Assembly: GCA_963169855.1 (NCBI GenBank)
Contig: CAUJCN010000002.1
Span: 369,154-433,153 of the forward strand
Direction: 5' to 3'
Length of the DNA: 64,000 nucleotides
Origin: Patescibacteria group bacterium
GTDB lineage: Bacteria > Patescibacteriota > Dojkabacteria > J137
The notes under the pieces were generated by a model that was given only the letters and a program-made list of their open reading frames with translations, had not been told where the DNA came from and did no database searches. The position numbers were made by a program, and so were the translations under genes. Numbering within the stretch: the first letter of the stretch is position 1; the number at the start of each line of letters is the position of its first letter. Positions 1 to 64,000 of this stretch are shown here, one piece after another.

Positions 1-141
1 GGACCGGTTTATTCCCAATGAATGAGTTCAAAGATAAACTTGCTCACGCTATCGCAAATAGTAAGAAAATCAGCTACATAAATACAGTTTCCAATGCCTC
101 TGGAAATAGATTCATGCAATTTGGATTAGTAGCTGGATAAT

Positions 142-306
142 TTAAATTCCAGAACTTACAGGGATTGATGTTGGAGTCAACACTGTTTCAGGAAGAACCT
201 GTTGAACATCTTTGTACTTAATAGCAAAGAAGATTAATAATCCTACGTTGATAAGGATAACTACAATGCCAAAAGTTATTAATCCGTTTTTCTGATTTGT
301 ATTCAT
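142..306 (-). CDS. Small hypothetical membrane protein of about 55 aa (MNTNQKNGLITFGIVVILINVGLLIFF...), below the ORF-track length cutoff
   Basis: Manual translation of the minus strand gives ATG to TAA with one clear hydrophobic helix. No homology recognised. Confidence 0.25.
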   Translation of the reverse strand: MNTNQKNGLITFGIVVILINVGLLIFFAIKYKDVQQVLPETVLTPTSIPVSSGI

Positions 307-388
307 TTTTATATTATATGCAATTCTTAACTAAATAGAAACCCTCCAAAGCCGAAGCCTTGAAGGGTTTGGTTTATAGAAGCTTCAA

Positions 389-1213
389 TTATTGAAGAAA
401 TCCTTCAACTGTTGACTGCATATCTGTGTAACTATACGCTCCAGCAAAGTTAACTTCATTTACGAAGAATCCAGGTGTTCCAGAAACTCCCAATGTTGCT
501 CCCACAGCCGAGTCCGCAGCAATTACTCCATCATACTTACCTTGTTCAATACAAGATTTGATATATGATTTATCGATGTTGTCGGGAAGAATTGCTAACA
601 ATTTATCAATATTTCCTTTGTCATTCTTTACTTGATCGTTAATAACATCGTAACCCTCTGCAGAATAGAATTCATCGTGAGTTTCCCAGAATTTACCGAT
701 ATCTTTTGCACAGTAAAGCGCTTTTGCTGATAATTCTCCATTACCGTGTCCATTTGTATAGAACCACATGTAACTAGCTCTTCCTTCATCAACTAATTTT
801 TTGAATTCAACAACTGGAGCAACATAACTTCCACCATCAGCAACTAATGTAAACTGGCTTCCAGCAGATTTATTTAATTCGCCATTCTTTCCACTAGCAA
901 TATGACAGTACGGACAGCTAGGGTCTGAGAATTCAATGAAAGTGACAGGTTTACTTGCATCTCCAAATTTGATTCCTTCTACACCATTATATAAAGCTAA
1001 AATTTGATCTCTTGTTACTGTTACATTTCCTGCAGCAGTAGTTCCTGTTGTAGTTGTTGTACCTGTTCCTACAGTTACACCACCTTGCAACGATTTTCCA
1101 ATATTACTTAATCCAAAAAACATTCCTGCAGAAAGGATTAGTGCAGAAAATATAATTGCAAAAGGCATGAACAACGATTCAACATTGATTGTTGTGACTT
1201 CTGATTTCTCCAT
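389..1213 (-). CDS. Membrane-anchored thioredoxin-fold thiol-disulfide oxidoreductase (DsbA-like) with a CPYC active-site motif
   Basis: An N-terminal TM helix is followed by a Gly/Thr-rich linker and a thioredoxin-like domain. The motif SCPYCH matches the CxxC of DsbA/BdbD-type extracytoplasmic oxidoreductases. Confidence 0.7.
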   Translation of the reverse strand: MEKSEVTTINVESLFMPFAIIFSALILSAGMFFGLSNIGKSLQGGVTVGTGTTTTTGTTAAGNVTVTRDQILALYNGVEGIKFGDASKPVTFIEFSDPSCPYCHIASGKNGELNKSAGSQFTLVADGGSYVAPVVEFKKLVDEGRASYMWFYTNGHGNGELSAKALYCAKDIGKFWETHDEFYSAEGYDVINDQVKNDKGNIDKLLAILPDNIDKSYIKSCIEQGKYDGVIAADSAVGATLGVSGTPGFFVNEVNFAGAYSYTDMQSTVEGFLQ

Positions 1214-1300
1214 TAATTGATAAATAAAAATTTAAATTAAAACATTATACATGCAATACGTCCGTACAAAAAAAATTATTACGAAATTTTCCGAAAATGT

Positions 1301-1609
1301 TTAAATAAATTCGCAAACCTCTACACATTGAAGTGTACAAATTTCTGCATCAGGGTCATTTCTACAAACAGAAGCGCATTCATTGAATGTTCCGTTTTGT
1401 GATTCGCATTGTGATCGAGATAATCCTTCACATTCTTGTGCAGAATCGATCCATTTTCCTCCATTATTTTTACAAAAATCTTCTGCTGCAACTGCTGAGG
1501 GATCTTTTACATTAACATTATTGATAGTATAAATTGTTGCTAAAGTTACTCCTACAAGCACGGTTAGACCAATTAGCATCAGTGTAATTCTTTTCTGAAA
1601 AATACTCAT
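1301..1609 (-). CDS. Small secreted or anchored cysteine-rich protein (102 aa, 8 Cys in the roughly 60-aa mature region)
   Basis: An N-terminal hydrophobic signal or anchor is followed by an acidic 8-Cys domain (FC, EC, QC, EC, VC, IC, QC, VC). It lies immediately upstream of, and co-oriented with, the DsbA-like gene. Confidence 0.55.
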   Translation of the reverse strand: MSIFQKRITLMLIGLTVLVGVTLATIYTINNVNVKDPSAVAAEDFCKNNGGKWIDSAQECEGLSRSQCESQNGTFNECASVCRNDPDAEICTLQCVEVCEFI

Positions 1610-1756
1610 AAATAGTTCTTAATAAGTAATGTTATCAGTATAGAAAAAAGCTTAAGCAATTTAAAGTTGCACCGTCTTTATTTTGTATTGCATGACAATG
1701 TGCAAAATTTTTCGGATTGATATAAACACACTAACTTTATTTATTAATTTATTTTT

Positions 1757-2074
1757 ATGAATATTCACCAGATCGTTTTGCTTGGAAGAGCAACTAGAGA
1801 TTCGGAGGAACTAACTTCAAAGGACGAAAAAAAGTACGCAAAGATTTGTCTTGCAGTTAACGACTTCAATTCAAAAACAAAAGAAGAAAGAACAACTTTC
1901 TATGATGTGCTAGTTTTTGGAAACTCAGTTGATTCTGCGGTTGAAAAAGTTAAGAAAGGTGATCCTGTTATGGTTACAGGCAGACCGGAAGTGGAAGCAT
2001 TTATCTCAAAAAAAGATAATGAACCGAAAGTTTCAATAACTGTTCTTTCTGAATCTTGGAAAGTAATCAAGTAG
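1757..2074 (+). CDS. ssb: Short single-stranded-DNA-binding (SSB/OB-fold) protein lacking the acidic C-terminal tail
   Basis: The sequence pattern VLLGRATRDSEL...TFYDVLVFGNSVDSAVEKVKKGDPVMVTGR matches the SSB OB-fold consensus (ViLiGrLtrDPElr...dfi.vvvwgk.AE.v.kyl.KG..v.veGrl). Confidence 0.55.
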   Translation: MNIHQIVLLGRATRDSEELTSKDEKKYAKICLAVNDFNSKTKEERTTFYDVLVFGNSVDSAVEKVKKGDPVMVTGRPEVEAFISKKDNEPKVSITVLSESWKVIK

Positions 2075-2084
2075 TAGTAATTGG

Positions 2085-2110
2085 CCTGAGCAGAGATGCT
2101 CAGGAAATTT
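2085..2110. terminator. Hairpin (cctgagc-agagat-gctcagg) followed by AAATTT, sitting between the convergent SSB gene and the 2109-3104 gene
   Basis: A 7-bp perfect inverted repeat lies directly after the SSB stop codon. Confidence 0.35.
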
Positions 2111-3104
2111 AATCGCAAGAATAAAGGGTAACAAGAAGAAGCTCTAAAATTTCCTTTAACTCAGATTCGGGATTTTGTTCTTCGTAATATTTTATTCCCT
2201 CCTCTTGTAAATGATCCACGACCATGAGTCTCCAGTTTAAACTGCCGTCAATTTCCTTATATACCTGAAGTGATCGATAACTTTCATTTGGATTTACCTC
2301 TGAAGAATCTTCAGGAAAAACTATTTCCTCTGAATTACATTCTGGAATTTGATGAAAACCTACACTAAAATACTGTTCGGATTTCTGCATTAGCGCAAAT
2401 CCAATCTGGGATCTAATAAAAGTTTTAGAGACTTTTGTACCAATAATGTTTAGCTCCCCATCGTCTAAAGAAATATCAGCCCCTTGAACTTTAACATGAG
2501 TAACTTTGAAGTCTCTTTCTTGGTGAAGTTCTATATAAATCTGTAAATCCTCTAGAACTTTATTGGTAATTTTTTTGAGAATTGAATTAGTTTTAGTCTC
2601 TTGAATTTCTGATAACAGATCAAGTAAATGAGTTAATAAAATTCTAGTTACACTTTTAACTTTATGTTGAGTAAAGTCTTCACTCTGAGATTCGGAATCT
2701 ACAAAACAACTAACTCCATGACCTTGGAGATTTGGAATAACGTATACTAATGTTTCAACAGATTCTTCATCAAGTGGAGTCACATATGTAGGAGAATCTT
2801 CCTCCAACAAATATTCGTCATCATCTGTTTCTGCCATCTTCACTACTTCTCTAATGTACAAAAGGCCGTCACCATCGGAACCTAAGGTAACTGAATGGCC
2901 AGCTATTCTATGAACTACTCCATCGAAATCCTCACCATCGTATAGTATGTTCGTATTTTTAATAGCAAGTTGTACCTCATCCCCTTTTGTAGGAAATAAA
3001 TTTGGGAATTGCCGAGATAAAGTCAGGTATATTTGTAACAAACTTGATAATCGATTGCTTATATTATCAGGAAGTTTTTCTGGATTATAATCTTCAAATC
3101 CCAT
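2109..3104 (-). CDS. Hypothetical acidic protein (331 aa)
   Basis: Long ORF with coding-like composition and no recognisable motif. Confidence 0.5.
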   Translation of the reverse strand: MGFEDYNPEKLPDNISNRLSSLLQIYLTLSRQFPNLFPTKGDEVQLAIKNTNILYDGEDFDGVVHRIAGHSVTLGSDGDGLLYIREVVKMAETDDDEYLLEEDSPTYVTPLDEESVETLVYVIPNLQGHGVSCFVDSESQSEDFTQHKVKSVTRILLTHLLDLLSEIQETKTNSILKKITNKVLEDLQIYIELHQERDFKVTHVKVQGADISLDDGELNIIGTKVSKTFIRSQIGFALMQKSEQYFSVGFHQIPECNSEEIVFPEDSSEVNPNESYRSLQVYKEIDGSLNWRLMVVDHLQEEGIKYYEEQNPESELKEILELLLVTLYSCD

Positions 3105-3198
3105 ACGATTTTATTAAACACGGGATTATAGCCTTCTGATCATACAAATTACAATGCGTAAGAACCTCAGAAATTTCAAAATGTGGTAATATTTTTGC

Positions 3199-4371
3199 AT
3201 GGAACCACTTTCATCACAATTTAGACCAGACAATCTAGAAGATTTTATTGGTCAGGAGAAACTGATTAATCCAATTAAAAAATTGCTTGAAAACAACCGA
3301 TTGCCTTCGATGATTTTTTGGGGGCCACCTGGAACTGGAAAAACGACACTGGCCTACATAATCTCAAAGAATTTTAACGCTGAGTTTTTCAAGCTTTCAG
3401 CAGTTAATAGTGGGAAAGCTAAATTGAATTTAATTGTAAAGAAGGCACTTTCACTTCAGAAAGAAGGTAAAAATACCATTTTATTCTTAGACGAAATTCA
3501 TAGATGGAACAAGGCTCAACAAGATGCACTTCTACCGTATGTCGAAAAAGGAATCATAACTTTAATTGGAGCAACTACAGAAAACCCATCTTTCTCTTTA
3601 ATCCCTGCTTTACTTTCTAGAAGCAGAGTTTTTACTTTCTCAAAACATAAGCCAGATGATGTTATTGAATATTTAAAAAATCTGATTGAAAGATCCGATC
3701 TGAAAATAAAACTTGAACCAAAAGTAATAGAAAAAATTGCCGAATCTAGCGATGGAGATTTAAGAACAGCTGGAAACATTTTAGATTATATTTCTGGACT
3801 TGGATTAAAGAAAGTTACATTGAATGATTTAAAAGACCTTTTAGAAAACTTTCTTCAGTACGAAAGAGGCGGTGAAGACCATTATAATATTATTTCGGCT
3901 GTTCATAAATCAATGCGTGACTCTGACCCAGATGCATCTGTTTACTGGGTTATGAGGATGTTAGAGGCTGGTGACGATCCTGTATACATTGCTCGAAGAT
4001 TAGTTAGATTTGCATCCGAAGATATAGGCAATGCTGACATCAATGCGCTGGTTTTAGCAAACGCAGTTATGGATACCTGTAAGAACCTTGGAATGCCAGA
4101 GTCTGATACTGCTTTAATTCAGTTAGCAATTTACTTGGCAAAAGCCCCTAAAGATAACTCAGCTTATTTGGCTGCATCTCAGGCAAGAGAAGATGTAAAG
4201 AAATACGGATCTTTGGCTGTTCCATTGCATATAAGAAACGCTCCTACCCAATTTATGAAGGACGAAGGATATGGTAAGGGGTATAAATACTTCCATGACC
4301 ATAAAGAAGATCCGAACTTCAAACAAGAACATTTCCCTCCAGAACTAAAAGACAGGAAATATGTCGCCTAG
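3199..4371 (+). CDS. rarA: Replication-associated recombination protein A (RarA/MgsA AAA+ ATPase)
   Basis: Walker A motif GPPGTGKTTLA, Walker B motif LFLDEIHRWNK, and the C-terminal MgsA helical domain (YDPVYIARRLVRFASEDIGNAD). Confidence 0.85.
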   Translation: MEPLSSQFRPDNLEDFIGQEKLINPIKKLLENNRLPSMIFWGPPGTGKTTLAYIISKNFNAEFFKLSAVNSGKAKLNLIVKKALSLQKEGKNTILFLDEIHRWNKAQQDALLPYVEKGIITLIGATTENPSFSLIPALLSRSRVFTFSKHKPDDVIEYLKNLIERSDLKIKLEPKVIEKIAESSDGDLRTAGNILDYISGLGLKKVTLNDLKDLLENFLQYERGGEDHYNIISAVHKSMRDSDPDASVYWVMRMLEAGDDPVYIARRLVRFASEDIGNADINALVLANAVMDTCKNLGMPESDTALIQLAIYLAKAPKDNSAYLAASQAREDVKKYGSLAVPLHIRNAPTQFMKDEGYGKGYKYFHDHKEDPNFKQEHFPPELKDRKYVA

Positions 4372-4373
4372 AG

Positions 4374-5696
4374 TTGGAAACTAACCTCTTCTCTGTTATA
4401 ATCCCTGGCATGGGAAGAACTGAAATACATTTAGAAAGAAATTATGATTCAGAAGTCATTTCTATCATTGCCACTGTTCTAAAGAACTCTACGATTAGAG
4501 TTGTAGACTTACAATCTCTGGCAAGAGTTTCTACCGCAATCTCAGAAAAGCCACTTTTAATAAAGTCTCCTGTTACTTTGCTTAATCATATTAGACAAAT
4601 GCTTAGGGAGTTGAAATCCAATGCAGGGGCGAGAGAGGATCAAATTACTTTTTACATGATGACTGACTATCTGATTAGAAGAATTAGAGATGCAGTTTCG
4701 ACAGAAGTTACAGATTCACAAAGCGAATCCCCTTTTGAAGCGTACTTCGACCAAGCTGACGAAACTCTAGAAGCACCAGCGAACGAAAACGATCCTTTTG
4801 CTCAATATTTGAATCTTGAATACAAACAAGTTGATGAAGTGCTACCGGAAAAATGCGACGATTTTCCTTTAGGATTCTATAAGGAAGATATTGTTAAAAG
4901 AATCGAAGCAAAGATCGCTTCTAATTTTAAAGAAGTTGATGGGAAACCAATTTTTATTTTCAAAGGCTCCGGTAAAGCTTTAAGAGATCTGATGACTTTG
5001 ATGGAAGGATTCGAAACTATCACAGACAAAGAAAAGGGAGAAGTTTCTGCGTGGCTGGAACAGATAATTGAATCTCTTAAAAAGTTTGTTGCTGTGCCAC
5101 AGTTTGAATATACGCACCGAGATATCGAAGATGCTGAAGCAGTTCTAAGAGAATACACTATTGCACTGTATGTAAGACAACAGGAAGAAGAAGTTAGATT
5201 CATAAAACAGAAAGTTCATCCACTTCCCTCTTATGATCAACTCGAAACTGTTATTACGAAAAGAATTGCAGAACAGACAATTACCAGATATATCCGAAAT
5301 ATTCTAAGTAATGATCTGAATGGATTGGATGCTTTATTTCATCTTGTAATCGAATCTGTTACTAAAATTAAAAGTCATGTAAAAACAATTCTTTTAACAG
5401 ATCCTAAGAAGTTATCTGGATCTATTGCTGGAGATAACATCAGATACTTCTCTGATATTATCAAGGAAATTGTTTTAAAGTTGAACTCTAAGATTGAAAA
5501 ACTTTCTATAGATGACTGCGAAACTAAACCTTACAGAGATTTGATGCACTCTATCTTAGATGAGATTAATACAACTGTAATTACCATTCCATCAAAAAAC
5601 CAAACATTTAGTCTGTTTCCAAGTGATTTGATAGAACTAGCCTCACAGATAACAGAAGCCTCTGCTAGATGGGTTGGCTACAAAAGAGAAGCGTAA
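4374..5696 (+). CDS. Hypothetical protein (440 aa) starting 3 nt after the rarA stop
   Basis: Long ORF that is tightly spaced with rarA on the same strand. No motif recognised. Confidence 0.5.
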   Translation: METNLFSVIIPGMGRTEIHLERNYDSEVISIIATVLKNSTIRVVDLQSLARVSTAISEKPLLIKSPVTLLNHIRQMLRELKSNAGAREDQITFYMMTDYLIRRIRDAVSTEVTDSQSESPFEAYFDQADETLEAPANENDPFAQYLNLEYKQVDEVLPEKCDDFPLGFYKEDIVKRIEAKIASNFKEVDGKPIFIFKGSGKALRDLMTLMEGFETITDKEKGEVSAWLEQIIESLKKFVAVPQFEYTHRDIEDAEAVLREYTIALYVRQQEEEVRFIKQKVHPLPSYDQLETVITKRIAEQTITRYIRNILSNDLNGLDALFHLVIESVTKIKSHVKTILLTDPKKLSGSIAGDNIRYFSDIIKEIVLKLNSKIEKLSIDDCETKPYRDLMHSILDEINTTVITIPSKNQTFSLFPSDLIELASQITEASARWVGYKREA

Positions 5697-5697
5697 G

Positions 5698-7482
5698 CTA
5701 CACATATCCTTTAGCTTGAGCATTAAAGGACTCAGCATAAGTTCCGTTTAGATTAACTAACTCTTGATGAGTTCCTGATTCGGTAATTTTTCCATCAACA
5801 AGTACAATGATTTTGTTTGCTTTTCTCACTGTACTAAATCTGTGAGAAATAATAATTACAGTTTTTTCTTTGGCAAAATCGAATAAAGTTTCGAAGATTT
5901 CTTCCTCTGCTTTTGCATCAATAGCAGATGTAGGTTCGTCTAAAACTAAAATTGGAGAATCTTTATAGAACGATCTTGCGAGTGCAATTCTCTGCCATTG
6001 TCCCCCAGATAGGTCTACTCCTCCTTCAAAAGATGGTTCCAGTATTTGATTTTCACCATTTGAAAGTTTCTGTAAAACACTATTGGCTCTAGATTTAGCA
6101 ATGATTTCCTCAAATTCATTTTGAACAAATTCTTTCTGAATATTCCCTAGAAGAACATTTTCTTTAAAGGTTAGTAAGTCGTACCGGACGAAATCTTGAA
6201 ACAAAATTCCCATTGACTGGAATAAACTCTCAAAAGACAAATCTTTTATATTTCTGCCATTGATTAAAATTTCACCCTCCTCTGGATCGTAGAACCTAAC
6301 TAGCAATTTTATTAATGTAGATTTCCCAGCACCATTCTCACCTACTAGAGCAATTTTTTCACCAGCTTCAACTTTCAAATTGAAGTCTTTTAAAACATAC
6401 AATTCAGTATCAGGATATTTAAATGACACATTTTTAAATTCAATTGAAAGTCCTTGCGAGTTTATTGGTAATTCAACAGCCCCTTCTTTAATAGACTCCT
6501 CTAAATCAATGAAAGCGTAATAATCATCTAGATATCGCATGTCTTCTCTCACATCACTGATTATTCTAAAGAGCCAGTTTAGTGCACCTGAGAAAGCTGT
6601 GATTGATGCGATGTAAAATGTTAATAATCCAATCGAAATCTCTCCCTCCACTGCAGCGAAAATTGCAATAACCCAGAATACTAAAATTCCTAATTTGCTA
6701 ATATTTCCTGTTAAAGATTCTATAGCCGCTTTCTTGGCATGAGCCTTTCTTTCTTTCTCAGCAAATCCTGTAAAAATATTTTTAACTCTGTTGAACAAAT
6801 AGTTTCCTGCGTTATAAATTCGAATTTCTTTGATTGCTTTCTCACTACTTATATAGTCTTTTAAACCCCAATACATTTTTCTTTCATCAGAACTTGCATC
6901 CCAAATACCCCAGGCTTCTTTACCATATTTAGTATTGAAAATTATTGTTGGAATTGCAGTAACGACGACAACAACAAATGCAACTATGGAGAAATTCAGC
7001 ACCACAATCAAGGAAGAGACCAAAGTTCCAATTTCGATGAAAAGCCAAATCAATCTACCCGCTGTTTCCCTAGGTTTCCAATCGTAAGTTTCGCTTGCTT
7101 TATAAATTATTTTAGAAATCTTCGGATTCTCATATGCGCTGTGATTAAGTTTGTAAGCCTTATCTAAAAATTTAAAAGTGAAAAGTTTTCCAAGATTAAA
7201 GTAATGAATCTTATTTAAATATGAATGAAGGATCCAAAGAGTTGTATCTAATGCTGTTAAGGCAATCACTATAACTATGAAGCCTGTTAACGTACTTGTC
7301 ACTCCCAAGTTACCATCAATTATTCTAACTAATTCATCAATAACTCTTCCCTCAGCAAATCTATTTAGAAAGGGAATTAGAGAAAGAAAAAGACCTAAAA
7401 CAACAAGGGCTATGAATAGCCCTTTATGTTCCTTATATACATCTAATATTAGTCTTAAAAGACTATTTCTTCTTCTTAGCAT
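5698..7482 (-). CDS. ABC exporter with fused permease and ATPase (MsbA/ABCB-like)
   Basis: N-terminal six-TM region. The nucleotide-binding domain has Walker A GENGAGKST, ABC signature LSGGQWQRIALAR, and Walker B ILVLDEPTSAID. Confidence 0.85.
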   Translation of the reverse strand: MLRRRNSLLRLILDVYKEHKGLFIALVVLGLFLSLIPFLNRFAEGRVIDELVRIIDGNLGVTSTLTGFIVIVIALTALDTTLWILHSYLNKIHYFNLGKLFTFKFLDKAYKLNHSAYENPKISKIIYKASETYDWKPRETAGRLIWLFIEIGTLVSSLIVVLNFSIVAFVVVVVTAIPTIIFNTKYGKEAWGIWDASSDERKMYWGLKDYISSEKAIKEIRIYNAGNYLFNRVKNIFTGFAEKERKAHAKKAAIESLTGNISKLGILVFWVIAIFAAVEGEISIGLLTFYIASITAFSGALNWLFRIISDVREDMRYLDDYYAFIDLEESIKEGAVELPINSQGLSIEFKNVSFKYPDTELYVLKDFNLKVEAGEKIALVGENGAGKSTLIKLLVRFYDPEEGEILINGRNIKDLSFESLFQSMGILFQDFVRYDLLTFKENVLLGNIQKEFVQNEFEEIIAKSRANSVLQKLSNGENQILEPSFEGGVDLSGGQWQRIALARSFYKDSPILVLDEPTSAIDAKAEEEIFETLFDFAKEKTVIIISHRFSTVRKANKIIVLVDGKITESGTHQELVNLNGTYAESFNAQAKGYV

Positions 7483-8767
7483 TTAAACCTTGATGAAGTA
7501 ATAACGTTATTATCATTCCACAAATTGAAGCACTTAATACTCCAACAATATCGTAAAGTACCCAATTCTTTGATAATGGACTTAGGAAAATTACTATTAC
7601 CAACAAACTGATAAATAAATTTCTTACTAAATTCTTTGTTAATCTATGTCCTCTAAAATATGCGGACATAACCATTACTCCTAAGACTAACAGAGCTAGA
7701 ATTGAAAAGTAAGTAGCTACAGATAAAACCGCAGACGATACCTTCAACAAGGCTAGAGTTGAAAGAACAAATAATGTTAATGTTGCAAATTGTTTCTTGG
7801 CAATAACCTTTCGATTCACCCAGTACGCTACTGCAAGAACAACTGCAATAAACACAGCTCCAATAGTTACTTGCTCAGCTAATGTCTTTAGTGGGAAGTT
7901 TGCAGGAATTTCTTCAACAGGAGTATTAACATCAAAAGCATATTCGAATGGCTGATTCTCTTCAAAATAACTCTTAACGATAGCTAAAGATAATCTAGTA
8001 TTCGTATTTTGGGTTAAAGGAATTAATCTTAATGTTGCTGCTGGATCACTAGTATATTGAGTTTTAGCAACAAAGAATGCATTTTCATTATCGATGTTCA
8101 TGTAAAAATATCCTTGAGTAGTGCTCCCTGCTTCAGAAAGTGCCGAGTTGATCAAATTGACTTTGTCTGATTTGAAGTTTAATACTAAATGATTTCCTAA
8201 TGCAGGTAAATATGTCTGAGAAATAACTCCATCGATATCGTAATCGTATAATTCCAAAGGCGACCCATTAATTGAAATGAAATCTATTTTAGCTTGAGCT
8301 ACTAATTGCTTTGCAAGAAGAGATACGTCGTTATAGTATCTTGGGAATTCTAAGATAACATTATTTCCTTCTCTCCAAATTCCTAGATCATACAAACCAG
8401 CATTTGAAGCTCTGTTCGAGAATCTGCTAACACTTTCGTTTATGATAGTATCTTTCTGGTCATCAGATAATTCTGTTTCACCAAAATTTGGAGCAACAGT
8501 CACTTTGTAAGTTGGGTAAAGTCCTCTGCCTTCTTTTACATTCCCTATAGTCGATCCTTCATAGAAAAAGTGTCCGTCTATTTCTGGATACTTAATTTCG
8601 CTACCTCCAATATTAATTGTGAACGAAGGGATAACGAAGATAATTAAAACTATGTTAAGAAGTACTAAAATAATACTAGATAACTTAACTTTTTTTATTT
8701 TACTAAACATACTAAGATTGATAATATTATTGAGATTATATACCATTTGGACAAATTCTTTAAACAT
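7463..8767 (-). CDS. Polytopic membrane protein with a large extracytoplasmic domain (N-terminal TM, roughly 300-aa exposed region, C-terminal 4-TM bundle)
   Basis: Hydrophobicity pattern. The ORF overlaps the downstream ABC exporter by 20 nt on the same strand. Confidence 0.5.
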   Translation of the reverse strand: MFKEFVQMVYNLNNIINLSMFSKIKKVKLSSIILVLLNIVLIIFVIPSFTINIGGSEIKYPEIDGHFFYEGSTIGNVKEGRGLYPTYKVTVAPNFGETELSDDQKDTIINESVSRFSNRASNAGLYDLGIWREGNNVILEFPRYYNDVSLLAKQLVAQAKIDFISINGSPLELYDYDIDGVISQTYLPALGNHLVLNFKSDKVNLINSALSEAGSTTQGYFYMNIDNENAFFVAKTQYTSDPAATLRLIPLTQNTNTRLSLAIVKSYFEENQPFEYAFDVNTPVEEIPANFPLKTLAEQVTIGAVFIAVVLAVAYWVNRKVIAKKQFATLTLFVLSTLALLKVSSAVLSVATYFSILALLVLGVMVMSAYFRGHRLTKNLVRNLFISLLVIVIFLSPLSKNWVLYDIVGVLSASICGMIITLLLHQGLNAKKKK

Positions 8768-9037
8768 TTTATGAACACTAATTCTCCAACTACTCTGAAA
8801 GATGACTCTACTGTTGAAAGATTAACAAAGTTAGCTTTAGTTTCTCGATTTCTTACCACAACAGTTAATGATCTAACGGAAGAATCTTCTTATTTTCTAG
8901 CAAGACAAGCTCTTCAAGATTTCTCAGATGAACTTACGAAACTTAATTTGGATGTTGAACTTGCCAATGACATGAAAAAGTTTGTGGAGTTTTTAGCAGA
9001 ATCTTTGGAGAATAAGTATAAATTACATCGAAGCTAG
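8747..9037 (+). CDS. Small hypothetical protein (96 aa, predicted helical) on the strand opposite its neighbours
   Basis: This ORF sits in the 255-bp spacer between the Fic-like and membrane-protein genes. The sequence looks protein-like, but I have no supporting homology. Confidence 0.25.
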   Translation: MDKFFKHFMNTNSPTTLKDDSTVERLTKLALVSRFLTTTVNDLTEESSYFLARQALQDFSDELTKLNLDVELANDMKKFVEFLAESLENKYKLHRS

Positions 9038-10063
9038 TCGATACTTTGTTCCTCTTCCTTGACCCTCAATCTTTAAAAGGTTTTTATCTACAAGGTCGTT
9101 CAGATCTCTGAATGCAGTCATAGTTGAAACTTCCATCATATGACAGTAATCTTCTCTTTTAATAGATGGTACAGTTTGAAGATATCTTAAAACCTTTAGC
9201 TGTCTTTGATTTAGATCAAGGAATGGTTGTTTCTTTGCTTTTTCGTCCTCCATCAACATATCAGAAACGGATTCGCGAACATCCAACAGGTCTTTGTTTA
9301 AAGTATCCAAGAAAGTTTCTACGAAAGGTGCCATGTCATTACTATTTCTAGAAACTCTAAGAGCTTCAACTAATCTTTCCAAGTTTGAATAGATATTTTT
9401 TCCAAATGAAGTATATGTTTTTAAAGATAGCCCTGCTTTGTAAAGCAGATAATCCACAATCGCAATCGTGGTTAATTTGTTGCCGAAATTGTAAGGAGAA
9501 ATATCTAACAATTTATAAAAAATAACAGCTACTCTAATTAATGGAGTTACTGATGTTGTTGAATTGTTATACCATTCAATTAAACTTGCTAAATCAATTT
9601 CTGGGTTTTCGATGGCTTTATTTTTTAATTCATACCAGTCATCGTATTTATCTGGAGTATTTTCTGTATAAATTGATCTGAAATTAATATCTTCTGATCT
9701 ATAAACTCCATTCATTAACATTTTATTAAGCTGCGTAAGAATTGGTGTGTCAATTTCTGCATAGCCGTCAACTGCAGAAGAATGTGTGAACTCTTTGACA
9801 ACTTTAAAATTTTTCAGAAGTTGAAGTCTTTCGTCTTGAATATCCACATTTGAGCCAGTAATGATTCTCTCTGCATCTTTAGTCTGAATATCCAAACCAA
9901 AGAGTTGCGAAATATAAAAAACGTCATTACTCTTAGCGTTAAGCTGAAGTTTTGCTTTTATGCTATTTGAGATGTCCAGTAATTGAATAGCAGTCTTATT
10001 AGCTTCTATTTTTACCAATCTTGTTACGATTCTGTCGTTGTATGTGAATTTAGGCTCTAACAT
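9023..10063 (-). CDS. Fic/DOC-fold protein with a degenerate active-site motif and a C-terminal winged-helix domain
   Basis: The motif SPYNFGNKLTTIAIVDYLLYKAG aligns to the Fic core HPFx(D/E)GNGRxxRxxxxxxLxxxG, but the catalytic His, acidic residue and Arg are replaced. The C-terminal ...LLKIEGQGRGTKYRL is typical of the wHTH in Fic proteins. Confidence 0.5.
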   Translation of the reverse strand: MLEPKFTYNDRIVTRLVKIEANKTAIQLLDISNSIKAKLQLNAKSNDVFYISQLFGLDIQTKDAERIITGSNVDIQDERLQLLKNFKVVKEFTHSSAVDGYAEIDTPILTQLNKMLMNGVYRSEDINFRSIYTENTPDKYDDWYELKNKAIENPEIDLASLIEWYNNSTTSVTPLIRVAVIFYKLLDISPYNFGNKLTTIAIVDYLLYKAGLSLKTYTSFGKNIYSNLERLVEALRVSRNSNDMAPFVETFLDTLNKDLLDVRESVSDMLMEDEKAKKQPFLDLNQRQLKVLRYLQTVPSIKREDYCHMMEVSTMTAFRDLNDLVDKNLLKIEGQGRGTKYRLASM

Positions 10064-10075
10064 ATCTTAATTGTA

Positions 10076-11485
10076 TCATATGTTTAGTGGAAACTTCGAG
10101 CACAGTTCTGCGACTTCCTTTGCTAGCAAGTCCAGATCAGATTTTTTTGAGCTTATTTTTTCAACAAATTCTTTGAATGTTTCTGACGCCACTGAAGATG
10201 CTACTTCTATTAATTTCTCAATAACTTCAAAAGTTTGATTAATTTCAGTTTCTTTAAAACCTCTTGTAGTTACGAATGGAGTGCCGAATCTAACCCCAGA
10301 AGGCGATACTGGAGTTCCTTTTTCGAATGGCACAGTGTTCTTATTAGTTATTATTCCAATCATAGCTAAAGCTTTAGAAACTGCTCTTCCAGAAATTCCT
10401 TTGTTTGAAAAATCTACTAGTACCATATGCTTATCAGTTCCTCCGCTAACTACCCTATATCCCTTTTTCATAAACAATTCTGCAAGCAGTTTCGCATTTT
10501 TTACAACCTGTTCCGAATAATTTTTAAATTCGTCAGAGTCTGATTCGTACAAAGTCTGAAGCAAACCTGCGATTGTGTGATTGAATGGACCTCCTAGCAA
10601 ACCTGGCATTACTGATTTATTTACAGCGTCTATAAATTCTCTTCTGCACATTACAACCGCACCTCGTGGGCCTCTTAAAGTTTTATGTGTAGTAAAAGTT
10701 ACAAAATCTGCACTTTCAAAAGGACTAGGATGAACGCCTCCTGCTATCAATCCAGCTTCGTGAGCAACATCAGCTAAGAATAAAACTCGATTTCCAGTTT
10801 CAGATTTGTATTCATCTAAAACTTCTCGAATTTTTTTGTAATCAATGTATCTTGGATAAGCAGTTCCTCCAACTATAAATAGCTTTGGGTTAAATTTTTT
10901 TAGATGATCAAGAAGTTTATCGTAATTAATTAATTCAGTTTCTTTATCTACTCTGTATTGAATAATATTGAAAATTTTAGAATTGAAATTAGATTTTACA
11001 GATCCTCCTAGATAGATATCATCGTTCGAAACTTTAGAAATTGGATTTTGGATATTTGATTTTTCGCCACTAGGCGTATGGCTCCAACCATGACTTAGAT
11101 GACCTCCGTCTGGTAAGTACATCGATAAAATTGTATCTCCAGGATTTAACACTGCATTGTACACAGCTAAGTTAGCAGTACTGCCAGATAAAACCTGAAC
11201 ATTTGATTCCCACTCATTTCTTAATCCATCATCGTGAATCATGACTTTCTTAACCATTCTTATGCACTCCGATTCTAATTCATCTACAACTTCATTACCT
11301 TCGTAATATCTTACGCCTATATTTCCTTCGGAGTATTTATGCATAAAAATAGAACCTGTGGCCTCTCTCACTGCCTTTGAAGTAAAATTCTCGGACGGTA
11401 TTAGGTTTATGGTATTCTGCTGCCTTTCTTCCTCTCTTTTTATTAATTTTTGTAGGGTTTCATTCATAACGAAAGATTTTATCAC
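10076..11485 (-). CDS. glyA: Serine hydroxymethyltransferase with a roughly 50-aa C-terminal extension
   Basis: PLP-lysine region TTHKTLRGPRG, plus N-terminal LIPSENF and GYPGxRYY-like motifs. Confidence 0.9.
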   Translation of the reverse strand: MIKSFVMNETLQKLIKREEERQQNTINLIPSENFTSKAVREATGSIFMHKYSEGNIGVRYYEGNEVVDELESECIRMVKKVMIHDDGLRNEWESNVQVLSGSTANLAVYNAVLNPGDTILSMYLPDGGHLSHGWSHTPSGEKSNIQNPISKVSNDDIYLGGSVKSNFNSKIFNIIQYRVDKETELINYDKLLDHLKKFNPKLFIVGGTAYPRYIDYKKIREVLDEYKSETGNRVLFLADVAHEAGLIAGGVHPSPFESADFVTFTTHKTLRGPRGAVVMCRREFIDAVNKSVMPGLLGGPFNHTIAGLLQTLYESDSDEFKNYSEQVVKNAKLLAELFMKKGYRVVSGGTDKHMVLVDFSNKGISGRAVSKALAMIGIITNKNTVPFEKGTPVSPSGVRFGTPFVTTRGFKETEINQTFEVIEKLIEVASSVASETFKEFVEKISSKKSDLDLLAKEVAELCSKFPLNI

Positions 11486-11545
11486 ATTGAGCTATGGGTT
11501 GTGAGTCGTGGGATTTGCCTGATTTCTTCTCCTTCGTCTTCTTAA

Positions 11546-12772
11546 CTATATTTGTCTCAACCGTTTTTTTGGAATTTTGATTTTTTCTGGTGTTACAATT
11601 AGCAAGAAAATACCTAGAAGAATCGCAATCAACCCAATTAAGATAAAAGTACTTTTGAATCCAATAGCATCCACTACGAATCCCATTAACAGCGGTCCAA
11701 TGATGTAGCCTATTGAATGTGTTGATTGATAAATACCTTCCATATGTACTTGAAATTCTTCAGATCTGCTTTCCAAATCGCTAAAAACAGCTCTCATCAA
11801 AATCCAAATCATCGCATTTAATCCACTGAAAACGAACACTAACGAAAGCAAAACGTAATTATCGTTAGTTACCATCAATGGCAGGACTGATATACCAGCG
11901 AGCGTTAGAAGAATAAAACTCAGAAACTTCTTCCTTCTTTTAATCAAAACTCTTGAAAAGGCTAACGAGAAAATCAAATCCGGCAATGTGTACACAACAA
12001 GAAGAATCCATCCAAATCCATTTCCTCCAAACAACTCTTCCCCATACAACCCGCCGAACGTCCAAAAGAATGAATTTATTATCGTTAAGAAAACTAGCAG
12101 AATCAAAACAGGATACGCCCTGCTCTCTAAAACGGCCCAGTATTTCATTTCTTTGAAAAACGAAATTGCATGAACAAGCTTCGACTCTCTTTTAGGTTTC
12201 TCTGTTCCTGAAGTTCGCACCAAAGCAAAAGATAGTACAATTGCAATAAAATACAAAATAAAAACAATTGCTCTTGCAACAAACTGATCCGCTCCTAATG
12301 TAATTGATGCAAATATCGGTCCTATAAATGCGCAGAATGCTAAGAAGGTGTAAATGATACTCCAAGTTTGTGTGAAATTTTTTTCTTTATCTAGCTCCAC
12401 AACGCTATCTTGCCTTGAGAATCCGAGGAATTCATAATAAATTCCCCATACAATTGCAGATATAATGAAGAATATTGGCTGTTTTAAGTCCTGACCTAAA
12501 AATAATAATATGGGGAATGTTAAAGCTAGGACAATTCCAATTAAATTTGAAGTTTTCCAATCTAGATTTGGAAATAAAATTGGAAATAAAAGGTCAAAAG
12601 TTAGTCCCGCTAAAGATGATGTTGCTAGAATCATTCCTACTAAAGTGAATGAATGCACAGTTTCTTCTACAATTACAGGAAACAAATAAGAAAGAATTGC
12701 GTCACCAAGAAATAGAAATAATGATGAAGCTAAAAGCAAAGCAAGCTTGTTAGATTTGAAAATAAGATGCAT
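11546..12772 (-). CDS. MFS-type transporter-like polytopic membrane protein
   Basis: About 12 predicted TM helices in two halves. No specific signature recognised. Confidence 0.6.
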   Translation of the reverse strand: MHLIFKSNKLALLLASSLFLFLGDAILSYLFPVIVEETVHSFTLVGMILATSSLAGLTFDLLFPILFPNLDWKTSNLIGIVLALTFPILLFLGQDLKQPIFFIISAIVWGIYYEFLGFSRQDSVVELDKEKNFTQTWSIIYTFLAFCAFIGPIFASITLGADQFVARAIVFILYFIAIVLSFALVRTSGTEKPKRESKLVHAISFFKEMKYWAVLESRAYPVLILLVFLTIINSFFWTFGGLYGEELFGGNGFGWILLVVYTLPDLIFSLAFSRVLIKRRKKFLSFILLTLAGISVLPLMVTNDNYVLLSLVFVFSGLNAMIWILMRAVFSDLESRSEEFQVHMEGIYQSTHSIGYIIGPLLMGFVVDAIGFKSTFILIGLIAILLGIFLLIVTPEKIKIPKKRLRQI

Positions 12773-13185
12773 TTACAAATTGTACATTATTGACAAACAC
12801 CTGGAAAGCTGAATGAAAATTTAAGAAAAAAAAAGAAATTTTTGAGGAAAACCTTGATAAAGTACTTTACAATCGTAAAGAAAGTGATTACTATAATTGT
12901 AAATTGTTCTTTTGGAACAAATTCTCGGCCGAGCTTCGACTCTTTCTGGAATAATTTGTTATTGGTTCGCGTACATACCGATTAAATTATTCATTTAAGG
13001 GCAACTTACTTTTCCAAAAAGAATCATTTAGATGATACCAACCCCAGAGTTTATATTCAACGAAAATATGAGTAGATTGTATTCTACTCAAACTAGAGCA
13101 ACTATATACCTAAAATATAATTTATACTTATAATAGCTTTTATTCACGCCTTTTATTTTATTCAGTAAAAAAGTATAATCATTTT

Positions 13186-14259
13186 ATGAATGACGAAAAA
13201 ATAGCTGAACTAAAAAATAGAATTTCTTTAATTGTCAGAAAAAAAGATAAAGAATCACTTGAATCTGAAAGACTAGAACTGGATGTGAAAATTCAAGAGC
13301 CAACTTTTTGGAACGATAATGAATCTGCGCAAAAAACAATGAAGAAATTGAGTGACATCAAATTCGAATTACAAGAGCTGGTAAGCCTTGAGGCCAGTAT
13401 CAATGATTTAGATCTGTTATCAAAGGATGCTAACGACGAAGAATCTAATCAGATAATAGCTGCCGAACTAGCAAGTCTGGAAAAGCGAGTCGACGAAGTT
13501 GAGTTAGATACTTTTTTGTCAGGCAAATTTGACAAAATGGATGCTATTTTAAAGATAGTTGCTGGACAAGGAGGAACAGAGGCATGTGACTGGACAGAGA
13601 TGGTTTTTCGGATGTACTTAAGATATGCTAATACAAAAGGTTGGACCGTGAATGTGCTCGACGAACTTAAAGGTGTCGAAGCTGGGCTAGACTCAATTAC
13701 AATTCAAGTTTCTGGTAGATATGCCTATGGTTACTTAAAAAAAGAGCATGGAACGCATCGTCTTGTAAGAAATTCTCCATTTAATGCACAAGGACTTAGA
13801 CAAACTTCTTTTTGTGGAGTCGAAGTTCTTCCTGTTGTTGACGAAGATATTGATATCGATATTAATGAAAGTGACTTAGAATTCTCTGCTGTTAGGAGTA
13901 GCGGAGCTGGGGGACAAAATGTAAATAAAGTTGCGTCGAAAGTCAGAATAGTACACAAACCTACAGGAATAGTTGTCGAATCTTCTGCACAACGTTCGCA
14001 ATCTCAAAATAGAGAAACTGCAATGCGAATGCTAAAAGCAAAGCTTTACGAAATCGAGGAAGAAAAACAAAAAAACGAATTAAGGAAAGTTAAAGGAGAT
14101 TATGTCGTTGCTGGGTGGGGAACGCAAATTCGGAATTATGTATTACAACCTTATAAGTTAGTAAAAGATGTTAGAACTGGAGTTGAAACTTCTAATGCAG
14201 ATGGCGTTCTAAATGGAGATATTCAAGAGTTCATTGATGCGGAAATCAGAATGCTTTAG
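13186..14259 (+). CDS. prfB: Peptide chain release factor 2, encoded in a single frame with no programmed frameshift
   Basis: SPF tripeptide (RNSPFNAQG) and GGQ motif (SGAGGQNVNKV). It aligns end-to-end with bacterial RF2. Confidence 0.9.
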   Translation: MNDEKIAELKNRISLIVRKKDKESLESERLELDVKIQEPTFWNDNESAQKTMKKLSDIKFELQELVSLEASINDLDLLSKDANDEESNQIIAAELASLEKRVDEVELDTFLSGKFDKMDAILKIVAGQGGTEACDWTEMVFRMYLRYANTKGWTVNVLDELKGVEAGLDSITIQVSGRYAYGYLKKEHGTHRLVRNSPFNAQGLRQTSFCGVEVLPVVDEDIDIDINESDLEFSAVRSSGAGGQNVNKVASKVRIVHKPTGIVVESSAQRSQSQNRETAMRMLKAKLYEIEEEKQKNELRKVKGDYVVAGWGTQIRNYVLQPYKLVKDVRTGVETSNADGVLNGDIQEFIDAEIRML

Positions 14260-14286
14260 TACTTACGCTGCTTTTATTATATCCTC

Positions 14287-14844
14287 TTATAGCTGAGATT
14301 GTTCTGAATTAGTCGCTCCTGTACTTACAGAAGGAGTTGAATACAATACAGCATTCTCTAGGTATTCTCTTACTTTCTTTAAGAGCTGTTGTGGCTCTAC
14401 CTCAATTTTCATTAAGTATCCATTTGCACCTAACTTCATTGCTGTCTCTACTGCCATTTCTCCACCTAAATTTGTAAGCATTACAACCAAAGGCTTACCA
14501 TACTTTTCTGGAGTTGATTTGATTTTACTCAAAACATCTATTCCGTCCATTTTTGGCATTACTATATCTAACAAGATTAGATCGAATTTACCCTGCTCTG
14601 CTTCAACTTTAGCTAAAGCATCTATTCCATCTACTGCGGAAGATATTTCATAACTTGGAACCTGGGATAATAACTGTACAAAAATTTCTAATGAATCTGC
14701 TTCGTCCTCTACAATCAAGATTTTCTTCTTACCTGCATCAACCATCCCGTCGCCTAATTGCCCAGTTGAATAAACATTCTTTGAACCGGGAACGCTGACG
14801 TTGCCACTTTGAAGACTATCTTGCTGGGATAGTGAAGTATGCAT
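14287..14844 (-). CDS. Stand-alone response-regulator receiver domain protein (CheY-like) with a roughly 40-aa N-terminal extension
   Basis: ILIVEDE acidic pocket, phospho-acceptor context LILLDIVMPKMDG, and a conserved T/K region. No output domain is present. Confidence 0.8.
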   Translation of the reverse strand: MHTSLSQQDSLQSGNVSVPGSKNVYSTGQLGDGMVDAGKKKILIVEDEADSLEIFVQLLSQVPSYEISSAVDGIDALAKVEAEQGKFDLILLDIVMPKMDGIDVLSKIKSTPEKYGKPLVVMLTNLGGEMAVETAMKLGANGYLMKIEVEPQQLLKKVREYLENAVLYSTPSVSTGATNSEQSQL

Positions 14845-14916
14845 ATTTTAATTGTAAAAAGATAATACACATTATTATCTGTTCTTGAATTGTTTGTCAA
14901 GAATTATGGGATATTG

Positions 14917-15684
14917 TTAATCCATTCGTGTAATAACTTCGGCTTTTCCGTCTCGGACTATTACCATATGTTCGAACATAACGCCTTTGCTGCCATCTTT
15001 CGTTTTGAGTGTCCATCCATCACTATCTAATTTGAGAGCGGAACTTCCTAAGGTTATCTGATTTTCTATGCACAAAACCATCCCTTCTTGAAGTTTCTTT
15101 CCTGTTCCTTTTTCTCCGTATGCTGGAATTTCTGGAGATAGATGAAGGCTCCTTCCAATTCCATGACCAACATAAGTTGTCACATATTCAAACCCAGCCA
15201 AATCCGCCACTGTTTGTAATGCATTTGAAATATCTCCGACTGTATTTCCTTTAATTGCTTGTTTGATTCCACTTTCTATACAAAGTTTTCCAGTTTCGAT
15301 CAATCTTTTTTCGTCATCAGTTAATTCACCAAGACCCACTGTTACACAATGGTCTGTGTAAAATCCTTTGTAAATAATCCCAAAATCTAGTTTTACGATG
15401 TCTCCGGATTGGAAAACTCTATCCTCAGTTGGGATTGTATGCAGAATTTCGTCGTTTGTAGAAATACAAATATTATTTTGATACGGACCTTTTGGACCTG
15501 GCACTCCAAGGAACGAAGGCTTTACCTCGTATTCTTCGCAAAGTTGACCTGCTAACTCATCTAATTGTGCTGCAGAAACTCCAATCTTTGTAGCATCTTT
15601 AATCTTCTTTAGAATCTCTGTTGAAATTCTAGTTGCTTCTTTGATTAGTTTGTATTCGATTTCGTTTTGAATTACGTTGTTCAT
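14917..15684 (-). CDS. map: Methionine aminopeptidase type I
   Basis: Metal-binding motifs DHCVTVG, HGIGRSLH and EHMVIV. Confidence 0.9.
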   Translation of the reverse strand: MNNVIQNEIEYKLIKEATRISTEILKKIKDATKIGVSAAQLDELAGQLCEEYEVKPSFLGVPGPKGPYQNNICISTNDEILHTIPTEDRVFQSGDIVKLDFGIIYKGFYTDHCVTVGLGELTDDEKRLIETGKLCIESGIKQAIKGNTVGDISNALQTVADLAGFEYVTTYVGHGIGRSLHLSPEIPAYGEKGTGKKLQEGMVLCIENQITLGSSALKLDSDGWTLKTKDGSKGVMFEHMVIVRDGKAEVITRMD

Positions 15685-15685
15685 A

Positions 15686-16543
15686 TTATGCTAATGATAG
15701 TATAACTCCCCCTGCAATAGCTAGCACAGTAGCGATTATTTTCTTTATTGGATTTTTTCTTTCATTCAAAAGAATATAACTTAAGATTACTGTTCCAAAT
15801 ACGGATAATTGTTGCAGTGGTCCTACAACTGAAGCTTCGGCTCCGATTGTGTAGCTATAAAATGTCAGAATTGTACTGAAAGCATAAACTACAGAAAGCA
15901 GAACATTTTTAAAAATATCTGGTTTTGTAACTTTTTTAAGTTCTCCAAATTTCCCTTGTGGAATCAAACTAAAAAGCAAAACTAGTCCTGGGAGAATAAA
16001 TGCTATTGCAAGATATGTTAATAAATCTACAGAATTCAGAATGTATGCATCGTTAACGAATGCAAGTCCGAGCAAGAATGCTGCGATTAGTGGATAAACA
16101 AGTTTACTATCAAATTTGAATTTTCCTGATTCAGAAGAAATGACTGCAGTAACTCCAATAATCAGTGCGATTCCGATCAATTTCTGAATTGTGATGGATT
16201 CGTTTAAAAATATTGCTGAAGCAAACAACATCCAAACTGCATTTGTTGAGAATAGAATCGTTACTATACTCGCTTCGGACTGTTTAAATGATTTGAATAG
16301 GTAGTAATTCATTCCTGCATAAAGAACAGCAGTTAGAATTAGATTGATAATCAAGTTAGAAAATCCGTTGAAGTTTAATCCGTTGATTGCAGCAAAGACT
16401 AAAATTATTAGTCCAGTCATCAGCTGATAAATTGTTGAAGAAACTTCGCTTGAAATCTGGCTACCTACAAATATCCACTTTTGAATTACTCTCGATATCG
16501 ATGCTAAAACAACAGCGATAATTGCAGGTAGAATCCAGTTCAT
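15686..16543 (-). CDS. EamA/DMT-family transporter
   Basis: Ten TM helices arranged as two repeated halves. Confidence 0.65.
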   Translation of the reverse strand: MNWILPAIIAVVLASISRVIQKWIFVGSQISSEVSSTIYQLMTGLIILVFAAINGLNFNGFSNLIINLILTAVLYAGMNYYLFKSFKQSEASIVTILFSTNAVWMLFASAIFLNESITIQKLIGIALIIGVTAVISSESGKFKFDSKLVYPLIAAFLLGLAFVNDAYILNSVDLLTYLAIAFILPGLVLLFSLIPQGKFGELKKVTKPDIFKNVLLSVVYAFSTILTFYSYTIGAEASVVGPLQQLSVFGTVILSYILLNERKNPIKKIIATVLAIAGGVILSLA

Positions 16544-16544
16544 A

Positions 16545-17888
16545 TTATTTAATTACATCCTTTCCAACATAATCTCTTAGTGCTTCTGGAACTGTAATAG
16601 ATCCATCTTCATTTTGATAATGTTCGATTATTGCGATTAAAAGTCTATGTGTTGCTCCTGTATCGTTTAATGTATATGCATACTTCGTCTGTCCGTCCGC
16701 TGTTTTGTACTTAATTCCTAACCTTCTTGCTTGATAGTCAGTTGTAATACTGTTAGACATAATTTCGATATACTTTTTATCATGTGGCAACCAAACTTCT
16801 ACATCATATTTCTTCGCTGCTGCATAGTAACCAAGTTCTCCGTAACACATATTGATTACGTGATAAGGAAGCTTTAGTTCTTGCAATAACCATTCATTAA
16901 GTGACAGTAAGTATTCCTGAACTTCTCTAGCTTTTTCTAGATCAGCAGGAACTATCATATTCATTTCTATCTTATCGAATTGATGAGTTCTTTTAATTCC
17001 TCTAACGTCTTTACCCCAACTTCCGACTTCTGATCTAAAGCATGGTGTCTGAGCCATAACTTTTACAGGAAGTTCATACTCGTTAAGAGTTGTATCTCCA
17101 AAGTATGCAAAGTTACTTGGTTCTGAAGATCCAATCAGATAAAGAGTATTTGAGTCTTCTAGATAATCGTTAGCTAGTTTATAAACTTGATCTGCATCTC
17201 CTGGGAAATGGCTTGATCCATACAGAGCTTGCTCTTTAACTAAAACTGGAACAATCATTGGTTCGAATCCTTCTTGTACTAATTTTTTAAAAAGCAAGTT
17301 GAAAACTCCCATTATTAACAAAGCTCCATTACCTTTGATGTAGTAAAATCTACTTCCAGAGACCTTTGCCCCTGCTTCCAGATCAATCAGTCCTAGTTCT
17401 GTTCCGATTTCCCAATGTGGTTTTACATTATGTTTTGTATTCAATTCTTCCATGGCTGCAGAAGAATGCTCTCCTTTTCCTAATTTTGAAGAATCTAAGT
17501 AACCTGCATCTGGATGCCAAGCCTTAACTTCTACGTTGTCATCAGAAGTCCTACCTTCTGGAACTTCGTCTAGAGGAATGTTTGGAATCCAATCATTCAT
17601 AGTTTTCCATTCAGAATCTAAAGTTGAAAGCTCTGAACTAAGTCCAGAAAGCTTTTCTTTTAGAGCCGAGATTTGAGTCATAGTAGACTCATCTGGTTTA
17701 CCTTTTAGACCTTTGTTAATAGTATTTAACTCCGCCTTAATATCGTCTGTAGATTTGATAAGCGTTCTTCTTTGTGAGTCGACTTCGAGCCATCTTTCTA
17801 CGGAAACTTTGGACGAGTCTAATCTGCCAATTTCAATTAGCCAAGTAAGAACTTCCGGATTCTCGCGTATTTTTTCTACGTCGATCAT
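16545..17888 (-). CDS. serS: Seryl-tRNA synthetase
   Basis: N-terminal coiled-coil arm and class II core motifs (FRSE, GxGxGxxR-like region ...TLNDTGATHRLLIAIIE). Confidence 0.9.
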   Translation of the reverse strand: MIDVEKIRENPEVLTWLIEIGRLDSSKVSVERWLEVDSQRRTLIKSTDDIKAELNTINKGLKGKPDESTMTQISALKEKLSGLSSELSTLDSEWKTMNDWIPNIPLDEVPEGRTSDDNVEVKAWHPDAGYLDSSKLGKGEHSSAAMEELNTKHNVKPHWEIGTELGLIDLEAGAKVSGSRFYYIKGNGALLIMGVFNLLFKKLVQEGFEPMIVPVLVKEQALYGSSHFPGDADQVYKLANDYLEDSNTLYLIGSSEPSNFAYFGDTTLNEYELPVKVMAQTPCFRSEVGSWGKDVRGIKRTHQFDKIEMNMIVPADLEKAREVQEYLLSLNEWLLQELKLPYHVINMCYGELGYYAAAKKYDVEVWLPHDKKYIEIMSNSITTDYQARRLGIKYKTADGQTKYAYTLNDTGATHRLLIAIIEHYQNEDGSITVPEALRDYVGKDVIK

Positions 17889-17948
17889 ACAAATAAGATA
17901 ATATATATGGAAAGATTATACTAGGAAAAGGATTGCTGGTAAATGGAT

Positions 17949-19253
17949 TTACTTCACATTGTTAACAGCTTTACCAACGACGTTCCCACTGCTCCATGCC
18001 CAACTTAAGTTGAAGCCACCAACGTCCCCATCTACATCCAAAATTTCTCCACAGAAGTACAGCCCTTCAGTTAGTTTTGATTCTAAAGTTTCTGGATTAA
18101 CATCTCTAGTGTCGATGCCACCTGCTGTAAATTCTGCTTCATTCCAACTTCTTGTTCCATCAATCTTTATACTGTATGATGACAGACAAGTGAAAAGTTT
18201 TTCCTTTTCTTCGATCTTTAAATCTTTTACCTTTTTATCTTTTTCTAAATTAAGAGCTCTTGGAAAAGTTTCTGCAAATTTATTTGGGAATAATCCATAA
18301 AGGCTCTTCTCCAAAGTTTGGTCTGGTCGATTATTCCATCTTTTTTCTAGTTCAGACTTTACATCAATTTCTGGCAAAAAGTTTATCTCTACTTCTACTC
18401 CACTTTTTTGTTCTCTATTTATAAAAATTGAAATCTCTCTACTAATATTTAATATCGCTGGACCTGACAATCCATACTGAGTGAACATTACATCATCTGT
18501 TCTCGTTTTAATTCTTTTCCCATTTATGATCGAAGTTACTTCTGCCTCCAATTTCATTCCCTGTAAATAATGAGACAAAGGATTCTTTGAAACCAATGGT
18601 AATGCAGATGGAACTGGTTCGATTATTCTATGACCAAAACTTTCTGCAATACCATACCCTGACCCATTTGAACCCAATGCTGGGTAAGTTTTTCCTCCTG
18701 CTGAGATAATAAGTTTTTTAGATTTGAATTCTGATTCTGATTGTGGATGACCTTGTTGATCAACTTTCGTAACTTTAATAAGGAACTGAGATCCCGCACT
18801 TGATTCGGGATCTGCTTTTAATTTTTCAACTTGCTCGACTTGAGTTAACAAGTGAACATCGATTCCCAACAAGCGTAATTCTTCTTCTAAAACTCCAGTA
18901 ACTGTCTTTGCTTGATCAGTTGTTGGGAAAAGTTTTCCAATATCAGTTTTTTGTTCAACGTAAAGTTTTACTCCAAGATCGTCAAAAAATTCCAAAATAT
19001 TCTGATATCCAAACTTTTTGAAAACAGCATTTGGGAATCCTGGGTTATTGCTATAGTAGTGATCGTCTATACTTTTATCTAGATTGATATTTGTTACATT
19101 ACATCTACCTGCTCCACAAACTAGAATTTTTCTTCCTAATGCAAAAGTTCTATCCAATATCGCAATTTTAAGATTTGGATTAGCTCTTTTCGCAGAAATA
19201 GCCGCCATCTGACCAGCTGCACCACCTCCTATAATAATTAAATCGTACTCCAT
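17949..19253 (-). CDS. HI0933-like FAD-dependent oxidoreductase (aminoacetone oxidase family)
   Basis: N-terminal Rossmann motif IIGGGAAG and the family-typical C-terminal DVDGDVGGFNLSWAWSSG. Confidence 0.75.
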   Translation of the reverse strand: MEYDLIIIGGGAAGQMAAISAKRANPNLKIAILDRTFALGRKILVCGAGRCNVTNINLDKSIDDHYYSNNPGFPNAVFKKFGYQNILEFFDDLGVKLYVEQKTDIGKLFPTTDQAKTVTGVLEEELRLLGIDVHLLTQVEQVEKLKADPESSAGSQFLIKVTKVDQQGHPQSESEFKSKKLIISAGGKTYPALGSNGSGYGIAESFGHRIIEPVPSALPLVSKNPLSHYLQGMKLEAEVTSIINGKRIKTRTDDVMFTQYGLSGPAILNISREISIFINREQKSGVEVEINFLPEIDVKSELEKRWNNRPDQTLEKSLYGLFPNKFAETFPRALNLEKDKKVKDLKIEEKEKLFTCLSSYSIKIDGTRSWNEAEFTAGGIDTRDVNPETLESKLTEGLYFCGEILDVDGDVGGFNLSWAWSSGNVVGKAVNNVK

Positions 19254-19382
19254 ATATTATGATTATACCCCGAACGAAGTTAAGTATGAACCACGACAAT
19301 TTCCTAAAAGTTGTGTAAAATTTACTGTAAATAGATTTTAGTTTTTTCGGAAACCTAAGATTTATTTATTACCCCACTCTTT

Positions 19383-20006
19383 ATGACATACCGATTAATC
19401 GGAATCTCTGGTTCTTCTTCTTCAGGTAAATCGACTTTAGCCAATGGATTGAAAACTCATTTTGGAGATATGTGCGAAATTATTTCTATGGATGATTTTC
19501 ACAAACAATTACCAGACTACGTCGAGTTGGCAGATGGTACTAAGAACTATGATCATCCAGACAATTTAGTCTGGGCAGATTTTATCGAAGCTATTAGAAA
19601 ATTGAAGAACGGAGAGATCGCACAAATTCCTGTTTATGTAAAAGGTTGGGGAGAAAACACAGGAAGAGTTGGGTACAGAGAAGTTGATCCTACAAATAAG
19701 ATTGTAGTTATTGAAGGATATTTTCTTTATCATCATCCTGAAGTTTTAGATCTACTTGAACACGACAACCGATATTTCTTGAGACTGGAAGAACCTGTTA
19801 TTCGGCATCGAAGAAACATGGCATACGCAAATATTGAAGGATTTTCTGACGATGGTTACTTCGATCATCTGATGGCTGCTTTCAGGGAATTTATCGAACC
19901 TACAAAAGAACACTGTCCCACTGAAAATGTAATTGATGCTTCGGGAACTATCGATGAAGTTTTTATCGAGTTTATGTCGAAAGCTAAACTAGAAGCCGAA
20001 GTGTAA
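19383..20006 (+). CDS. udk: Uridine kinase / phosphoribulokinase-family P-loop kinase
   Basis: P-loop GISGSSSSGKSTLA and the overall uridine kinase-like length and layout. Confidence 0.7.
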   Translation: MTYRLIGISGSSSSGKSTLANGLKTHFGDMCEIISMDDFHKQLPDYVELADGTKNYDHPDNLVWADFIEAIRKLKNGEIAQIPVYVKGWGENTGRVGYREVDPTNKIVVIEGYFLYHHPEVLDLLEHDNRYFLRLEEPVIRHRRNMAYANIEGFSDDGYFDHLMAAFREFIEPTKEHCPTENVIDASGTIDEVFIEFMSKAKLEAEV

Positions 20007-20073
20007 CCTCACCCGTCACACCTTCGGTGTGCACTCCCTCTCCTACTTTTATAGGAGAGGGTTGGGGTGAGGT
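20006..20073. other. GC-rich nested multi-hairpin element: an 8-bp outer stem (cctcaccc/gggtgagg) encloses a UUCG-tetraloop hairpin (cacacc-ttcg-ggtgtg) and a 10-bp hairpin (ccctctccta...taggagaggg)
   Basis: Perfect inverted repeats read directly from the sequence, in a GC-rich island between the convergent udk and 20073-20375 genes. It could be a structured RNA, a bidirectional terminator or a REP-like element. Confidence 0.4.
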
Positions 20074-20375
20074 TATACTTCACCTTTTTTGTTCTTGTAA
20101 TCACCAAGAAGTTTTATAACTTCGTCGAAAACTTTTTCAAGTTCATTTTCTTTTAGACCTAAGTTTTTTGCGAGAGTTAATAAAAGAGTAATCAGAAGAT
20201 TTTGAACCCCATCTTGAAGTGTCTTTCCGTTACCTCGAGGATTAGCATTATTATTCTGAGATTCTTGCGCTTCGAATCTTCGTTCAATTTTTGAACCAAC
20301 CTCTGCAAAAGAGGTGTCTAACGCTGAGGTTACAACATCTCTAATTTTTTCAATTCTTTCGGGGCTATTTTCCAT
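20073..20375 (-). CDS. Hypothetical protein (100 aa)
   Basis: ORF only. Confidence 0.45.
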   Translation of the reverse strand: MENSPERIEKIRDVVTSALDTSFAEVGSKIERRFEAQESQNNNANPRGNGKTLQDGVQNLLITLLLTLAKNLGLKENELEKVFDEVIKLLGDYKNKKGEV

Positions 20376-20459
20376 TACTAAGAAAGATTAAAAAATTAAG
20401 TTAAAAGATGAAAAATAATTGAACTTTAACATGTTTTTTCTCTTTTTGCTTTTAACTTT

Positions 20460-20978
20460 CTATATCTGTTTTTCCATAATATACACGTCAATAAAGTGAT
20501 CGCCTACTTTTAGTTCCTTCTTCATAACTCCGTTTAGTTCGAATCCAAATTTCTTGTAAAGATCAATTGCTTTTGTTTGAGTTGCTGCAACCATCAACCC
20601 AAATTTCTTAATCTGTGGATTGTTGCTGGCAGAATTAATCATTTCTGTGATTATCTGTTGAGAATAACCTTTTCCTCTGAATTCTGGTTTAGTATAGATC
20701 CAAACCATAGAAGCTACATGAGATTTTTTTTCTTTATCATCAAATAAAAGTCCGCCCATGGAAGCAACTTGATCTCCTTCGAATCCAAAAAAGATTTCTT
20801 GACGATCCTCTGTCAAAAAAGGGAAAAGGTACGTTTCCCACCAAAAATCTGAATGTCCCGTATATTCTGAAAGCATAACACTAAAAGCATCGGGATCAGT
20901 TTCCAATGCAAGTAGCATCATGTTTTTTAAAATTGGTAAATCAGGAATTCCTCCTTTTCTTATTGTGAAGTTTGACAT
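20460..20978 (-). CDS. GNAT-family N-acetyltransferase
   Basis: Acetyl-CoA binding region RGKGYSQQII within a GNAT beta-alpha pattern. Confidence 0.75.
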   Translation of the reverse strand: MSNFTIRKGGIPDLPILKNMMLLALETDPDAFSVMLSEYTGHSDFWWETYLFPFLTEDRQEIFFGFEGDQVASMGGLLFDDKEKKSHVASMVWIYTKPEFRGKGYSQQIITEMINSASNNPQIKKFGLMVAATQTKAIDLYKKFGFELNGVMKKELKVGDHFIDVYIMEKQI

Positions 20979-21559
20979 TACGGAACTGAGATTTCGATTT
21001 CTTTTGATAGATTTCGATCTTCGACAAATACGTTAACTTTTGCTTTATTAATTCCCGAAGGTAGTTTTCGAATCACACCACCAATGTTGTTTCTCGAAAG
21101 TTGAGTTTCAACTTCGGTTGTAATTGTTCCATCAGAATTTGTGAAAACCCAGTAAGCGTCGTATGTGTAAGGTCCCCATTGTGTTCCGTTTGCAACTGGA
21201 GTCACTCGAAATTGATAATTTTTTGTTGTTGGATTAATTACAGAAGCATCGATAGTTACTGTAACAGTAACTCCTGCAAGCGCATCATCTACTCCAGCAT
21301 TTTGATTAGTTGCAACAAGAGCAAATCCTAATCCTCCAGTAATTACTGCAAAGGCTAGAAATGAGTACAAGGGCTTTCCTAGAAATCCGTACTTTGGAGC
21401 AACCGCAACTTGGTATTTTCTATTCTGATTAATTACAACTATGATCAATCCTAATATAACTGCAAGCAAAGCAATAATTATCAAAGAGACTGCTGTATTT
21501 TCCGAAACAAAAGTTTGTACTTGCGTAATTAAATCCATAGTTAGAATCTCTAAAATCAA
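20978..21559 (-). CDS. Membrane-anchored hypothetical protein (193 aa) with a beta-rich exported region
   Basis: One TM helix (residues about 20-43) followed by an extracytoplasmic domain. Stop/start overlap with the GNAT gene. Confidence 0.5.
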   Translation of the reverse strand: MILEILTMDLITQVQTFVSENTAVSLIIIALLAVILGLIIVVINQNRKYQVAVAPKYGFLGKPLYSFLAFAVITGGLGFALVATNQNAGVDDALAGVTVTVTIDASVINPTTKNYQFRVTPVANGTQWGPYTYDAYWVFTNSDGTITTEVETQLSRNNIGGVIRKLPSGINKAKVNVFVEDRNLSKEIEISVP

Positions 21560-21566
21560 GATATGA

Positions 21567-22238
21567 TTATATTTTCCAGTTTATCTCCTTTTGCCCCTTC
21601 TCTGCAAGATATTCATTTGTTTTGCTGAATGGTTTGCTTCCGAAAAACCCTGAGTGTGCTGAGAACGGAGATGGGTGAGCTGATTTAATAACAAAATGTT
21701 TCGTAGAATCAATAAGAGATTCTTTTTTCTGAGCATACGCTCCCCATAAAATAAAAACTACGTTTTCTTTTTGATCTGAGATTAGTTTGATAACAGAGTC
21801 GGTAAAAGTCTCCCATCCTTTTCCTGCGTGGCTTCCAGGCTTTCCTTCTTGAACAGTTAAAACTGCGTTAAGTAAAAGAACGCCCTGCTCTCCCCAGGAT
21901 GTTAAATCTCCGTGATCAGCAATATCAATTTCTAAATCAGCTTTTAGTTCTTTGTAAATATTTTGAAGTGATGGTGGAAGTCTCCGTCCTTTTTCTACAG
22001 CAAAAGATAATCCTATTGCAGTTTGAGGTGAATGATACGGGTCTTGACCAAGAATCACTACTCTACAATTTTCGAAAGAGCATAGATCAAAAGCTCTAAA
22101 AATATTCGGTCCTGCTGGATGGATTTTATTCTTACCGTATTCTGACTTTACGAATTCGATCAGTTTTTGAAAGTACTCTTTTCCGAATTCGGATTCTAAA
22201 TGTTTTTTCCAAGATTCTGAAATCTTTACGTTAGACAT
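21567..22238 (-). CDS. ung: Uracil-DNA glycosylase (family 1)
   Basis: Water-activating motif GQDPYH and C-terminal HPSPxS (AHPSPFSA). Confidence 0.85.
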   Translation of the reverse strand: MSNVKISESWKKHLESEFGKEYFQKLIEFVKSEYGKNKIHPAGPNIFRAFDLCSFENCRVVILGQDPYHSPQTAIGLSFAVEKGRRLPPSLQNIYKELKADLEIDIADHGDLTSWGEQGVLLLNAVLTVQEGKPGSHAGKGWETFTDSVIKLISDQKENVVFILWGAYAQKKESLIDSTKHFVIKSAHPSPFSAHSGFFGSKPFSKTNEYLAEKGQKEINWKI

Positions 22239-22248
22239 AATTATAGGT

Positions 22249-22620
22249 TTATTTCTCTAATTCTAATACAATAGTTTGCAAAACATCATCAACTCGGCCC
22301 ATAACTTCTGAGTTCCAAAATCTAATTACTTTAACATCGTTAGATTCCAGATGAATAGTACGTGTTTTATCATAGTCCCTCACTTCATATTCTGCATGCT
22401 GTCCTCCATCGAGTTCTACTGCTAACTTCTTCTGAGGGCAATAAAAATCCAGAATATAGTGATCAATTGAGTATTGACGATAGAATTTATATCTCAGTAG
22501 TTGCTTGTTTCTTAGTTTACTCCATAATTTCTTTTCAGCCTCAGTTGAGTCTCTTCTGAGTATTCTTCTTAATGGTTTCAGACTTGGAATGTTGTCGTAG
22601 AGCATGATGAATTCTATCAT
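22249..22620 (-). CDS. DUF559 / Vsr-like endonuclease-fold protein
   Basis: Pattern RRDSTEAEKKLWSKLRNKQLLRYKFYRQYSIDHYILDFYCPQKKLAVELDGGQH, typical of DUF559. Confidence 0.7.
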   Translation of the reverse strand: MIEFIMLYDNIPSLKPLRRILRRDSTEAEKKLWSKLRNKQLLRYKFYRQYSIDHYILDFYCPQKKLAVELDGGQHAEYEVRDYDKTRTIHLESNDVKVIRFWNSEVMGRVDDVLQTIVLELEK

Positions 22621-22627
22621 AACAATC

Positions 22628-22704
22628 GAACTCCCCTGTCACGATGAATCGTGCATCCCCTCTTTTGAAGAGGGGAAAGATTTCGTGAGAAATCTGGGGA
22701 GTTC
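22628..22704. other. GC-rich nested multi-hairpin element: a 9-bp outer stem (gaactcccc/ggggagttc) encloses three hairpins (cacgat-gaa-atcgtg; tcccctctt-ttg-aagagggga; agatttc-gtga-gaaatct with a GNRA loop)
   Basis: Perfect inverted repeats read directly from the sequence. It sits between the DUF1801-like gene stop and the DUF559 start on the minus strand, and has the same architecture as the 20006-20073 element. Confidence 0.4.
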
Positions 22705-22709
22705 TTAAA

Positions 22710-23102
22710 TTATTTTAGTCGTTCCAATTTACCTTTTCTTTTTACAATATTTTTATAATCCCACTGAATATCTTGAGATTCTTTAAGCCATTTCTGGATA
22801 TCGTCAGAATTAATATCAGAAACTGAATCGAACTTAATTGACGCATCTTTATACTTTCCTGTACCACCAACTAATCCTGGATGAGAAAAATCCGCTCCAC
22901 TCCAAAACATCATTCTCAATCCTGATTTCAATTTGCTGTAACCTACAATTGGGTTGCCGTCTAAGAACCAAACTGGGTGTCTATGCCAGATTTTCTTTTC
23001 TGAATTAGGTAATCCTTTTTCGATTTCTTGAAAAAGCTGATCGCAAATTGCTTTGTCTTCTGGGGATTGAGAGTTGTTGTAAGATTGAATTTCTTTAGAC
23101 AT
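22710..23102 (-). CDS. Hypothetical protein, possibly DUF1801/YdhG-like
   Basis: Size and weak pattern similarity only. Confidence 0.4.
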   Translation of the reverse strand: MSKEIQSYNNSQSPEDKAICDQLFQEIEKGLPNSEKKIWHRHPVWFLDGNPIVGYSKLKSGLRMMFWSGADFSHPGLVGGTGKYKDASIKFDSVSDINSDDIQKWLKESQDIQWDYKNIVKRKGKLERLK

Positions 23103-23158
23103 AAATTGTAGTTTAAACTCATTATTTTACTACAATAGCTTAATAGTTTCTTGATGCA

Positions 23159-23767
23159 CTATTTTACAACTCTTAAAATTACGTGAATCCATTTTGAATC
23201 ATTAGTAGATTTGGCTTCGACTATTTCGAATGGTAATCTATTAAGAATTTCTCTAACTTTATCAAGAGTGTAATACTGAAAAAATCTTGGAGCATCCATT
23301 TTTTCCATAGAAATTTCTTCTCCAACTCCAGCTTTTAGAGTAAGAGCAGCAATTCCACTCTTCTTTAACACCATCGCAGCATTTCTTAGAGCTTGCTCAA
23401 AAACATTTTCTGTCGCATGAAGTAGAACGGCGTTTGCAAAGAATCCATCAAATCTATCATTCCATAAAGGATTTGGAGCATCTCTAAAATCAAACTCTGC
23501 AGTTTCGAAACCTTCTTCTTTCAAATTCTGCAAAGCTACGGGAATAATATCTGTGCACAATACTTTAAAGCCGTTTTGTGAAAAATATCTTGCGTCTCTT
23601 CCAGTAGCAGATCCGATTTCGAGAATCTCACCACCTTTTGGAATTTGAGATAAAAAAGAATCCATCCATTCTTTAAACTCTCCTTCGGGAATTGATTGAG
23701 TACGTTCGGTATATTTGCCAAAATTATCTCTGTAAGTTTGAATTGTTGTGTCGAAGTTATCGCTCAA
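23159..23767 (-). CDS. Class I SAM-dependent methyltransferase
   Basis: Motif I ILEIGSATGRD and motif post-I KVLCTDI. Confidence 0.7.
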   Translation of the reverse strand: MSDNFDTTIQTYRDNFGKYTERTQSIPEGEFKEWMDSFLSQIPKGGEILEIGSATGRDARYFSQNGFKVLCTDIIPVALQNLKEEGFETAEFDFRDAPNPLWNDRFDGFFANAVLLHATENVFEQALRNAAMVLKKSGIAALTLKAGVGEEISMEKMDAPRFFQYYTLDKVREILNRLPFEIVEAKSTNDSKWIHVILRVVK

Positions 23768-24335
23768 GCGAGGATTTTAAAATGATTTCTAAAACTTCAG
23801 GAACTTCCGTTATACCATCACTACCGCTAAAATGTCCTTTATTATGTTCAATTATAGTTTTTGCATTGAGATTCGATTCAAATAATTCTTTATTATTTAA
23901 AGGAACAACAGGATCATCGTCAGAAAAAATCGCAGTGAAATTTGAATTATGTGATTTTACTTTTGAGAAATCAATTGGTCTTTCTAACCAAGGTTTTGCA
24001 ATACTTAATTCTTCTTCGGTTTCTAAATTCATTAATTCAAACCATCCTCCGACAAAGACACATCCCCCAATTTTTGAGTTTTCTGGAAGCGTTTCGAGAA
24101 ATCTTATAATTGTCTGACATCCAATACTGTGTCCTACAAAAAAAGTCTCTTCGTCAACTTCACCCACAAGAAGACTAAGGTATGAAACCCATGCTTGAAT
24201 TTCAGGTTCATCGGTATTTGGCATAGTAGGAACTTCTACTTGAAAGCCATTGTTTACAAGTTCAGTTTTCAGCCATGGAAACCAACCTTCTTCTGGCGAT
24301 CCGCTCCAACCGTGAATTATGAAAACTCTCTTCAT
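23757..24335 (-). CDS. Alpha/beta hydrolase of the RBBP9/YdeN serine-hydrolase family
   Basis: Nucleophile elbow GHSIGC, Asp/His arrangement, and a length of about 190 aa. Confidence 0.7.
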   Translation of the reverse strand: MKRVFIIHGWSGSPEEGWFPWLKTELVNNGFQVEVPTMPNTDEPEIQAWVSYLSLLVGEVDEETFFVGHSIGCQTIIRFLETLPENSKIGGCVFVGGWFELMNLETEEELSIAKPWLERPIDFSKVKSHNSNFTAIFSDDDPVVPLNNKELFESNLNAKTIIEHNKGHFSGSDGITEVPEVLEIILKSSLER

Positions 24336-24371
24336 AAACTAATTATAAATCGAAGTTCCTTATTTGGAAAA

Positions 24372-25037
24372 TTACTTTGTAATCGTTACGCTTGTTACGA
24401 AATCGTAGAAAGCTTCCGCAGCACTCGTGTTTTCTTCAGGATCTTTAGGAAGTAATCCCGAGTTAAAACAAATAGTATTATCTAAACAGCCGTAAATTTC
24501 TGAAGTAACAAAAGATCCTTCTTCGTCTCCTACAACAGTTCCTTCGTCATTCTCTGATTCGCTATTTACAGTTAAAACTTCAGTTTGAGCAACCGAGAAG
24601 TTTACAGTTCCAAAAGTAAATGGTTTTTCTTCAGTTGTAAATTTTGATGATGTTGCAAGGTTTTTAAAGAATCCTGGTAACGAAATGTAGTAATTAGTCT
24701 CACCATTTGAAACATTGTAAATATCGCAACGATCGTTATTTGAACAAAGTAATTCTTCTGCCACAAGTCCGTTGAAGGCATAACTGATTTCCCACCCCTG
24801 ACCCAAAACTACTTTGTAGTTATTGTAAGTAATCTCTGTTGAACTTGCAGTTTCAATTTCCGTAAATTCGAAAGGCCTCTCTACAATTTCACTAGGTAGA
24901 TTATTGCCACCGTTATTGTTCGATAAAAGGTTCAAAAAGAAAATCCCGATAATGATTAGTATTATTATTCCAACAGCTAGCTCTAACCTAGTTTTTGTAA
25001 ATACTTTATTGAATCTGTTTTGTTTTAAATCTTCCAT
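24372..25037 (-). CDS. Membrane-anchored or secreted hypothetical protein (221 aa)
   Basis: N-terminal TM helix followed by a Cys-containing exported domain. Confidence 0.5.
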   Translation of the reverse strand: MEDLKQNRFNKVFTKTRLELAVGIIILIIIGIFFLNLLSNNNGGNNLPSEIVERPFEFTEIETASSTEITYNNYKVVLGQGWEISYAFNGLVAEELLCSNNDRCDIYNVSNGETNYYISLPGFFKNLATSSKFTTEEKPFTFGTVNFSVAQTEVLTVNSESENDEGTVVGDEEGSFVTSEIYGCLDNTICFNSGLLPKDPEENTSAAEAFYDFVTSVTITK

Positions 25038-25104
25038 AACTCAAATACGTTTATCAGTCAATTTTGTTATACTTAGTATATTGGATTTACATACATCAGT
25101 AAAC

Positions 25105-25338
25105 ATGAAAAAAACTATCCTAGAAATATTAAAACGAAAAGATTCGAAGTTGGTCGCAATAGATAAAGAGACTGCCGAGAAAATCGAAAAAATGAAAAAT
25201 GAATTGAATACTTCTGCAGAAGACATTATTGCAGCAGCACTTGCATTGTTAGAAATCTCAGTAGGAAAAGAAGTTCATCTGCTGGATAAAAAGACGAATC
25301 AAGAAACAAAAATTACAGCTTTAGAGTCAACTAACTAA
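25105..25338 (+). CDS. Small hypothetical protein (about 78 aa). The start is trimmed to the internal Met so that it clears the convergent upstream gene.
   Basis: The 5' part of the ORF-track product overlaps the 24372-25037 gene on the other strand, and MKKTILEIL... is the first Met beyond it. Its stop overlaps the next start (TAATG). Confidence 0.4.
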   Translation: MKKTILEILKRKDSKLVAIDKETAEKIEKMKNELNTSAEDIIAAALALLEISVGKEVHLLDKKTNQETKITALESTN

Positions 25339-25751
25339 TGGATAATAAAAAAGAAGATACTTTCATACAATTTATTGATCCCGAAGAACTAATAGAATTC
25401 ATTCCTGATGAGTCTTTCGGAACACAAGAAGCTGAGATTTCTGAAGAACCTTTAAGAATAGCTGAAAGCATTCTTGAGGAAGCTGAATCTTACTCGATAA
25501 AGAAAAAAGAAGATACTAGAGAAAGACTCGCAATAATCTATACTGTAGCCACTTTGAGTATCTTTGTTTTTGTTATAATACTCAGCTTTATTGAATCATT
25601 GGTCAATAAAACAAATTTAGTTACAACTTTAAGAGAAATTATTCCTTTGATTTCTGGGGTTCTTTTTGGAACACTGGGATTCGTTTTAGGTTACTACTTT
25701 AGAAATGATAATAACGACAGAAATTCAGACAAAACTCGAGACAATAATTAA
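25338..25751 (+). CDS. Hypothetical membrane protein (137 aa) with an acidic N-terminus and two TM helices
   Basis: ORF plus hydrophobicity. Translationally coupled to the preceding small ORF. Confidence 0.45.
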   Translation: MDNKKEDTFIQFIDPEELIEFIPDESFGTQEAEISEEPLRIAESILEEAESYSIKKKEDTRERLAIIYTVATLSIFVFVIILSFIESLVNKTNLVTTLREIIPLISGVLFGTLGFVLGYYFRNDNNDRNSDKTRDNN

Positions 25752-26736
25752 GAAGCTGAACAACGCTCAGAAGGTTCTTGTGATCTCGGATAGCTCGATG
25801 GTGGATGAAGATTGCATTTATTCAGGACTTACACTTCGATGGCTTTGCGAACACTTAGGAAAAACAGTTGATAATGTAATTTTCTCGCGAATTAACGATA
25901 CTTTTGCTAAAAAGAAAGATGTTAATTTAGTTCAGTCTTTATTCCCAGATCAGGTAGATTTTAATCAATATGATCTAGTTTTCCTTGTTGATTCCCCTCA
26001 ATGGACTAGAATTTTAACTACTAAAGCTGCAGAGATTCATTTACTTTACGGAAAAGATAAATTCGTGTTGTTTGACCATCATATTCCCGAAGATATAGAT
26101 GCAGACTTAGGAAATCAGTCAATTAATTACGGAAGTTCTTCAACAGGTTTATTGATTTACAGGACTCTGTTCAAGGCGTTAAACATTACTCCTGATTTAA
26201 CTTGTGCTGAATACATTTACAGAACTGTGCTTTCTGATACTCAATGTTTAAGAGTAAACTCAAATGCAGATACTTTTGAATTCTGTGCTGAATTCCAAAA
26301 ATTAGGAGTTGATCACCAGAGAATTGTCGAAGAACAGTCCGAAGTTTCTAAAAATGCAATGGACTTTTTTGCTTATTGTTTATCGAAAACTGAATACTAC
26401 CCAGAAATAAAATGTACTGTTTTGTATCAAGACGCAGCTTTCGTGGATTACTGCAATTCTGTTTTTGGCGATTCTTGGAGAGAAGTCGAAATGTTGAGCT
26501 TATATAAAGAATCCTTTATGCGAAGGGTTACTGGTTTTGAACACGGGCTAATCTTCTACACTAGAAATGATGCTGAGAAAACTAAAGTTAGCTGGAGATC
26601 CAAAGAGTATGTAAGCGTTGATCTAGCTTCGATTTTAGCTGATCTTGGATTTAAGACTGGAGGGCACAAGAATGCCGGTGGCGGTGCTGTAGAAAAAAGC
26701 ATCGAACAAATCAGAAATGATTTTGAAAATCTATAA
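25705..26736 (+). CDS. DHH/DHHA1 phosphoesterase (NrnA-like oligoribonuclease / pAp phosphatase)
   Basis: DHH motif (VLFDHHIP), DHHA1 GGGH-type motif (GGHKNAGGG) and N-terminal DxD region (VISDSSMVDED). The start is uncertain because this ORF overlaps the previous one by 47 nt. Confidence 0.65.
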   Translation: MIITTEIQTKLETIIKKLNNAQKVLVISDSSMVDEDCIYSGLTLRWLCEHLGKTVDNVIFSRINDTFAKKKDVNLVQSLFPDQVDFNQYDLVFLVDSPQWTRILTTKAAEIHLLYGKDKFVLFDHHIPEDIDADLGNQSINYGSSSTGLLIYRTLFKALNITPDLTCAEYIYRTVLSDTQCLRVNSNADTFEFCAEFQKLGVDHQRIVEEQSEVSKNAMDFFAYCLSKTEYYPEIKCTVLYQDAAFVDYCNSVFGDSWREVEMLSLYKESFMRRVTGFEHGLIFYTRNDAEKTKVSWRSKEYVSVDLASILADLGFKTGGHKNAGGGAVEKSIEQIRNDFENL

Positions 26737-26739
26737 CCT

Positions 26740-28296
26740 TTAAAATTTTAATCTTTTTAGACTCTCTTCCTTTCCCAAAAGCTGCATAGCCTCAAACATC
26801 GGCGGGGAGAATGGACTTCCCACAATTGCAACTCTCAACGCCATGAAAACATCTCCTGCTTTTGCACCGAGTTCTTCTGAAATAGCTCGAACTCCTGATT
26901 CCCACTCTTCGTGTGTCCACTGAGTTGAGTCATCAGGCAAGTTTGAAATATGTGCGTTTAATTTTGAAACAATTTCTGGTAATTTATCTGTTACTTTATT
27001 CAATTGCTTGATAGACCAATCAATATTAACTGGAGCTTTGTAAAAGAATTCCAATTGTTGAAGAATGTGCCAGAAGTTCACTGCTCTTTCCTGAATCAAT
27101 GCAATTTGTTTCTTTAGAGTTTCTTCGTCAGAAGTTAAAAGTGAGTTTGCAAAAGCAATTAATTCTTTCATCTTTTCTATTGAAGCAACTTTGTGATCTC
27201 CAGTTTCCACAAGATTCTGTACTAAATCTTCTTCAGGTTCTGTTAAATATCTTTCGATCCAGTATTTAAACTCTGAAAGCAATTTATCGAGAGGTAGTTC
27301 TCTCAAATAAATTCCATTAAACCAATCCATTTTCTTCTGATCCCAAGTCGGGTTAGCTTTCTGCAAACCTTCCATGTCGAAAGTCTGAACGTATTCTTCC
27401 AAAGTGAACACTTCTCTATTGTCTTTTGGTGCCCAACCTAAAAGCATTAAATAGTTCAAAATTGCTGATTTTAAATAACCTTGAATTGGTAATCCGTTAA
27501 TTCTAAAACTACTATTTCTTTTGCTGAATTTTTTACCAGGAGTTGCTGGATCGAGAATTACTGTAAAGTGACCAATAACAGGCATATCTTCTTTCTTTAC
27601 ACCAAGACCTTCGTAAATCAAAACATGAACAGGTGTTGTTGATAACCACTCCGAACCTCTAAAAACGTGAGTAATTTCCATCGCAATATCATCGTACATT
27701 GCTGCAAGGTGATAAGTTGGAATCCCATTAGACTTCATAATAATCATGTCGTCTACATCTGCAGAATCCCAAACAACATTGTTTTTTGTAATTACATCGA
27801 AGAATTCGATTTTTCGATTTTCTGGCACTTTTATTCTGATTGTAAACTTCTCACCATTCGCAATCTTTGCATCAATTTCTTCTTGAGTTAGGTTTCGGCA
27901 TTTTCCGTCGTACTTTGTCCGTTGTTTTGCTAAAGTCTGTTGTTCTCTTAGTTCTGCAAGTCTTTCCTGTGAACAAAAACATCTGTATGCAGAACCGTTA
28001 TCAACTAGCTTTTGTGCCGCTACTTGATACAAATCTAGTCTTTCTGTTTGAGTATATGGAGCAAAAGGACCACCTTTATCTGGACCTTCATCCCAGTCCA
28101 TTCCAAATTCTTTTATCCATTTCATATTGTATTCCAAAGCTCCTGGAATAAATCGTTCTTGGTCTGTATCTTCATTTCTCCAAACAAATTTACCTCCGTT
28201 TTTTCTTGCCAAAGCATAGTTCATTAGAACTCTAGCTACGAATCCCAGATGGGCGTAACCTGTAGGACTTGGTGCGTATCTTGTTCGGACTTTCAT
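26740..28296 (-). CDS. gltX: Glutamyl-tRNA synthetase
   Basis: HIGH-type motif PSPTGYAHLG and KMSKS-type motif KFSKR. Confidence 0.9.
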   Translation of the reverse strand: MKVRTRYAPSPTGYAHLGFVARVLMNYALARKNGGKFVWRNEDTDQERFIPGALEYNMKWIKEFGMDWDEGPDKGGPFAPYTQTERLDLYQVAAQKLVDNGSAYRCFCSQERLAELREQQTLAKQRTKYDGKCRNLTQEEIDAKIANGEKFTIRIKVPENRKIEFFDVITKNNVVWDSADVDDMIIMKSNGIPTYHLAAMYDDIAMEITHVFRGSEWLSTTPVHVLIYEGLGVKKEDMPVIGHFTVILDPATPGKKFSKRNSSFRINGLPIQGYLKSAILNYLMLLGWAPKDNREVFTLEEYVQTFDMEGLQKANPTWDQKKMDWFNGIYLRELPLDKLLSEFKYWIERYLTEPEEDLVQNLVETGDHKVASIEKMKELIAFANSLLTSDEETLKKQIALIQERAVNFWHILQQLEFFYKAPVNIDWSIKQLNKVTDKLPEIVSKLNAHISNLPDDSTQWTHEEWESGVRAISEELGAKAGDVFMALRVAIVGSPFSPPMFEAMQLLGKEESLKRLKF

Positions 28297-28381
28297 ACGT
28301 ATATTGATTAACAGGTTGATTATATCATTTGGTAGGAATAATCTTAATCCCTGGTTATAATAAGATATTTATTAAATTACG

Positions 28382-29089
28382 ATGTCAAAACAGTTAGTAA
28401 TAATCTCGGGTGCTAGCACAGGAATTGGAAAAGCTACGGCTATTGAGTTAGGAAAAATGGGCTACTCTTTAATTCTAATTGGAAGAAATCGGAAAAAGTT
28501 GGAGGATACCAAGAACTTTATTTTGAGTTCAGGTGGAGAAGCTTGGGTGTCTATAGTTGATTTAAGTAACAAAGACTCTGTAAATGAATTTCTTGAATCG
28601 ATTAAACCCTATAACCATACGTTACATTCTTTAGTAAATATTGCTGGTGTATGGCACGATGATAGTAATGTTTTCGCTAATACCGATTTCGATAAATTTT
28701 CTCAAAACATAATTCTAGATACCTTGAATGTAGGAATAACTTCTCCAATCTTACTGGCTCACGGCTTAATACCTTTAATGAAAAAAGGAAGTACTATAGT
28801 TAATTTGTCGGGGACATTCGAAAATGGCGCAAAAGGTTGGTTGCCATATTACATTTCCAAGAAAGCTATAGAATCACTGACTATTGGATTATCAGAGGAA
28901 TTAGCCAACAGAGAGATTTATGTAAACTGTGTATCTCCTTCAGATACATCAACAGAAGAGTACGAAAGATTTTTTCCAGAATATATTGATTTGTCTGTTA
29001 CACCAGAGGATGTTGCAAAAATAGTTGTTAAATACGTTGAAAATCAACATAAGGTTTCAGGACAGATAGAAGTTGTAAAAAAAACATAA
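28382..29089 (+). CDS. Short-chain dehydrogenase/reductase
   Basis: Cofactor-binding motif GASTGIGKA and catalytic YxxxK (YYISKKA). Confidence 0.75.
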   Translation: MSKQLVIISGASTGIGKATAIELGKMGYSLILIGRNRKKLEDTKNFILSSGGEAWVSIVDLSNKDSVNEFLESIKPYNHTLHSLVNIAGVWHDDSNVFANTDFDKFSQNIILDTLNVGITSPILLAHGLIPLMKKGSTIVNLSGTFENGAKGWLPYYISKKAIESLTIGLSEELANREIYVNCVSPSDTSTEEYERFFPEYIDLSVTPEDVAKIVVKYVENQHKVSGQIEVVKKT

Positions 29090-29872
29090 CTATATCAGAA
29101 CCCTAGATTTAACAGTATCTATGGCATTTGACGTACCAACAAGGTAAAAATCCATTTCTTGGTATCGAACGATTTCGAAAGTTGCACCAGCCTCCTGAGC
29201 AATTAAAAGACCTCCAAAAATGTCAGCTTTCTCTTTTGTTTTTCTTATACTTTTTATAAAGATCTGAAAGTAGTTTCGTCCCAAGTAACAAAGAGATAAT
29301 GCTCCACTTCCAAGCATTCTTGTCCTAGAGAAAGTTTCCAAAGATCTTTGATAACATTTCGCTGCCCACTCAGCTTCGGAAGAATCTTTCATTACGTGGT
29401 CCCAACTTACGATTGTTTCGTTGACAGGAACTTCTTGATTAAATTTTAAATCGTTCACACTACTTTCGGAAATTAGTTTCGCACCTTTCCCTTTTTCAGC
29501 AACAAAGATTTCATTTGTCATTATGTTTGCTACGATTGCAAAAACAGATTCATCATTTTGAATTCTTACTAGAGAAATTGAACTTAATGGAATTCCAAAT
29601 AGGTAGTGTCTTGTTCCATCGATTGGATCAATTAACCAACCTCCCTCTTCTCCTCCGTTTTCTTCTCCCCAAATTTTTTCGTTTGGAAAATTAGTTTCGA
29701 TAAAAGTTCGTAATTTTGATTCGATGTAAGAGTCAACTTCGCTCACCAATTCGTTATTTTCTTTTGCAGAGAAAGATTTCGGAACATTATTTTTTGCGTG
29801 GTCAGCAAGTCCCTTTACAAATTCTATTAGAAGATTGTATTGATTATTCATATTACTGAAATCTAAATTCAC
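29090..29872 (-). CDS. Inositol monophosphatase-family phosphatase (SuhB/CysQ-like)
   Basis: WLIDPIDGT motif and the downstream metal-binding pattern. Confidence 0.75.
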   Translation of the reverse strand: MNLDFSNMNNQYNLLIEFVKGLADHAKNNVPKSFSAKENNELVSEVDSYIESKLRTFIETNFPNEKIWGEENGGEEGGWLIDPIDGTRHYLFGIPLSSISLVRIQNDESVFAIVANIMTNEIFVAEKGKGAKLISESSVNDLKFNQEVPVNETIVSWDHVMKDSSEAEWAAKCYQRSLETFSRTRMLGSGALSLCYLGRNYFQIFIKSIRKTKEKADIFGGLLIAQEAGATFEIVRYQEMDFYLVGTSNAIDTVKSRVLI

Positions 29873-31391
29873 GAACCGCTTCTCGGTTTTGTTCTCTAAA
29901 AGCTCGATCCTTCATTAAGAATTCCTGCATTCCTTCAATAAGTAATGGAGATGCTTCACTAATATCTAATCCATTAATTCTTAGAACTTCAACAATATCA
30001 ACTGATTCTCCTTTCTCTAATGCTTCCCCAATCAAAGTAATTATCAAAGAAATTTCATCTTCTCTGTACTTCAAACCTCCTTCTCCTGGGTCTAAAGCCT
30101 TCCAGTTAAGCATTTTATGTACTTGAACATCCAAATCATTCTCCTTTAACCAATTTTCAATACCGTTAAAGTTAATAGCAACCTTTCTTTGTTTTGTGTA
30201 CTTAAACTTAAAGTGTTCGTCATAACCGTCTACAACATCCGCGTTCTTTTCTGGGATGATCAATTGAAATCTTCCAACCATTGCTACTACTTGTTTAATT
30301 TGATTTTGAATTAAAGGTTCATTAATTTGCTCAAAAGCATTCACAAACATGTAAACAGGTTTTCCACTCTCTCTAATTTTGCTTCCAAATTGATTTAGAA
30401 TTGGAAGCCAATTTGTAACTGACCCCGCAGGAATAATCCAAAAATCTGTTGTTTCAAGAATACTATCAAACATCTCATTAACTTTAGGGTCTTTAGTTAT
30501 TTCCTCCTGGCAATCTTCATCTAGGAACAATCGATAACTATCTGGTTTGAGTTTTTCATTTGACTGCATGTCATCAATCGCTCCTTCACCTTTTACTTGA
30601 ATTCCAGTTTCAGTCTCTGCGTACAAATGCATTCCTTTTTCTCTTAATAATCGCATCCAAATGTTTTGTGGTATTAAGTTCAAATTTCGTAATAACCCAA
30701 AGAATAAATCTTGCACACCAAGCTCCCCTTTGTGAAATTCTGGAGACAATTCTAAATCTTCTGTTGCTTTAATAATTTGTAGACATTCAAGATAAAGAAA
30801 ATGCAGAATTACATTTCCCAGTGCATGAGTAATGTTTTTTAGTTTCTCTGGTGAATCTATATACATTTCATTCAATGCTTCCTGGTAACATTCAAGATAA
30901 GCCTGCAAACGCATAATCATTTCTGGTAGAAAAGCGTCTACTCCATTGTCAGTTACAGGTTGCCCAGCATAGTGCATTTCAAATGCTTTTCCAATTCCGG
31001 CTTTATATAGATCAACTTCGTAGTGCTCGAAAATATTTTTGAACAAGTTTACAACAGCTCTTTTGTATTTTTCGTTATCAGCTCTATCTATAAATCTAGC
31101 TCCAAAGTCTTCGTTCCATCGTCCGATTTGAGACTTTATATCTCCAACAGGAATTACATCAATTTCGTCTTCGTTCAATTTTGAAAAAAGAACCCTGAAT
31201 TTTGGGTTTTTCCAAAGAAATGAACCCAATAGCCTTTGCAATCCAGTATGACCGCCACTATCTGCTCCAGTAACAATTGTCTGTAAAGTTCTTTTTGGAA
31301 GACCTCCTCCGTTGAAAACCATTAACCTAGCAACTTTATCGAAAATAACCGAAGCGTGACCTGAATGAGCAATAACTGTACCTCTTTTCAT
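29853..31391 (-). CDS. Divergent CofD/YvcK (UPF0052)-like protein with a roughly 190-aa C-terminal extension
   Basis: The N-terminus ...VIAHSGHAS...IVTGADSGGHTGLQRL resembles the YvcK/CofD glycine motifs (GGGTGLS ... VTVADDGGSSGRLR). The assignment is tentative. Confidence 0.4.
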   Translation of the reverse strand: MKRGTVIAHSGHASVIFDKVARLMVFNGGGLPKRTLQTIVTGADSGGHTGLQRLLGSFLWKNPKFRVLFSKLNEDEIDVIPVGDIKSQIGRWNEDFGARFIDRADNEKYKRAVVNLFKNIFEHYEVDLYKAGIGKAFEMHYAGQPVTDNGVDAFLPEMIMRLQAYLECYQEALNEMYIDSPEKLKNITHALGNVILHFLYLECLQIIKATEDLELSPEFHKGELGVQDLFFGLLRNLNLIPQNIWMRLLREKGMHLYAETETGIQVKGEGAIDDMQSNEKLKPDSYRLFLDEDCQEEITKDPKVNEMFDSILETTDFWIIPAGSVTNWLPILNQFGSKIRESGKPVYMFVNAFEQINEPLIQNQIKQVVAMVGRFQLIIPEKNADVVDGYDEHFKFKYTKQRKVAINFNGIENWLKENDLDVQVHKMLNWKALDPGEGGLKYREDEISLIITLIGEALEKGESVDIVEVLRINGLDISEASPLLIEGMQEFLMKDRAFREQNREAVREFRFQ

Positions 31392-31491
31392 ATCTTAAAA
31401 ATTAACCAAATGTACTACGGAATTTAATCTATGGCTTTAGAAAAGTCAAATCGGATCACTTAATAGCCTTACTGTAGTATAATTCTGAGTT

Positions 31492-32253
31492 ATGTTGAAG
31501 ATTCAGAACTTAAAAGTAAAACTTGTAGATGGCGATAAAGAAATCCTTCATGGAGTATCTTTGGATGTAAAACCAGGAGAAATCATAATTTTGAACGGTA
31601 AAAACGGGTCGGGTAAAAGCACACTCGTTAATACAATCATGGGTAATCCAAACTTTGAGATCACCGAAGGAAACATCGAACTTGTAAACGAAGCTCCTAA
31701 CGACTTTATCCTAGGAATGATTGATCCAGACGAAGTTAAAGAAAATGGAAACTATATTGAAGTCTGTTCAGTTGAACCAAACGAAAGATCTCTTCTAGGA
31801 ATCTATCTTGCTAATCAGTACCCTGTAGAAATTCCTGGTGTTAGCTTAACTAGTTTTCTAAGATTAATCTATAACTCTCGAAGACCAAAAGATCAGCAAT
31901 TGAACGTATTTAAATTTAAGAATTTACTAAAAGAAAAAGCAAAAATAATCAATTATCCTGAACATTTACTAGCTAGAAACTTGAATGAAGGATTCTCAGG
32001 TGGAGAAAAGAAAAAAACAGAAATTCTTCAAATGTTGATTTTAGAACCAAAATACGTAATGTTAGACGAAATTGATTCTGGATTAGATAAACAATCAGTA
32101 AAAGAAGTTTTCGAAGGAATCGCAAAATTTAAAGAATCAATTCCAGAAACAACTTTGATTATAATTTCGCACTACGATAAAGTTTTGGATTATCTAAAAC
32201 CAGATAGAACAATCGAAATGGAAGATGGATTGATTAAAGAAATTATTATATGA
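31492..32253 (+). CDS. sufC: Fe-S cluster assembly ATPase SufC
   Basis: Walker A GKNGSGKSTL, Q-loop/YP(V/I)EIPGVS, signature FSGGEKKK with the EILQM continuation, and Walker B VMLDEIDSGLD. Together these are diagnostic for SufC. Confidence 0.85.
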   Translation: MLKIQNLKVKLVDGDKEILHGVSLDVKPGEIIILNGKNGSGKSTLVNTIMGNPNFEITEGNIELVNEAPNDFILGMIDPDEVKENGNYIEVCSVEPNERSLLGIYLANQYPVEIPGVSLTSFLRLIYNSRRPKDQQLNVFKFKNLLKEKAKIINYPEHLLARNLNEGFSGGEKKKTEILQMLILEPKYVMLDEIDSGLDKQSVKEVFEGIAKFKESIPETTLIIISHYDKVLDYLKPDRTIEMEDGLIKEIII

Positions 32254-32829
32254 ACACTAGCAGAATTATTATAGCCACTTTCTTGACTTTTGTTTTTTGT
32301 GGAGTTCTAATAATTTTCTTTTATAGTGGCAAGTGTCCTTAAATAAAACCCCTTACTAAATCTCAAGATTCTAATAAGATTAATAATTCAGTAAAGGACT
32401 CAATCTATAAGCAAATTCCGATAAGTAGTCCTGAGAACGATATCGCAGATCAAAAAAAAGAAAGAGCTTGATGCTAAAAATAAGATTATTGCAGAAAATA
32501 TCATAGTAAAAAATGAAACTGTTAAGTATATAGATGGCTACTATCGATATTTTTTTGATATTAGGAATATAGGTAATCAGCAATTCTCTGGGAAAGTAGA
32601 AATTACTCTCATGAATGGTGAAGGAACTAAGATTACTAATAGTTCTTTCGATACTCAAGGTTTATTTGAAAACTCAATTGATCCCAGCTTAGGAATGAGT
32701 CGATATATTTCTGCGAGAACGGGAAATACTTTGGAATTTGGGATTAATAGACTGACTACATTTCAATATAATGTCCTTATCAACAATTCCGTATACTTTC
32801 AAGGCGAGGATGAGTTATTGAATTACTAG
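32254..32829 (+). pseudogene. Probable disrupted gene for a secreted protein: a 30-aa signal/TM peptide ORF (MNTSRIIIATFLTFVFCGVLIIFFYSGKCP) followed by a start-less, roughly 120-codon out-of-frame reading frame
   Basis: My manual translation shows a long open frame (..KIIAENIIVKNETVKYIDGYYRYFFDIRNIGNQQFSGKVEITLMNGEGTK...) extending about 45 codons upstream of its only Met. The ORF track splits this region into overlapping opposite-strand fragments. Confidence 0.3.
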
Positions 32830-32913
32830 ATTTAGAAATTAGATATTGGAACTTGGATATTAATTTTTCAACTTCATTCTTATACTTCACCTTAATCTTT
32901 TCCTTATCCTTTC

Positions 32914-32942
32914 TTGCCTTGAATTAATTTTCCCTATATACT
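32914..32942 (+). promoter_or_regulatory. Sigma70-like promoter: TTGCCT, 17-nt spacer, TATACT, about 40 nt upstream of the 32984 start
   Basis: Hexamers and spacer read directly from the sequence. Confidence 0.3.
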
Positions 32943-32983
32943 AAATATGCACAAACTATATTTACACTTGTTACAAGAAATCT

Positions 32984-34246
32984 ATGAGAAAAAAGGCTAA
33001 CTTAGAAGCATCTCCCCTATTGAGCAGTCGGGTTAACAGCACAGTACATCCGGATCGACTGGACCAAACAAGATTTACAGAAATTCAACAAAGCGTTACT
33101 CAAGAAAATAGTTCATTCAGAATAATTATTTACATAGTTATTGTGATCGCTATTGGAGTTGGAGCTGCTTTAGTTGTTAGAAATATGTCTGGTGCAGATA
33201 CATCTAGCAACAATACACCTGAACAAAATGATGACGAGGAGACTCCAAATGTTTCGGCATTTAAGGTTTCTTCATCAGTTTTACAAAATTCAGCTGCAAC
33301 AAATGCTCCAAAAGACAGTGATTTTATTTCATCGCTCTCATCTAAAGTTGGGGATACAGCAACTGTACTAAGTACAGCTAAATTAGATTCTTTAACAATT
33401 AATAAATTTCAGTCTTTCGATAGAGCTGAATTAAAATTTTCATCAGCAAAATTACCATCAATTACGATTAATTTCGCTCAGAATAAAAAATCATTATCAA
33501 TTCCTCTAACTGGAATTATGGAAGTTAATTCAGACTTAAACACAACTTCAGCAATTAATAACGTAATTACTCAATACAAATATTCAACTACTGGTCCAAC
33601 AATGTCTTTTGAATTTACAGATACAGTTGGCTATAGACTTTTAGCTCAAGGAAACACTTTGATAATCGACTTTAAAAAAGAAAGTGTAAGTTTAGCAACT
33701 TCAACAACACCAACAACAACTCCAACGACTCCAGAACCCGAGGAAGAGGAAGAAGATGAGACTCCAGTAGCTGATGGATCTAAACCAGCTGCACCTCATT
33801 TAACAAACGAATTTGGAAGAACAAAACAATATATTTCTAGCAATGTGACTGCAAGCACAATTGGATATAACAACTACTTTGTTTATGATGCAAATTCATA
33901 TTTTGAATTTAGTTTCGGTGCTAATGGATTAGCAGGAGCAGCAAATACTCCAAATGCATCAGCAGAATATGTAGAGAAAGATGGAAAGACCTTCATTGAA
34001 ATTGTTATTGAAAATCTGTCATCAGCACCATTCACAGTATCAAGAGGAAAAACTGCAGCCCAAGTTGAAGCAGAAACAGGTCTGAGCGTGTCTGGAGGAA
34101 ATTTTAAAGGAATTTCGCTAATTGACTTTGCAAATGGCAAAGCAACGTATAGAATTGAAGTAAAGAACAAAGCTGACTTTAAATTATTAGTTCAAGATTG
34201 GACTGATACAGCAACTGATGTATTAAGTATACAGATTAAAGATTAA
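32984..34246 (+). CDS. Type II membrane-anchored surface protein (420 aa) with two extracellular beta-rich modules joined by a TTPTTTPTTPEPEEEEEDETP linker
   Basis: A cytoplasmic N-terminus is followed by one TM helix. The exported region is low-complexity and Thr/Ser-rich. Confidence 0.55.
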   Translation: MRKKANLEASPLLSSRVNSTVHPDRLDQTRFTEIQQSVTQENSSFRIIIYIVIVIAIGVGAALVVRNMSGADTSSNNTPEQNDDEETPNVSAFKVSSSVLQNSAATNAPKDSDFISSLSSKVGDTATVLSTAKLDSLTINKFQSFDRAELKFSSAKLPSITINFAQNKKSLSIPLTGIMEVNSDLNTTSAINNVITQYKYSTTGPTMSFEFTDTVGYRLLAQGNTLIIDFKKESVSLATSTTPTTTPTTPEPEEEEEDETPVADGSKPAAPHLTNEFGRTKQYISSNVTASTIGYNNYFVYDANSYFEFSFGANGLAGAANTPNASAEYVEKDGKTFIEIVIENLSSAPFTVSRGKTAAQVEAETGLSVSGGNFKGISLIDFANGKATYRIEVKNKADFKLLVQDWTDTATDVLSIQIKD

Positions 34247-35133
34247 TGAATATTAGAGCCTTAAATAACATCTTGATGATTTGGATTTTCCTAGCATTGA
34301 TAGGAACTTCCTTAGGTTTAGTATTACTAATTCAAAGAAGTAACGCTCCTGCGGATTCTCAAGCTGGAGATCTTCAAGGAGTTTTCTTAGATGTAACTCC
34401 AAAGGATAATCGACATGTTTTTAGTATCGATGAAGTTGCTGAATACCAGCTTACATTCAGAGATACAACTGGAGTAACAAATAGCTTTAACAATTTGAAC
34501 ATAAAAGTTCAGTATCCAAAAGAGTTTCTAGAGCCAGAAGCAGAATTCTTTACTTTAGGATCTGCAATTTTACCTGCAAGCGAATCTGTTGGAGAATGTT
34601 TGGCTGCTGATAGTTCTTATGCATGTGCCGAACTAGATTTAGCAAAAGCTAGTAGTGCTTTATTAAAAGACGGTGAAATCGTAGCAAACATTTTCTTTAA
34701 AGTGATTAATAATACCAGAGAACCTGAAGAACTTAGATTAGGTGTAGAAAATACAGCTTCATTTAACGAAGACACTAATTCATATGTTTCTTCTGCAAAT
34801 AACGAAGTAAAAGTCCCTTTGATTGGTAGTACTGTTCTATTTAAGGTTCAGAGCAAGTGTTTAGGAGACTACAATGGACTTAAATCAGGAGGAAAAGAAG
34901 TCGATATCGAAGATCTAGCAATGTTTGGAAGCAAGTACGGAACTTTACTGAACGAGAAAGATATATTCAATTTTGATTTAGTTTCTAACGCTCCGAGTTG
35001 TGAAAACTGCTCTGCTCAATTAGACGAACAAGATTTAAAGATAATTTTATGCAACTACGCAAGTAATAGCTGTAGATTCGATCGAGACAACGTTCCTACT
35101 CAGGAAGAGATTTTAAATTTACAATGTGAATAA
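34246..35133 (+). CDS. Secreted protein with a cohesin-like beta-sandwich N-terminal domain and a Cys-rich, dockerin-like C-terminal module
   Basis: Signal/TM at the N-terminus. The cohesin-like pattern is LNIKVQYPKEFLE...IVANIFFKVINNT. The C-terminal GDYNGLKSGGKEVDIEDLAMFGSKYG / NFDLVSN...DEQDLKIIL resembles dockerin repeats. Contains eight Cys. Its ATG overlaps the preceding stop (ATGA). Confidence 0.5.
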   Translation: MNIRALNNILMIWIFLALIGTSLGLVLLIQRSNAPADSQAGDLQGVFLDVTPKDNRHVFSIDEVAEYQLTFRDTTGVTNSFNNLNIKVQYPKEFLEPEAEFFTLGSAILPASESVGECLAADSSYACAELDLAKASSALLKDGEIVANIFFKVINNTREPEELRLGVENTASFNEDTNSYVSSANNEVKVPLIGSTVLFKVQSKCLGDYNGLKSGGKEVDIEDLAMFGSKYGTLLNEKDIFNFDLVSNAPSCENCSAQLDEQDLKIILCNYASNSCRFDRDNVPTQEEILNLQCE

Positions 35134-35690
35134 TGAGATATAGAACATTTGCACTTCTTATAATCGCAATCGCAGTAACAATATCATTTATTGGAGTTTG
35201 GGGCGTTTACAGCTCATCACAGACTTCTGCAGATACAGAAAATGAATTCAGTTTCGAAACAGTAGTTGTAAACAAAGATAGTCCTTATACTTTCAACTTT
35301 AACTACACAAATTCACGAGTTGAATTGAACCAACCACAAGACTTATCGATCTTCTTGAATTCTCAATCAAATGAGCTATTCCGTGGAGCTGAGATTAAGT
35401 TACAGTACGATACTTCAAAAATAACGATTGATTCCATTGAGGGATCTACAGGATCTTTTGATCTTTACCCAAATCCAGCTGATACAGATGGAACAATCAC
35501 AATTTCTGGCGTGACTACAGAAGACAAAGTTCTAAACTTTGGAGTTGAGATAGTAAGAATAAAATTTACTAAGATCGCTTCTGGTACAGCCGAAATCAAA
35601 ATTATAGGTGGAGAAAGTGGATCTAAAGTAGTCAATGATGAATTTGGAACATTTGTTTCTAACGAAACTGTCTTAACAATTTCTGATTAA
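35133..35690 (+). CDS. Membrane-anchored cohesin-like domain protein (185 aa)
   Basis: AEIKLQYDTSKITIDSIEGSTGSFDL...DGTITISGVTT...VEIVRIKFTKIASGTAEIKI follows the cohesin domain consensus. Its start overlaps the previous stop. Confidence 0.5.
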   Translation: MRYRTFALLIIAIAVTISFIGVWGVYSSSQTSADTENEFSFETVVVNKDSPYTFNFNYTNSRVELNQPQDLSIFLNSQSNELFRGAEIKLQYDTSKITIDSIEGSTGSFDLYPNPADTDGTITISGVTTEDKVLNFGVEIVRIKFTKIASGTAEIKIIGGESGSKVVNDEFGTFVSNETVLTISD

Positions 35691-37669
35691 GCAAAAATTC
35701 TTTCGTGAAGTTCTTTAGCCTCAGCATCTGATAAGTTTACATAACTTACTCTGAATGTGTAGTTTGTTACATCTCCTTGTTTATACTCATCCATAAACTT
35801 TGTAGAATAGATACTATTTCTAATTTCAGAAGTTCTTTGAGCCACAATATCCATTGCCTCATTTAGATTCTTGGCAGAAATGTTTACATCAAGATCGGCA
35901 ATTCTGTTAGTAATTTCCATGCTTGAAGTAAATGGTTTAATCATAGAATTTATTGTTTCTAAATTGATTTCTGCGAATGTAAATTCTTGTTCAGTTACTA
36001 GCTTGTTTGAAACAGCTAACAATCCAACATGTGTTCCATTTACAGCTACAGAATAAGTGTTTGATGGATGAAAAATCTCTGCATCTTTCATTTTATCCAA
36101 TCTTATTTCTACATCTCCTAAAGTTTTCTTGATCAAAATCTGAATATCTTGGAATAACTCACTAACTGCTACTCCATTTCTTAACAAGCCTAATGCGTAA
36201 TGTTCAGCATAATGACCTTCTTCTTTTCTGAAAACTTTTCCGATCTCGAAGAATCTCATCGCTTTAAGGTTGTTTTTTACTCCTTTTACAAAGTGACCCC
36301 ATAAACTCGTAGCCAAATTTGGTCTTATGAAAGGTACTTCTTCATTAATTGAGTTTGTTGTTCTCACAGCAAGACTTGGGTCAATTTCTGTTTTATTAAT
36401 ATCATTTTCTGATACCAAAACCCAAGATCGAACTTCATCGTAACCATTTGCAGCTAAGTGCAAAATTAAAGTATCGATTAAATCCAAAACCTTTGGAGTA
36501 ATATCTTTTGTAGATTCGATTGAAATATTCTGTAAAGGAATTCTGTCGTATCCATAAATTCGAATAACCTCCTCAATTAAATCTTCTTCCATTGTTACAT
36601 CCAATCTGTTCACAGCATGATTGAAAGTATAAACTTCGCCTTGCTTGCTAACAGTCTGAAATCCTAGCCTATTTAGAATAATCTCTGATTCGTTGTGAGG
36701 AATTTCGATTCCAGCTAAGGCATTCAGTTTGTTTAAATCTAAGGTTATTGGATCAATCTTTGTTGGTTCTAAATAAATGTCTGTTAAGTTTGTGACAATC
36801 TTTCCTCCGCAATTATCTAAAATCAAACTAACTAACCAATCAAATGCTAAGTGAAGTGTGTCTGGATCTAAATATTTTTCTAATCTACTTCCAGCTTCTG
36901 TGAAGATATTTAGTTTTCTTGAGTTCTGTCTTACTATTCCACCTTCATAAACTGCCATTTCTAGAATAATATTTTTTGAATTCTGAGTGATTTCTACCTC
37001 TTTTCCTCCAATGAAAGTAAGTGATGTAGCTCTTGTTAAATCTGAGATTATTAGTATAGATGGATCAATTTCCACTTCTTCTCCATTTAGAGTTGTAAAT
37101 TTTTCATTTTGGACTGGGTATTTCCAAATCAATTTTTCGCCCTGTAACAAATCTCTATCAAAAGCGTGTGAGGCATGACCGGTTTCGATCATCACATAGT
37201 TAGAAAGGTCAACTAAATTGTTAATAGAATTCATTCCATATCTTTCCAAGTATTCTTTGAGCCATGCTGGGGATTCTCCAACTGTTACACCTTCAAGTTC
37301 AACAGCTTGTAATCTTTTTACACCACGATCTGCTTCAACAGAAACTGCCGCATTTCTTTCGGAAACTGGATATGTAGGGATTACGTAATCTGGTAAGGAA
37401 AGACCGATGTTATAAAAAGCTGATAGTTCTCTAGCTAAGCCTAAAACTCCAAAGCAGTCTGCTCTATTCTGTCTGACTTCTAAGTCCAGTAGATAGTCTT
37501 TCTGCCCCTGATATTCAACTTCATAGAATTTGTCCAGCATGTACCCGATTTTAGTGAAAGCATTTGCTGCTTCTCTTGGTCCATCTGTTAATTCAGGAAG
37601 ATATTTTTTAAGCTGTGAAAACAATAAATACATACGATGAATTATATTAAAAAAAGGCCAATAAGCCAA
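35687..37669 (-). CDS. pheT: Phenylalanyl-tRNA synthetase beta subunit, short form lacking the N-terminal OB tRNA-binding domain
   Basis: B3/4 domain, B5 domain (DLIEEVIRIYGYDRIP), class II-like core and a C-terminal anticodon-binding-like domain. No pheS gene is adjacent. Confidence 0.85.
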   Translation of the reverse strand: MAYWPFFNIIHRMYLLFSQLKKYLPELTDGPREAANAFTKIGYMLDKFYEVEYQGQKDYLLDLEVRQNRADCFGVLGLARELSAFYNIGLSLPDYVIPTYPVSERNAAVSVEADRGVKRLQAVELEGVTVGESPAWLKEYLERYGMNSINNLVDLSNYVMIETGHASHAFDRDLLQGEKLIWKYPVQNEKFTTLNGEEVEIDPSILIISDLTRATSLTFIGGKEVEITQNSKNIILEMAVYEGGIVRQNSRKLNIFTEAGSRLEKYLDPDTLHLAFDWLVSLILDNCGGKIVTNLTDIYLEPTKIDPITLDLNKLNALAGIEIPHNESEIILNRLGFQTVSKQGEVYTFNHAVNRLDVTMEEDLIEEVIRIYGYDRIPLQNISIESTKDITPKVLDLIDTLILHLAANGYDEVRSWVLVSENDINKTEIDPSLAVRTTNSINEEVPFIRPNLATSLWGHFVKGVKNNLKAMRFFEIGKVFRKEEGHYAEHYALGLLRNGVAVSELFQDIQILIKKTLGDVEIRLDKMKDAEIFHPSNTYSVAVNGTHVGLLAVSNKLVTEQEFTFAEINLETINSMIKPFTSSMEITNRIADLDVNISAKNLNEAMDIVAQRTSEIRNSIYSTKFMDEYKQGDVTNYTFRVSYVNLSDAEAKELHERIFA

Positions 37670-37715
37670 GATAAAGGATAAGATTCAGAAGAAGGATAAG
37701 AGGACATTTTACAAA

Positions 37716-38102
37716 CTACACCTTTCGTTTGTCGTATTCATCAACGATGTTATCAAGTTCCATTTGAGGGAAATAATATCTCACGCCAAAAGAATATGCC
37801 CATAACAAACCAAAACCTATAATTAATGGTGATGCGCACAACATTAATAGTATCAACATTCCTTCAAATTCTAAATGATTAACATAATAACTATTAGAAA
37901 TTAGTCTAGTGATTGGAAATACTATCAAAGAAAGTAAGATTGCTGTCATTAATATTTTGGAGACAACAACTGGTGGAGAGAAACCTTTTCTATAGACATA
38001 AATTCTCCTGGTGTTGGTATCAAAGGTACACTTGCCGTATTTGTAAGATACCGCCAAGATGTATTTTTCTTCTTTATCAGAGATTCTGCTATCACTACTC
38101 AT
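37716..38102 (-). CDS. Small membrane protein (128 aa, about 3 TM helices)
   Basis: ORF plus hydrophobicity. Confidence 0.45.
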   Translation of the reverse strand: MSSDSRISDKEEKYILAVSYKYGKCTFDTNTRRIYVYRKGFSPPVVVSKILMTAILLSLIVFPITRLISNSYYVNHLEFEGMLILLMLCASPLIIGFGLLWAYSFGVRYYFPQMELDNIVDEYDKRKV

Positions 38103-38148
38103 GCAGGAATTTTACTAATAAACCACTATCGTTGCAAACCTTAGAACA

Positions 38149-38847
38149 TTATTTTATAAATATTCCCGAATTGAACTTTTTCTCAGTAACTACTGAATAC
38201 CAAGAAATTCCTAGTTCATATAACAAATTGATAGTTTTTACACTTGGCTTGATGCGGCAAGTAAACCCCAAATCTCGCTCTATAATGCATTTAAAGACCT
38301 TGTAACACTCTTCGTCGACTGGAAACCCATATTCGATTTCCGCGACGTTTAAACCCACAGATTCTCGATTTGCGTAAATACCATCTTGGTACTCTGGAAG
38401 TTCTGGCATAAACCCCGATTCTTGGATATGCTTAATTATGAAGGATGCAATCAAATACTTATATTCAGTCGCCTTACAGTCTTGTACCAAATACAATAGA
38501 TCTCCAAACAAAGTTTGGTTCTCGATTTCTTCGAAAGAAAGGTTATCGGCGACTTCGCACAACGCTTGAAGATAGAATATTCCTGAATGATCTTTCTTTA
38601 GAGTATCAAATTCATTCAGCAGTTTAATGTCTGTAATCAATGGTAGTGAATAACCATTCTTAACTTTGATTTCTACATGATTTCCGATATCTACAGCGTG
38701 AGCTTTCCGGCTTTTTGGGGATTTAATAGATTTGAGCAAGAATGTTGATTTCTTGCCCAAAGTCGATATAAATGTAATGATTTTGTCAGATACAGAGTAA
38801 TTTTTTACTTTTAGTATTATTCCCTGTTCTCTATTCTCCTCGTGCAT
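38149..38847 (-). CDS. recO: DNA repair protein RecO-like
   Basis: The N-terminal OB-fold pattern QGIILKVKNYSVSDKIITFISTLGKKSTFLLKSIKSPKSRK resembles the RecO N-domain. Overlaps secY by 17 nt. Confidence 0.5.
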   Translation of the reverse strand: MHEENREQGIILKVKNYSVSDKIITFISTLGKKSTFLLKSIKSPKSRKAHAVDIGNHVEIKVKNGYSLPLITDIKLLNEFDTLKKDHSGIFYLQALCEVADNLSFEEIENQTLFGDLLYLVQDCKATEYKYLIASFIIKHIQESGFMPELPEYQDGIYANRESVGLNVAEIEYGFPVDEECYKVFKCIIERDLGFTCRIKPSVKTINLLYELGISWYSVVTEKKFNSGIFIK

Positions 38848-40402
38848 ACAACGAGTAGTTTCTAGCTGCTCTTAGAGATGAGTATTGTCTCTTTGTATCC
38901 AAGATAACTCCTACCATAATCAAGATCGAGGTACCTCCAATGCTTGAAAGAAGAGCTAAGTTGCTTCCTGTTGATGTTAGAACTATGTTTCTTCCAACGT
39001 AAGGAATCAAAGCAATCAAACCTAAGATAATAGCTCCAACAAATGAGATTCTCAACAGAACTCCACTGATGTAGTTTTCTGTAGATTTTCCAGGTCTAAT
39101 TCCAGGAACGAATCCTCCAGATTTATTTAGGTTCTCTGCAGTATCTTTAGGATTCATAACTATGAATGCGTAGAACACTCCAAAGATTACAATCAATGCA
39201 AAGTAAACTATGTCAAAGATTAAGGTATTTGTATCTACAGTTGGATTGGTTTGAGCAAACAAGAAACTGTTTCTCAGTGATGTAGTAAATTCTGTTGGAC
39301 CTCCATTTGAGCTTTCTAGAATCGGAACAATCAGTTGCGGAATTGAAAGTAACGCATAAGCAAAAATCACAGGCATTACTCCAGTAACAGTAAATTTCAT
39401 TGGTAAGAATGATTTCCTTCCAATTTCGTCTCCTCTTAATCTTCTTGCATATTGGATTTCAACGTTTCTCTGCGATTCATTCACAAATACAACCGCGACA
39501 ACCATAACAAACAATCCTATCAGTACCCCTATAAACGATAGGAAGATAGGACTAGTAATTACTCCAGGATTTCCATTGAAGAAATCAAACATGATCTGTT
39601 GGAAGTTTAATGTCTGTAAGTCAACACTAACTAATCCAGGTAAACTCGAGATAATACCTAATGTAATAATAATTGAAGATCCATTTCCGATTCCCTTTTC
39701 AGTAATAATCTCTGATAGCCACATTAAGAACACTGTTCCTGCAGCAAGAATTAAGGCCATGAAAATAATCTTAGTTGCGTTTGGCCAATCTGAACCAACC
39801 GCATGAGGAATTAGATACAATGGATTCCCTGATGTTTCGCCAGGAACGTTACTTGCAAAATCTGTTTGAGAAATCAACAAGATGTATGAAATTGAATAAA
39901 CAAATGCTAACGGGAATGTAATGATTCTAGTAATCTGATTAATAATTTGCCTTCCTCTTTCCCCTTCTTCTTGCAAAGCTTTAAGCCTTGAGAATACATA
40001 AGGCAATAACTGCATGATAATCGATGCATTAATGTACGCTGCTAAACCTAAACCAATAATGCTTGGTGTTTCTAACCTATTTCCAGTAAACACTGTGAAT
40101 AAATAATTGGCTTCGTTAGCACCTCTGTTTTCGAAAAGTGATTGATAAGTAGTCATATCCACTCCAGGAAGTGGAACTGCAGATAAAACTCTGTAGATCA
40201 CTATGATTCCTAAAGTTACTAAAACTTTATTTCTAATCTCTTTATTTGTGAAAATGTCTGTAATTACATTGAAGAATCTGTTGTTTGGGAGCTTGAATGA
40301 TCTCCTTGGTTTGGTACCTTTTGCTAAGTTAGCGTATTGTTTATCAAGAGCCATAAAATTGAAACTAATTAAATGTATAAAATTATAGCACGCAAGATAC
40401 AA
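38831..40402 (-). CDS. secY: Preprotein translocase SecY, long form. An alternative start at 40354 (MALDKQY...) would remove a 16-aa leader.
   Basis: Ten TM helices. The TM1/TM2 region matches the SecY pattern (LVTLGIIVIYRVLSAVPLPGVD), and there is a C-terminal RQY...R patch. Confidence 0.85.
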   Translation of the reverse strand: MYLACYNFIHLISFNFMALDKQYANLAKGTKPRRSFKLPNNRFFNVITDIFTNKEIRNKVLVTLGIIVIYRVLSAVPLPGVDMTTYQSLFENRGANEANYLFTVFTGNRLETPSIIGLGLAAYINASIIMQLLPYVFSRLKALQEEGERGRQIINQITRIITFPLAFVYSISYILLISQTDFASNVPGETSGNPLYLIPHAVGSDWPNATKIIFMALILAAGTVFLMWLSEIITEKGIGNGSSIIITLGIISSLPGLVSVDLQTLNFQQIMFDFFNGNPGVITSPIFLSFIGVLIGLFVMVVAVVFVNESQRNVEIQYARRLRGDEIGRKSFLPMKFTVTGVMPVIFAYALLSIPQLIVPILESSNGGPTEFTTSLRNSFLFAQTNPTVDTNTLIFDIVYFALIVIFGVFYAFIVMNPKDTAENLNKSGGFVPGIRPGKSTENYISGVLLRISFVGAIILGLIALIPYVGRNIVLTSTGSNLALLSSIGGTSILIMVGVILDTKRQYSSLRAARNYSLYARGE

Positions 40403-40428
40403 ACTTGACTGCTAACTTTTTGAAAAGT

Positions 40429-41514
40429 TCAGGCGTTTAGGCTTAAATACAGTTTTTGCAATCTCTGTAAATACGTCAATATTTCAAACTTTTTCGAGCT
40501 TTCTTGCCCATTCATAGTCAAACTTTCCCTTAAGTCCTTATCACTAATCACTGTTTCGATTTTGGTTGCTAGATCGACTGGATTTCCAGTTTCGAATAGC
40601 AATCCATTTGTCCCTTCATTAATGATATTAGTGATTCCCTCTATATTGGATGATATCACTGGAGTTCCAGTCATTTGAGCTTCTACTAATGTCAATCCAA
40701 AGCTTTCTTGCAGCGAACATGATACAAAAAGATCTATATTTTTGTAAAAATCTTTCATATTACTAAGTTGTCCGACAAACTGAATTTTGTGATAAGTAGT
40801 TAACTCTAATTGCTTCTTCAGAAGCTTAGCTTCATAACCAGTTCCTGCAATGTAGTAGGAAATCTTATCTTGATACTTTTTCGACAAGTATTTATATGAA
40901 TCAACAAACGTTCTCCAATCCTTTAACGGCACTATCCTACCAGCAAACCCAACTTTAAAGTCATCTATATTATCTTTAAAGAATTCGAAATCTGACATAG
41001 ACTGGTTATCTATATTTGTAGGATGCACAAAGTTGTTGAGTACGAAGAGCTTTTTTCTTTGTATCCACGAATTCTTAATCAGATAGTCTTTAGTGATATC
41101 AGATACTGCAATACACCTATCCACAAACAACAGTAAAAATTTAGACAAGTAATATGATTTAAAGTCGTACTCATTACCTAATTTTAGTAAGGCATGTTGG
41201 TGAAATACAATTCTAATTTTAATCAATCGAAACAATCGTAATATCAGCAACAAGCCTAAACCTTGCCAAATCCCATGACAATGAACAATTTGAATTTTGT
41301 TGTCATTGATATAGTTTTTGAGATTTCTTAAATCTTGTATAAAATTCTTTCCGGTATTTATGTACTTATTATCTTGTACTTTTGACTCAGGAACTCTCAC
41401 TCTAAGCACAAACATGTACATATTTTGCTTTTCAGTCCAGTTTGAGAAAATACCATTGGCAATGCTAAAAACTCCTCCCATCTTTTCTGAGTGTATTAAT
41501 TGCATGATCTTCAC
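40429..41514 (-). CDS. GT4-family glycosyltransferase (GT-B fold) encoded between rplO and secY
   Basis: EX7E-type motif ESFGLTLVEAQMTGTPVIS and a C-terminal NGLLFE region. Confidence 0.8.
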   Translation of the reverse strand: MKIMQLIHSEKMGGVFSIANGIFSNWTEKQNMYMFVLRVRVPESKVQDNKYINTGKNFIQDLRNLKNYINDNKIQIVHCHGIWQGLGLLLILRLFRLIKIRIVFHQHALLKLGNEYDFKSYYLSKFLLLFVDRCIAVSDITKDYLIKNSWIQRKKLFVLNNFVHPTNIDNQSMSDFEFFKDNIDDFKVGFAGRIVPLKDWRTFVDSYKYLSKKYQDKISYYIAGTGYEAKLLKKQLELTTYHKIQFVGQLSNMKDFYKNIDLFVSCSLQESFGLTLVEAQMTGTPVISSNIEGITNIINEGTNGLLFETGNPVDLATKIETVISDKDLRESLTMNGQESSKKFEILTYLQRLQKLYLSLNA

Positions 41515-41571
41515 AGGTAGAAATTAAGAGTTATTAATATTATTCTATCGTATTTCTGGTCTAAAGTTAGA

Positions 41572-41610
41572 TTGCATAATAAGAAAGATCCCGCATTAAA
41601 TACGGGATCT
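41572..41610 (-). terminator. Intrinsic terminator after rplO: an 8-bp stem (agatcccg/cgggatct) followed by a U-rich tract on the minus strand
   Basis: Inverted repeat followed by TTCTTATT in the transcribed orientation. Confidence 0.5.
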
Positions 41611-41634
41611 AATCAATCTTAAATTTATTTGAAA

Positions 41635-42099
41635 TTATTCTACGCTTCCTCCTGCTTTTTCAATACTTGCTTTCGCTTTTTCTGAAGTCTGTAAGTTCTT
41701 AAGATTCATCTTTGTAGATACTTCTTTATCGAACAATACTTTAACACCTAAATCTTTGTTGTACTTTGGAGTTAATAATCCATTTTCAATCAAAGTATTG
41801 ATATCAATATCAGTTACTTTTAATTCCTTTGCTAACACCTCTAAATCAGAAAGTTGAATTGGTGAGTTCTTAACTTTGTTTGTAAAGTAAGCTCTCGAGA
41901 AACCTCTTAATTTAGGCAATCTTCTTGAAATTGGGTTTTGTCCTCCTTCAAATCCTGGTCTTGGAGATTTGTGTCCAGATCTTGCTGTTTGTCCTTTTCC
42001 TCCTCTTCCAACTGTATGTCCTCCAACTCCAGATCCGTATCCTCTTCCTAGTTTCTTAGCTTTTCCTATTGTTTTTGGTGATGGTAGTGTGTTTATCAT
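41635..42099 (-). CDS. rplO: Ribosomal protein L15
   Basis: Gly/Arg/Lys-rich N-terminus GRGYGSGVGGHTVGRGGKGQ. Confidence 0.9.
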   Translation of the reverse strand: MINTLPSPKTIGKAKKLGRGYGSGVGGHTVGRGGKGQTARSGHKSPRPGFEGGQNPISRRLPKLRGFSRAYFTNKVKNSPIQLSDLEVLAKELKVTDIDINTLIENGLLTPKYNKDLGVKVLFDKEVSTKMNLKNLQTSEKAKASIEKAGGSVE

Positions 42100-42113
42100 G
42101 TTCTTTGTTCCTA

Positions 42114-42686
42114 TTATAATCTGCTAGTTCTTAATAATGACAATGCCTGCACAGTTGCGTACGCGTTTGTGATTTTATTGTCTGCTCCTAAAATCTTTCC
42201 AAGAACATCACTAATTCCTGCTGCTTCTGCAACAAGTCTCATAGATGAACCTGCAACGATACCTGTTCCTGGCGAAGCTGGTTTCAATAACACTCTTGAT
42301 GCTTTGAACTTTGTTAAAACTTCGTGAGGAATAGTATTTCCTTTTAGGTTTACATGAATCATGTTTTTCTTTGCGTTATTTACAGCTTTAGTCTGAGCTG
42401 ATCTAACATCGTCTCCTTTTCCGATTCCTAGTCCAACTTTTCCTTTTCTGTCTCCAACAACTACAAATACAGATAATTTCATTCTTCTTCCTCCCTTATA
42501 CATCTTTGTGACTCTGTTTACATCGATAATTTTGATATCGAATGGATCTTGTTCCTTTGGTTTGCTTTCTCTATCTCTTTTTTTGAAATTTCTTCCTCCT
42601 CTGTCTTCTCTGTTGTTTCTTACAGCTGGTTGAGCTGTTTCTACTTCAGTTGTTTCGATTTTTACTTCTTTAGTATTTTCTTCCAT
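42114..42686 (-). CDS. rpsE: Ribosomal protein S5 with a charged N-terminal extension
   Basis: dsRBD-like domain plus the S5 C-domain (VVGDRKGKVGLGIGKG). Confidence 0.9.
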   Translation of the reverse strand: MEENTKEVKIETTEVETAQPAVRNNREDRGGRNFKKRDRESKPKEQDPFDIKIIDVNRVTKMYKGGRRMKLSVFVVVGDRKGKVGLGIGKGDDVRSAQTKAVNNAKKNMIHVNLKGNTIPHEVLTKFKASRVLLKPASPGTGIVAGSSMRLVAEAAGISDVLGKILGADNKITNAYATVQALSLLRTSRL

Positions 42687-42688
42687 AT

Positions 42689-43042
42689 TTAAATGTTAAT
42701 TCCTGCTGATCTAATACCTTCAGCTACAGCTTTTACGTTTCCGTGATATTTGTATCCACTTCTGTCGAATACTCCAGCCTTTATTCCTAAATCAACAAGT
42801 TTTTTTCCTAAATCTTTTCCTACTTCTTCAGAAGTTTCTACTCCTCTTTTCTTTGATTTAACGATTGTATCATTAGATGTTGCAATAGTTACTCTATTTA
42901 CATCATCGATAGCTTGTATATAGATATGTTTTCCAGATCTAAATACTGTTAATCTTGGCTTAGTTGCAGAACCAGAAACTGTCTTTCTGATGTGCATTTT
43001 TCTTTTTACTTTGTTTATGTTTTTTCTAATTACTGCTCTCAT
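42689..43042 (-). CDS. rplR: Ribosomal protein L18
   Basis: PRLTVFRS...IYAQ pattern. Confidence 0.9.
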   Translation of the reverse strand: MRAVIRKNINKVKRKMHIRKTVSGSATKPRLTVFRSGKHIYIQAIDDVNRVTIATSNDTIVKSKKRGVETSEEVGKDLGKKLVDLGIKAGVFDRSGYKYHGNVKAVAEGIRSAGINI

Positions 43043-43044
43043 GT

Positions 43045-43599
43045 TTATTTAGCTGATTTAGTTGATTTTTTCTTAATTCTTTCACCTTTGTATCGAATAC
43101 CCTTTCCTTTGTATGGTTCCGGCTCTCTAAAACTTCTGATTTTAGCTGCAGCCTCTCCAACTTTCTGTTTGTCGTATCCAGTTACTTTAATGTTTACTTG
43201 TTCGTCTACAGTTACTACAACTCCAACTGGTGGCTCATAGTTAATCTTGTGAGAATAACCTAAAGATAATACCAATTTCGTTCCTTGTACTTCTCCTCTA
43301 TAACCGATTCCTACAATTTCCAAATCTTTCTGGTATCCTTCAGTAACTCCAACAACCATATTGTTAATTAAAGTTCTGTATAATCCAAAGAAAGATGCAT
43401 TTTGCAAAGTATCTGATTCCTTACTCACTTTAACAACTCCATCTTCAACAACTGCATTAGCACCGAATCTAAGTGATTGGCTCAATGATCCTTTAGGACC
43501 TGAAACAAAAACTTCTTGGTGACCAAAGTCTCCACCCTTCTTTACTTCTACTGTTACTCCTGCTGGGATTGTTATTTCTAATTTACCAATTCTAGACAT
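43045..43599 (-). CDS. rplF: Ribosomal protein L6. The start is trimmed to MSRIGK to remove the overlap with rpsH.
   Basis: MSRIGKLEITIPAGV is the typical L6 N-terminus. Two-domain L6 pattern. Confidence 0.9.
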   Translation of the reverse strand: MSRIGKLEITIPAGVTVEVKKGGDFGHQEVFVSGPKGSLSQSLRFGANAVVEDGVVKVSKESDTLQNASFFGLYRTLINNMVVGVTEGYQKDLEIVGIGYRGEVQGTKLVLSLGYSHKINYEPPVGVVVTVDEQVNIKVTGYDKQKVGEAAAKIRSFREPEPYKGKGIRYKGERIKKKSTKSAK

Positions 43600-43600
43600 C

Positions 43601-43993
43601 TTAGAAAATATAACAAATGTATTCACCTCCAACTTTGTTCTGAACAGCTGTCTTGTCTGTAACTACTCCGTTTGGTGTAGAGAAGATTGCAACTCCCATT
43701 CCTCGCATAATTGGTTTAATTTCTTTGTATCCTCTGTATTTTCGAATTCCAGGTTTTGACACTCTTACTAATTCTCTAATAGCAGATTCTCCGTTTACAT
43801 ATCTCAAAGTCACATTAAGTGTATTCTGAGGTTTTGTATCTTCAACATCAAAGCTTTCAATGAATCCTTGTTCTTTTAAGATTTCGCTTATTCGAACAAT
43901 CATTTTAGTTGAAGGAATAGAAACAGTATCCTGTTTTTTCTCTATTGCATTTCTTAATCTTGTCAGGTAATCACCTATTGGGTCTCCAACCAT
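43601..43993 (-). CDS. rpsH: Ribosomal protein S8
   Basis: DPIGDYLTRLRNA N-terminus. Confidence 0.9.
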   Translation of the reverse strand: MVGDPIGDYLTRLRNAIEKKQDTVSIPSTKMIVRISEILKEQGFIESFDVEDTKPQNTLNVTLRYVNGESAIRELVRVSKPGIRKYRGYKEIKPIMRGMGVAIFSTPNGVVTDKTAVQNKVGGEYICYIF

Positions 43994-44003
43994 TTCTTAA
44001 ATA

Positions 44004-44216
44004 TTAAAAGCTATATTTTGCTACTCCAGGTAATTCTCCTGAAAGTGCTAATTTTCTAAAACAAATTCTGCACATCTTGAATCTTCGAACATAACTTCTT
44101 GGTCTTCCGCAAATCGCACATCTGTGTTTCAATCTCACTGTTTTAAAATGAGTATTTCCATTTTGAGTCTTGCCCAAGTTCTTTTTGTATTTTGCTATCG
44201 CTGCTTTGTTTGCCAT
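44004..44216 (-). CDS. rpsZ: Ribosomal protein S14, type Z (zinc-binding)
   Basis: CxxC...CxxC (CAICGR ... CRICFR) in a roughly 70-aa protein. Confidence 0.85.
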
Positions 44217-44276
44217 AAAAACCTTTGAATTATATCATCAAAAATCCTAAATCTGAATACAGATTTACTAAATAAA

Positions 44277-44828
44277 TTATTTTCTCTTTCTTTCGAAAGG
44301 CATTCCTAACAATTCCAAAAGTCTGAATGCTTGCTCCTTATTCTTTGCAGTTGTGTTTACAACAACTTGTAAAGATCTGATCTTCACTAATGTCGATGTA
44401 TCGATTTCAGGGAAAATAGTATGTTCCTTAATTCCCATAGTGTAATTTCCTCTAGAGTCGAAAGATTTAGCGGAAACTCCTCTAAAGTCCTTAATTCTAG
44501 GTAAAGTTACATTCACTAGTTTGTCTAAAAAGCTCCACATCTTTTCACCTCTTAGGGTTACTTTGACACCGTTGGGAGTACCTTCTCTTAATTTAAAGTT
44601 TGCAATAGCTTCTGCTGAGTTTACAATCACTGGTTTTTGTCCAGTAATTTGCTGAATAACAGCACTCATTTCATCCGCTACAGCTGTGTTTGTCTTGTAT
44701 TCACTTCCAATTCCTGCGTTCACAACAATTTTGCTTAATGTTGGAATAGCAAAAGTATTATCAATTCCAAATTCTGATTTTAGTTTTGCTGCAATTTCTT
44801 TTTTGTATGTTTCTTTTAAATCTGACAT
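44277..44828 (-). CDS. rplE: Ribosomal protein L5
   Basis: Conserved L5 core (NxxxxPxxxKIVVNxG). Confidence 0.9.
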   Translation of the reverse strand: MSDLKETYKKEIAAKLKSEFGIDNTFAIPTLSKIVVNAGIGSEYKTNTAVADEMSAVIQQITGQKPVIVNSAEAIANFKLREGTPNGVKVTLRGEKMWSFLDKLVNVTLPRIKDFRGVSAKSFDSRGNYTMGIKEHTIFPEIDTSTLVKIRSLQVVVNTTAKNKEQAFRLLELLGMPFERKRK

Positions 44829-44833
44829 GTTAT

Positions 44834-45166
44834 TTATTTAACTAATTCTCCGCTTTTCTTAAAAAATCTTACTTTCTTTCCAGTTTTTTCATCAACTTTA
44901 ATTCCAACTCTACTAGGCTTATTAGTCTTAGTATCTAGGATCATTACGTTTGATGCATCAATTGGCTTTTCCATTTCGATGATTCCACCTTTGATTCCTA
45001 ACTGTTGATTAGGTTTCTGAGCTTTCTTTACAATATTCACACCTTTGATCACAACTTTAACTTTCTTTGTTTCCTTGTCTACAATAACTCGTTCGATTTC
45101 ACCTTGCTTTCCAGCATCTTTTCCTCTCATCACTTGTACTTTGTCTCCTTTTAAAATCTTATTCAT
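44834..45166 (-). CDS. rplX: Ribosomal protein L24
   Basis: KOW motif KGDKVQVMRGKDAGKQG. Confidence 0.85.
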   Translation of the reverse strand: MNKILKGDKVQVMRGKDAGKQGEIERVIVDKETKKVKVVIKGVNIVKKAQKPNQQLGIKGGIIEMEKPIDASNVMILDTKTNKPSRVGIKVDEKTGKKVRFFKKSGELVK

Positions 45167-45172
45167 ATACTT

Positions 45173-45556
45173 TTATAAAACTTCTGGTGCCATTGAAATA
45201 ATTTTATTGAATCCTTTGTCCTTAAGCTCTCTAGCAATTGGACCAAAAATTCTACTTCCCTTAGGATCTTTTGTTTCCTTTGCGATAATCGCTGCTGCGT
45301 TTTCGTCAAATTTAATATGTGATCCATCCTTTCTTCTCATTTCCTTCTTACATCTGATTACAACAGCATGAACAACATCTCCCTTTTTATAGTTAGAGTT
45401 TGGTAATGCTTTCTTAACTGATGCACTGATAATATCTCCTACATATCCGAATTTAGAGAAAGTTCTTCCTTTCTTAACTCCTAATACCTGGATAACCATA
45501 ATTTCCTTTGCTCCTGTATTATCTGCTACTTTTAGTCTTGTTAATTTCTGTACCAT
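45173..45556 (-). CDS. rplN: Ribosomal protein L14
   Basis: [20 protein letters not shown]-terminus. Confidence 0.9.
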
Positions 45557-45560
45557 GTTA

Positions 45561-45806
45561 TTATTTAATTTTTTTTACAAATACCCAACTCTTTCGTGGG
45601 GAAATCTTTCTTCCTTCCTGAATGTCTACAACATCTCCTACTGCTAATTCTTTTGAATCTGCAATATGCACAATGTAATTCTTGTGTTCTTTAACAGTTT
45701 TTCCGTATTTTGGGTGAGCGTATTTCTTTTCTACTTTAACCTTAACTGTGTTAGGAGTAGAAATCTTTACAACTGTTCCTGTTAATTGTTTTTTCTTAGT
45801 TTCCAT
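45561..45806 (-). CDS. rpsQ: Ribosomal protein S17
   Basis: OB-fold pattern GTVVK...KTVKVKV. Confidence 0.85.
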
Positions 45807-45987
45807 TTTCTTTAGTTAATAATCTTGCGATTTCTTTTTTTAATTTTTTAACTTTAGATGTGTTTTTTTCCTGACCCATCTTAACATCAAGAGTTAGTTT
45901 TACTAATTCTTTTTTGTATTCAGCAACACTCTTTACACCTGTATCATTGCTTTCTGCTTTTGTCTTTTTTACTGCTTTCTCTGCCAT
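45796..45987 (-). CDS. rpmC: Ribosomal protein L29
   Basis: Position between rplP and rpsQ, plus a helical Lys-rich sequence. Confidence 0.7.
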   Translation of the reverse strand: MAEKAVKKTKAESNDTGVKSVAEYKKELVKLTLDVKMGQEKNTSKVKKLKKEIARLLTKENGN

Positions 45988-45990
45988 GTT

Positions 45991-46407
45991 TTAGAATGTA
46001 ATGTGTTTGTTAATTACTCTTGTCTTTAAAGATAACTTTCTTGATGCTCTTTCTAAAGCTTCTCTACATGTTGCTTCTGGTAGTCCTCCGATCTCGAATA
46101 AAACTAATCCAGGTTTAACAACTGCAACAAAGTGATCAACTGGTCCTTTACCTCCTCCTCTTACAACTTCGTCACTTTTCTTAGTAACTGGTTTGTGTGG
46201 GAAAAGTTTGATCCAAATCTTTCCTTTTCTTGCTGTAAAGTTAACCATAGCCTTTCTAGCTGATTCAATTTCTCTTGCATGTACCCATCCTCTTTCTAAT
46301 GATTGTAATCCAAAGTCTCCGTATGCAACTTCTGATCCTCTCAAAGCAATACCGTTCATGCTTCCTCTAAATTCTTTTGTATATTTTCGTTTCTTTGGTT
46401 GTAACAT
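45991..46407 (-). CDS. rplP: Ribosomal protein L16
   Basis: MLQPKKRKYTKEFRG N-terminus. Confidence 0.9.
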   Translation of the reverse strand: MLQPKKRKYTKEFRGSMNGIALRGSEVAYGDFGLQSLERGWVHAREIESARKAMVNFTARKGKIWIKLFPHKPVTKKSDEVVRGGGKGPVDHFVAVVKPGLVLFEIGGLPEATCREALERASRKLSLKTRVINKHITF

Positions 46408-46412
46408 AATGT

Positions 46413-47069
46413 TTAGTCAATCGCGTATGTATTTTTTTCTCCTTTATTAATCCAAACCTTAATTCCATGTTTTCCAGCTCTAGGTACTTGTCCTTCTACA
46501 TTAGCGTAGTCAATATCAGCTCTAATAGTGTGTCTTGGAACAAATCCCCAAGATACTTTTTCTACTCTAGCCATATCAGCTCCCTTAATTCTTCCTCCTA
46601 CCCAAATTGTGATTCCTTTAATCAATCCTGTAGCTTTTGCTGCATCTGCTGCTTTTTGCATAGCCATCTTTGGATTAATTCTCTTCTCACATTGAGCAGC
46701 AATGTTTTCTGCAACTAGTTTAGCAATGATGTCAGGGTTTTTAACCTCGAAAGGTTTCACCTCAACTGGTTGATTCACTAGTTTTGTTAATTCATCTTTA
46801 AATGCTGTAATTCCAGCACCGCTTCTTCCGATTACAACTCCAGGTCTTGCTACGTATAATTCAACAACAATCTTATTAACCATTCTCTTAATAACAACAG
46901 AAGCTACGCCTGCTGCTTTTAGCTTTTCGTTTACAAGCTTCTTAATCTTTCTGTCTACCAAGAATTTGTCTGCATAAGTTTCCTTATTGGCATACCATCT
47001 TGATGTCCAATTTTTATTTACTCCAACTCTAAATCCTACTGGATTTACTTTGTGCGAACCTCTAGCCAT
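46413..47069 (-). CDS. rpsC: Ribosomal protein S3
   Basis: KH domain plus C-terminal domain, with a GHKVNPVGFR-like N-terminus. Confidence 0.9.
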   Translation of the reverse strand: MARGSHKVNPVGFRVGVNKNWTSRWYANKETYADKFLVDRKIKKLVNEKLKAAGVASVVIKRMVNKIVVELYVARPGVVIGRSGAGITAFKDELTKLVNQPVEVKPFEVKNPDIIAKLVAENIAAQCEKRINPKMAMQKAADAAKATGLIKGITIWVGGRIKGADMARVEKVSWGFVPRHTIRADIDYANVEGQVPRAGKHGIKVWINKGEKNTYAID

Positions 47070-47180
47070 AATGTTGTTAATTTATTAAGTTGATTAAATG
47101 CTTGTTTAATAAAACCAGCATTGCAATCCTAATACAATTTATGTGAATAAATGCGATAGGATTATATCATTTAGATACCT

Positions 47181-47636
47181 TTATTTGCTACTAGTTTTAG
47201 ACTTTGTAGCTGTTTTTTTAACGGTCTTAGAGACCTCTTTCTTTCCTTCTTCCTTAGACTTTTCCTCTTCTTTATCTTCAGTTTTTGATTTTTTTGAAAC
47301 TATTTCATCACTAACCACAACAGTTAGGTTTGTTACCCCTCTATTCCAGATCGAATATCCTGCTCCTCTTGCCTTTGGATGTCCGTGGCTAATTCTTATT
47401 GCTCCTTTATCAACTCTTAATTCTTTAATGTATAAATCATTAACAGACGCACCTTTGTTAGTTGCATTAGCTGCTGCCGATTTCAATGCCTTATAAACAT
47501 GTACCGCTGTGCCTTTGTTCATGAACTTTAAAACATTCAATGCTTCGTATACTTTCATTCCCTTAACAACTTCTGCAGGGATTCGCATCTTCTTCATTGA
47601 TTTTCCTATATTGTTTATTATTGCTTTGCTCTCCAT
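47181..47636 (-). CDS. rplV: Ribosomal protein L22 with a roughly 40-aa Lys/Glu-rich C-terminal tail
   Basis: L22 core (AVHVYKALKSAAANA...ISHGHPKARG). Confidence 0.85.
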   Translation of the reverse strand: MESKAIINNIGKSMKKMRIPAEVVKGMKVYEALNVLKFMNKGTAVHVYKALKSAAANATNKGASVNDLYIKELRVDKGAIRISHGHPKARGAGYSIWNRGVTNLTVVVSDEIVSKKSKTEDKEEEKSKEEGKKEVSKTVKKTATKSKTSSK

Positions 47637-47649
47637 ATTATTTATTTAA

Positions 47650-47943
47650 TTATTTTGCACCAGGTGCTGCTGCTGCGATCTTACCTTTTTTACTATGTCC
47701 ACTAAACTTTCTTGTGAATGAAAATTCTCCAAGTTTGTGTCCTACCATAGATTCTGTAACGAATACTTTATTAAAGTATTTTCCATTATGAACATCAAAA
47801 GTTAATCCAACCATTTCTGGAGAAATAGTAGATGCTCTTGACCATGTCTTAATAGACTTGTTTCCTCCTGCAATCTTTGCTGCTTTCACTTTTTTCATTA
47901 AAGATTCTTCAATAAAAGGACCTTTCTTTAAACTTCTAGACAT
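47650..47943 (-). CDS. rpsS: Ribosomal protein S19
   Basis: [11 protein letters not shown]-terminus and GHKLGEF. Confidence 0.9.
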
Positions 47944-47948
47944 ATTTC

Positions 47949-48812
47949 TTAAATAATAGTTTTAGTTTTTTTAAATTTATTTGTTTCAGGTCTTCTCCTG
48001 ATGATGAACTTAGTTGTTGGGTTCTTCATTCTTCTTGTTCTCTTTCCGATCATGTTACCCCATGGGTCTGACTTAGGTCCTCCTGTTCCGTGTCTACCTC
48101 CCTTTCCTTGTCCTCCAGCGTGAGGGTGTTTTGTAGACATAGCTACTCCTCTAACTGTTGGTCTAACTCCCTTCAATCTGTTTCTTCCAGCTTTTCCTAA
48201 TTTTACATTCTTCTGATCTTGATTACTTACAAATCCGATAGATGCAAAACATTCTTCTTTTACCAATCTTAATTCTCCACTTGGCATTTTCAACTGAGTA
48301 TATCCTTGGTCTCCTCCCATCACTTGAATTCTTGTTCCAGCTGATCTAGCAATTTTTGCCCCACCGTTTGGATACAGTTCAACAGAGTGAACAAAAGTTC
48401 CCTGAGGAATATTCTTTAGTTTTAATGAGTTTCCTAATGAAACTGGTGCATTTTCTGAGTTAATTACTTTGTCTCCAATCTTTAATCCATCTGGTGCTAG
48501 AATATACTTTCTATCTCCATCAACATACTTTACCAAAGCAATGAATGCTGTTCTATTTGGATCGTATTCAACTGTTTCAATAGTTCCTTCTACGTTCTGC
48601 TTAACTCTTTTAAAATCGATAACTCTGTATGATTTCTTAACTCCTGCCCCCTGGTGTCTCATTGTAATTCGACCTAGGTTATTTCTTCCACCCTTGCTTC
48701 TCAATTCTTCAGTTAGGCCTCTAAAAGGTCTTACTTTTGACAATTCTTTTCTGTCAATTAGCACTGCATGTCTTACGCCTGCACTTGTTGGTTTAAATTT
48801 TCTTAGTGCCAT
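47949..48812 (-). CDS. rplB: Ribosomal protein L2
   Basis: GGGQKQ-like [12 protein letters not shown] motif and the N-terminal RNA-binding domain. Confidence 0.92.
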
Positions 48813-48825
48813 ATCTATTAATTAA

Positions 48826-49104
48826 TTATTTCTCTAATAATTCAAATTTATCTTTTTCAGAAAGTTTGAAAAGCATGATTTTTCTATCTTTATGCTTTAC
48901 AGTATTTCCAGATACTCTATCTCTTTTGTACTTTCCCATTCTACTTGTTGATTTCACTTCAACTACCTTTACTCCGTAAATACTTTCAAATTCTCTTTTT
49001 GCATTTGTCTTAGTAGCATTTACATCTACTTCGAAAGATACATATTTATTTGTCTTGTATTCTGTAATTGATTTTTCTGTTACAACTGGTTTCTTTAGTA
49101 TCAT
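48826..49104 (-). CDS. rplW: Ribosomal protein L23
   Basis: Size, position and pattern (ILKKPVVTEKS). Confidence 0.85.
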   Translation of the reverse strand: MILKKPVVTEKSITEYKTNKYVSFEVDVNATKTNAKREFESIYGVKVVEVKSTSRMGKYKRDRVSGNTVKHKDRKIMLFKLSEKDKFELLEK

Positions 49105-49721
49105 AAACTTCTTTCCTTTAAGTTATTTAATGCTGACTCTTCTATAATCAGGTGTCCTGCGTTTAGAAGATCATAAACATTTACTTCTCCTGAAAATACA
49201 ACTTTGACATTCTGTAAGTTTGCGAATGCTTTCATAACATTCTCTTCAACTTTACTTGTTACTAAAGTTACTTTCTTAGGGGAGTTAAACGCCTCTAAAA
49301 TCTTAGTAGCATCCTTAGCAGATGGCTTTACATCGAAATTTTCTACAACAGAAACTGATCCATCTTTGAAAATCTTACTTAAAGCTGTCTTCAACGCTAC
49401 TTTCTTGAATTTCTTATTCAAATCCTTACTCCAATTAACTTCACTTGAAGGTCCGTGTGCTCTTCCTCCTCCTTTCCAAATTGGTGATCTATTTGATCCC
49501 GCTCTAGCATTACCTGTTCCTTTTTGTGCCCATGGTTTCTTTCCTCCTCCGCTTACTTCTGCTTTAGTCTTTGTATTAGCATTTCCTTGTCTCTGATTTG
49601 CCAAGTAAACAAAAACATATTGAGTTAATACTCTTGTATTTTGTTCCGCAGCAAAGATTGAATCATCTAATTCAATTTCTTTTACTTTCTTATTTTTCAA
49701 ATCTACTAAATCTGTTTTCAT
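49101..49721 (-). CDS. rplD: Ribosomal protein L4
   Basis: Position plus the GGGKKPWAQKGTGNARAGS motif. Confidence 0.85.
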   Translation of the reverse strand: MKTDLVDLKNKKVKEIELDDSIFAAEQNTRVLTQYVFVYLANQRQGNANTKTKAEVSGGGKKPWAQKGTGNARAGSNRSPIWKGGGRAHGPSSEVNWSKDLNKKFKKVALKTALSKIFKDGSVSVVENFDVKPSAKDATKILEAFNSPKKVTLVTSKVEENVMKAFANLQNVKVVFSGEVNVYDLLNAGHLIIEESALNNLKERSL

Positions 49722-49728
49722 ATTCTAA

Positions 49729-50334
49729 TTACTTTGATTTAATAACTACATAAGTACCTCTTGCTCCTGGAATAGAACCTTTGATTCCGATAATTCCATT
49801 TGCTACATCAATGTGTTCAACTTTTAATCCTAAGATTGTCTTAGCTCTTGTTCCCATGTGTCCTCCCATTTTCTTTCCTTTGAAAACTCTACCAGGAATA
49901 GCTCTTGATCCTAATGATCCTGGTGCTCTTTCTCTGTCAGATGAACCGTGTGTTCTAGGCATTCCTGCGAATCCCCATCTCTTAACAACTCCTTGAAATC
50001 CTTTACCTTTTGTTACTCCTGATACAGAAACTTTATCTCCTAATTCGAATACATCAGCGTTTAATTTCTGTCCTACTTCAAAATTTACAGCTTCAGAAAG
50101 TGTAAATGTTTCTTTGAATCTTGGAACAAAGTTAATTGCTTTGTAAATTCCTTCTTCTGCCTTAGTAGTTGCTTTTCTAGAATCTTTAGCAAGTTCATAT
50201 TGATTCTTAGCTCCTGATTTTCCTACCTTACTTACAACATTACCTGAAACATCAAATACAGTTACTACAACTGCTTCTCCGTTGTCTTTGTAAATTTGTG
50301 TCATTCCGATTTTCTTTGCTAGGATTGCTTTCAT
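49729..50334 (-). CDS. rplC: Ribosomal protein L3
   Basis: MKAILAKKIGMTQI N-terminus and FQGVVKRWGF. Confidence 0.9.
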   Translation of the reverse strand: MKAILAKKIGMTQIYKDNGEAVVVTVFDVSGNVVSKVGKSGAKNQYELAKDSRKATTKAEEGIYKAINFVPRFKETFTLSEAVNFEVGQKLNADVFELGDKVSVSGVTKGKGFQGVVKRWGFAGMPRTHGSSDRERAPGSLGSRAIPGRVFKGKKMGGHMGTRAKTILGLKVEHIDVANGIIGIKGSIPGARGTYVVIKSK

Positions 50335-50345
50335 AAAATTCTCAA

Positions 50346-50648
50346 TTAACTTTTGATCTGAACCTCTATACCTGCAGGAAGTTGCATATGAGAAAGAGCT
50401 TCAATCGTCTTTACATTAAAATCAATTACATCTAAAAGTCTTGTATGTTCAAATAACTTGAAATGCTCCTTATGTTTACCATCGATATGTGGTCCTCTGT
50501 GAATAGCCATGCTCCATTTCTTTGTAGGAAGTGGGATTGGACCTTTTACTTTAGCTCCAGCATCTATTACGGCCTTTGCAATATCCATCGTTGCTTTATC
50601 AACAACTTTGAAGTCAAATCCTTTTATTTTAACTCTTATTTTTTGCAT
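50346..50648 (-). CDS. rpsJ: Ribosomal protein S10
   Basis: IRVKIKGFD...GPIPLPTK pattern. Confidence 0.9.
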   Translation of the reverse strand: MQKIRVKIKGFDFKVVDKATMDIAKAVIDAGAKVKGPIPLPTKKWSMAIHRGPHIDGKHKEHFKLFEHTRLLDVIDFNVKTIEALSHMQLPAGIEVQIKS

Positions 50649-50703
50649 TCTTATTTATTTAAAGATCTATCTTCTATTCTGTGCCTTCGATTATAACAAA
50701 CAA

Positions 50704-50747
50704 AGGCTCAGAATAAAAGCCCCGTAATAGAATTTTCTATTACGGGG
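50704..50747 (-). terminator. Intrinsic terminator or attenuator between tuf and rpsJ: an 11-bp stem (ccccgtaatag/ctattacgggg) followed by a U-tract on the minus strand
   Basis: Perfect inverted repeat followed by GCTTTTATT in the transcribed orientation. Confidence 0.55.
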
Positions 50748-50761
50748 ACTCTTAGTTTCTA

Positions 50762-51955
50762 TTAGCTTACAATTGATGTGATTACTCCAGCTCCAACTGT
50801 TCTTCCTCCTTCTCTAATAGCGAAGGTCATCTGCTCTTCTAGAGCAACTTTAGTTCCCAATCTGATTTCTGCTGTGATGTTATCACCAGGCATAACTAAT
50901 TGAGTTCCTTCTGCAAGAATAACTTCTCCAGTTACATCTGCAGTTCCGATGTAGAATTGTGGTTTGTATCCAGATCCAAATCCTGTATGTCTTCCACCTT
51001 CGTCTTTTGACAAGATGTAAACTTCAGCTTTGAATGCAGTATGAGGTTTAATTGAACCCTTAGCTGCTAATACCTGACCTCTTTCGATATCTTCTCTCTT
51101 GATTCCTCTGATTAACAATCCAACGTTATCTCCAGCCTGTCCTTCAGTCATCTGCTTCTTGAACATTTCAACTCCAGTAATAGTTACTTCTTTTGCAGTG
51201 TCCATCAAACCGATTTGCTCTACAACGTCGTTAACTTTAACTTTTCCTCTTCCGATTCTTCCAGTTGCAACTGTTCCTCTTCCTTCGATTGAGAACACGT
51301 CTTCAACCTGCATTAGGAATGGCTTGTCAACTTCTCTTTCTGGCATTGGGATAGTTTCGTCCATAGCCGCAAGTAACGCTGCCATAGTTTCGTCTCCGTC
51401 CTTTTCTCCAGTAGTTCCGTATAAAGCAGATCCTACTACGAATGGAACTTTGTCTGCATCGTATCCATACTTCTTCATTAGGTCCTTCATTTCTTCCTTG
51501 ATCAATTCAAGTAAGTCCATGTCTGTATTGTCATCAAATCTATTGATGAAAACAACCAAGTGCTTTACTCCAACTTGATTAGCAAGTAATAAGTGCTCCT
51601 TAGTCTGAGGCATAGGTCCGTCAGCTGCTGAAACAACGATAATAGCTCCGTCCATTTGAGCTGCACCAGTAATCATGTTCTTGATGTAGTCCTTGTGTCC
51701 TGGACAGTCGATATGTGCGTAATGTCTTGTCTCTGATTCATATTCAACGTGTGAAGATGCAACAGTAACGATCTTGTTAGATCCAGCTCTAGCAATACCT
51801 CCCTTAGCGATATCAGAATAGGATTTTCCTGAGTTCTGCCATCCCTTTCTTTGAGAGTATGAAACTAAAGCAGCTGTCAAAGTTGTCTTTCCGTGGTCGA
51901 TGTGACCTAGAGTTCCGACATTTACGTGTGGCTTTGATCTTACGAAGTCTGCCAT
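50762..51955 (-). CDS. tuf: Elongation factor Tu
   Basis: G1 [11 protein letters not shown]3 DCPGH, G4 NKFD (NRFD here), and full-length EF-Tu domains 2 and 3. Confidence 0.95.
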
Positions 51956-52261
51956 AGTGTAAATATTAATATATAAAATAATTTGTGTTTATCCAGTGCT
52001 TTTTAACGGCACAAAAACCCGCCACTTAAATGCTTGGATTTATTTGTTTACCAAGAATTCCAAATAAGATGAGCGAGTAAACTAATGTAGGATTATAATC
52101 TATAAATAATGATAATTCAACCAACTAGAGTACTTAAATTAATTAAATTTCTTCAATCTCTAGTTTAGTGTAATCGCAGTACTTTTGAATTTATCTTTTG
52201 CCGTTTGAATAATCAATTTTATTTTATACTAGCGAGAAAATTAATAGTAAGATTGAGAGAA

Positions 52262-53290
52262 TTATTCTCCACTCAAGAATTTATTTAAAACCATACCACT
52301 ACTATGATATTCTGTAGCTAAATCCGCTCCGATGTATCTATAGTGCCACGGTTCGTAAGAATAGCCTGTTTCAGATTCTTTTCCTTGAGGATATGAAAGT
52401 ACGTATCCATATTTATAGGAGTTTTCTGCAAGCCACTGTCCTGCTACAGTATCTGCAAAAGTTGTTGTGAAATCAAAACCAGAATCTTGGCTCATAAAGT
52501 CGATCACAGTTCCTAGTTGGTGTTCTGAATAACCCGGTCGAGCAGAAATTTTATCGGCTTCTTCAAGACCCAGTTGTCTTACCCAATTAGAATATTGAGT
52601 TAATTGATTTGTGTATGATCTATAACCCGAAGCAATCACCAAGTCTTTTCCTGTATCTTTTCTAAGTTGATTCAACATAATCACTAAATAATCCGCAGCT
52701 TCTGATCTTAGCTTGATACCAACTGCATTTGTGTATAGCAATTTATCTTTATTAAGATCAACTAAATCTGTTGGCTCGAAAGTTGTGTATAGCTTCACAC
52801 CTTTTTTTACGTTTGCTGCAATATCGTTTCCATCCACATAAATATATGGTTCAAATTCAGGGATGTCCTTTAGTCCGAGAGGGAAAGAAAATGTATCTCT
52901 TCTAATCTCTGGAACTAGCTCAACTTTATTTCCAGCATCATCTTGAAGTTCAATCTTTGGAGTGGATCTACCGAGAGCTGTATTAAAAATCTCTAAAACG
53001 TAACGTTTGTTTTCAGTCTCAGACTCTACTGGGAATAATTTGTACTTATCTTTATTTGTAATTTGAACGTTTTCGTTTGATTCAATTATAAAACTTGTCC
53101 TTGGCTGAAGAGTTACAATATCACTAATTGGCATTGAAATCGCTGGTGGCAAAGTATCCTGCTCAGCTGGTCCTGGGCCTTGATTCGATGATTGTTTGAT
53201 GACCAGAACGATTGCTCCTGTTGTTATTGCAACGAAGAACAAGAAGGCAAATCCGTATAAAAGTTTCTTTCTCATAATTTCATTATACAT
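52262..53290 (-). CDS. Membrane-anchored M15-family D-Ala-D-Ala carboxypeptidase (VanY-like)
   Basis: SGYRSYTNQ and SEHQLGTVIDF zinc-binding motifs. N-terminal TM helix. Confidence 0.75.
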   Translation of the reverse strand: MYNEIMRKKLLYGFAFLFFVAITTGAIVLVIKQSSNQGPGPAEQDTLPPAISMPISDIVTLQPRTSFIIESNENVQITNKDKYKLFPVESETENKRYVLEIFNTALGRSTPKIELQDDAGNKVELVPEIRRDTFSFPLGLKDIPEFEPYIYVDGNDIAANVKKGVKLYTTFEPTDLVDLNKDKLLYTNAVGIKLRSEAADYLVIMLNQLRKDTGKDLVIASGYRSYTNQLTQYSNWVRQLGLEEADKISARPGYSEHQLGTVIDFMSQDSGFDFTTTFADTVAGQWLAENSYKYGYVLSYPQGKESETGYSYEPWHYRYIGADLATEYHSSGMVLNKFLSGE

Positions 53291-53311
53291 TATTCAATTC
53301 GATTTTCGTCA

Positions 53312-53782
53312 ATGCGGAATGGTATACTCAATAATATGAAGGAAATCAATTTAGACTTAGAACAAACTGGAGCTGAAATTTACTTGGATGAACCATGCGA
53401 GGTAATTGCAAAATTCAACGGGACTGGGAGCAAAGTCTTGAAAACACGCATTGAATTTATTCATACTAAACCAAACGTGACTTCACGTATATCAGTAAAA
53501 GCTGTTCTAAAGGACGAATCAAGATTTGATTTTGAAGGTGTTTTGAAAATTTTGAAAGGTGCCTATAACACAGACACATATTTGAAAATTGATTGTCTGA
53601 TACTTTCTGAAAAGGCTTACGCAAGAGCTATTCCCAGCTTAGAAATTACAGAAAACGAAGTAAAAGGCGGACATGGTGCAACAATTGGATATATTGATCC
53701 TGAACAAATGTATTATCTAATGTCAAAAGGCCTCAGCAGAGAATCTGCCGAAGCCGAAATAGTTGAGGCATTTCTGCAGTAA
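53312..53782 (+). CDS. Mini SufB/SufD-family protein (156 aa), corresponding only to the C-terminal beta-helix/dimerisation region
   Basis: ...PSLEITENEVKGGHGATIGYIDPEQMYYLMSKGLSRESAEAEIVEAFL matches the conserved SufBD C-terminus (P.LEI..DDVkc.HGAT.G.lDeeqLFYL.sRGi...A..llv.gF). Confidence 0.6.
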   Translation: MRNGILNNMKEINLDLEQTGAEIYLDEPCEVIAKFNGTGSKVLKTRIEFIHTKPNVTSRISVKAVLKDESRFDFEGVLKILKGAYNTDTYLKIDCLILSEKAYARAIPSLEITENEVKGGHGATIGYIDPEQMYYLMSKGLSRESAEAEIVEAFLQ

Positions 53783-53783
53783 C

Positions 53784-54284
53784 TTAAATATTTAAATCAG
53801 CACAAGAATAGTAAACTCCAGATTCTGCTTCTGATTTATGAACATTAACTGCTAAATCTCCTCTAGCTCTTAGATCTGTTAAAGTTGTATTCAATGTTGT
53901 TGTCGAAGTTCCATTAACCACAGGATCAAGTTCGAATACAATTCCACCTGGACTTGGACATCTTCCAGTATGAATATGCGCCGGTTCTGATGTTGAGACT
54001 GGGTCAGTCAGAGTTAGTACCACTCGTACCTGATTTCCGACCTCTGTCAGAGCCACAGTTCCATTTTGACCTGAATCATTCTGCTCGACTAAACTGAACG
54101 AAGTTACGAAGTCTTCGTCATTATTATCCCTACCATCAGTATCGCCCGCTGTTGTGGTCGTGGTTGCTGGGCTTTGATTATCCGATGAGTTGTTTCCCAT
54201 CTGAATAAAAAATAGAACAACTAAAACAAGAATGATTCCTGCGACAAGAACTATCATCATACTTCTATTATTTTCTTGTTCCAT
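53784..54284 (-). CDS. Secreted hypothetical protein, possibly CHRD-like
   Basis: N-terminal TM or signal, a Thr-rich linker, and an HIHTGRCPSPGG pattern reminiscent of CHRD domains. The assignment is weak. Confidence 0.35.
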   Translation of the reverse strand: MEQENNRSMMIVLVAGIILVLVVLFFIQMGNNSSDNQSPATTTTTAGDTDGRDNNDEDFVTSFSLVEQNDSGQNGTVALTEVGNQVRVVLTLTDPVSTSEPAHIHTGRCPSPGGIVFELDPVVNGTSTTTLNTTLTDLRARGDLAVNVHKSEAESGVYYSCADLNI

Positions 54285-54412
54285 AGATTCAAATTAATAA
54301 ATACGATATTACATTATTCTATGGATATTACCTATTTGCAATGATTCTTAGTCTATCCAATTACCATACAACTAAATTGAAGAGTGACCAAAATTGCTTT
54401 ATGAAGTAAAAT

Positions 54413-54769
54413 GTGGACATGGAAAAACACAGAATATATACAATGGCTTTTGGAAGCGTCTACCCTCTTTACATTACTAAAGTTGAGAGAAAAGGTCGAA
54501 CCAAAGAAGAAGTAGATGAAATCATTACCTGGCTTACAGGATACAGTAAAAAACAAATTAATGAAGTAGTTGAAAAACAAAAGAATTTTGAAGAATTTTT
54601 TGCTGAAGCCCCCAAGATGAATGACTCTAGAAAACTTATCACAGGAATTATCTGTGGAATGCGAGTTGAAGAAATTAAAGAACCTTTAATGCAGGAAATT
54701 CGTTATATGGATAAGTTGGTTGATGAATTGGCAAAAGGCAAATCGATGGAAAAGATTTTGAGGAAATAG
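54413..54769 (+). CDS. DUF2200-family protein
   Basis: The near-full-length pattern [16 protein letters not shown]...[18 protein letters not shown]...[24 protein letters not shown] is characteristic of DUF2200. Confidence 0.6.
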
Positions 54770-54776
54770 ATTTATC

Positions 54777-55322
54777 TTACCAATGAGGGAAATAATGATA
54801 GATGAGTTTATCTGATTGAATCGCATTTTCGAGAGTTTGTTCGCTGTTATCTATGTACAAGGTGTCTCCTCCCTCATCTTTAACTTCATTATTATTTTCG
54901 TCAATATAGATGAAGTTATCGATACCATTTTTCCAAATACCATAACCACATTTCTTGTAGAATTCCGTGTTTTTGTTTTCGCAAAATCCTATTGCAATCT
55001 TATCTCGACTTATAATATATTCTTTCATTCTCTCCATCAAATATTTTCCATACCCTTTCCCTCGAATTGTAGAAAAAATTGTTGCAATTCCATCAATTGA
55101 ATATTTTTGTTTATCTATAAAAATATCAATAGGAATAAGCATTCCGAACGAAACTATTTGTTCCGAATCACGAACAATAAAGAAAAGATTTCTATGAAAA
55201 TAATTGATTCCATCATGACTCCAAGGCTCCTTGTTGAATTCTTTTTCACGCCAGAAGTTCACAACTTCCAACTCTTCCGAAGTTAATTCTTTTCCAGATT
55301 TAATAGATGTTTGTAAGTCCAT
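54777..55322 (-). CDS. GNAT-family N-acetyltransferase
   Basis: RGKGYGKYLMERMKEY acetyl-CoA binding motif. Confidence 0.7.
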   Translation of the reverse strand: MDLQTSIKSGKELTSEELEVVNFWREKEFNKEPWSHDGINYFHRNLFFIVRDSEQIVSFGMLIPIDIFIDKQKYSIDGIATIFSTIRGKGYGKYLMERMKEYIISRDKIAIGFCENKNTEFYKKCGYGIWKNGIDNFIYIDENNNEVKDEGGDTLYIDNSEQTLENAIQSDKLIYHYFPHW

Positions 55323-55381
55323 TCGAACTTATTATACTGCAGATTATTTTAAATTAAGAGAGAAGTGATTTTGAAGTAAAA

Positions 55382-55398
55382 TGCTGACGTAGGGAGTT
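55382..55398 (-). other. 17-nt duplicate (16 of 17 matching) of the 3' end of the adjacent tRNA-Leu, covering the acceptor 3' strand and part of the T-arm
   Basis: tgctgacgTagggagtt here against tgctgacgGagggagtc at 55491-55507. Confidence 0.35.
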
Positions 55399-55490
55399 CC
55401 TACTTCGCTAAAGCTTCGCAGGACAGGCTTCTCCTCCTAGCTAAACTTGTGAATAATTTTTGAGTGAGAAACGTTTTTAGTAGTTTTAAA

Positions 55491-55573
55491 TGCTGACGGA
55501 GGGAGTCGAACCCTCACACCTTGCGGTACTAGTTCCTAAGACTAGCGCGTATACCAGTTCCGCCACGTCAGCA
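55491..55573 (-). tRNA. tRNA-Leu with anticodon TAG (class II, short variable arm)
   Basis: Hand-folded cloverleaf: acceptor GCTGACG/CGTCAGC, anticodon stem CTAGT/ACTAG with loop CTTAGGA, T-arm GAGGG-TTCGACT-CCCTC, and variable-arm hairpin ACC-GCAA-GGT. Confidence 0.75.
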
Positions 55574-55620
55574 ACGAGAATAAGTTTAACAAATAAACCC
55601 TGAATTTTAAATGTGTATTA

Positions 55621-55660
55621 AAGATTTTTTGAAATAAGAACCCCGCCTTTGGCGGGGGTT
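55621..55660 (-). terminator. Intrinsic terminator after the 55681-56358 gene: stem aaccccgcc/ggcggggtt followed by an A/U-rich tract
   Basis: Inverted repeat and the downstream CTTATTTCAAAAAAT on the minus strand. Confidence 0.5.
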
Positions 55661-55680
55661 CAAAATCAATTTAAGAAAAC

Positions 55681-56358
55681 TTATAGTTCAATCTTTAATG
55701 GATTTTCATCGAATAAGCTGTCTCTAACTTCAAGAGTTAATCTGCTAGGATTTCCTTCAACATAGAAAGCAATTTTTCCTCTGAAAGTTTCTCCGGCTCC
55801 GATTTCTCTGTCTAGTCTTAGAGCTTCATCGATTGGGTAGAAGAAGTCTTGGGACAATGTGTTTCCATCTTCATCTACTAATGAAAGGAACAAGATCGTA
55901 CTGAATGTTGTTGAATCAGATCCGTTATTTCTAACATCTAGTGTTATTACTGCATCGTTTCCATCTTGTTCAACAGATACTACATCAACAGAAAATCTGC
56001 CCTCTGCCTGTAGTCCACCAAAAAGATCTCCAAGTCCGCCAGTTGTAGAATTATCGTTTCCACCTGTCGTTGAGTTATTGTTTCCTCCTGTTGTCGAATC
56101 ACTTCCCCCCGTTGTAGTTAAAGTATATGGGAATTCGTTTGCAAAGTTTGTTATTGTATCTGCAGCTGTTCTAAAAAAGAAATACCAGATAGCCAAAGCT
56201 CCCAAACAGCAAATTACTAGTAATCCTACGATTGCTAGAATAATCCAAAGAGCCTTGTTTCCTCCTTTCTTTTCTACTTTTGTAGTAGTTGTTGTAGTCT
56301 CTGGCTTTGAATCTGCCTTAGTTTCAGCTACAACTTCTGTTGTTTTTGTTTCCTCCAT
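55681..56358 (-). CDS. Membrane-anchored DUF4352-like protein with an (N/D)STTGGN repeat linker
   Basis: N-terminal TM, then a Gly/Thr/Asn repeat region, then a C-terminal beta-sandwich pattern (FSVDVVSVEQDGNDAVITLDVRNNG...GKIAFYVEG) typical of DUF4352. Confidence 0.5.
   Translation of the reverse strand: MEETKTTEVVAETKADSKPETTTTTTKVEKKGGNKALWIILAIVGLLVICCLGALAIWYFFFRTAADTITNFANEFPYTLTTTGGSDSTTGGNNNSTTGGNDNSTTGGLGDLFGGLQAEGRFSVDVVSVEQDGNDAVITLDVRNNGSDSTTFSTILFLSLVDEDGNTLSQDFFYPIDEALRLDREIGAGETFRGKIAFYVEGNPSRLTLEVRDSLFDENPLKIEL
56035..56115. repeat. Imperfect tandem repeat of about 24 nt (roughly 3.5 copies) encoding the NSTTGGN(D/N) repeats inside the 55681-56358 gene
   Basis: cca-GTTGTAGAATTATCGTTTCC / acc-tGTCGTTGAGTTATTGTTTCC / tcc-tGTTGTCGAATCACTTCC. 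Confidence 0.45.
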
Positions 56359-56415
56359 AGAAGCTTATTAATAAAATATATATTATGTTAGTATTATTGT
56401 AATAATAACTTTTTT

Positions 56416-58395
56416 ATGAAAATATTTGTAGGTTTCCTCTCACTTTTTCTCGCCTTTTCGACTTTTGCAATTCCTGTTCAGGCAGCTCCAACATTCCGCT
56501 ATGATTACTACGATGTAACTATAGACATTAATAAAGATTCAACTTTCATTGTAGAAGAATCTGCGAAACTTTTGATTAATGGTGAATTTCATGGGCTAAG
56601 AAGAGACATTCCAACAGACAATTTTTGTACTGTCGGAACCCAAACCTGCGGAGGTTTTAGGCAGTTAGAAATACTAGAAATCAGAGATGTTAATGGGAAA
56701 ATTTTAAACCAAGACCAATACTCTCTTTACAATTATGAAGACGAAGATACTAAAGAAAACTATTTAAGAATTGAAAGAGAACTTTTTCCTGATGGGGAGT
56801 TCGTTACAAATTATTCTGAAGGTTGGACTATAAAATACAAGGTTTACGGTGGGTTAGGATTTTTAGATGAAGGAATTTATTTTTATTGGAATACATTGCC
56901 AGAAAACCGAGGAGGTTTTACAGACAAATCAACTATAAAGATTAACCTTCCATCAGAAGCAAGACGAAATGATTTTCAACTTTTCGATATAAATACTCAC
57001 TCAGCAAATACTTCTTATACATCTAGAGGAATTCAAATTGATATTACAAATTTATCTAGTATCAGTAATTTTACAGTCGCATATAGATTTAATGAAAATG
57101 AAATAAATCTTCCAGCAACATTGAAAATGAACTTGGCTCCGTCTGTGGGAACTACAGTTATGCTTGATAGTTTAACATTCGACAGTTGGGATGGAGTCGC
57201 AGATTATTTACCTGCGGGTGATTTCAACATGAAAGTTTCCCATTTTGGTTACTACGATTTAGTCATGCCAGTTAAATTGGAATCAGGGAAAGTTACAGAC
57301 CTTGGAACAGTTGCACTTTCCCCCACTCCGATTATGGGAATATTTACATTCTTTTCGAACATCTTTTTAATCTTCTGTTGCGTGAGTATTCCTTTGGCTA
57401 TATTTATTGCCTATTGGATTTATGACAAGAATGGACGAGATAAAAATCCTCTTAAAACTATTATTCCTCTATTCTCTCCGCCAGAAAATGTAAGACCTTA
57501 TCTTGCAAGTAATTTATACTTCGAAGAATTCAAGAAAAAGATTATCTCTGCAACAATTGTTGATTTAGCAGTTCGTGGATTTATTAAAATCAAAGAGGAA
57601 AGTAAAAATAACTTCACTTTAACTCGAATTGAAGATGAAGCTAAATATGGTGAACTAACACAAAGGGAAAACGATATTATTTCTTTAATTTTTGATGATA
57701 GTTATGAAGTCAATACTTCTACTTTCAAAACCCCTTCAAACGAAAGAGCTAAGAAATATCAAAGCTTAATTCAGGAAAGTTACAACGAATTAGTAAGTTT
57801 GGGTTACTTTAACGCTTCTCCTCAAATTACTAGAGCAAAATATACAACATACTCGATTTTATTAATCATACTTGGCATAGTAGCGTTTATCGGAGGTAGC
57901 TTAGTTCTAACAACTGTAATTGGTGTTGTTTTCTTATGTATTCCTGGAATTTGGATTGCTATTTTTGGAATATCAATTGGAGTAATCGCAAGACACATGC
58001 CTTCTAAATCGGAAACTGGAAGCAAGATCTACAATCATTTACAAGGTTTCAGAATGTATTTGTATACAGCTGAAAGATTCAGACTACAAGGCTTGGATCC
58101 AGAAGAGTTTGAAAAGTACCTTCCTTTCGCTATGATTTTTGATATTGAAAAGCAATGGGCTGAGAAGTTCAAAGATCTATACAATCATCAACCAGAATGG
58201 CTAGAAGGAAACTTCTCAACATTTGATGCTATTTACTTAGCTAACGCAATGGGAAGCTTCTCTAGTTCGGTTAACACATCATCGCTTGGTGCAGGAGTAA
58301 GCAATACTTCTGGAAGCGGCTGGAGCGGTGGTGGAGGTTCATTTGGTGGATTCTCTGGAGGCGGAGGTGGAGGAGGTTCTTCCGGAGCTTGGTAA
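56416..58395 (+). CDS. DUF2207-family membrane protein with a Gly-rich C-terminal tail
   Basis: Signal peptide, a roughly 270-aa exported domain, TM helices, a cytoplasmic domain, and the tail GSGWSGGGGSFGGFSGGGGGGGSSGAW, which is the typical DUF2207 architecture. Confidence 0.7.
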   Translation: MKIFVGFLSLFLAFSTFAIPVQAAPTFRYDYYDVTIDINKDSTFIVEESAKLLINGEFHGLRRDIPTDNFCTVGTQTCGGFRQLEILEIRDVNGKILNQDQYSLYNYEDEDTKENYLRIERELFPDGEFVTNYSEGWTIKYKVYGGLGFLDEGIYFYWNTLPENRGGFTDKSTIKINLPSEARRNDFQLFDINTHSANTSYTSRGIQIDITNLSSISNFTVAYRFNENEINLPATLKMNLAPSVGTTVMLDSLTFDSWDGVADYLPAGDFNMKVSHFGYYDLVMPVKLESGKVTDLGTVALSPTPIMGIFTFFSNIFLIFCCVSIPLAIFIAYWIYDKNGRDKNPLKTIIPLFSPPENVRPYLASNLYFEEFKKKIISATIVDLAVRGFIKIKEESKNNFTLTRIEDEAKYGELTQRENDIISLIFDDSYEVNTSTFKTPSNERAKKYQSLIQESYNELVSLGYFNASPQITRAKYTTYSILLIILGIVAFIGGSLVLTTVIGVVFLCIPGIWIAIFGISIGVIARHMPSKSETGSKIYNHLQGFRMYLYTAERFRLQGLDPEEFEKYLPFAMIFDIEKQWAEKFKDLYNHQPEWLEGNFSTFDAIYLANAMGSFSSSVNTSSLGAGVSNTSGSGWSGGGGSFGGFSGGGGGGGSSGAW

Positions 58396-58429
58396 TAAAC
58401 AGTTTAAGTTCAAGAGTAAGTGTAAGTAA

Positions 58430-59251
58430 CTATTCAGCAAATTGTTCAACGAGTTGCTCGATAGTCAATGCATCTTCAACCTTATATTCTCCAATTCGAG
58501 TTCTTCTAAGGTTTATCAACATTGAAGGCATATCAAATTTCTGTCCAATATCGTATGCTAACTGACGGATATACGTTCCCTTACTGCAGCTTACATCCAC
58601 AGTTACTGCTAGCTTTGTGAAGTCCTGCTCTTTTATACTAAATTTTCGTTCTTTGAAATCTGTAACTTTGATTTCTGGAATAGTGATTTCTCTTTTACTG
58701 ACTTCAACTTCTTTCTTCTTTTCGTTACCTGAGTAAAAACTAATTTTTTGACTAGTTTCTAAGTCCTCTAACTCAAATCGTTCATATTTTCTTGCCAGTT
58801 CCCTAAGTTTATCGCCATTAATCTTAACTGAACTGAAAACCGGAACTGCCTGCATAGTTTTACCCACAAAGCTGTTAATACTTTTTTTCACATCATCGTT
58901 GAATTCGTCAATTCCGCCATACCGATTCATTACTTCAATATCCTCTTGAACATTACCTTCTGGGTCGTGAGAATCCGTCGAAACTCCAAACGCAATCTCT
59001 GCTAAATAGCTTTTATCAAATCCCATAAATTCATCAGATTTCTTTGTAGCCTTACCAACAAGAATAATTAACAACCCTGAGGCGAAAGGATCCAAAGTTC
59101 CAGCATGTCCAACCGCTTTAGTTTTGAAGATTTTTCTGACTTTATCGACAACATCGTGTGAAGTAATTCCTACTGGTTTATCTATTAAAAATATACCTGA
59201 AATTCGGTCCAAATCATCTCGATACAATTTGTTGATCGTAATATTTTCCAT
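58430..59251 (-). CDS. truB: tRNA pseudouridine(55) synthase TruB
   Basis: Catalytic motif GHAGTLDPFASGLL and the overall TruB length. Confidence 0.85.
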   Translation of the reverse strand: MENITINKLYRDDLDRISGIFLIDKPVGITSHDVVDKVRKIFKTKAVGHAGTLDPFASGLLIILVGKATKKSDEFMGFDKSYLAEIAFGVSTDSHDPEGNVQEDIEVMNRYGGIDEFNDDVKKSINSFVGKTMQAVPVFSSVKINGDKLRELARKYERFELEDLETSQKISFYSGNEKKKEVEVSKREITIPEIKVTDFKERKFSIKEQDFTKLAVTVDVSCSKGTYIRQLAYDIGQKFDMPSMLINLRRTRIGEYKVEDALTIEQLVEQFAE

Positions 59252-59312
59252 TTTTTACTCTATAATATTTTCTCTATTTTGTGTAAAATCCTACAGTGAT
59301 TATACATTAACT

Positions 59313-59660
59313 ATGGCATACGATTATCAAGAAGAGGAGAAAAGAAAGGATAATTTGATAAAAGAAATCGGAGATAAAATTAAAACTGCTCGAGTTGAAA
59401 GCAAAATGTCTCAGCTTCAAGTTGCTGTATCGCTAGGAGTTTCAGATAAAACAATTAGCGGATATGAATCTGGAAGAATCGCCCCACCAATCGATAAGTT
59501 AATTCAAGTCGCTGAAATATTCCGAAAACCAATCACTTACTTTCTTAGTAACGACCCTAGAGATTACAAGGTTTCTTCACGTTTAAAAGCAATCGAGCAA
59601 ATTCTAAAAGATGTTAGAAAGCAAATGGAGGAAATCAAAGAAATCGCCGGAGTTGATTAA
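59313..59660 (+). CDS. XRE-family helix-turn-helix transcriptional regulator (about 115 aa). The start is trimmed to the internal Met so that it clears truB.
   Basis: HTH region SQLQVAVSLGVSDKTISGYESG. The longer ORF-track version overlaps truB on the opposite strand. Confidence 0.7.
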   Translation: MAYDYQEEEKRKDNLIKEIGDKIKTARVESKMSQLQVAVSLGVSDKTISGYESGRIAPPIDKLIQVAEIFRKPITYFLSNDPRDYKVSSRLKAIEQILKDVRKQMEEIKEIAGVD

Positions 59661-62395
59661 GGAATAACCCCTTGCTCTCTAATCGAATATGGGTATCGAC
59701 CCAGATCATCCATGAATGTAAGAAGATATCTTGGATCAGCATAGATCAGTAGCGAAGGCTTAGATAAATTATCTGTATTCACAAAAGTTGCTGAATCTGT
59801 AATGCTTCCTCTTGTTGCTAAGTTTCCGACTAAGAACATTCCTAATGCTGTAGAACCAGCCCTTGAAATTGTTATGTTTCCATCAGCGAAAATACTTGCT
59901 TCGAATAATCCATAGGTACTCTGCTCAGGTGAGCTAGGAAATTTAGATCGAGAACTTGTTGGAGCATGATTGATAAGGCTAACCGATCCCTGAACTACAT
60001 AAATACATCCATTATAAACTCCTGCAGTTGGGTGTTCGGTGATTTGATAATCAGAGTGAATCGTTAAGTTACCTGAAATTACAAATATCGACCGCATGTT
60101 GCAATTAGTCCTACTGTTCAAAGTAACATTACCGTTAACAATGTAGTTTCTTTTTTCGTTTGCTGCACCAGCAACTGCAGTGTTAATTGCAACTGTTGCA
60201 GATGCCGAACCTGGCGTGGTAGTTGTAAACCCTGCCCTTGTCGTTACAGGAGTTGTTGAATTTTGCACTTTCTCCAAGAAATACGAATACCAACTAGTTC
60301 CTGTTGGTGGTTGTAGTCCAAGATCATCATAAGCACCTACATACTGAGTTCTTTGAGAAATGTATGCGGATGGTAAAGCCGTAGATCCTAGAAGGAATGC
60401 ATATGCAGTTGTATGAGGTTGTCGAATGTCTGAAGCGTCATCCAAACTGAACAACTGGCTGTAGTTTGTAATTTGAGGGATTACAGAACCGCCCAGAACG
60501 TTTCCAATTGATGCATTGCTGTTAAACACTGATACCCATGGGCTTGGTAAACCTGTGACTACCAGTTGGAATCCGCCTCTGTTACAAGACAAATCTTCTA
60601 CTTCTAATGTGAAAGTGTAGTTACTATTTACTCCAGAATTTTGATCTCTATATGCGTAAGTGGTATTTGTAGCGTTAGATAAGGAGAGATATGCTGATAA
60701 ATTTGATGGCGCAGGTTGTGTTGTTGGAACAGGATTGATTGTAGCTCCGGATGGATAATTCTCCTGCAGTCTATCCCCAGCCGCATTTGAATGTACTGCA
60801 GTTAGGAAGGTCGTATTCGGTCTTAATCCCAAAGAATCGAATGGTCTCCAGGTGATGTTGAAAGAGCTATCAGGATTATTTGCTGTAGCAATTGTTGGAG
60901 TTGGCGTAGTTGTATCGATGTATAAAATTTGTGTTGTCTTCATGTATCGCAGGTCTGCAGATACATTTGTCTGATTTATGTCTCCTGAATACTCAGTTAT
61001 AATTGTTTGACCTTGTCCATTTACTCTAGATCTAGTAAAGATGAACATCGAATAAAGGTTATAGTGACTAAAGAATGCACTAGTTGGGTTAGTATTGTTG
61101 TTTGGGAAATTATCGTTAATTCTTATCCTGAATCTTGCAACTACTGTTCTAGAACCGTCTCCATTATTAGTTAGTGTAACATTTGTAGCCGAACCAATAC
61201 CCAGAACTATTGCATTTCCGTCTATATTATTTATATGATCTCCGCTTGTAGCATTTGGAGAATATACCCCTGCAGGATTGCTTGTTGAGACTTCCCGTAC
61301 AGATAAAGTGTTGTCAATATTATACCTCACACCTAATGTCCTTCTGTTCTCTACTTTATTCTGAATTTGGATATCAGTAAAACGTTGTGCTTCTGAGTTA
61401 CTAGCTCCAGTTGGAATAAACGACAAATAAATATTCTTGAAATCCCCTACTGAATCGGGATCAACCCAAGTTACTTCTATATCAATTGGATTCTGAATTA
61501 TTGTACTTGAAGCCGTATATTTTCCGATTCTCCTTAAGTCTGCTCCACAGGTAGCAACTTCTCCTCCATTTAAAGGGTTTAGAATTCTAGTTGAGGTTAA
61601 TACTGGCCTAGCATCGGTTGAGAATTTCCAAATTTGAGAATATGCTTGCGAATTTGAATTCGACTTTCTAATAAACCAACAATATGTCGCCCCGTAGTCT
61701 AAATCATTGCCAGTATATAAAATGTTCCTACTTGCAGCACTTCCACCAGAAATACTATCTAATTCAAAGAAAGTGCTTCTTGTTTCACTTCCACATGCTG
61801 TTGTTGAAGGGACTTTTTTAACAAAAAGAGTATAGTTCCGTACTTGTGGTATACAAGGATTATTTACCTGTCCCCAGTCAACATCATTGGATGTATTTCC
61901 TCCACTAGCGACTCTGTTCCATTGAAAATTGATTCTCTTAGGATTAAGTCCCACTGATTGATTTGCTGGTCCAATAAGTGTCTGTGCTCCGAAAGAAACG
62001 CTTCCAGGGTTGTTACAACCTGGTGGGGGGTCTGGCGGACTCCCCGAGCTACCTCCACTTGGACATGAACCACAAGTTAAGGTCCCATCTGAGCAAACAG
62101 TCTTCGGTCTACAACCCGAGGCAGTGTATACAGTAAATCCATTTGCAGCAGCTTCGCAGGCACCGGTCCCATAATCAAACTGAGTACATACAAAACAAGA
62201 ATTTACATAAGCGCATTGGTCGGCTGCACATGAATTTGAATCTCTACAAGAGAAATTCGTGCTTAAGTTATCTCCAGAGCAACACACCAAAGCTGCTTCG
62301 ACGGTAGGACTATACAGCTGTCCCGAAAAGAATATACCTAATGCTAGGAATATCCCTCCTAATGTTTTTACAAATTTTTGCAAATTCAAATGCAT
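59657..62395 (-). CDS. Large secreted or surface protein (912 aa) with an N-terminal Cys-rich module, an FN3-like domain and a Thr/Ser/Asn-rich beta-rich body
   Basis: Signal peptide. The Cys-cluster region is CCSGDN...CRDSNSC...CAYVNSCFVCTQ...C...C...CGSC. The FN3-like pattern is PANQS...FQWN...YTLFV...YCWFIRKSN...IWKFST. Confidence 0.6.
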   Translation of the reverse strand: MHLNLQKFVKTLGGIFLALGIFFSGQLYSPTVEAALVCCSGDNLSTNFSCRDSNSCAADQCAYVNSCFVCTQFDYGTGACEAAANGFTVYTASGCRPKTVCSDGTLTCGSCPSGGSSGSPPDPPPGCNNPGSVSFGAQTLIGPANQSVGLNPKRINFQWNRVASGGNTSNDVDWGQVNNPCIPQVRNYTLFVKKVPSTTACGSETRSTFFELDSISGGSAASRNILYTGNDLDYGATYCWFIRKSNSNSQAYSQIWKFSTDARPVLTSTRILNPLNGGEVATCGADLRRIGKYTASSTIIQNPIDIEVTWVDPDSVGDFKNIYLSFIPTGASNSEAQRFTDIQIQNKVENRRTLGVRYNIDNTLSVREVSTSNPAGVYSPNATSGDHINNIDGNAIVLGIGSATNVTLTNNGDGSRTVVARFRIRINDNFPNNNTNPTSAFFSHYNLYSMFIFTRSRVNGQGQTIITEYSGDINQTNVSADLRYMKTTQILYIDTTTPTPTIATANNPDSSFNITWRPFDSLGLRPNTTFLTAVHSNAAGDRLQENYPSGATINPVPTTQPAPSNLSAYLSLSNATNTTYAYRDQNSGVNSNYTFTLEVEDLSCNRGGFQLVVTGLPSPWVSVFNSNASIGNVLGGSVIPQITNYSQLFSLDDASDIRQPHTTAYAFLLGSTALPSAYISQRTQYVGAYDDLGLQPPTGTSWYSYFLEKVQNSTTPVTTRAGFTTTTPGSASATVAINTAVAGAANEKRNYIVNGNVTLNSRTNCNMRSIFVISGNLTIHSDYQITEHPTAGVYNGCIYVVQGSVSLINHAPTSSRSKFPSSPEQSTYGLFEASIFADGNITISRAGSTALGMFLVGNLATRGSITDSATFVNTDNLSKPSLLIYADPRYLLTFMDDLGRYPYSIREQGVIP

Positions 62396-62799
62396 CTAAA
62401 TTTCTGAATAATATTTAGTGGCTTAAACTCATCGTCAAAATACAACCCTGTTAAGTTATTTTCTATTTTTGCTAGAGCCAAGTCGATTTTAATCTGAATT
62501 GTGTTACAGTTCTGATTAAAAATCAAATTTGCATCGTCAGCAAATACCCCATCTGACGCTGATAAAATATCTCTGTTCAAGTATACCTCCGTCTTGCTTC
62601 CATTCAAATCAAGATAGAGCAATCCTCCTTTCCAATCAGTTTCTATAGAATCCCTGTTTATATTGTACACAAGTACAGTAGAGTTAGCCATAGAGTCTAC
62701 TTCTGTCGAAAAGGATTGATTCTGAATATTTAAAATTCCTCCTACAAGGAATAGGATCGAAATTGCAACCAGAACAATCGACAATACATTAGTTCTCAT
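62386..62799 (-). CDS. Small N-terminally anchored exported protein (137 aa)
   Basis: A single N-terminal TM helix followed by a beta-rich domain. Overlaps both the upstream and downstream ORFs by 10 nt. Confidence 0.45.
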   Translation of the reverse strand: MRTNVLSIVLVAISILFLVGGILNIQNQSFSTEVDSMANSTVLVYNINRDSIETDWKGGLLYLDLNGSKTEVYLNRDILSASDGVFADDANLIFNQNCNTIQIKIDLALAKIENNLTGLYFDDEFKPLNIIQKFRCI

Positions 62800-63199
62800 T
62801 TGTGATGAAACTAATATCTAAAATCTCTTTATTACCATCGTTATAGTTAGCTTCGACGATGCTAACTCTTCCTGTTTCTTGGGATCCCTCTAAATATTCA
62901 GAAACTAGAAGTTCAGGAATAATAAATGATCGCTCTTCCTGCCCGTTGCTAACAATAATTTCTAAACCTTGATCTTGATATCTAGCAGTCTGAATTCCAC
63001 CAACAAATGTATTTTCTACATAGCTTCCTGATAATACTGGGTTTCTTGGATGCAACCAATAATTTTTGCTAAAGTCTGTATTTACCGCTGTAACGGTTGA
63101 ATTATAGTTGACCAAAGTTATCAAGTAAAAACTTGCTGTGGCAAACAAAACGATTAGCGGTAGAATTAGTTTCATAAATCTGAATATCTCTATTTCCAT
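62789..63199 (-). CDS. Small N-terminally anchored exported protein (about 128-136 aa)
   Basis: N-terminal TM followed by an exported domain. First of three overlapping minus-strand genes. Confidence 0.45.
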   Translation of the reverse strand: MEIEIFRFMKLILPLIVLFATASFYLITLVNYNSTVTAVNTDFSKNYWLHPRNPVLSGSYVENTFVGGIQTARYQDQGLEIIVSNGQEERSFIIPELLVSEYLEGSQETGRVSIVEANYNDGNKEILDISFITNEN

Positions 63200-63233
63200 A
63201 TTACAGATTTACGCAGCAGGTGTACAGTTTCTA

Positions 63234-63890
63234 TCAGGCAAGAAGATATATTTTTTGAGTTTCCGCTACTGGACGAAAACTTTTTCGGTGAAGATCAGTT
63301 ACTCCAAATTCTTTCAAAGCTGCTTGATGACCTTTAGTTCCATAACCTTTATTCCTATTGAAATTAAATGAAGGAAAAGACTTATGGTATTCAGACATAA
63401 TCAAATCTCTCTCTACTTTTGCAATTATCGATGCAGACCCAACTGAGTAATAATTCATGTCAGCTTTCTTTTCCTTGATAGTATTTTTTGTAAATGGATG
63501 AGCAAACTGACCATCCACAACAAATACACTGTTTGGATAAATCGGATCTAATTCTGAGATTAACTCTAAAATCAAATTCTGAATAGCTTTCCCAATTCCA
63601 CCCTTATCGATTTCACCCCTATCCGCGAATTTTAATCGGAAGTTATCTTGATCTCTTAGTTTTTTAGAAAAGTAAGTTCGTTGTTTCAGATTCAACATTT
63701 TTGAATCTGTAATGCCTTCCAGAAACTTAGTACTAGAATTTATAACGTATGCACCTACATACACCGGTCCTGCCCAACAACCTCTTCCAACTTCGTCGAT
63801 TCCGATTACATTTTCGTATTTTTCAAAAAGTGGAAAATCTTTATAATTCATTTCATTATTATACTCTAGAAAAGAAAGATCCCCAGCCAA
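63234..63890 (-). CDS. rnhB: Ribonuclease HII
   Basis: Catalytic motif GIDEVGRGCWAGPV and the downstream DSK / acidic residues. Confidence 0.9.
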   Translation of the reverse strand: MAGDLSFLEYNNEMNYKDFPLFEKYENVIGIDEVGRGCWAGPVYVGAYVINSSTKFLEGITDSKMLNLKQRTYFSKKLRDQDNFRLKFADRGEIDKGGIGKAIQNLILELISELDPIYPNSVFVVDGQFAHPFTKNTIKEKKADMNYYSVGSASIIAKVERDLIMSEYHKSFPSFNFNRNKGYGTKGHQAALKEFGVTDLHRKSFRPVAETQKIYLLA

Positions 63891-63903
63891 TGGCTGGGGA
63901 TCT
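63860..63903 (-). terminator. Intrinsic terminator upstream of rnhB and downstream of the partial gene: a 12-bp stem (agatccccagcc/ggctggggatct) followed by a U-tract
   Basis: Perfect 12-bp inverted repeat followed by TTCTTTTCT on the minus strand. Confidence 0.5.
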
Positions 63904-63926
63904 GCTTAAGTTGAATTTAATTCTTA

Positions 63927-64000
63927 TTACTCTGCTTTTGCCTGCCTGTCGTCAGACACGGCTTCTTCAACTACAGGAGTTTCTGCTTCTGTGTTTGGAG
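63927..64000 (-). CDS. 3' end of a gene running off the window. The C-terminus reads ...PNTEAETPVVEEAVSDDRQAKAE and the identity is unknown (rplS is a possible neighbour of rnhB by common synteny).
   Basis: Open frame on the minus strand ending at TAA 63927-63929, with a terminator hairpin directly after it. Confidence 0.3.
   Translation of the reverse strand, partial: PNTEAETPVVEEAVSDDRQAKAE

Follow-up and report, generated by a model that had tools for sequence, protein, structure and literature searches.

The 102-aa product of an ORF at 1301..1609 (minus strand, stop codon included), within the 64-kb stretch of DNA analysed here (the window), ends in 59 residues that constitute one copy of a widespread, unannotated extracytoplasmic domain with eight cysteines. 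The overall reading to which half of our confidence is given is that of a surface-tethered, TIL-like module, oxidised by DsbA and possibly acting as a protease inhibitor, and not that of a toxin with a private foldase. The pairing of this gene with the DsbA gene is a lineage-specific synteny of the CPR lineage concerned.

The ORF starts with ATG, and the cysteines of the membrane-tethered protein that it encodes are located at residues 46, 60, 68, 78, 82, 91, 95, and 99. A hydropathy scan displayed an N-terminal hydrophobic anchor of 22 residues (8-29, encoded at 1523..1588 on the minus strand) following Lys6-Arg7, for which AF2 predicted a helix at residues 2-30. The net charge over residues 36-102, read from the sequence, is approximately -9. 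In all four lineage relatives compared (L007, L065, L067, and L072) the TM stretch has at least 22 residues and no lipobox, and the anchor of the 102-aa protein is probably an uncleaved type II signal-anchor. The 8-Cys domain itself spans residues 44-102 (1304..1480, minus strand), with a family HMM E of 1.4e-36. Scans of the protein against Pfam and NCBIfam gave no match. The ORF is a real gene; the identical protein is present on nine contigs, and homologues in relatives are in frame. The small 8-Cys ORF with an N-terminal anchor and an acidic domain, as portrayed in the preliminary description, therefore stands, and its conservation, which had been named there as a point on which the proposal could fail, was observed, the ORF being kept in frame among relatives.

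A family profile search retrieved 1028 representatives of 50%-identity clusters at E <= 1e-3 and 779 at E <= 1e-10. Every family member carries the source name “hypothetical protein”, and no Pfam or NCBIfam match to the 8-Cys domain was obtained among them. Members are found chiefly in CPR bacteria and DPANN archaea, and also in Nitrosopumilaceae and Endozoicomonas; the 58 family loci in species-representative genomes include 20 labelled CPR, 19 labelled DPANN, 4 from Nitrosopumilaceae, and 2 from Endozoicomonas. Exactly eight cysteines, all invariant, were present in 169 of 169 domains, and the N-terminus was hydrophobic in 144 of 154 members. Variants with a lost Cys pair, sought for the disulfide pairing, were fragments only. 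The proposed partition of the disulfides is favoured by L063 and L064, which carry the C-terminal six-Cys module only. Residues 75-96 are highly conserved (Arg83 in 168, Thr92 in 141, and Gln94 in 136 of 169 domains). Such conservation is unusual and speaks against an inhibitor, canonical inhibitor loops being usually hypervariable. Regarding architecture, the domain occurs alone or within mosaic lipoproteins, often together with Kazal or pacifastin inhibitor domains; Kazal_1 was present in 32, Pacifastin_I in 10, and Emfourin in 2 of 150 members. About one fifth of the family thus resembles mosaic multi-inhibitor proteins in carrying Kazal too, unlike the window protein, which is the 8-Cys domain alone. 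A literature search for Kazal or TIL in CPR or DPANN organisms gave nothing relevant, and no mosaics of this kind in these organisms were found in it.

The AF2 model of the domain (pLDDT 94.5) displays an alpha + beta fold with a long loop, in which a strand at 74-80, the loop at 81-94, and a strand at 95-100 correspond to the strand-loop-strand bearing the reactive site in Ascaris-type inhibitors (PMC3606364). The reactive loop of the latter is bounded by the disulfides Cys II-VI and III-V (PMC3606364). Comparison by hhalign of a 108-sequence domain profile with Apis mellifera AMCI-1 (AMCI, PDB 1CCV), a TIL/Ascaris-type inhibitor (PF01826, MEROPS I8), resulted in a Prob of 94.9% and an E of 4.3e-8, with 42% identity over 31 columns. 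Against a seven-sequence TIL alignment the Prob was 50% (E 1.6e-4), and none of 300 column-shuffled TIL alignments reached the real score. The controls (Kazal, BPTI, EGF, knottin, defensin, WAP, and pacifastin) were all at or below 3.3%; the “ESYPRQC” control alignment (hhalign 21.6), which overlapped the start of the 8-Cys domain, was left out as an artefact. It can be observed that five Cys in the C-terminal 32 residues are ordered and spaced as in the TIL type, that the hhalign alignment contains the TIL core C-x3-C ... C-x3-C-x3-C, whose reactive loop is located between Cys V and VI, and that the flanking residues also match (FNECASVC...ICTLQCVEVC in the domain, FNTCGSAC(APTC)...ICTMQCRIGC in AMCI). 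The stretch C91-T-L-Q-C95 (1325..1339, minus strand) is aligned with the reactive-site stretch C28-T-M-Q-C32 of AMCI, in which we take Met30 to be the P1 residue. Leu93 is the putative P1 residue of the window protein, and column 93 across the 169 domains is occupied by Met (69), Leu (50), Lys (11), Gln (10), Ala (9), and Glu (8).

Pfam TIL was the top weak match for 83 of 108 domains, the best E among these 108 members being 0.055, and 1ccv was the only non-Kazal PDB family recurring in three of three profile searches, with a non-significant E each time. Kazal matches in the PDB sequence and profile searches were due to fused partner domains, and OmTx2 (PDB search, E 0.11) was judged a chance match. 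The domain fails TIL membership because it has eight rather than ten Cys and because its score is below the Pfam cutoff (10.2 bits against 24.5 for the window domain). In TIL proteins the ten Cys are paired I-VII, II-VI, III-V, IV-X, and VIII-IX; in the domain, Cys IV and the C-terminal hairpin (Cys VIII-X) have no equivalents, and the N-terminal half is distinct, with a helix, a C-x4-G-x-W hairpin, and probably one extra disulfide. The score below the cutoff, the missing cysteines, and the different N-terminal half all speak against a TIL reading. Further differences from TIL proteins are that the 8-Cys proteins are prokaryotic, membrane-tethered, and very acidic, with unusually conserved loop residues.

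The gene at 389..1213 (minus strand) encodes a 274-aa protein that, judged from its sequence, is a membrane-anchored DsbA of the BdbD/MdbA type. Both Pfam thresholds were passed, by PF13462 Thioredoxin_4 (3.7e-16; 60.2 bits, cutoff 23.2) and by PF01323 DSBA (1.1e-5; 25.7 bits, cutoff 25.6). The active site C100-P-Y-C103 (905..916, minus strand) is aligned to CPSC of BdbD, and the cis-Pro loop G-T-P-G to A-T-P-T. One N-terminal hydrophobic segment, whose flanking charges are ambiguous, is followed by a Thr/Gly-rich linker. The thioredoxin-fold protein with a CPYC motif and a hydrophobic N-terminal segment that had been proposed is therefore upheld. Both it and the 102-aa protein are predicted to be extracytoplasmic, more tentatively so in the case of DsbA. 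BdbD of Bacillus subtilis and MdbA/DsbA of Actinobacteria are membrane-anchored DsbA-like oxidases of monoderm bacteria, and the window DsbA shares with them the Thioredoxin_4/DSBA fold, a CxxC, the Thr-Pro cis-proline loop, and a predicted N-terminal anchor. Among solved structures, BdbD (3eu3) and C. diphtheriae DsbA (4pwp) come nearest to it. However, the window enzyme reaches only ~25-27 bits to solved structures, its Thr/Gly-rich stalk is long, and the positions of its second Cys pair are unaligned to known structural disulfides. No candidate DsbB, BdbC, or VKOR partner was found among the 79 ORFs of the window, which covers 64 kb of a genome of roughly 0.8 Mb; this counts against the overall reading.

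An AT-rich spacer of 87 nt (1214..1300, minus strand) separates the two genes. The terminator scan found no terminator-like hairpin in it, and no stable fold was obtained (z = +0.82); promoter-like hexamers, however, are present, which speaks against co-transcription. The only terminator-like site on the minus strand is a hairpin at 339..370 downstream of the DsbA gene (14 pairs, 6 of them G-C), the probable end of the transcription unit. Their common strand, the distance of 87 nt, and the lack of a hairpin between them make co-transcription of the two genes plausible, as was originally suggested. The locus neighbours are SSB, DsbA, a 54-aa TM ORF, and AspRS. The other Cys-rich exported proteins pointed out earlier were also recovered, the product of 34246-35133 having 8 Cys and an N-terminal TM segment and that of 59657-62395 having 20 Cys and a signal-like N-terminus; the Cys counts of the other exported proteins of the window are even throughout (4, 8, 2, 2, and 20).

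In the preliminary description, the pairing looks like a dedicated oxidative-folding module. On this model, the main task of DsbA would be the folding of the 8-Cys protein, a secreted effector. The spacing and strand described above are in its favour, as is the finding that, of 14 DsbA orthologue contexts sampled, 7 have an 8-Cys gene upstream, with DsbA identities ranging from 100% down to 53%. However, all seven share the same wider synteny (MgsA ... DsbA, a 54-60-aa ORF, and a 122-aa ORF), so that the linkage may be inherited gene order. A further six of the 14 contexts have the block UvrA-Mfd-DsbA-Cyt-b5 without the 8-Cys gene, a TM-anchored Cyt-b5 protein being instead the tight downstream neighbour of DsbA in these sister genomes, and L069 has kept the cassette with the 8-Cys domain missing. 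From the side of the family, this DsbA was found within 6 kb at 2 of 58 loci, those of the two closest relatives, and no such DsbA was found within that distance at the other 56. The co-occurrence expected in relatives thus holds for half of the orthologue contexts and fails at nearly all family loci. No thioredoxin, DsbB, or VKOR family recurs (Pfam) among the 108 immediate neighbours of family loci, and no transporter recurs among the neighbours of relatives. Moreover, the other even-Cys exported proteins of the window need an oxidase too, and the enzyme is widely conserved, its 1764 homologues bearing the name DsbA family protein. Dedicated pairs of a DsbA paralogue and its substrate gene are known from uropathogenic E. 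coli (DsbL/DsbI with AssT) and from Salmonella (SrgA with PefA). The window resembles them in that a thiol oxidase gene adjoins that of an exported protein with predicted disulfide bonds. In those pairs, however, the DsbA is a specialised paralogue additional to others, and it is the pair that is conserved as a unit, whereas the window DsbA looks like the general-purpose enzyme of the lineage and the pairing dissolves outside one syntenic block. The dedicated module is accordingly set aside as having a low probability, although the 102-aa protein is very probably a DsbA substrate. The locus is better described as a variable cassette of TM-8Cys with or without DUF4430, a DUF6580 membrane protein that may be absent, and DsbA. 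The companion proposal, in which the domain would be released freely as a knottin- or defensin-type toxin, bacteriocin, antimicrobial, or signalling peptide, draws on the small size, the eight Cys, and the N-terminal export signal, and is very improbable. The mean net charge of the domain is -7.9, as opposed to cationic antimicrobial defensins, and the protein is expected to stay on the cell because of the long TM anchor here and the lipobox-like motif in 85 of 154 relatives. In addition, the domain is mostly found as part of larger proteins, in one to four copies; no bacteriocin-type exporter, immunity, or modification and processing genes are among the locus neighbours; and no relatives were found in IMG/VR viral contigs or PLSDB plasmids. 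The knottin- or defensin-like spacing that had been read into the cysteines did not survive profile and structure comparison: hhalign gave a Prob of 0.2% against the knottin EETI-II and 0.6% against hBD-1, and a Foldseek search gave no significant match, the sole defensin match having an E of 9.9.

Two further explanations concern the domain itself. It may be a cation- or metal-binding module, with some Cys reduced or with an acidic surface that binds Zn2+ or Ca2+. In 4 of 150 members the His/Asp/Glu-rich loop of a ZnuA-type zinc-binding protein harbours the domain as an insertion (e.g. L022 5581-7146), the flanks of the domain in P0003 are His-rich, and many host organisms are anaerobes; the acidity and the conserved motif R-N-D-P-D-A-E are also consistent with such binding. 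Conversely, disulfides are indicated by the fixed spacing of the eight invariant Cys in exported proteins, by the compact and confident AF2 fold, by the DsbA neighbour, and by the nested C-x3-C...C-x3-C pattern, which is TIL-like. Members are also found in aerobic Nitrosopumilaceae, and no known metal-binding family was matched in Pfam or NCBIfam. Only a slim chance is given to this explanation. Less improbable, but still unlikely, is that the domain serves generically as a stable structural element or adaptor, such as a stalk or a unit binding a surface or host ligand, without inhibitor activity. In this lineage it would have begun as the N-terminal module of a TM-8Cys-DUF4430 surface protein that works with a DUF6580 membrane protein, possibly in corrinoid capture, and the window copy would have lost DUF4430. 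Its fusions are indeed promiscuous (DUF4430, ZnuA, DUF333, DUF4377, Gmad2, PG_binding_1, and Omp85), 91 of 154 proteins end in the domain at their extreme C-terminus, and its non-Cys residues are highly conserved. Occurrence in proteins without a protease link (ZnuA, DUF4430, Omp85, and PG_binding_1) also speaks against an inhibitor. In 3 of the 7 paired contexts (L009, L065, and L066) the domain is fused to DUF4430, and TM-8Cys-DUF4430, DUF6580, and DsbA follow in this order; DUF4430 is the C-terminal domain of transcobalamins (PMC4350170), and a literature search on DUF6580 gave nothing relevant. However, the stand-alone form is kept in several diverged genomes (the window, L007, L067, and L072) and is common in DPANN, which argues that the 8-Cys domain functions by itself. 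A purely structural role also leaves unexplained both the specific, order-preserving TIL match and the co-occurrence with three other inhibitor families.

Returning to the surface-tethered, DsbA-oxidised module, we strongly infer that the 102-aa protein would be inserted N-in/C-out through its uncleaved signal-anchor, with the acidic domain displayed at the cell surface and held by four disulfides, most likely C46-C60, C68-C99, C78-C95, and C82-C91; these would be made by the general oxidase of the cell, namely the DsbA whose gene follows after 87 nt and is probably transcribed together with that of the 102-aa protein. Tentatively, and somewhat short of an even chance, the C-terminal six-Cys half is taken to be a TIL/Ascaris-type scaffold with C-T-L93-Q-C as the canonical protease-binding loop, so that the protein would be a surface-tethered serine-protease inhibitor. 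Such an inhibitor would guard the envelope of the ultra-small CPR cell. More doubtful is the wider proposal that the module represents an undescribed prokaryotic branch of the TIL/Ascaris-type canonical inhibitor scaffold, spread horizontally across domains of life among ultra-small episymbionts (CPR and DPANN) and a few others, and that it serves, alone or in Kazal/pacifastin mosaics, as a surface shield against proteases of the host or the environment.

[quoted passage not shown] A compact disulfide-rich domain that comprises over 1000 sequence clusters, is common to episymbionts among both bacteria and archaea, and is missing from domain databases provides a handle on this surface biology. 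If it is a TIL-type inhibitor, a family known from animals in the sources consulted (PDB matches; PMC3606364) would reach into prokaryotes, and protease defence would be suggested as something that episymbionts need in common. By comparison, the DsbA pairing is ordinary, and mainly shows a quinone-poor lineage relying on extracytoplasmic disulfide formation.

The AT-rich window (34.8% G+C) carries on its minus strand an ORF at 1301-1609, which starts with ATG and encodes 102 residues. In this product, K6-R7 is followed by a hydrophobic stretch of 22 residues, the C-terminal 67 residues have a net charge of approximately -9, and eight cysteines are located at positions 46, 60, 68, 78, 82, 91, 95 and 99. 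A spacer of 87 nt (1214-1300) separates this small ORF from the DsbA gene (389-1213, minus strand), the 274-aa product of which has a single N-terminal hydrophobic segment, a Thr/Gly-rich linker and the motif C100-P-Y-C103. No terminator-like site was found within the spacer, which folded no better than its shuffles (z = +0.82), and a terminator-like hairpin of 14 bp (370-339) is located 3' of the DsbA gene. The two genes are probably co-transcribed. Every element of the preliminary description was present, namely the anchored acidic eight-Cys ORF, the hairpin-free spacer and the anchored CPYC protein, while its interpretation is supported in part only. Past the hairpin, a 54-aa single-TM ORF lacking Cys was observed at 142-306 (minus strand), and ORFs of 57-60 aa are called at the matching position in the relatives' loci L066, L067, L069 and L072.

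The small ORF represents a genuine gene, a member of a large unnamed family. The identical protein is encoded by 9 assembled contigs, including one of 818 kb, and a first search returned four relatives whose shared invariant core, roughly 55 residues long, reads C-x4-G-x-W-x5-EC-E...C...G-x-FNECAS-x-CR-x2-P-x-AE-x-CT-x-QC-x3-C. When 1.84 billion cluster representatives were searched with a profile, 1028 family proteins passed E <= 1e-3 and 779 passed E <= 1e-10; each carries one to four copies of the domain. The ORF is conserved in frame in relatives. The eight Cys were invariant in 169 of 169 extracted domains, and near-invariant positions also include G51, W53, E59, S80, R83 and V96. The domain had no match in Pfam or NCBIfam, the only name given to family members at source is "hypothetical protein", and literature searches found no published description. 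A scan of species-representative genomes gave 58 loci: 20 from CPR-labelled bacteria, 19 from DPANN-labelled archaea, 4 from Nitrosopumilaceae, 4 from Methanosarcinales-labelled MAGs, 4 from Gammaproteobacteria, 1 from Acidobacteriota and 6 unclassified, a tally that is a lower bound skewed to the conserved motif because the scan relied on two peptide patterns. The gammaproteobacterial loci include one from the cultured and genetically tractable Endozoicomonas numazuensis DSM 25634, in which the domain is carried by a 141-aa lipoprotein (L051, 5752-6177). Furthermore, in-frame TGA codons lie inside the domain at family Gly columns in L049 (6001-6156; "KIG*NFNEC", at invariant G73) and in L059 (3626-3898), consistent with reading as Gly (code 25), although L059 is labelled Peribacteria.

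A hydrophobic N-terminal start was present in 144 of 154 family proteins and a lipobox-like motif in 85, with the domain, of mean net charge -7.9, at the extreme C-terminus in 91. Short stand-alone forms of the same kind as the window protein occur commonly. That protein and its relatives in the lineage begin with a long TM helix and have no lipobox, and "surface-tethered" is a better description of the window product than "secreted". Among 150 members, mosaic partners were Kazal_1 (32), Pacifastin_I (10), DUF4377 (9), DUF333 (8), ZnuA (4), Gmad2 (4) and Emfourin (2), and several other Cys-containing modules had no Pfam entry. Two small modules, F-x-x-C-x-x-A-G-x-P-V-M-E-S-Y-P-R-Q-C and G-G-x-R-D-x-H-G-C-x3-A-G-Y-x-W, recur beside the domain without a Pfam match, their carriers being L018, L028, L030, L032, L035, L036, L056, L061 and L064. 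In a Nanoarchaeia MAG (L022, 5581-7146), a ZnuA-type solute-binding protein has the eight-Cys domain inserted in its His/Asp/Glu-rich loop, and similar His-rich flanks occur in family protein P0003. In an Acidobacteriota MAG (L045, 5878-7275), the eight-Cys domain forms the N-terminus of a protein with an Omp85-superfamily barrel (6.1e-9).

An AlphaFold2 model from a 150-sequence alignment had a mean pLDDT of 94.5 over residues 36-102 (94-98 per 10-residue block in the full-length model), with a predicted order of helix, short hairpin, helix, strand 74-80, long loop 81-94 and strand 95-100. The honeybee chymotrypsin inhibitor AMCI (PDB 1ccv), an Ascaris-type (TIL) serine-protease inhibitor, was the only non-Kazal PDB family recurring in three of three profile searches, at E-values that were never significant, and Pfam TIL was the top sub-threshold match for 83 of 108 domains. 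By hhalign, the domain profile aligned with AMCI (Prob 94.9%, E 4.3e-8, 42% identity over 31 columns) and with a seven-sequence TIL alignment (Prob 50%, E 1.6e-4). None of 300 column-shuffled TIL alignments reached the real score of 23.7; the shuffles averaged 10.2 and peaked at 20.1. Kazal, BPTI, EGF, knottin, beta-defensin-1, WAP and pacifastin controls gave Prob <= 3.3%, which speaks against the knottin- or defensin-like spacing originally suggested. Window C78, C82, C91, C95 and C99 align with TIL Cys II, III, V, VI and VII, and C91-T-L-Q-C95 with AMCI C28-T-M-Q-C32. The scissile bond of AMCI is Met30-Gln31. The family column aligned to Met30 (M 69, L 50, K 11, Q 10, A 9, E 8 of 169) could plausibly be that of a P1 residue. 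[quoted passage not shown] By analogy, C68-C99, C78-C95 and C82-C91 would be paired; the archaeal and bacterial L063 and L064 have the C-terminal six-Cys module alone, which favours a self-contained C46-C60 pair, with the remaining six Cys joined to one another. The domain is termed TIL-like rather than TIL because its score is under the Pfam cutoff, it has 8 Cys where TIL has 10, and the C-terminal hairpin of TIL is missing. A Foldseek search gave no significant structural match for the domain.

The best single guess at function, a tentative one with somewhat less than an even chance, is protease inhibition, which is suggested by the TIL alignment and by the co-occurrence with Kazal, pacifastin and emfourin modules. 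The failed tests of TIL membership, the missing structural match and the unusual degree of loop conservation count against it, as do fusions of the domain to ZnuA, DUF4430 and Omp85, which hint at a module with a more generic function in binding or stabilisation. Insertion into the His-rich ZnuA loop prompts metal binding as a minor alternative, and the protein is unlikely to act as a toxin or bacteriocin. Most likely, the protein would be a surface-tethered TIL-like module with four disulfides, oxidised by the general DsbA of the lineage, with which it is probably co-transcribed.

Regarding this DsbA, Pfam assigned Thioredoxin_4 (3.7e-16, 60.2 bits) as well as DSBA. Among solved structures, B. 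subtilis BdbD and Corynebacterium DsbA are nearest to it, with CxxC and the Thr-Pro loop aligned. Its 1764 homologues at E <= 1e-5, many 50-79% identical across their full length, are named "DsbA family protein" at source and are mostly from Candidatus Dojkabacteria. The source genome is accordingly that of a CPR bacterium, and the MAGs nearest to it bear Saccharibacteria or Dojkabacteria labels. No DsbB- or VKOR-like partner gene was found in the 64-kb window. The other exported proteins of the window have even Cys counts (4, 8, 2, 2 and 20), as expected if DsbA serves the entire secretome. Two of these, already proposed as clients, are likely substrates: the TM-anchored product of 34246-35133 (plus strand; 295 aa, 8 Cys) and the exported product of 59657-62395 (minus strand; 912 aa, 20 Cys, 13 within residues 38-127), neither of which had a Pfam match or the eight-Cys domain.

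Conservation of the pairing was assessed from the side of either gene. An eight-Cys gene lies upstream on the same strand in 7 of 14 DsbA orthologue contexts. DsbA, sought within 6 kb by tblastn and an HMM of 120 orthologues, was near only 2 of the 58 eight-Cys loci, the closest relatives L007 and L009. Among 108 immediate neighbours of eight-Cys genes, a Pfam scan showed no recurrence of thioredoxin, DsbB or VKOR families. The positive contexts are the window and, by DsbA identity, L007 (79%), L009 (72%), L065 (70%), L067 (63%), L066 (62%) and L072 (53%). L009, L065 and L066 have the domain as a fusion with DUF4430, followed by a gene for a DUF6580 membrane protein and then by DsbA; L069 (58%) has TM-DUF4430 and lacks the domain. 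The remaining 6 of 14 (L068, L070, L071, L073-L075) show a different block, UvrA-Mfd-DsbA, with no eight-Cys gene. The linkage is real within one lineage. Since all positive contexts share wider synteny, with MgsA upstream and small ORFs and AspRS downstream, it is indistinguishable from inherited gene order and is no general property of either family.

In five UvrA-Mfd-DsbA contexts (L070 4386-4829, L071 4371-4760, L073 3884-4300, L074 3886-4329, L075 3878-4312), a TM-anchored Cyt-b5 domain protein with an HPGG motif and two conserved Cys is encoded downstream of DsbA, 3-30 nt past its stop codon, a much tighter spacing than that of the eight-Cys gene. The window has no homologue of this protein, which could re-oxidise DsbA in a lineage with no DsbB/VKOR seen. 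Moreover, a TM-anchored DUF4430 protein, with or without the eight-Cys module, and a multi-pass DUF6580 protein form a conserved pair (L009 5887-7214, L065 2755-3977, L066 2708-3942, L069 2259-3333). Neither is found in the window or L007. This DUF4430 is a transcobalamin-like C-terminal domain, and the pair may be a capture system for a corrinoid or other ligand. Elsewhere in the window, short co-directional ORFs in series (42114-51955, minus strand) resemble a ribosomal-protein operon, and the sole Rfam match is a single tRNA gene at 55491-55572 (minus strand).

What the first reader, a model, noticed from the sequence alone, without database searches (positions are those of the whole stretch)
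32984..35690. Three-gene secreted operon with cohesin-like and dockerin-like modules in a reduced-genome bacterium
Three translationally coupled genes (stop/start overlaps of the ATGA type) follow a clean TTGCCT-17-TATACT promoter, and each product has an N-terminal signal or anchor. Gene 3 (AEIKLQYDTSKITIDSIEG...DGTITISGVTT...VEIVRIKFTKIASGTAEIKI) and the N-terminal half of gene 2 follow the cohesin beta-sandwich consensus. The C-terminal half of gene 2 is Cys-rich and carries two dockerin-like segments (GDYNGLKSGGKEVDIEDLAMFGSKYG; NFDLVSN..DEQDLKIIL). Gene 1 is a type II anchored protein with two modules joined by a Thr/Pro/Glu linker. An anchored scaffold plus cohesin and dockerin partners would make a self-assembling cell-surface complex. 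In an organism with this minimal a gene set, that points to surface display or attachment to a host cell, rather than carbohydrate degradation. I cannot tell from sequence alone whether the modules bind one another.
Basis: partly seen in the sequence, partly recalled or inferred. Interest (0 to 1): 0.7.

Follow-up and report, generated by a model that had tools for sequence, protein, structure and literature searches.

The report
Divergent cohesin–dockerin surface genes in Saccharibacteria
A tiny-genome Saccharibacteria bacterium carries a conserved gene pair whose exported proteins carry highly diverged versions of the cohesin and dockerin "plug and socket" modules known from cellulosomes, so it probably builds a small self-assembling surface complex rather than a cellulose-degrading machine.

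Summary
The three co-directional genes are real. They are g1 (32984-34246), g2 (34246-35133) and g3 (35133-35690), all under purifying selection, in a Candidatus Saccharibacteria genome.

**Cohesin reading: supported at family level.** The window's own proteins miss Pfam. However, members and consensus sequences of both the g3 family and the g2 N-terminal family reach the Pfam Cohesin threshold or fall 0.2 bits short (23.9-27.0 bits against 24.1).

**Dockerin reading: supported by structure, not by HMM.**
- No Pfam Dockerin hit was found in any family member.
- The g2 C-terminal module is an internal tandem duplication.
- It is atypical, with stretched calcium loops and an invariant Cys-Cys pair flanking the module (a putative disulfide clamp).

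**The "triad" is not the conserved unit.**
- The g2→g3 pair recurs in six lineages and five genomic contexts, often with a sortase-signal protein.
- g1 occurs alone in some genomes and is absent from others. It has no recognisable fold.

Verdict: a new variant of a known kind, of moderate interest.

The parts
32914..32942 (+). Promoter-like site TTGCCT-17-TATACT, 42 nt upstream of g1
   Evidence: Found by the consensus scan (9 of 12 matches). The number of such sites in the region is not above shuffled controls (11 against 15.1). It is plausible but unproven.
32984..34246 (+). g1: 420-aa single-pass membrane protein with its N-terminus inside. It has a conserved 45-aa cytoplasmic tail (SPLL...ST.NP..LDQ.RF) and a TM segment at aa 46-66. 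Outside are domain A (aa ~88-236), a T/P/E linker (aa 237-262) and domain B (aa 263-420). Fold unknown.
   Evidence: ORF; hydropathy; 12-member family alignment A3; no Pfam, NCBIfam or PDB match; no profile similarity to the cohesin-like domains or between its own two domains; Ka/Ks 0.06-0.11. Found alone between sufC and pheT in L008 and L009.
34246..35133 (+). g2: 295-aa exported protein carrying a cohesin-like domain and a dockerin-like module
   Evidence: ORF; family of only 10 clusters at E<=1e-3 among 1.84 billion representatives; Ka/Ks 0.09-0.14.
34270..34365 (+). g2 N-terminal hydrophobic segment (aa 9-29) followed by the conserved motif A-P-x-D-S-x-A (aa 34-40). This is probably a cleavable signal peptide with an S-x-A signal peptidase site (inference), otherwise a signal anchor.
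   Evidence: Hydropathy. The motif is invariant in close orthologues and recognisable in distant relatives and in L012_d2. No signal-peptide predictor was available.
34366..34845 (+). g2 cohesin-like domain (aa ~41-200) with an invariant Cys118-Cys127 pair
   Evidence: The window protein has no Pfam hit. Paralogue L012_u1 aa 64-176 hits Pfam Cohesin at 24.7 bits (threshold 24.1). Two of 15 family members hit weakly. The family consensus hits Cohesin at 23.9 bits, E 5.1e-5, over model positions 12-136 of 139. hhalign against the g3 family gives E 0.006 over 114 columns in register, but low probability. The AF2 full-length model was unusable (pLDDT 34).
34858..35073 (+). g2 dockerin-like module (aa 205-276), bracketed by invariant Cys205 and Cys276. 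Repeat 1 is aa 207-232 (GDYN...VD..DL..F...YG). Repeat 2 is aa 243-272 (D...L...DL.....NY).
35074..35130 (+). g2 C-terminal tail (aa 277-295) with a short helix. Cys294 co-occurs with Cys269, a lineage-specific extra Cys pair.
   Evidence: Alignment A2: C269 and C294 are both present in the window protein and P0008, and both absent in P0009-P0012. Helix at aa 286-290 in the model.
35133..35690 (+). g3: 185-aa membrane-anchored cohesin-like protein. It has a TM anchor at aa 5-25, a short S/T-rich linker, and a cohesin-like domain at aa ~44-185.
   Evidence: ORF; hydropathy. The window protein has no Pfam hit. The 75%-identical orthologue P0002 hits Pfam Cohesin at 27.0 bits (threshold 24.1). 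Family member L011_d1 scores 24.6 bits. The family consensus scores 24.9 bits. With the family profile, the top two PDB hits are cohesins: 5lxv_A at E 0.02 and 2vo8_A at E 0.06.

Best explanation
g2 and g3 form a minimal, non-cellulosomal cohesin-dockerin cassette on the surface of a Saccharibacterium.

**Proposed mechanism**
- g3 sits in the membrane through its N-terminal helix and holds out one cohesin-type beta-sandwich on a short Ser/Thr-rich stalk.
- g2 is exported, probably with its signal peptide cut at the conserved DS-x-A site.
- g2 carries a second cohesin-type domain followed by a dockerin that is probably disulfide-clamped.
- The g2 dockerin plugs into a cohesin of the cassette. 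In this genome the most likely partner is g3. In relatives it could also be the sortase-anchored cohesin-like protein d2.
- This tethers g2 to the cell and leaves g2's own cohesin free to capture a further dockerin-bearing protein or another g2.
- The result is a small self-assembling surface display or adhesion structure. g2 would act like an adaptor scaffoldin and g3 like an anchoring scaffoldin.

**Role of g1.** g1 is co-transcribed here, but it is an independently conserved envelope protein of unknown fold. It is not an obligate part of the cassette.

**Shown**
- The gene structure, export signals and purifying selection.
- Family-level cohesin signal for g3 and for the g2 N-terminal domain.
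- The duplicated loop-helix architecture and dockerin-type predicted fold of the g2 C-terminus.
- Conserved g2-g3 adjacency across lineages and genomic contexts.

**Inferred**
- Signal-peptide cleavage.
- Calcium binding.
- Which cohesin the dockerin binds.
- The biological role, whether display or host attachment.
For: **Cohesin signal**
- g3 family: Pfam Cohesin at 27.0, 24.6 and 24.9 bits (threshold 24.1) for orthologue P0002, member L011_d1 and the family consensus.
- With the g3 family profile, the top two PDB hits are cohesins.
- g2 N-terminal family: paralogue L012_u1 scores 24.7 bits. The consensus scores 23.9 bits over almost the whole Pfam model.

**Dockerin signal**
- Internal repeat: hhalign probability 91.7%.
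- AF2 model with pLDDT 79.4.
- hhalign link at about 80% probability to small Cys-clamped Saccharibacterial dockerins, one of which passes the Pfam Dockerin_1 threshold (28.8 against 22.9 bits).
- The invariant pair C205/C276 brackets the module. This would fit the dockerin fold if, as in known dockerins (recalled, not measured on the model), its two ends lie close together.

**Functional coupling of g2 and g3**
- A g2 homologue is followed directly by a g3 homologue in the window clade, L010, L011, L012, the P0027 contig and L013.
- These sit next to pheT, murT/gatD, RuBisCO, arginase/VanY and recA/Wzy respectively.
- In the window clade the genes overlap by 1 nt.

**Surface location**
- N-terminal hydrophobic segments.
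- Cys pairs occur only in the exported parts.
- Relatives add a protein with a signal peptide and an LPSTG/LPATA/LPDTA sorting signal followed by a TM segment.
Against: - The window's own g2 and g3 give no Pfam, NCBIfam or PDB sequence hit.
- No g2 relative, nor the family consensus, hits Pfam Dockerin_1.
- The C-terminal profile finds no dockerin in PDB sequences.
- The calcium loops are 16 and 20 residues long instead of 12. The second loop keeps only the first and last acidic positions, so calcium dependence and cohesin binding could both be lost.
- The beta-sandwich fold was not verified. The full g2 model failed at pLDDT 34 and no model of g3 was made.
- Profile-profile similarity between the g2 N-terminal domain and g3 is weak (E 0.006, probability 6%).
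- No other dockerin-bearing protein was found in the 64-kb window.
Confidence: 0.55

Rival explanations
1. All three proteins form one complex in which membrane-anchored g1 is the scaffold that carries or organises the cohesin and dockerin partners g2 and g3.
For: - g1, g2 and g3 are co-directional with 1-nt stop/start overlaps.
- The same order is kept in relatives at 57-78% identity and in L010 at about 29-37% identity.
- g1 has two extracellular modules on a flexible T/P/E linker.
Against: - g1 homologues stand alone between sufC and pheT in L008 and L009, with no g2 or g3.
- g2-g3 pairs occur without g1 in L011, L012, L013 and the P0027 contig.
- g1 domains have no cohesin, dockerin or other family signal and no profile similarity to the cassette's domains.
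- The g1 position looks like conserved synteny into which g2-g3 was inserted.
Confidence: 0.15
2. The modules are structural descendants or look-alikes of cohesin and dockerin that no longer pair with each other. The g2 C-terminal module is a calcium- or disulfide-stabilised domain that binds something else, such as host cell-wall glycan, peptidoglycan or a host protein. The beta-sandwiches are generic surface spacers or adhesin domains.
For: - The calcium loops are stretched and degenerate, and no Dockerin_1 HMM hit exists.
- Cohesin scores sit only at the threshold.
- P0033 carries the same C-terminal module on an unrelated Ser/Thr-rich protein with no g3 neighbour, so the module can work outside the pair.
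- The L012 paralogues have a roughly 200-aa insert between the two repeats.
- Wang et al. 2023 (PMC10633639) speculate that a Saccharibacterial dockerin-domain envelope protein targets host glycans.
Against: - Strict g2-g3 adjacency across six lineages and five contexts argues for a shared function.
- All structural neighbours of the module are cohesin-binding dockerins. None are EF-hand or carbohydrate-binding proteins.
Confidence: 0.22
3. The g2 dockerin binds g2's own cohesin-like domain, either within one molecule as a closed, auto-inhibited form or head-to-tail to form filaments. g3 would then be only the membrane primer, or unrelated.
For: - g2 carries both module types in one chain.
- L012 has three tandem g2 paralogues but only one g3, as expected for a polymerising subunit.
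Against: There is no direct evidence. g3 is kept next to g2 in every lineage examined, which a self-sufficient g2 polymer would not require.
Confidence: 0.07
4. The ORFs are chance open frames or decaying pseudogenes, and the motif resemblances are noise in AT-rich DNA.
For: Single-sequence searches of the three window proteins found no family.
Against: - Full-length orthologues exist in several contigs.
- Ka/Ks is about 0.06-0.14.
- Cysteines are conserved and co-vary.
- The AF2 model of the C-terminal module is confident.
Confidence: 0.01

Closest known systems
Non-cellulosomal cohesin-dockerin pairs of Clostridium perfringens (NagH/NagJ/NanJ toxin-glycosidase complexes; PDB 2ozn, 2vo8)
   Same: - One of the two best PDB sequence matches of the g3 family profile is the NanJ cohesin, 2vo8_A.
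- Both systems use cohesin-dockerin pairing outside cellulose degradation, according to the PDB entry descriptions.
   Different: - The C. perfringens modules sit on large secreted glycoside hydrolases, whereas these sit on small proteins with no catalytic domain.
- The module here has 16- and 20-residue loops, an invariant flanking Cys pair and no Pfam Dockerin_1 hit.
- Binding is unproven here.
Ruminococcus flavefaciens-type cellulosome anchoring (adaptor scaffoldin with cohesin plus dockerin, such as ScaC or ScaA, bound to the sortase-anchored cohesin protein ScaE)
   Same: - The architecture is analogous. g2 has cohesin plus a C-terminal dockerin, like an adaptor. g3 is a single cohesin fixed to the cell.
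- Relatives (L010, L011, L012) add a signal-peptide protein with an LPxTG-like sorting signal, as in ScaE. The ScaE comparison is from my own knowledge.
- The top PDB sequence hit of the g3 profile is Scaffoldin C, 5lxv_A (E 0.02).
   Different: - No dockerin-bearing enzymes or carbohydrate-binding modules lie in the cluster or the window.
- g3 is anchored by a TM helix, not by sortase.
- The d2 proteins of relatives give no Cohesin hit, and d2 is absent from this window.
- The host organism is an epibiont with a genome of about 0.8 Mb.
Small membrane-anchored, Cys-clamped dockerin proteins of other Saccharibacteria (L008 111 aa, L009 114 aa)
   Same: - They share the C-x-G...(loop-helix)...(loop-helix)...N-Y-x(3-5)-C framework.
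- hhalign gives about 80% probability, E 1e-5.
- The L008 protein passes the Pfam Dockerin_1 threshold at 28.8 bits. It therefore serves as an intermediate sequence linking g2 to true dockerins.
   Different: - Those proteins have canonical 12-residue D-x-N-x-D-G-x-x-D-x-x-D loops and no cohesin domain.
- They lie elsewhere in the genome, near recO and the M48 peptidase gene.
- None is present in this window.
Essential dockerin-domain envelope protein SEML1_0315 of Southlakia epibionticum (Wang et al. 2023, PMC10633639)
   Same: It shows that dockerin-type domains occur on Saccharibacterial envelope proteins and can matter for growth on the host.
   Different: SEML1_0315 is a 927-aa protein with three Ig/FN3-like domains and is not a g2 homologue. 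The gene next to pheT in that genome is a MacB-like permease, not g1.

Membership tests
Cohesin domain (Pfam PF00963) | The window's own protein scores at or above the Pfam gathering threshold (24.1 bits) | tested here: not met
   g2 and g3 from the window give no Cohesin hit even at E<=10.
Cohesin domain (Pfam PF00963) | Family-level HMM membership: orthologues, paralogues or the consensus score at or above threshold | tested here: met
   g3 family: P0002 27.0 bits, L011_d1 24.6 bits, consensus 24.9 bits. g2 N-terminal family: L012_u1 24.7 bits, consensus 23.9 bits over model positions 12-136 of 139. All scores are borderline.
Cohesin domain (Pfam PF00963) | Nine-stranded jelly-roll beta-sandwich fold | tested here: inconclusive
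   The full-length g2 model had pLDDT 34 and is unusable.
Cohesin domain (Pfam PF00963) | Binds a dockerin partner | not testable with these tools
Dockerin (Pfam PF00404 Dockerin_1) | HMM score at or above the gathering threshold (22.9 bits) | tested here: not met
   No hit for the window g2, for any of the g2-family members scanned across, or for the module consensus. The module profile also finds no PDB dockerin by sequence.
Dockerin (Pfam PF00404 Dockerin_1) | Tandem duplication of a loop-helix segment | tested here: met
   Repeat 1 against repeat 2: hhalign probability 91.7%, E 7.6e-7 over 27 columns. Helices follow each loop in the model, at aa 221-230 and 261-272.
Dockerin (Pfam PF00404 Dockerin_1) | Dockerin three-dimensional fold | tested here: met
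   [not shown]
Dockerin (Pfam PF00404 Dockerin_1) | Two canonical 12-residue EF-hand-like Ca2+ loops (D-x-[DN]-x-[DN]-G-x-x-x-x-x-D) | tested here: not met
   Loop 1 is D208-D223, 16 residues. Positions 1, 3, 9 and 12 are conserved, with an insertion where position 5 would be. Loop 2 is D244-D263, 20 residues in this clade and about 15-17 in others. Only its first and last Asp are invariant.
Dockerin (Pfam PF00404 Dockerin_1) | Ca2+-dependent binding to a cohesin | not testable with these tools
   Needs a multimer prediction or biochemistry.
Cellulosome | Dockerin-bearing carbohydrate-active enzymes and a CBM-bearing scaffoldin | tested here: not met
   No catalytic or CBM domain is present in g1-g3. 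No other dockerin-like or cohesin-like ORF lies in the 64-kb window. The rest of the genome was not available.

The most novel reading that the evidence does not exclude
Saccharibacteria, and possibly other Patescibacteria, carry a self-contained two- or three-gene cohesin-dockerin cassette. It uses a previously unrecognised dockerin subclass with extended loops and a flanking Cys pair, a probable disulfide clamp. This subclass is invisible to current HMMs. The cassette would assemble a modular surface structure used by the epibiont to display proteins or to attach to its host bacterium, as a cellulosome-style plug-and-socket system repurposed for episymbiosis.
Probability: 0.35. Interest if true: 0.65.

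Novelty: new variant of a known kind. Interest (0 to 1): 0.5.

Why it matters
How ultrasmall epibiotic bacteria build their cell surface and hold on to host cells is largely unknown. Most of their envelope proteins are unannotated.

If this cassette is a working cohesin-dockerin pair, three things follow:
- It gives a concrete, testable assembly principle for part of the Saccharibacterial surface.
- It adds a divergent dockerin subclass that current domain models miss, so similar systems are probably under-counted in metagenomes.
- It supplies a very small natural cohesin-dockerin pair that could serve as an orthogonal protein-assembly tag.

It is not a wholly new kind of system. Non-cellulosomal cohesins and dockerins are well known. 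Dockerin-like proteins have already been noted in candidate-phyla genomes (PMC3812714) and on a Saccharibacterial envelope protein (PMC10633639).

Tried and rejected
**Searches that found nothing useful**
- Single-sequence Pfam, NCBIfam and PDB searches of the three window proteins gave no meaningful hit. The weak hits were DUF1272, angiotensinogen, phospholipase A2, PepA (E 0.021) and SAG1386. They have poor E-values and no consistency across orthologues, so I rejected them as noise.
- The shallow profiles A1, A2 and A3 against PDB found nothing. The g2 N-terminal profile A9 placed a cohesin only at rank 4 with E 0.66.
- Shallow hhalign of g2 against g3 found no relation. With enlarged families the result is only weakly suggestive.
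- g1 domains against each other and against the cohesin-like families showed no relation. Their consensus sequences gave only insignificant Pfam hits, NEAT at E 0.024 and SWM_repeat at E 0.034.

**Structure work**
- AF2 of full-length g2 with 6 close sequences gave pLDDT 34 and was discarded.
- The afdb50 library was unavailable.

**Distribution searches**
- Two scans of metagenome contigs found no relatives. Diverse alignments were too variable to make search patterns.

**Local and literature checks**
- A test for a Peptidase_S51 pseudogene remnant in the 730-nt gap upstream of g1 was negative.
- No d2-like, LPxTG-type or small-dockerin gene is present in the window.
- I checked whether S. 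epibionticum Tn-seq data cover this locus. They do not: the pheT neighbour there is a MacB-like permease.
- Literature searches found no description of this cassette.
Full report
**1. What is in the sequence**

Three co-directional ORFs lie on the + strand: g1 32984-34246 (420 aa), g2 34246-35133 (295 aa) and g3 35133-35690 (185 aa).
- The stop and start codons share one base (TAATG).
- The TTGCCT-17-TATACT site is at 32914-32942. Promoter-like matches here are no commoner than in shuffled sequence (11 against 15.1 +/- 4.0), and no terminator was found.
- g3 ends in a stop-to-stop overlap with the convergent pheT gene.
- Context: sufC (31492-32253), a 730-nt gap, g1-g2-g3, then pheT, a 128-aa ORF, recO and secY on the other strand.
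- The window is 34.8% GC.
- Identical proteins sit on an 817,811-bp NCBI contig.
- The closest relatives found in species genomes are labelled uncultured Candidatus Saccharibacteria.

**2. The genes are real and their products are exported**
- Orthologues at 57-78% identity keep the same order in contigs L001-L007.
- pN is far below pS for all three genes. Ka/Ks is about 0.08-0.09 against the nearest relative, though synonymous sites are near saturation.
- Each product has a single N-terminal hydrophobic segment.
- g1 has a basic, conserved 45-aa tail before its TM helix, so its N-terminus is inside and its C-terminus outside. Outside it carries two ectodomains separated by a T/P/E linker.
- In g2 the hydrophobic segment is followed by an A-P-x-D-S-x-A motif. 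The motif is invariant in close orthologues and recognisable in distant ones. I read it as a signal-peptidase site (S-x-A), which is an inference.
- g3 has no conserved cleavage-type motif, so it probably stays anchored. This is also an inference.

**3. Cohesin claim**

At family level the signal appears repeatedly, and Cohesin is always the top hit.

| Sequence | Family | Pfam Cohesin score (threshold 24.1) |
|---|---|---|
| P0002 (75% identical to g3) | g3 | 27.0 bits |
| L011_d1 | g3 | 24.6 bits |
| Family consensus | g3 | 24.9 bits |
| L012_u1, aa 64-176 | g2 N-terminal | 24.7 bits |
| Family consensus | g2 N-terminal | 23.9 bits, model positions 12-136 of 139 |

- With a diversified g3 profile, the two best PDB sequence hits are cohesins: 5lxv_A Scaffoldin C (E 0.02) and 2vo8_A, the C. 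perfringens sialidase cohesin (E 0.06).
- Support for the g2 N-terminal domain is weaker. PDB gave nothing significant, and hhalign against the g3 family gave E 0.006 with low probability.
- The beta-sandwich fold could not be confirmed.

**4. Dockerin claim**

No g2 relative hits Pfam Dockerin_1. The C-terminal profile finds no PDB dockerin by sequence. Four other lines of evidence agree on a dockerin:
- **Internal duplication.** In 12-15 diverse relatives the module has the pattern C-x-G-D-Y-N-(loop)-V-D-x-x-D-L-x-x-F-x-x-x-Y ... D-(loop)-L-x-x-x-D-L-x-x-F-x-x-N-Y-x(3-5)-C. The two halves align with each other at 91.7% hhalign probability, E 7.6e-7.
- **An intermediate sequence.** The module aligns, at about 80% probability and E 1e-5, to small membrane-anchored Saccharibacterial proteins that share the same Cys framing. 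One of these passes the Dockerin_1 threshold at 28.8 bits.
- **A confident model.** An AF2 model of aa 196-295 built from 14 sequences has pLDDT 79.4 and pTM 0.71, with helices directly after each loop.
- **Structural neighbours.**
  - Foldseek against 350,542 chains returned only two hits at E<=10, both dockerins, at non-significant E-values.

The module is atypical in three ways:
- Its loops are 16 and 20 residues long rather than 12.
- The second loop is degenerate.
- An invariant C205/C276 pair brackets it. I infer this is a disulfide clamp. The window clade has extra, co-varying cysteines.

**5. What the conserved unit is**

g2's family is very small: 10 clusters at E<=1e-3 among 1.84 billion representatives. 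In every lineage with a full-length g2 homologue, a g3-family gene follows it directly.

| Lineage | Genomic neighbours |
|---|---|
| Window clade | pheT side |
| L010 | pheT side |
| L011 | after murT/gatD |
| L012 (three tandem g2 paralogues) | next to RuBisCO |
| P0027 contig (neighbour has a weak Cohesin hit) | arginase/VanY |
| L013 (neighbour hits the g3 HMM at 1e-29) | recA/Wzy |

- L010, L011 and L012 add a further protein, d2. It has a signal peptide, a Cys-pair beta-rich domain and an LPSTG/LPATA/LPDTA sorting signal followed by a TM segment. d2 is absent from this window.
- g1 homologues stand alone between sufC and pheT in L008 and L009. g1 is missing from L011, L012, L013 and the P0027 contig.
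- g1 has no detectable family or relation to the cohesin-like domains.

The functional unit is therefore g2-g3, with d2 in some lineages. g1 is a separately conserved envelope protein beside which the pair sits in this lineage.

**6. Most likely mechanism**
- g3 is a membrane-anchored cohesin.
- g2 is an exported adaptor with a cohesin and a C-terminal dockerin.
- The dockerin docks on a cassette cohesin. Here that is g3; in relatives it could also be cell-wall-linked d2.
- g2's own cohesin then remains free for a further dockerin protein or another g2.

This resembles a minimal anchoring-scaffoldin/adaptor-scaffoldin pair without enzymes. Surface display or host attachment is a reasonable but unproven role. 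The folds and the genetic linkage are shown. Binding, calcium dependence, cleavage and biological role are inferred. I put confidence in this mechanism at about 0.55.

Rivals:
- The modules have diverged to bind something other than each other (0.22).
- g2 self-associates (0.07).

**7. Comparison with what is known, and novelty**
- Non-cellulosomal cohesin-dockerin pairs are established. The C. perfringens entries 2ozn and 2vo8 are the nearest matches here.
- Dockerin-like proteins have been noted in candidate-phyla genomes (PMC3812714).
- An essential dockerin-domain envelope protein has been reported in Southlakia epibionticum, but it is an unrelated 927-aa protein (PMC10633639).
- Literature searches found no description of this cassette.

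I classify it as a new variant of a known kind. It combines a divergent dockerin, which has extended loops, a flanking Cys pair and no HMM signal, with borderline cohesins in a conserved mini-cassette of an epibiont. Interest is 0.5.

Noticed in passing
window 32254-32983: There is a 730-nt gap with no convincing gene between sufC and g1, which is unusually long for this compact genome. Relatives have either a Peptidase_S51 gene there (L001-L003) or a spacer of only about 135 nt (L005). The gap holds only short ORFs (72 aa on +, 92 aa on -) with no family hit. No S51 remnant was found and no Rfam family matched.
   Followed up: partly
L010:8919-9605, L011:6497-7201, L012:7076-7996: In relatives, a further gene (d2) follows g3. 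It encodes a signal peptide, a Cys-pair beta-rich domain and a C-terminal LPSTG/LPATA/LPDTA motif followed by a hydrophobic and then basic tail, which looks like a sortase sorting signal. It has no Pfam hit. It aligns weakly to the g2 N-terminal domain (hhalign E 0.0017). It is absent from this window.
   Followed up: partly
L012:1908-6452: Three tandem g2 paralogues (483-506 aa) each carry an insertion of about 200 aa of unknown fold between the two dockerin-like repeats. This is an unusual split-dockerin architecture.
   Followed up: no
L008:11388-11726 (-), L009:5357-5704 (-): These are small (111-114 aa) membrane-anchored proteins made of little more than a Cys-framed dockerin with canonical 12-residue loops. 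The L008 protein scores 28.8 bits on Pfam Dockerin_1. They occur in Saccharibacteria that lack g2 and g3, near the recO and M48 peptidase genes.
   Followed up: partly
window 34345-34365 (g2 aa 34-40): The motif A-P-x-D-S-x-A lies just after the hydrophobic segment. It is conserved across the whole g2 family and also occurs in L012_d2 (LAPRDSAAA). It could be a signal-peptidase site or a lineage-specific sorting motif.
   Followed up: no
window 32984-33118 (g1 aa 1-45): The cytoplasmic tail of g1 carries a strongly conserved motif, SPLL...ST(I/V)(N/H)P(D/E)(R/K)LDQxRF. It persists in homologues at 28-37% identity. This suggests an intracellular partner or signal for this otherwise extracellular protein.
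   Followed up: no
L014:5001-6071 (P0033): The same Cys-flanked dockerin-like module sits at the C-terminus of an otherwise unrelated 356-aa Ser/Thr-rich protein with no g3-like neighbour. The module is therefore mobile between proteins.
   Followed up: no
window 35687-37669 (-) and 37716-38102 (-): pheT here aligns to the bacterial pheT model only from model position 155 and scores below the equivalog cut-off (350 against 402.65 bits). That is consistent with a missing N-terminal tRNA-binding domain. Between pheT and recO lies a 128-aa ORF with hydrophobic stretches suggesting two TM segments (judged by eye) and no family hit.
   Followed up: no

Follow-up and report, generated by a model that had tools for sequence, protein, structure and literature searches.

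A candidate modular adhesin encoded with two small membrane proteins in ultrasmall epibiotic bacteria

Three overlapping genes within a 64-kb stretch of DNA (the window) encode what we believe, at slightly better than even confidence, to be a modular, lectin-type adhesin on the surface of a Saccharibacterium (Big) and two cognate small membrane proteins (S1 and S2). Big would be exported by Sec and oxidized outside the cell, where its beta-sandwich stalk would project a fast-evolving, cysteine-rich head outwards; the head may bind a component of a host bacterium's envelope, most likely a glycan. The ectodomains of S1 and S2 probably hold the conserved base of Big at the membrane, or assemble Big there, because Big has no anchor of its own (LPxTG motif, lipobox or transmembrane segment). 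Translational coupling could ensure that both are made in a fixed ratio with Big. It is plausible that the trio serves as a host-attachment device. Counted in favour of an adhesin is the placement of the organism, which we took to belong to an epibiotic lineage, Candidatus Saccharibacteria; a cultivated relative requires several envelope proteins that contain lectin or FN3 domains in order to grow as an epibiont (PMC10633639).

Gene layout and neighbourhood

The three minus-strand open reading frames predicted by a previous sequence-only reading, running from 63199 to 59657, are present at 63199..62789 (136 amino acids), 62799..62386 (137 amino acids) and 62395..59657 (912 amino acids), and they overlap by 11 nt (S1 and S2) and 10 nt (S2 and Big). 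The length of about 135 residues given there for both small proteins agrees with the open reading frames and holds for S2 (62386..62799, minus strand), but S1 needs correction: its frame reaches 63199, whereas orthologues start at Met9, which gives a protein of 128 amino acids (62789..63175, minus strand). On sequence evidence the three-gene arrangement is not a product of chance, because all 20 cysteines of Big are invariant among four close homologues and distant relatives show the same gene order.

Upstream lies rnhB (63234..63851, minus strand; RNase HII, 205 amino acids counted from the ATG at 63851), which in Saccharibacteria usually precedes the trio. A terminator-like hairpin on the minus strand (63877..63903; 12-bp stem with 8 G–C pairs, followed by a T-run) precedes rnhB and is likely to mark the 5′ boundary of the transcription unit; a TATAAT box directly after the hairpin lies about 10 nt ahead of the rnhB start codon (ATG). 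The trio had been described as beginning after a strong terminator and rnhB, but this hairpin (63903..63877) is upstream of rnhB, and we detected no terminator in the 34–58 nt between rnhB and S1. For that reason rnhB is possibly co-transcribed with the trio. Functionally it falls outside the module, since in L014 the trio is present without rnhB.

Downstream, a plus-strand XRE/HTH gene (59313..59660, 115 amino acids) had been proposed as a divergently encoded regulator of the trio. Its orientation is instead convergent with Big, the two stop codons overlapping by 4 nt, and its divergent partner is truB. The encoded protein shares 94% and 85% identity with orthologues from two relatives, whereas the trio diverges, and the gene remains with truB where the trio sits elsewhere (L008, L009 and L014). 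These observations argue against control of the trio, and the XRE/HTH gene is probably not part of the module.

The housekeeping block around the trio (dnaG, rpmH, rplS, rnhB and truB) is vertically conserved across Saccharibacteria. We counted this setting and conservation against an adhesin, as they would fit a structural role in the envelope as well.

Architecture of the large protein

An AlphaFold model of Big, built with 73 sequences (mean pLDDT, 81.4), divides the protein into five parts: a signal peptide, a cysteine-rich head, an FN3-like domain, further beta-sandwiches and a short base resembling a beta-solenoid. The model bears out the FN3-like domain and beta-rich body that had been anticipated from sequence, and serine, threonine and asparagine together make up 30% of Big, in keeping with its description as rich in these residues.

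Residues 1–34 (62294..62395, minus strand) form a Sec-type signal peptide with a basic n-region, a 12-residue h-region and a c-region ending in VEA|A, and the n-h-c pattern ending in VxA runs across the family. A signal-like N terminus is found in 53 of 72 relatives, most of the others being fragments or having miscalled starts. No 19-residue window of Big exceeds a hydropathy of 1.6, and the C terminus (...YSIREQGVIP) has no hydrophobic tail. A sortase motif (LP.[TSA]G) is absent throughout the protein. The end of the signal does not fit a lipobox ([LVI][ASTVI][GAS]C): Big reads VEA|ALVCC, with Ala-Leu-Val preceding the first cysteine, and relatives have AxA followed by 1–5 residues before theirs. 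The sequence-only reading had taken Big to be secreted and had named cytoplasmic topology, or absence of synteny from every relative, as grounds for giving up the idea; we encountered neither.

The head (residues 35–125; 62021..62293, minus strand) carries 12 invariant cysteines, all within residues 38–111. This is the maximum for any 80-residue window, or 13 if C127 is included, rather than the 14 or more previously counted. Cysteine numbers are even in nearly all full-length relatives. The head terminates in the family motif CxDGTxTCGSCP and a proline-rich linker. Of all parts of Big the head evolves fastest; it is poorly modelled (pLDDT of about 40–60) and contains no binding domain recognizable in a Pfam scan.

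The PGCNNPG junction noted earlier is at residues 125–131, and residues 126–262 (61610..62020, minus strand) comprise this junction and the FN3-like domain. In the model, residues ~135–262 are FN3-like by fold only. The domain is a confidently predicted beta-sandwich, in line with the seven-strand fold and conserved Trp/Tyr core of FN3 domains; it has a YCWFI(R/K)K strand and two conserved cysteine pairs, and the YCWF strand is repeatedly matched in multi-FN3 proteins. Big has no match above the gathering score to the Pfam fn3 model (PF00041), nor any Pfam match even at E ≤ 1; fn3 is matched in only 6 of 60 scanned relatives, and the family profile yields borderline FN3 matches in the PDB (E of 0.03–0.4).

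The stalk (residues 263–745; 60161..61609, minus strand) consists of beta-sandwich domains at about 263–480 and 481–615 and a mixed alpha/beta region (616–745) with near-invariant W620, Y689 and W702. Whole-chain Foldseek matches are all tandem FN3/Ig stalk proteins, with a probability of about 1.0, and include fibronectin, cytokine receptors, integrin legs, the Ig-like domains of PrgB, the ice adhesin MpIBP and phage tail or fibre proteins. Residues 746–912 and the stop codon (59657..60160, minus strand) make up the conserved C-terminal base, a run of short strands with the motifs NGNLTI, C765...C797 and DPRY...YSIRE. Across its ~165 residues the base follows the pattern NGNLTI...C...GNLTI.PDF...NGC.FVV.G...DGL.I.G...RDL...QPA...YDPRY...YSIRE, and a profile search of the PDB found no sequence relative of it.

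The small proteins and their partnership with Big

As previously proposed, S1 and S2 each have a single N-terminal transmembrane helix (19-residue Kyte–Doolittle means of up to 2.4–2.9), the remainder not being hydrophobic. In S1 the helix is followed by a domain of about 100 residues with a conserved (G)YW[LI]xPxN motif. The helix of S2 ends in an invariant glycine and leads into a domain of ~110 residues whose invariant cysteines C98 and C136 suggest an extracytoplasmic disulfide. Each protein belongs to an orphan family, S2 not being a paralogue of S1, and PDB profile searches with either returned nothing significant. They evolve fastest of the trio, and together with the head of Big they evolve faster than neighbouring housekeeping genes.

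The partnership of the small proteins with Big, in the genomic sense, stands. The order S1–S2–Big is kept in 12 of the 16 arrangements examined (the window, L001, L002/3, L006, L007, L008, L009 (twice), L012, L013, L014 and L015), down to ~25% identity and also away from rnhB. Reading frames of the trio nearly always overlap or abut, with the exception of L012 (59-nt gap). Several Big paralogues per genome occur in L009 and L012, and those of L009 each have their own S1/S2 pair. The pair is missing from four arrangements: L010 and L016 have neither gene, and L011 and L017 each encode one transmembrane protein instead, which matches neither the S1 nor the S2 HMM.

One alternative, which we judge unlikely, is that Big is a type IV pilus-associated, PilY1-like adhesin that binds with its variable head and docks through its base on the tip or the priming complex of the pilus; S1 and S2 would then be non-canonical adaptors that replace minor pilins or bridge to them. 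PilY1 starts with a Sec signal and an adhesive N-terminal module that varies, and it ends in a conserved C-terminal domain, a layout that the Big family shares, with a VWA module in one member. A full-length family member in Candidatus Dojkabacteria (L016), in a locus without the S1/S2 pair, lies between a divergent pilM–pilN–pilO cluster and a convergent pilus operon that encodes a PilB/T-type ATPase (T2SSE), PilC and five pilin-like genes (three with weak-to-clear N_methyl matches, a fourth with a pilin-like N terminus and a fifth with an N-terminal transmembrane helix only). Furthermore, PilX1 and PilX2, large proteins of TM7x that putatively sit at the pilus tip, also lack PilD-type signals (PMC11623550). 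However, pilus linkage is seen in only 1 of the 16 arrangements; no type IV pilus gene was found within 5–10 kb of the trio in Saccharibacteria loci with called genes, nor among the open reading frames scanned in the window. The predicted base is no beta-propeller, and it gave no match to the PilY1/PilC family.

The suggestion that S1 and S2 are themselves pilin- or pseudopilin-like is not supported. Their orthologues lack a class III signal, in that the Gly(−1)/Glu(+5) pattern is not conserved, and 14 of them gave no match to N_methyl (PF07963) at E ≤ 1, whereas the genuine pilins of L016 carry GFTLVELL. HMMs of S1 and S2, which recover held-out orthologues at E of 1e-5 to 1e-7, match neither the L016 pilins nor PilN/O (best E, 0.08). 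TadE, TadF and TadG models (PF07811 and PF13400) likewise gave no match to S1, S2 or Big at E ≤ 1.

The wider family and known systems

S1, S2 and Big have no match in Pfam, NCBIfam, PHROGs, PADLOC or PDB sequences. Profile searches place them in an unnamed family that occurs in ultrasmall epibiotic bacteria: an exhaustive search recovered about 200 relatives, those with names being ‘hypothetical’ proteins of Candidatus Saccharibacteria or Candidatus Dojkabacteria. We define the family by the base, which is at the extreme C terminus in 72 of 72 relatives, together with an N-terminal signal peptide; Big of the window, the query, has both and aligns throughout. Conservation rises from the head to the base, with identities between Big of the window and L001, L002 and L006 of 59, 53 and 27% (head), 66, 58 and 39% (FN3 domain) and 74, 73 and 53% (base). 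On the same base, relatives bear Laminin_G_3 (three), F5/8 type C (two), C-type lectin (one), Kelch (one), sialidase N-terminal lectin (one), VWA (one) and fn3 (six) domains. These predicted lectin or other binding heads strengthen the interpretation of Big as an adhesin, and along with its apparent secretion and disulfide-rich beta-sandwich stalk they support the adhesin type first proposed for it.

More tentatively, S1, S2 and the base may constitute an unrecognized, Patescibacteria-specific system for adhesin presentation, in which a pair of bitopic proteins would grasp the C-terminal base of a Sec-exported stalk protein, a role that a type IV pilus may take over in some lineages. If so, the exchangeable head (Cys-knot, ConA-like, discoidin, C-type lectin, Kelch or VWA) would be among the main factors deciding to which host bacterium a cell can attach.

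We give little credence to the trio being a housekeeping structure of the envelope (an S-layer-like coat, cell-wall spacer or division scaffold) that serves the architecture of the cell itself rather than host binding. The conserved gene block, possible co-transcription with rnhB and the fairly well conserved stalk and base are consistent with such a role, but interchangeable binding heads and several paralogues per genome are typical of adhesins and unlike a single structural coat. The rapid evolution of S1, S2 and the head also argues against it, as does the lack of an SLH, WxL or other wall-binding domain in Big or 60 relatives (Pfam and NCBIfam). A further point against it is that Southlakia epibionticum ML1, a cultivated oral strain, lacks such a trio next to rnhB; for the same reason, published Tn-seq provides no direct support for the adhesin. 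Finally, we regard it as very improbable that Big is secreted as a toxin or an enzyme, such as a beta-helix polysaccharide lyase or hydrolase that attacks the host wall, with S1 and S2 as immunity or maturation factors. The short, regularly spaced strands predicted for the base are reminiscent of a beta-solenoid, and the base has near-invariant polar residues (D887, R906 and the Glu of YSIRE), but a solenoid of ~120 residues is short for a lyase and the base is without a sequence relative in the PDB. Scans of 60 members (Pfam) and 30 (NCBIfam) detected no catalytic family, and variable binding modules on a conserved terminal part better fit an attachment domain.

The candidate adhesin resembles several known systems in part. 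Like the PilY1/PilC tip adhesins of Pseudomonas, Neisseria and Myxococcus, Big is large, apparently Sec-exported and without its own anchor; both families combine an adhesive module at the N terminus that varies (VWA in some members) with a conserved C-terminal domain thought to dock, and small proteins with an N-terminal hydrophobic helix are encoded adjacent, one Dojkabacteria member being in a type IV pilus locus. Unlike in that family, the C terminus is predicted as a beta-sandwich with a short-strand, solenoid-like part and has no PF05567 match, S1 and S2 are not prepilins, and most trio loci are away from pilus genes.

The modular pilins of the monoderm Streptococcus sanguinis, PilB (VWA) and PilC (ConA-like lectin), carry grafted binding modules. 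PilX1 and PilX2 of Nanosynbacter lyticus TM7x are similarly modular adhesins in which binding modules are grafted on a conserved assembly module (PMC11623550). Lectin, VWA and propeller modules are used in this way in these four proteins, a repertoire similar to the heads of the Big family (LamG/ConA-like, VWA and Kelch propeller). There, however, the N-terminal pilin domain is conserved and the C-terminal module binds, whereas Big has the reverse polarity, with an N-terminal signal and head, a C-terminal base and no pilin helix.

In the Csc/WxL clusters of Lactobacillales, small membrane- or wall-anchored proteins are encoded with larger secreted proteins that attach non-covalently through a conserved C-terminal domain. 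The trio has the same general composition, but the families are unrelated by sequence, and no WxL, DUF916 or LPxTG component was detected in the trio. Stalk adhesins (RTX adhesins such as MpIBP, Gram-positive MSCRAMMs, PrgB-type proteins and phage FN3/Ig tail fibres) include the top Foldseek matches of Big and likewise project a terminal ligand-binding region on a tandem Ig/FN3-like stalk. Big differs from them in lacking RTX/T1SS and LPxTG sortase signals, in its short stalk (three to four domains) and in features unique to its family: the cysteine-rich head, the C-terminal base and two dedicated bitopic partner genes.

Architecture of the three-gene module

The three overlapping minus-strand genes proposed in the sequence-only reading were borne out at 63199..62789 (136 amino acids as read), 62799..62386 (S2, 137 amino acids) and 62395..59657 (912 amino acids, hereafter Big), with overlaps of 11 and 10 nt against the suggested 10 or so. 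The expected size of about 135 amino acids for both small proteins holds for S2; the first, S1, is 128 amino acids in length, as its orthologues begin at Met9 (63175). The trio had also been placed after a terminator and rnhB. The rnhB gene does lie upstream, but the terminator-like hairpin (63903..63877, minus strand) sits before rnhB rather than before the trio, and is followed directly by a TATAAT box and then by the rnhB ATG at 63851. No terminator-like element was found between rnhB and S1, so a four-gene rnhB–S1–S2–Big transcript is plausible. The rnhB ATG is only ~10 nt past the TATAAT box that follows the hairpin (window 63851–63903), which suggests that the rnhB transcript is leaderless or nearly so and starts just past the terminator of the gene that precedes rnhB, probably rplS.

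A 115-amino-acid XRE-type helix–turn–helix (HTH) gene (59313..59660, plus strand) had been read as divergent from Big and as a possible regulator of the trio. It is in fact convergent with Big, the stop codons overlapping by 4 nt, and divergent from truB (58430–59251, minus strand). We found no support for a role as dedicated regulator, given this orientation, a conservation far above that of the trio and the linkage to truB. In two relatives (loci L002 and L006) the HTH orthologues share 94% and 85% identity with the window protein, above the values for RnhB (78% and 57%) and TruB (70% and 61%), and in most Saccharibacteria loci the HTH gene adjoins truB, in either orientation; such conservation and linkage are unusually tight for a small XRE-type regulator. 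The HTH–truB pair is 7.5 kb away from Big in L008, no HTH gene is nearby in L009 and L014, and in L015 the HTH gene lies upstream of rplS. Its PADLOC matches are to generic HTH only. The convergent overlap with Big could cause transcriptional interference.

Big has the predicted secreted-type N-terminus: its n-region is basic, its h-region reads LGGIFLALGIFF and its c-region closes in VEA|A. Its hydrophobicity is limited to a short signal-like stretch, and 19-residue windows never reach transmembrane strength. An LPxTG motif or hydrophobic C-terminus was not found in Big, and lipoprotein, LPxTG, SLH and WxL anchoring were all ruled out because the corresponding features are absent. The PGCNNPG linker (residues 125–131) and the Thr/Ser/Asn-rich composition (S+T+N, 30%) are as previously described. 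The Cys-rich N-terminal part, or head, is less dense than the claimed minimum of 14 Cys in about 80 residues: 12 Cys in residues 38–111 is the maximum of any 80-residue window.

Searches of Pfam, NCBIfam, PHROGs and PADLOC gave no matches for S1, S2 or Big. In PDB sequence searches, a Big profile gave borderline FN3 matches only and a profile of the conserved C-terminus, or base, found no relative. An AlphaFold model built from four sequences was unusable (pLDDT 37.5), and one built from 73 sequences reached a mean pLDDT of 81.4, with low confidence in the signal helix and the Cys-rich head (35–125). The latter model predicts an FN3-like sandwich (residues ~135–262), two further beta-sandwiches (~263–480 and ~481–615), a mixed alpha/beta region (616–745), a solenoid-like run of short, regularly spaced strands (746–~870) and a subsequent helix (889–898). 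Foldseek searches of PDB and BFVD with this model returned only tandem FN3/Ig stalk proteins, including LIF receptor, fibronectin, integrin legs, the Ig-like domains of PrgB, the MpIBP ice adhesin, and phage minor tail and FN3 proteins. The earlier description of an FN3-like domain is therefore correct at the level of predicted fold, although the domain does not pass the Pfam model.

Each small protein has the single N-terminal hydrophobic helix that had been noted. In S1 a (G)YW[LI]xPxN motif is conserved close to the outer face of the membrane; in S2 an invariant Gly closes the transmembrane helix, and two invariant Cys (C98 and C136) are best explained, from sequence, as a putative extracytoplasmic disulfide. 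Neither has a match in Pfam or PDB. They are two distinct orphan families; paralogy between them was ruled out (hhalign probability 1.3%). HMMs built from seven orthologues each recover the upstream ORFs that had been held out (those of L012, L014 and L015), with E values of 1e-5 to 1e-7. A possible resemblance to pilins or pseudopilins did not hold up at the sequence level, as S1 and S2 lack a class III prepilin signal and show no HMM match to pilins. Against the pilin and PilN/O-like ORFs of a genuine type IV pilus (T4P) locus, L016, these HMMs gave no match (best E value, 0.08). With no INLLP-type motif and no match to the L016 genes, identity as PilN and PilO was ruled out on sequence.

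A conserved base with interchangeable heads

Word-indexed searches of 5.8 billion proteins with Big returned three homologues at 52–70% identity, among which all 20 Cys are invariant; overall, such searches gave only 3–4 close relatives, and a base-only profile gave none, probably owing to low-complexity words. A profile search with HMMER, run exhaustively over 1.84 billion representatives, recovered 207 proteins at E ≤ 1e-3 (80 at E ≤ 1e-10). Two classes can be told apart: many are proteins of 800–1000 amino acids with 22–29% identity along most or the whole of their length, and the others are long multi-repeat proteins that match only Big residues ~225–285 (the FN3-like YCWxV strand). Genome and metagenome pattern scans found two loci each. 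Source records label every family member 'hypothetical protein'; where an organism is named, it is Ca. Saccharibacteria or Ca. Dojkabacteria, and the closest relatives are MAGs of uncultured Candidatus Saccharibacteria bacterium. Taxonomy rests on named records in four cases and for the other relatives is inferred from gene neighbourhoods held in common.

The family is defined by its C-terminal 'YSIRE base', with the motif NGNLTI...C...(I/V)xFVxGNLTIxPDF...NGCxFVVxG...YDxxEA...DG...DGLxIxG...RDL...N..QPA....YDPRY...F...L....YSIRE. A local base HMM found it near-complete in 72 of 154 proteins, never more than 25 residues from the C-terminus; in 53 of the 72 a signal-like hydrophobic segment follows an initial Met, and the remainder are mostly fragments or have miscalled starts. 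Nearly every full-length member has an even number of Cys. Most heads consist of a Cys-rich module closing in CxDGxxTCGxCP, followed by a Pro-rich linker. Others carry Laminin_G_3/ConA-like (three), discoidin F5/8-C (two, with up to three copies), C-type lectin, Kelch propeller, sialidase N-terminal lectin or VWA domains (one each), or extra fn3 domains.

Identity to the window proteins in L002 and L006 is 68% and 52% for Big, 47% and 20% for S1, and 49% and 20% for S2. Within Big, identity to L001, L002 and L006 is 59%, 53% and 27% in the Cys-rich head, 66%, 58% and 39% in the FN3-like domain, 72–76%, 70–77% and 53–64% in the stalk, and 74%, 73% and 53% in the base. The distal end of Big and both small proteins diverge fastest, a pattern typical of surface proteins with a changing ligand or under phage and host pressure.

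Synteny, genomic setting and competing explanations

The S1–S2–Big order is retained in 12 of the 16 arrangements that we tallied, a sample rather than a census: the window, L001, L002/L003, L006, L007, L008, L009 (two), L012, L013 (where the contig breaks off within S1), L014 and L015. The frames nearly always overlap or abut, with a 59-nt gap in L012 as the exception. In most Saccharibacteria loci rnhB is directly upstream; in L014 an ABC-transporter gene takes its place, and thus the trio moves as a unit. L009 has two adjacent trios, the second of which (L009:10515–15251) lies directly downstream of the first and encodes S1-like and S2-like proteins and a 1272-amino-acid Big (P0023) with a LamG head (Laminin_G_3 and Toxin_R_bind_N domains, and TSP1-like CSxxCGxG motifs). 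The whole module has been tandem-duplicated here with a head swap. In L011 and L017, the one transmembrane-protein gene upstream of Big matches neither the S1 nor the S2 HMM, and in L010 no small gene lies upstream.

Other genes recur beside family members. A SufBD-core-like protein of ~150 amino acids is encoded at L010:5349–5804, where it occupies the S1/S2 place between rnhB and Big, L009:15284–15730 and L017:8030–8476. Genes for cupredoxin-like, HMA and DsbD_2 proteins occur just downstream of family members (L012:11830–13245 and L011:3531–3938) and may be linked to disulfide or copper handling for Cys-rich exported proteins. A second conserved envelope gene pair adjoins truB in almost every related locus (L001, L004, L006, L007 and L010–L012) and lies at 55681–58395 in the window. 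It encodes a DUF2207 membrane protein (659 amino acids) whose C-terminal tail is Gly-rich, and a divergent DUF4352 protein that has a Thr/Gly/Asn-rich linker and a transmembrane helix at its N-terminus.

The Dojkabacteria locus L016 bears on the possibility that Big is a PilY1-like adhesin docked on a pilus. Its family member, without S1 or S2, is flanked on one side by divergent pilM–pilN–pilO and on the other by a convergent operon that encodes a T2SSE ATPase, T2SSF and five pilin-like proteins, of which two or more bear a clear GFTLVELL-type signal. The deposited 731-amino-acid protein (L016:4290–7196; GCA_014728495.1, MBD3280761.1) is a truncated gene call: read upstream in the same frame, it gains a Cys-rich head and then Met and a signal peptide, ~970 amino acids in total, and the separate 188-amino-acid ORF annotated upstream is spurious, being out of frame. 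The polarity of Big, which is like that of PilY1, also favours this reading: a Sec signal, a variable and putatively adhesive N-terminus, and a conserved C-terminus that would serve for docking. However, no Saccharibacteria trio examined has T4P genes around it, S1 and S2 are not pilin-like in sequence and the base is no propeller, which leaves pilus docking an unlikely explanation.

No T4P genes were found among the ORFs scanned in the 64-kb window, which otherwise include a ribosomal-protein operon, EF-Tu, SecY, aminoacyl-tRNA synthetases, SHMT and VanY. These are ordinary chromosomal genes, so the module is not on an island, and its slightly raised GC content (0.39 versus ~0.35) fits its amino-acid composition. 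ORFs of 434, 346 and 512 amino acids (7463–8767, 9023–10063 and 29853–31391, minus strand) match no Pfam family at E ≤ 1e-5. A stretch with strong negative GC and AT skew and many short minus-strand ORFs (42000–51955) was considered as a giant or recoded gene and rejected; the skew arises from the purine-rich Lys, Arg and Gly codons of the S10/spc ribosomal-protein operon and EF-Tu. The housekeeping neighbourhood would suit an envelope or S-layer-like structure, but lectin heads that can be swapped, genomes with several paralogues and partners that evolve fast speak against it, and we consider this explanation improbable. A secreted enzyme or toxin is very improbable, as none of the 60 family members scanned has a catalytic domain.

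A candidate adhesin compared with known systems

We lean towards reading the trio as a modular, lectin-type surface adhesin with two cognate membrane partners, held at the membrane through its base and binding a host ligand through its head. We count as established the signal peptide, the even number of invariant Cys, the terminal conserved base, interchangeable heads and deep synteny, together with the predicted stalk fold, bitopic partners, the external Cys pair and predicted translational coupling. Big would be exported by Sec and oxidized outside the cell; because it has no anchor of its own, the S1 and S2 ectodomains would hold or assemble it at the membrane via the base. The stalk would then present the head for binding to the host envelope, most likely to a glycan there.

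Genetic work in cultivated Saccharibacteria has so far implicated T4P, together with a small number of envelope proteins that bear lectin or FN3 domains, in epibiotic growth and host binding (PMC10633639, PMC11623550). The trio is absent beside rnhB in Southlakia epibionticum ML1, the Tn-seq strain. The Big family appears, from its sequence distribution, to be conserved across Saccharibacteria and to reach Dojkabacteria, and it has the hallmarks of a host-range determinant: export, predicted disulfide bonding, interchangeable lectin heads on a conserved base, a fastest-evolving distal end, fast-evolving partners cognate to each copy and, in some genomes, several paralogues. The module is a well-defined, widespread and unannotated candidate for such a determinant in an epibiotic lineage. 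If it is an adhesin, it offers a concrete gene set for deletion, swapping and use as host-receptor bait, and the YSIRE base offers a signature for surveys of adhesin repertoires in uncultivated epibionts; if not, Big remains an envelope component that is widespread in the lineage and unannotated.

Functionally, Big resembles PilY1, the modular pilins of S. sanguinis and TM7x, and adhesins with beta-sandwich stalks, yet it is a member of none of these families. Among the defining features that could be tested in Big, S1 and S2, a propeller, prepilin signal, LPxTG, lipobox and SLH/WxL are all absent, and only the FN3-like fold is present, in one domain of Big. The order of modules is opposite to that of modular pilins, and the new elements are this reversed polarity, the conserved C-terminal base and the two dedicated families of bitopic partners.
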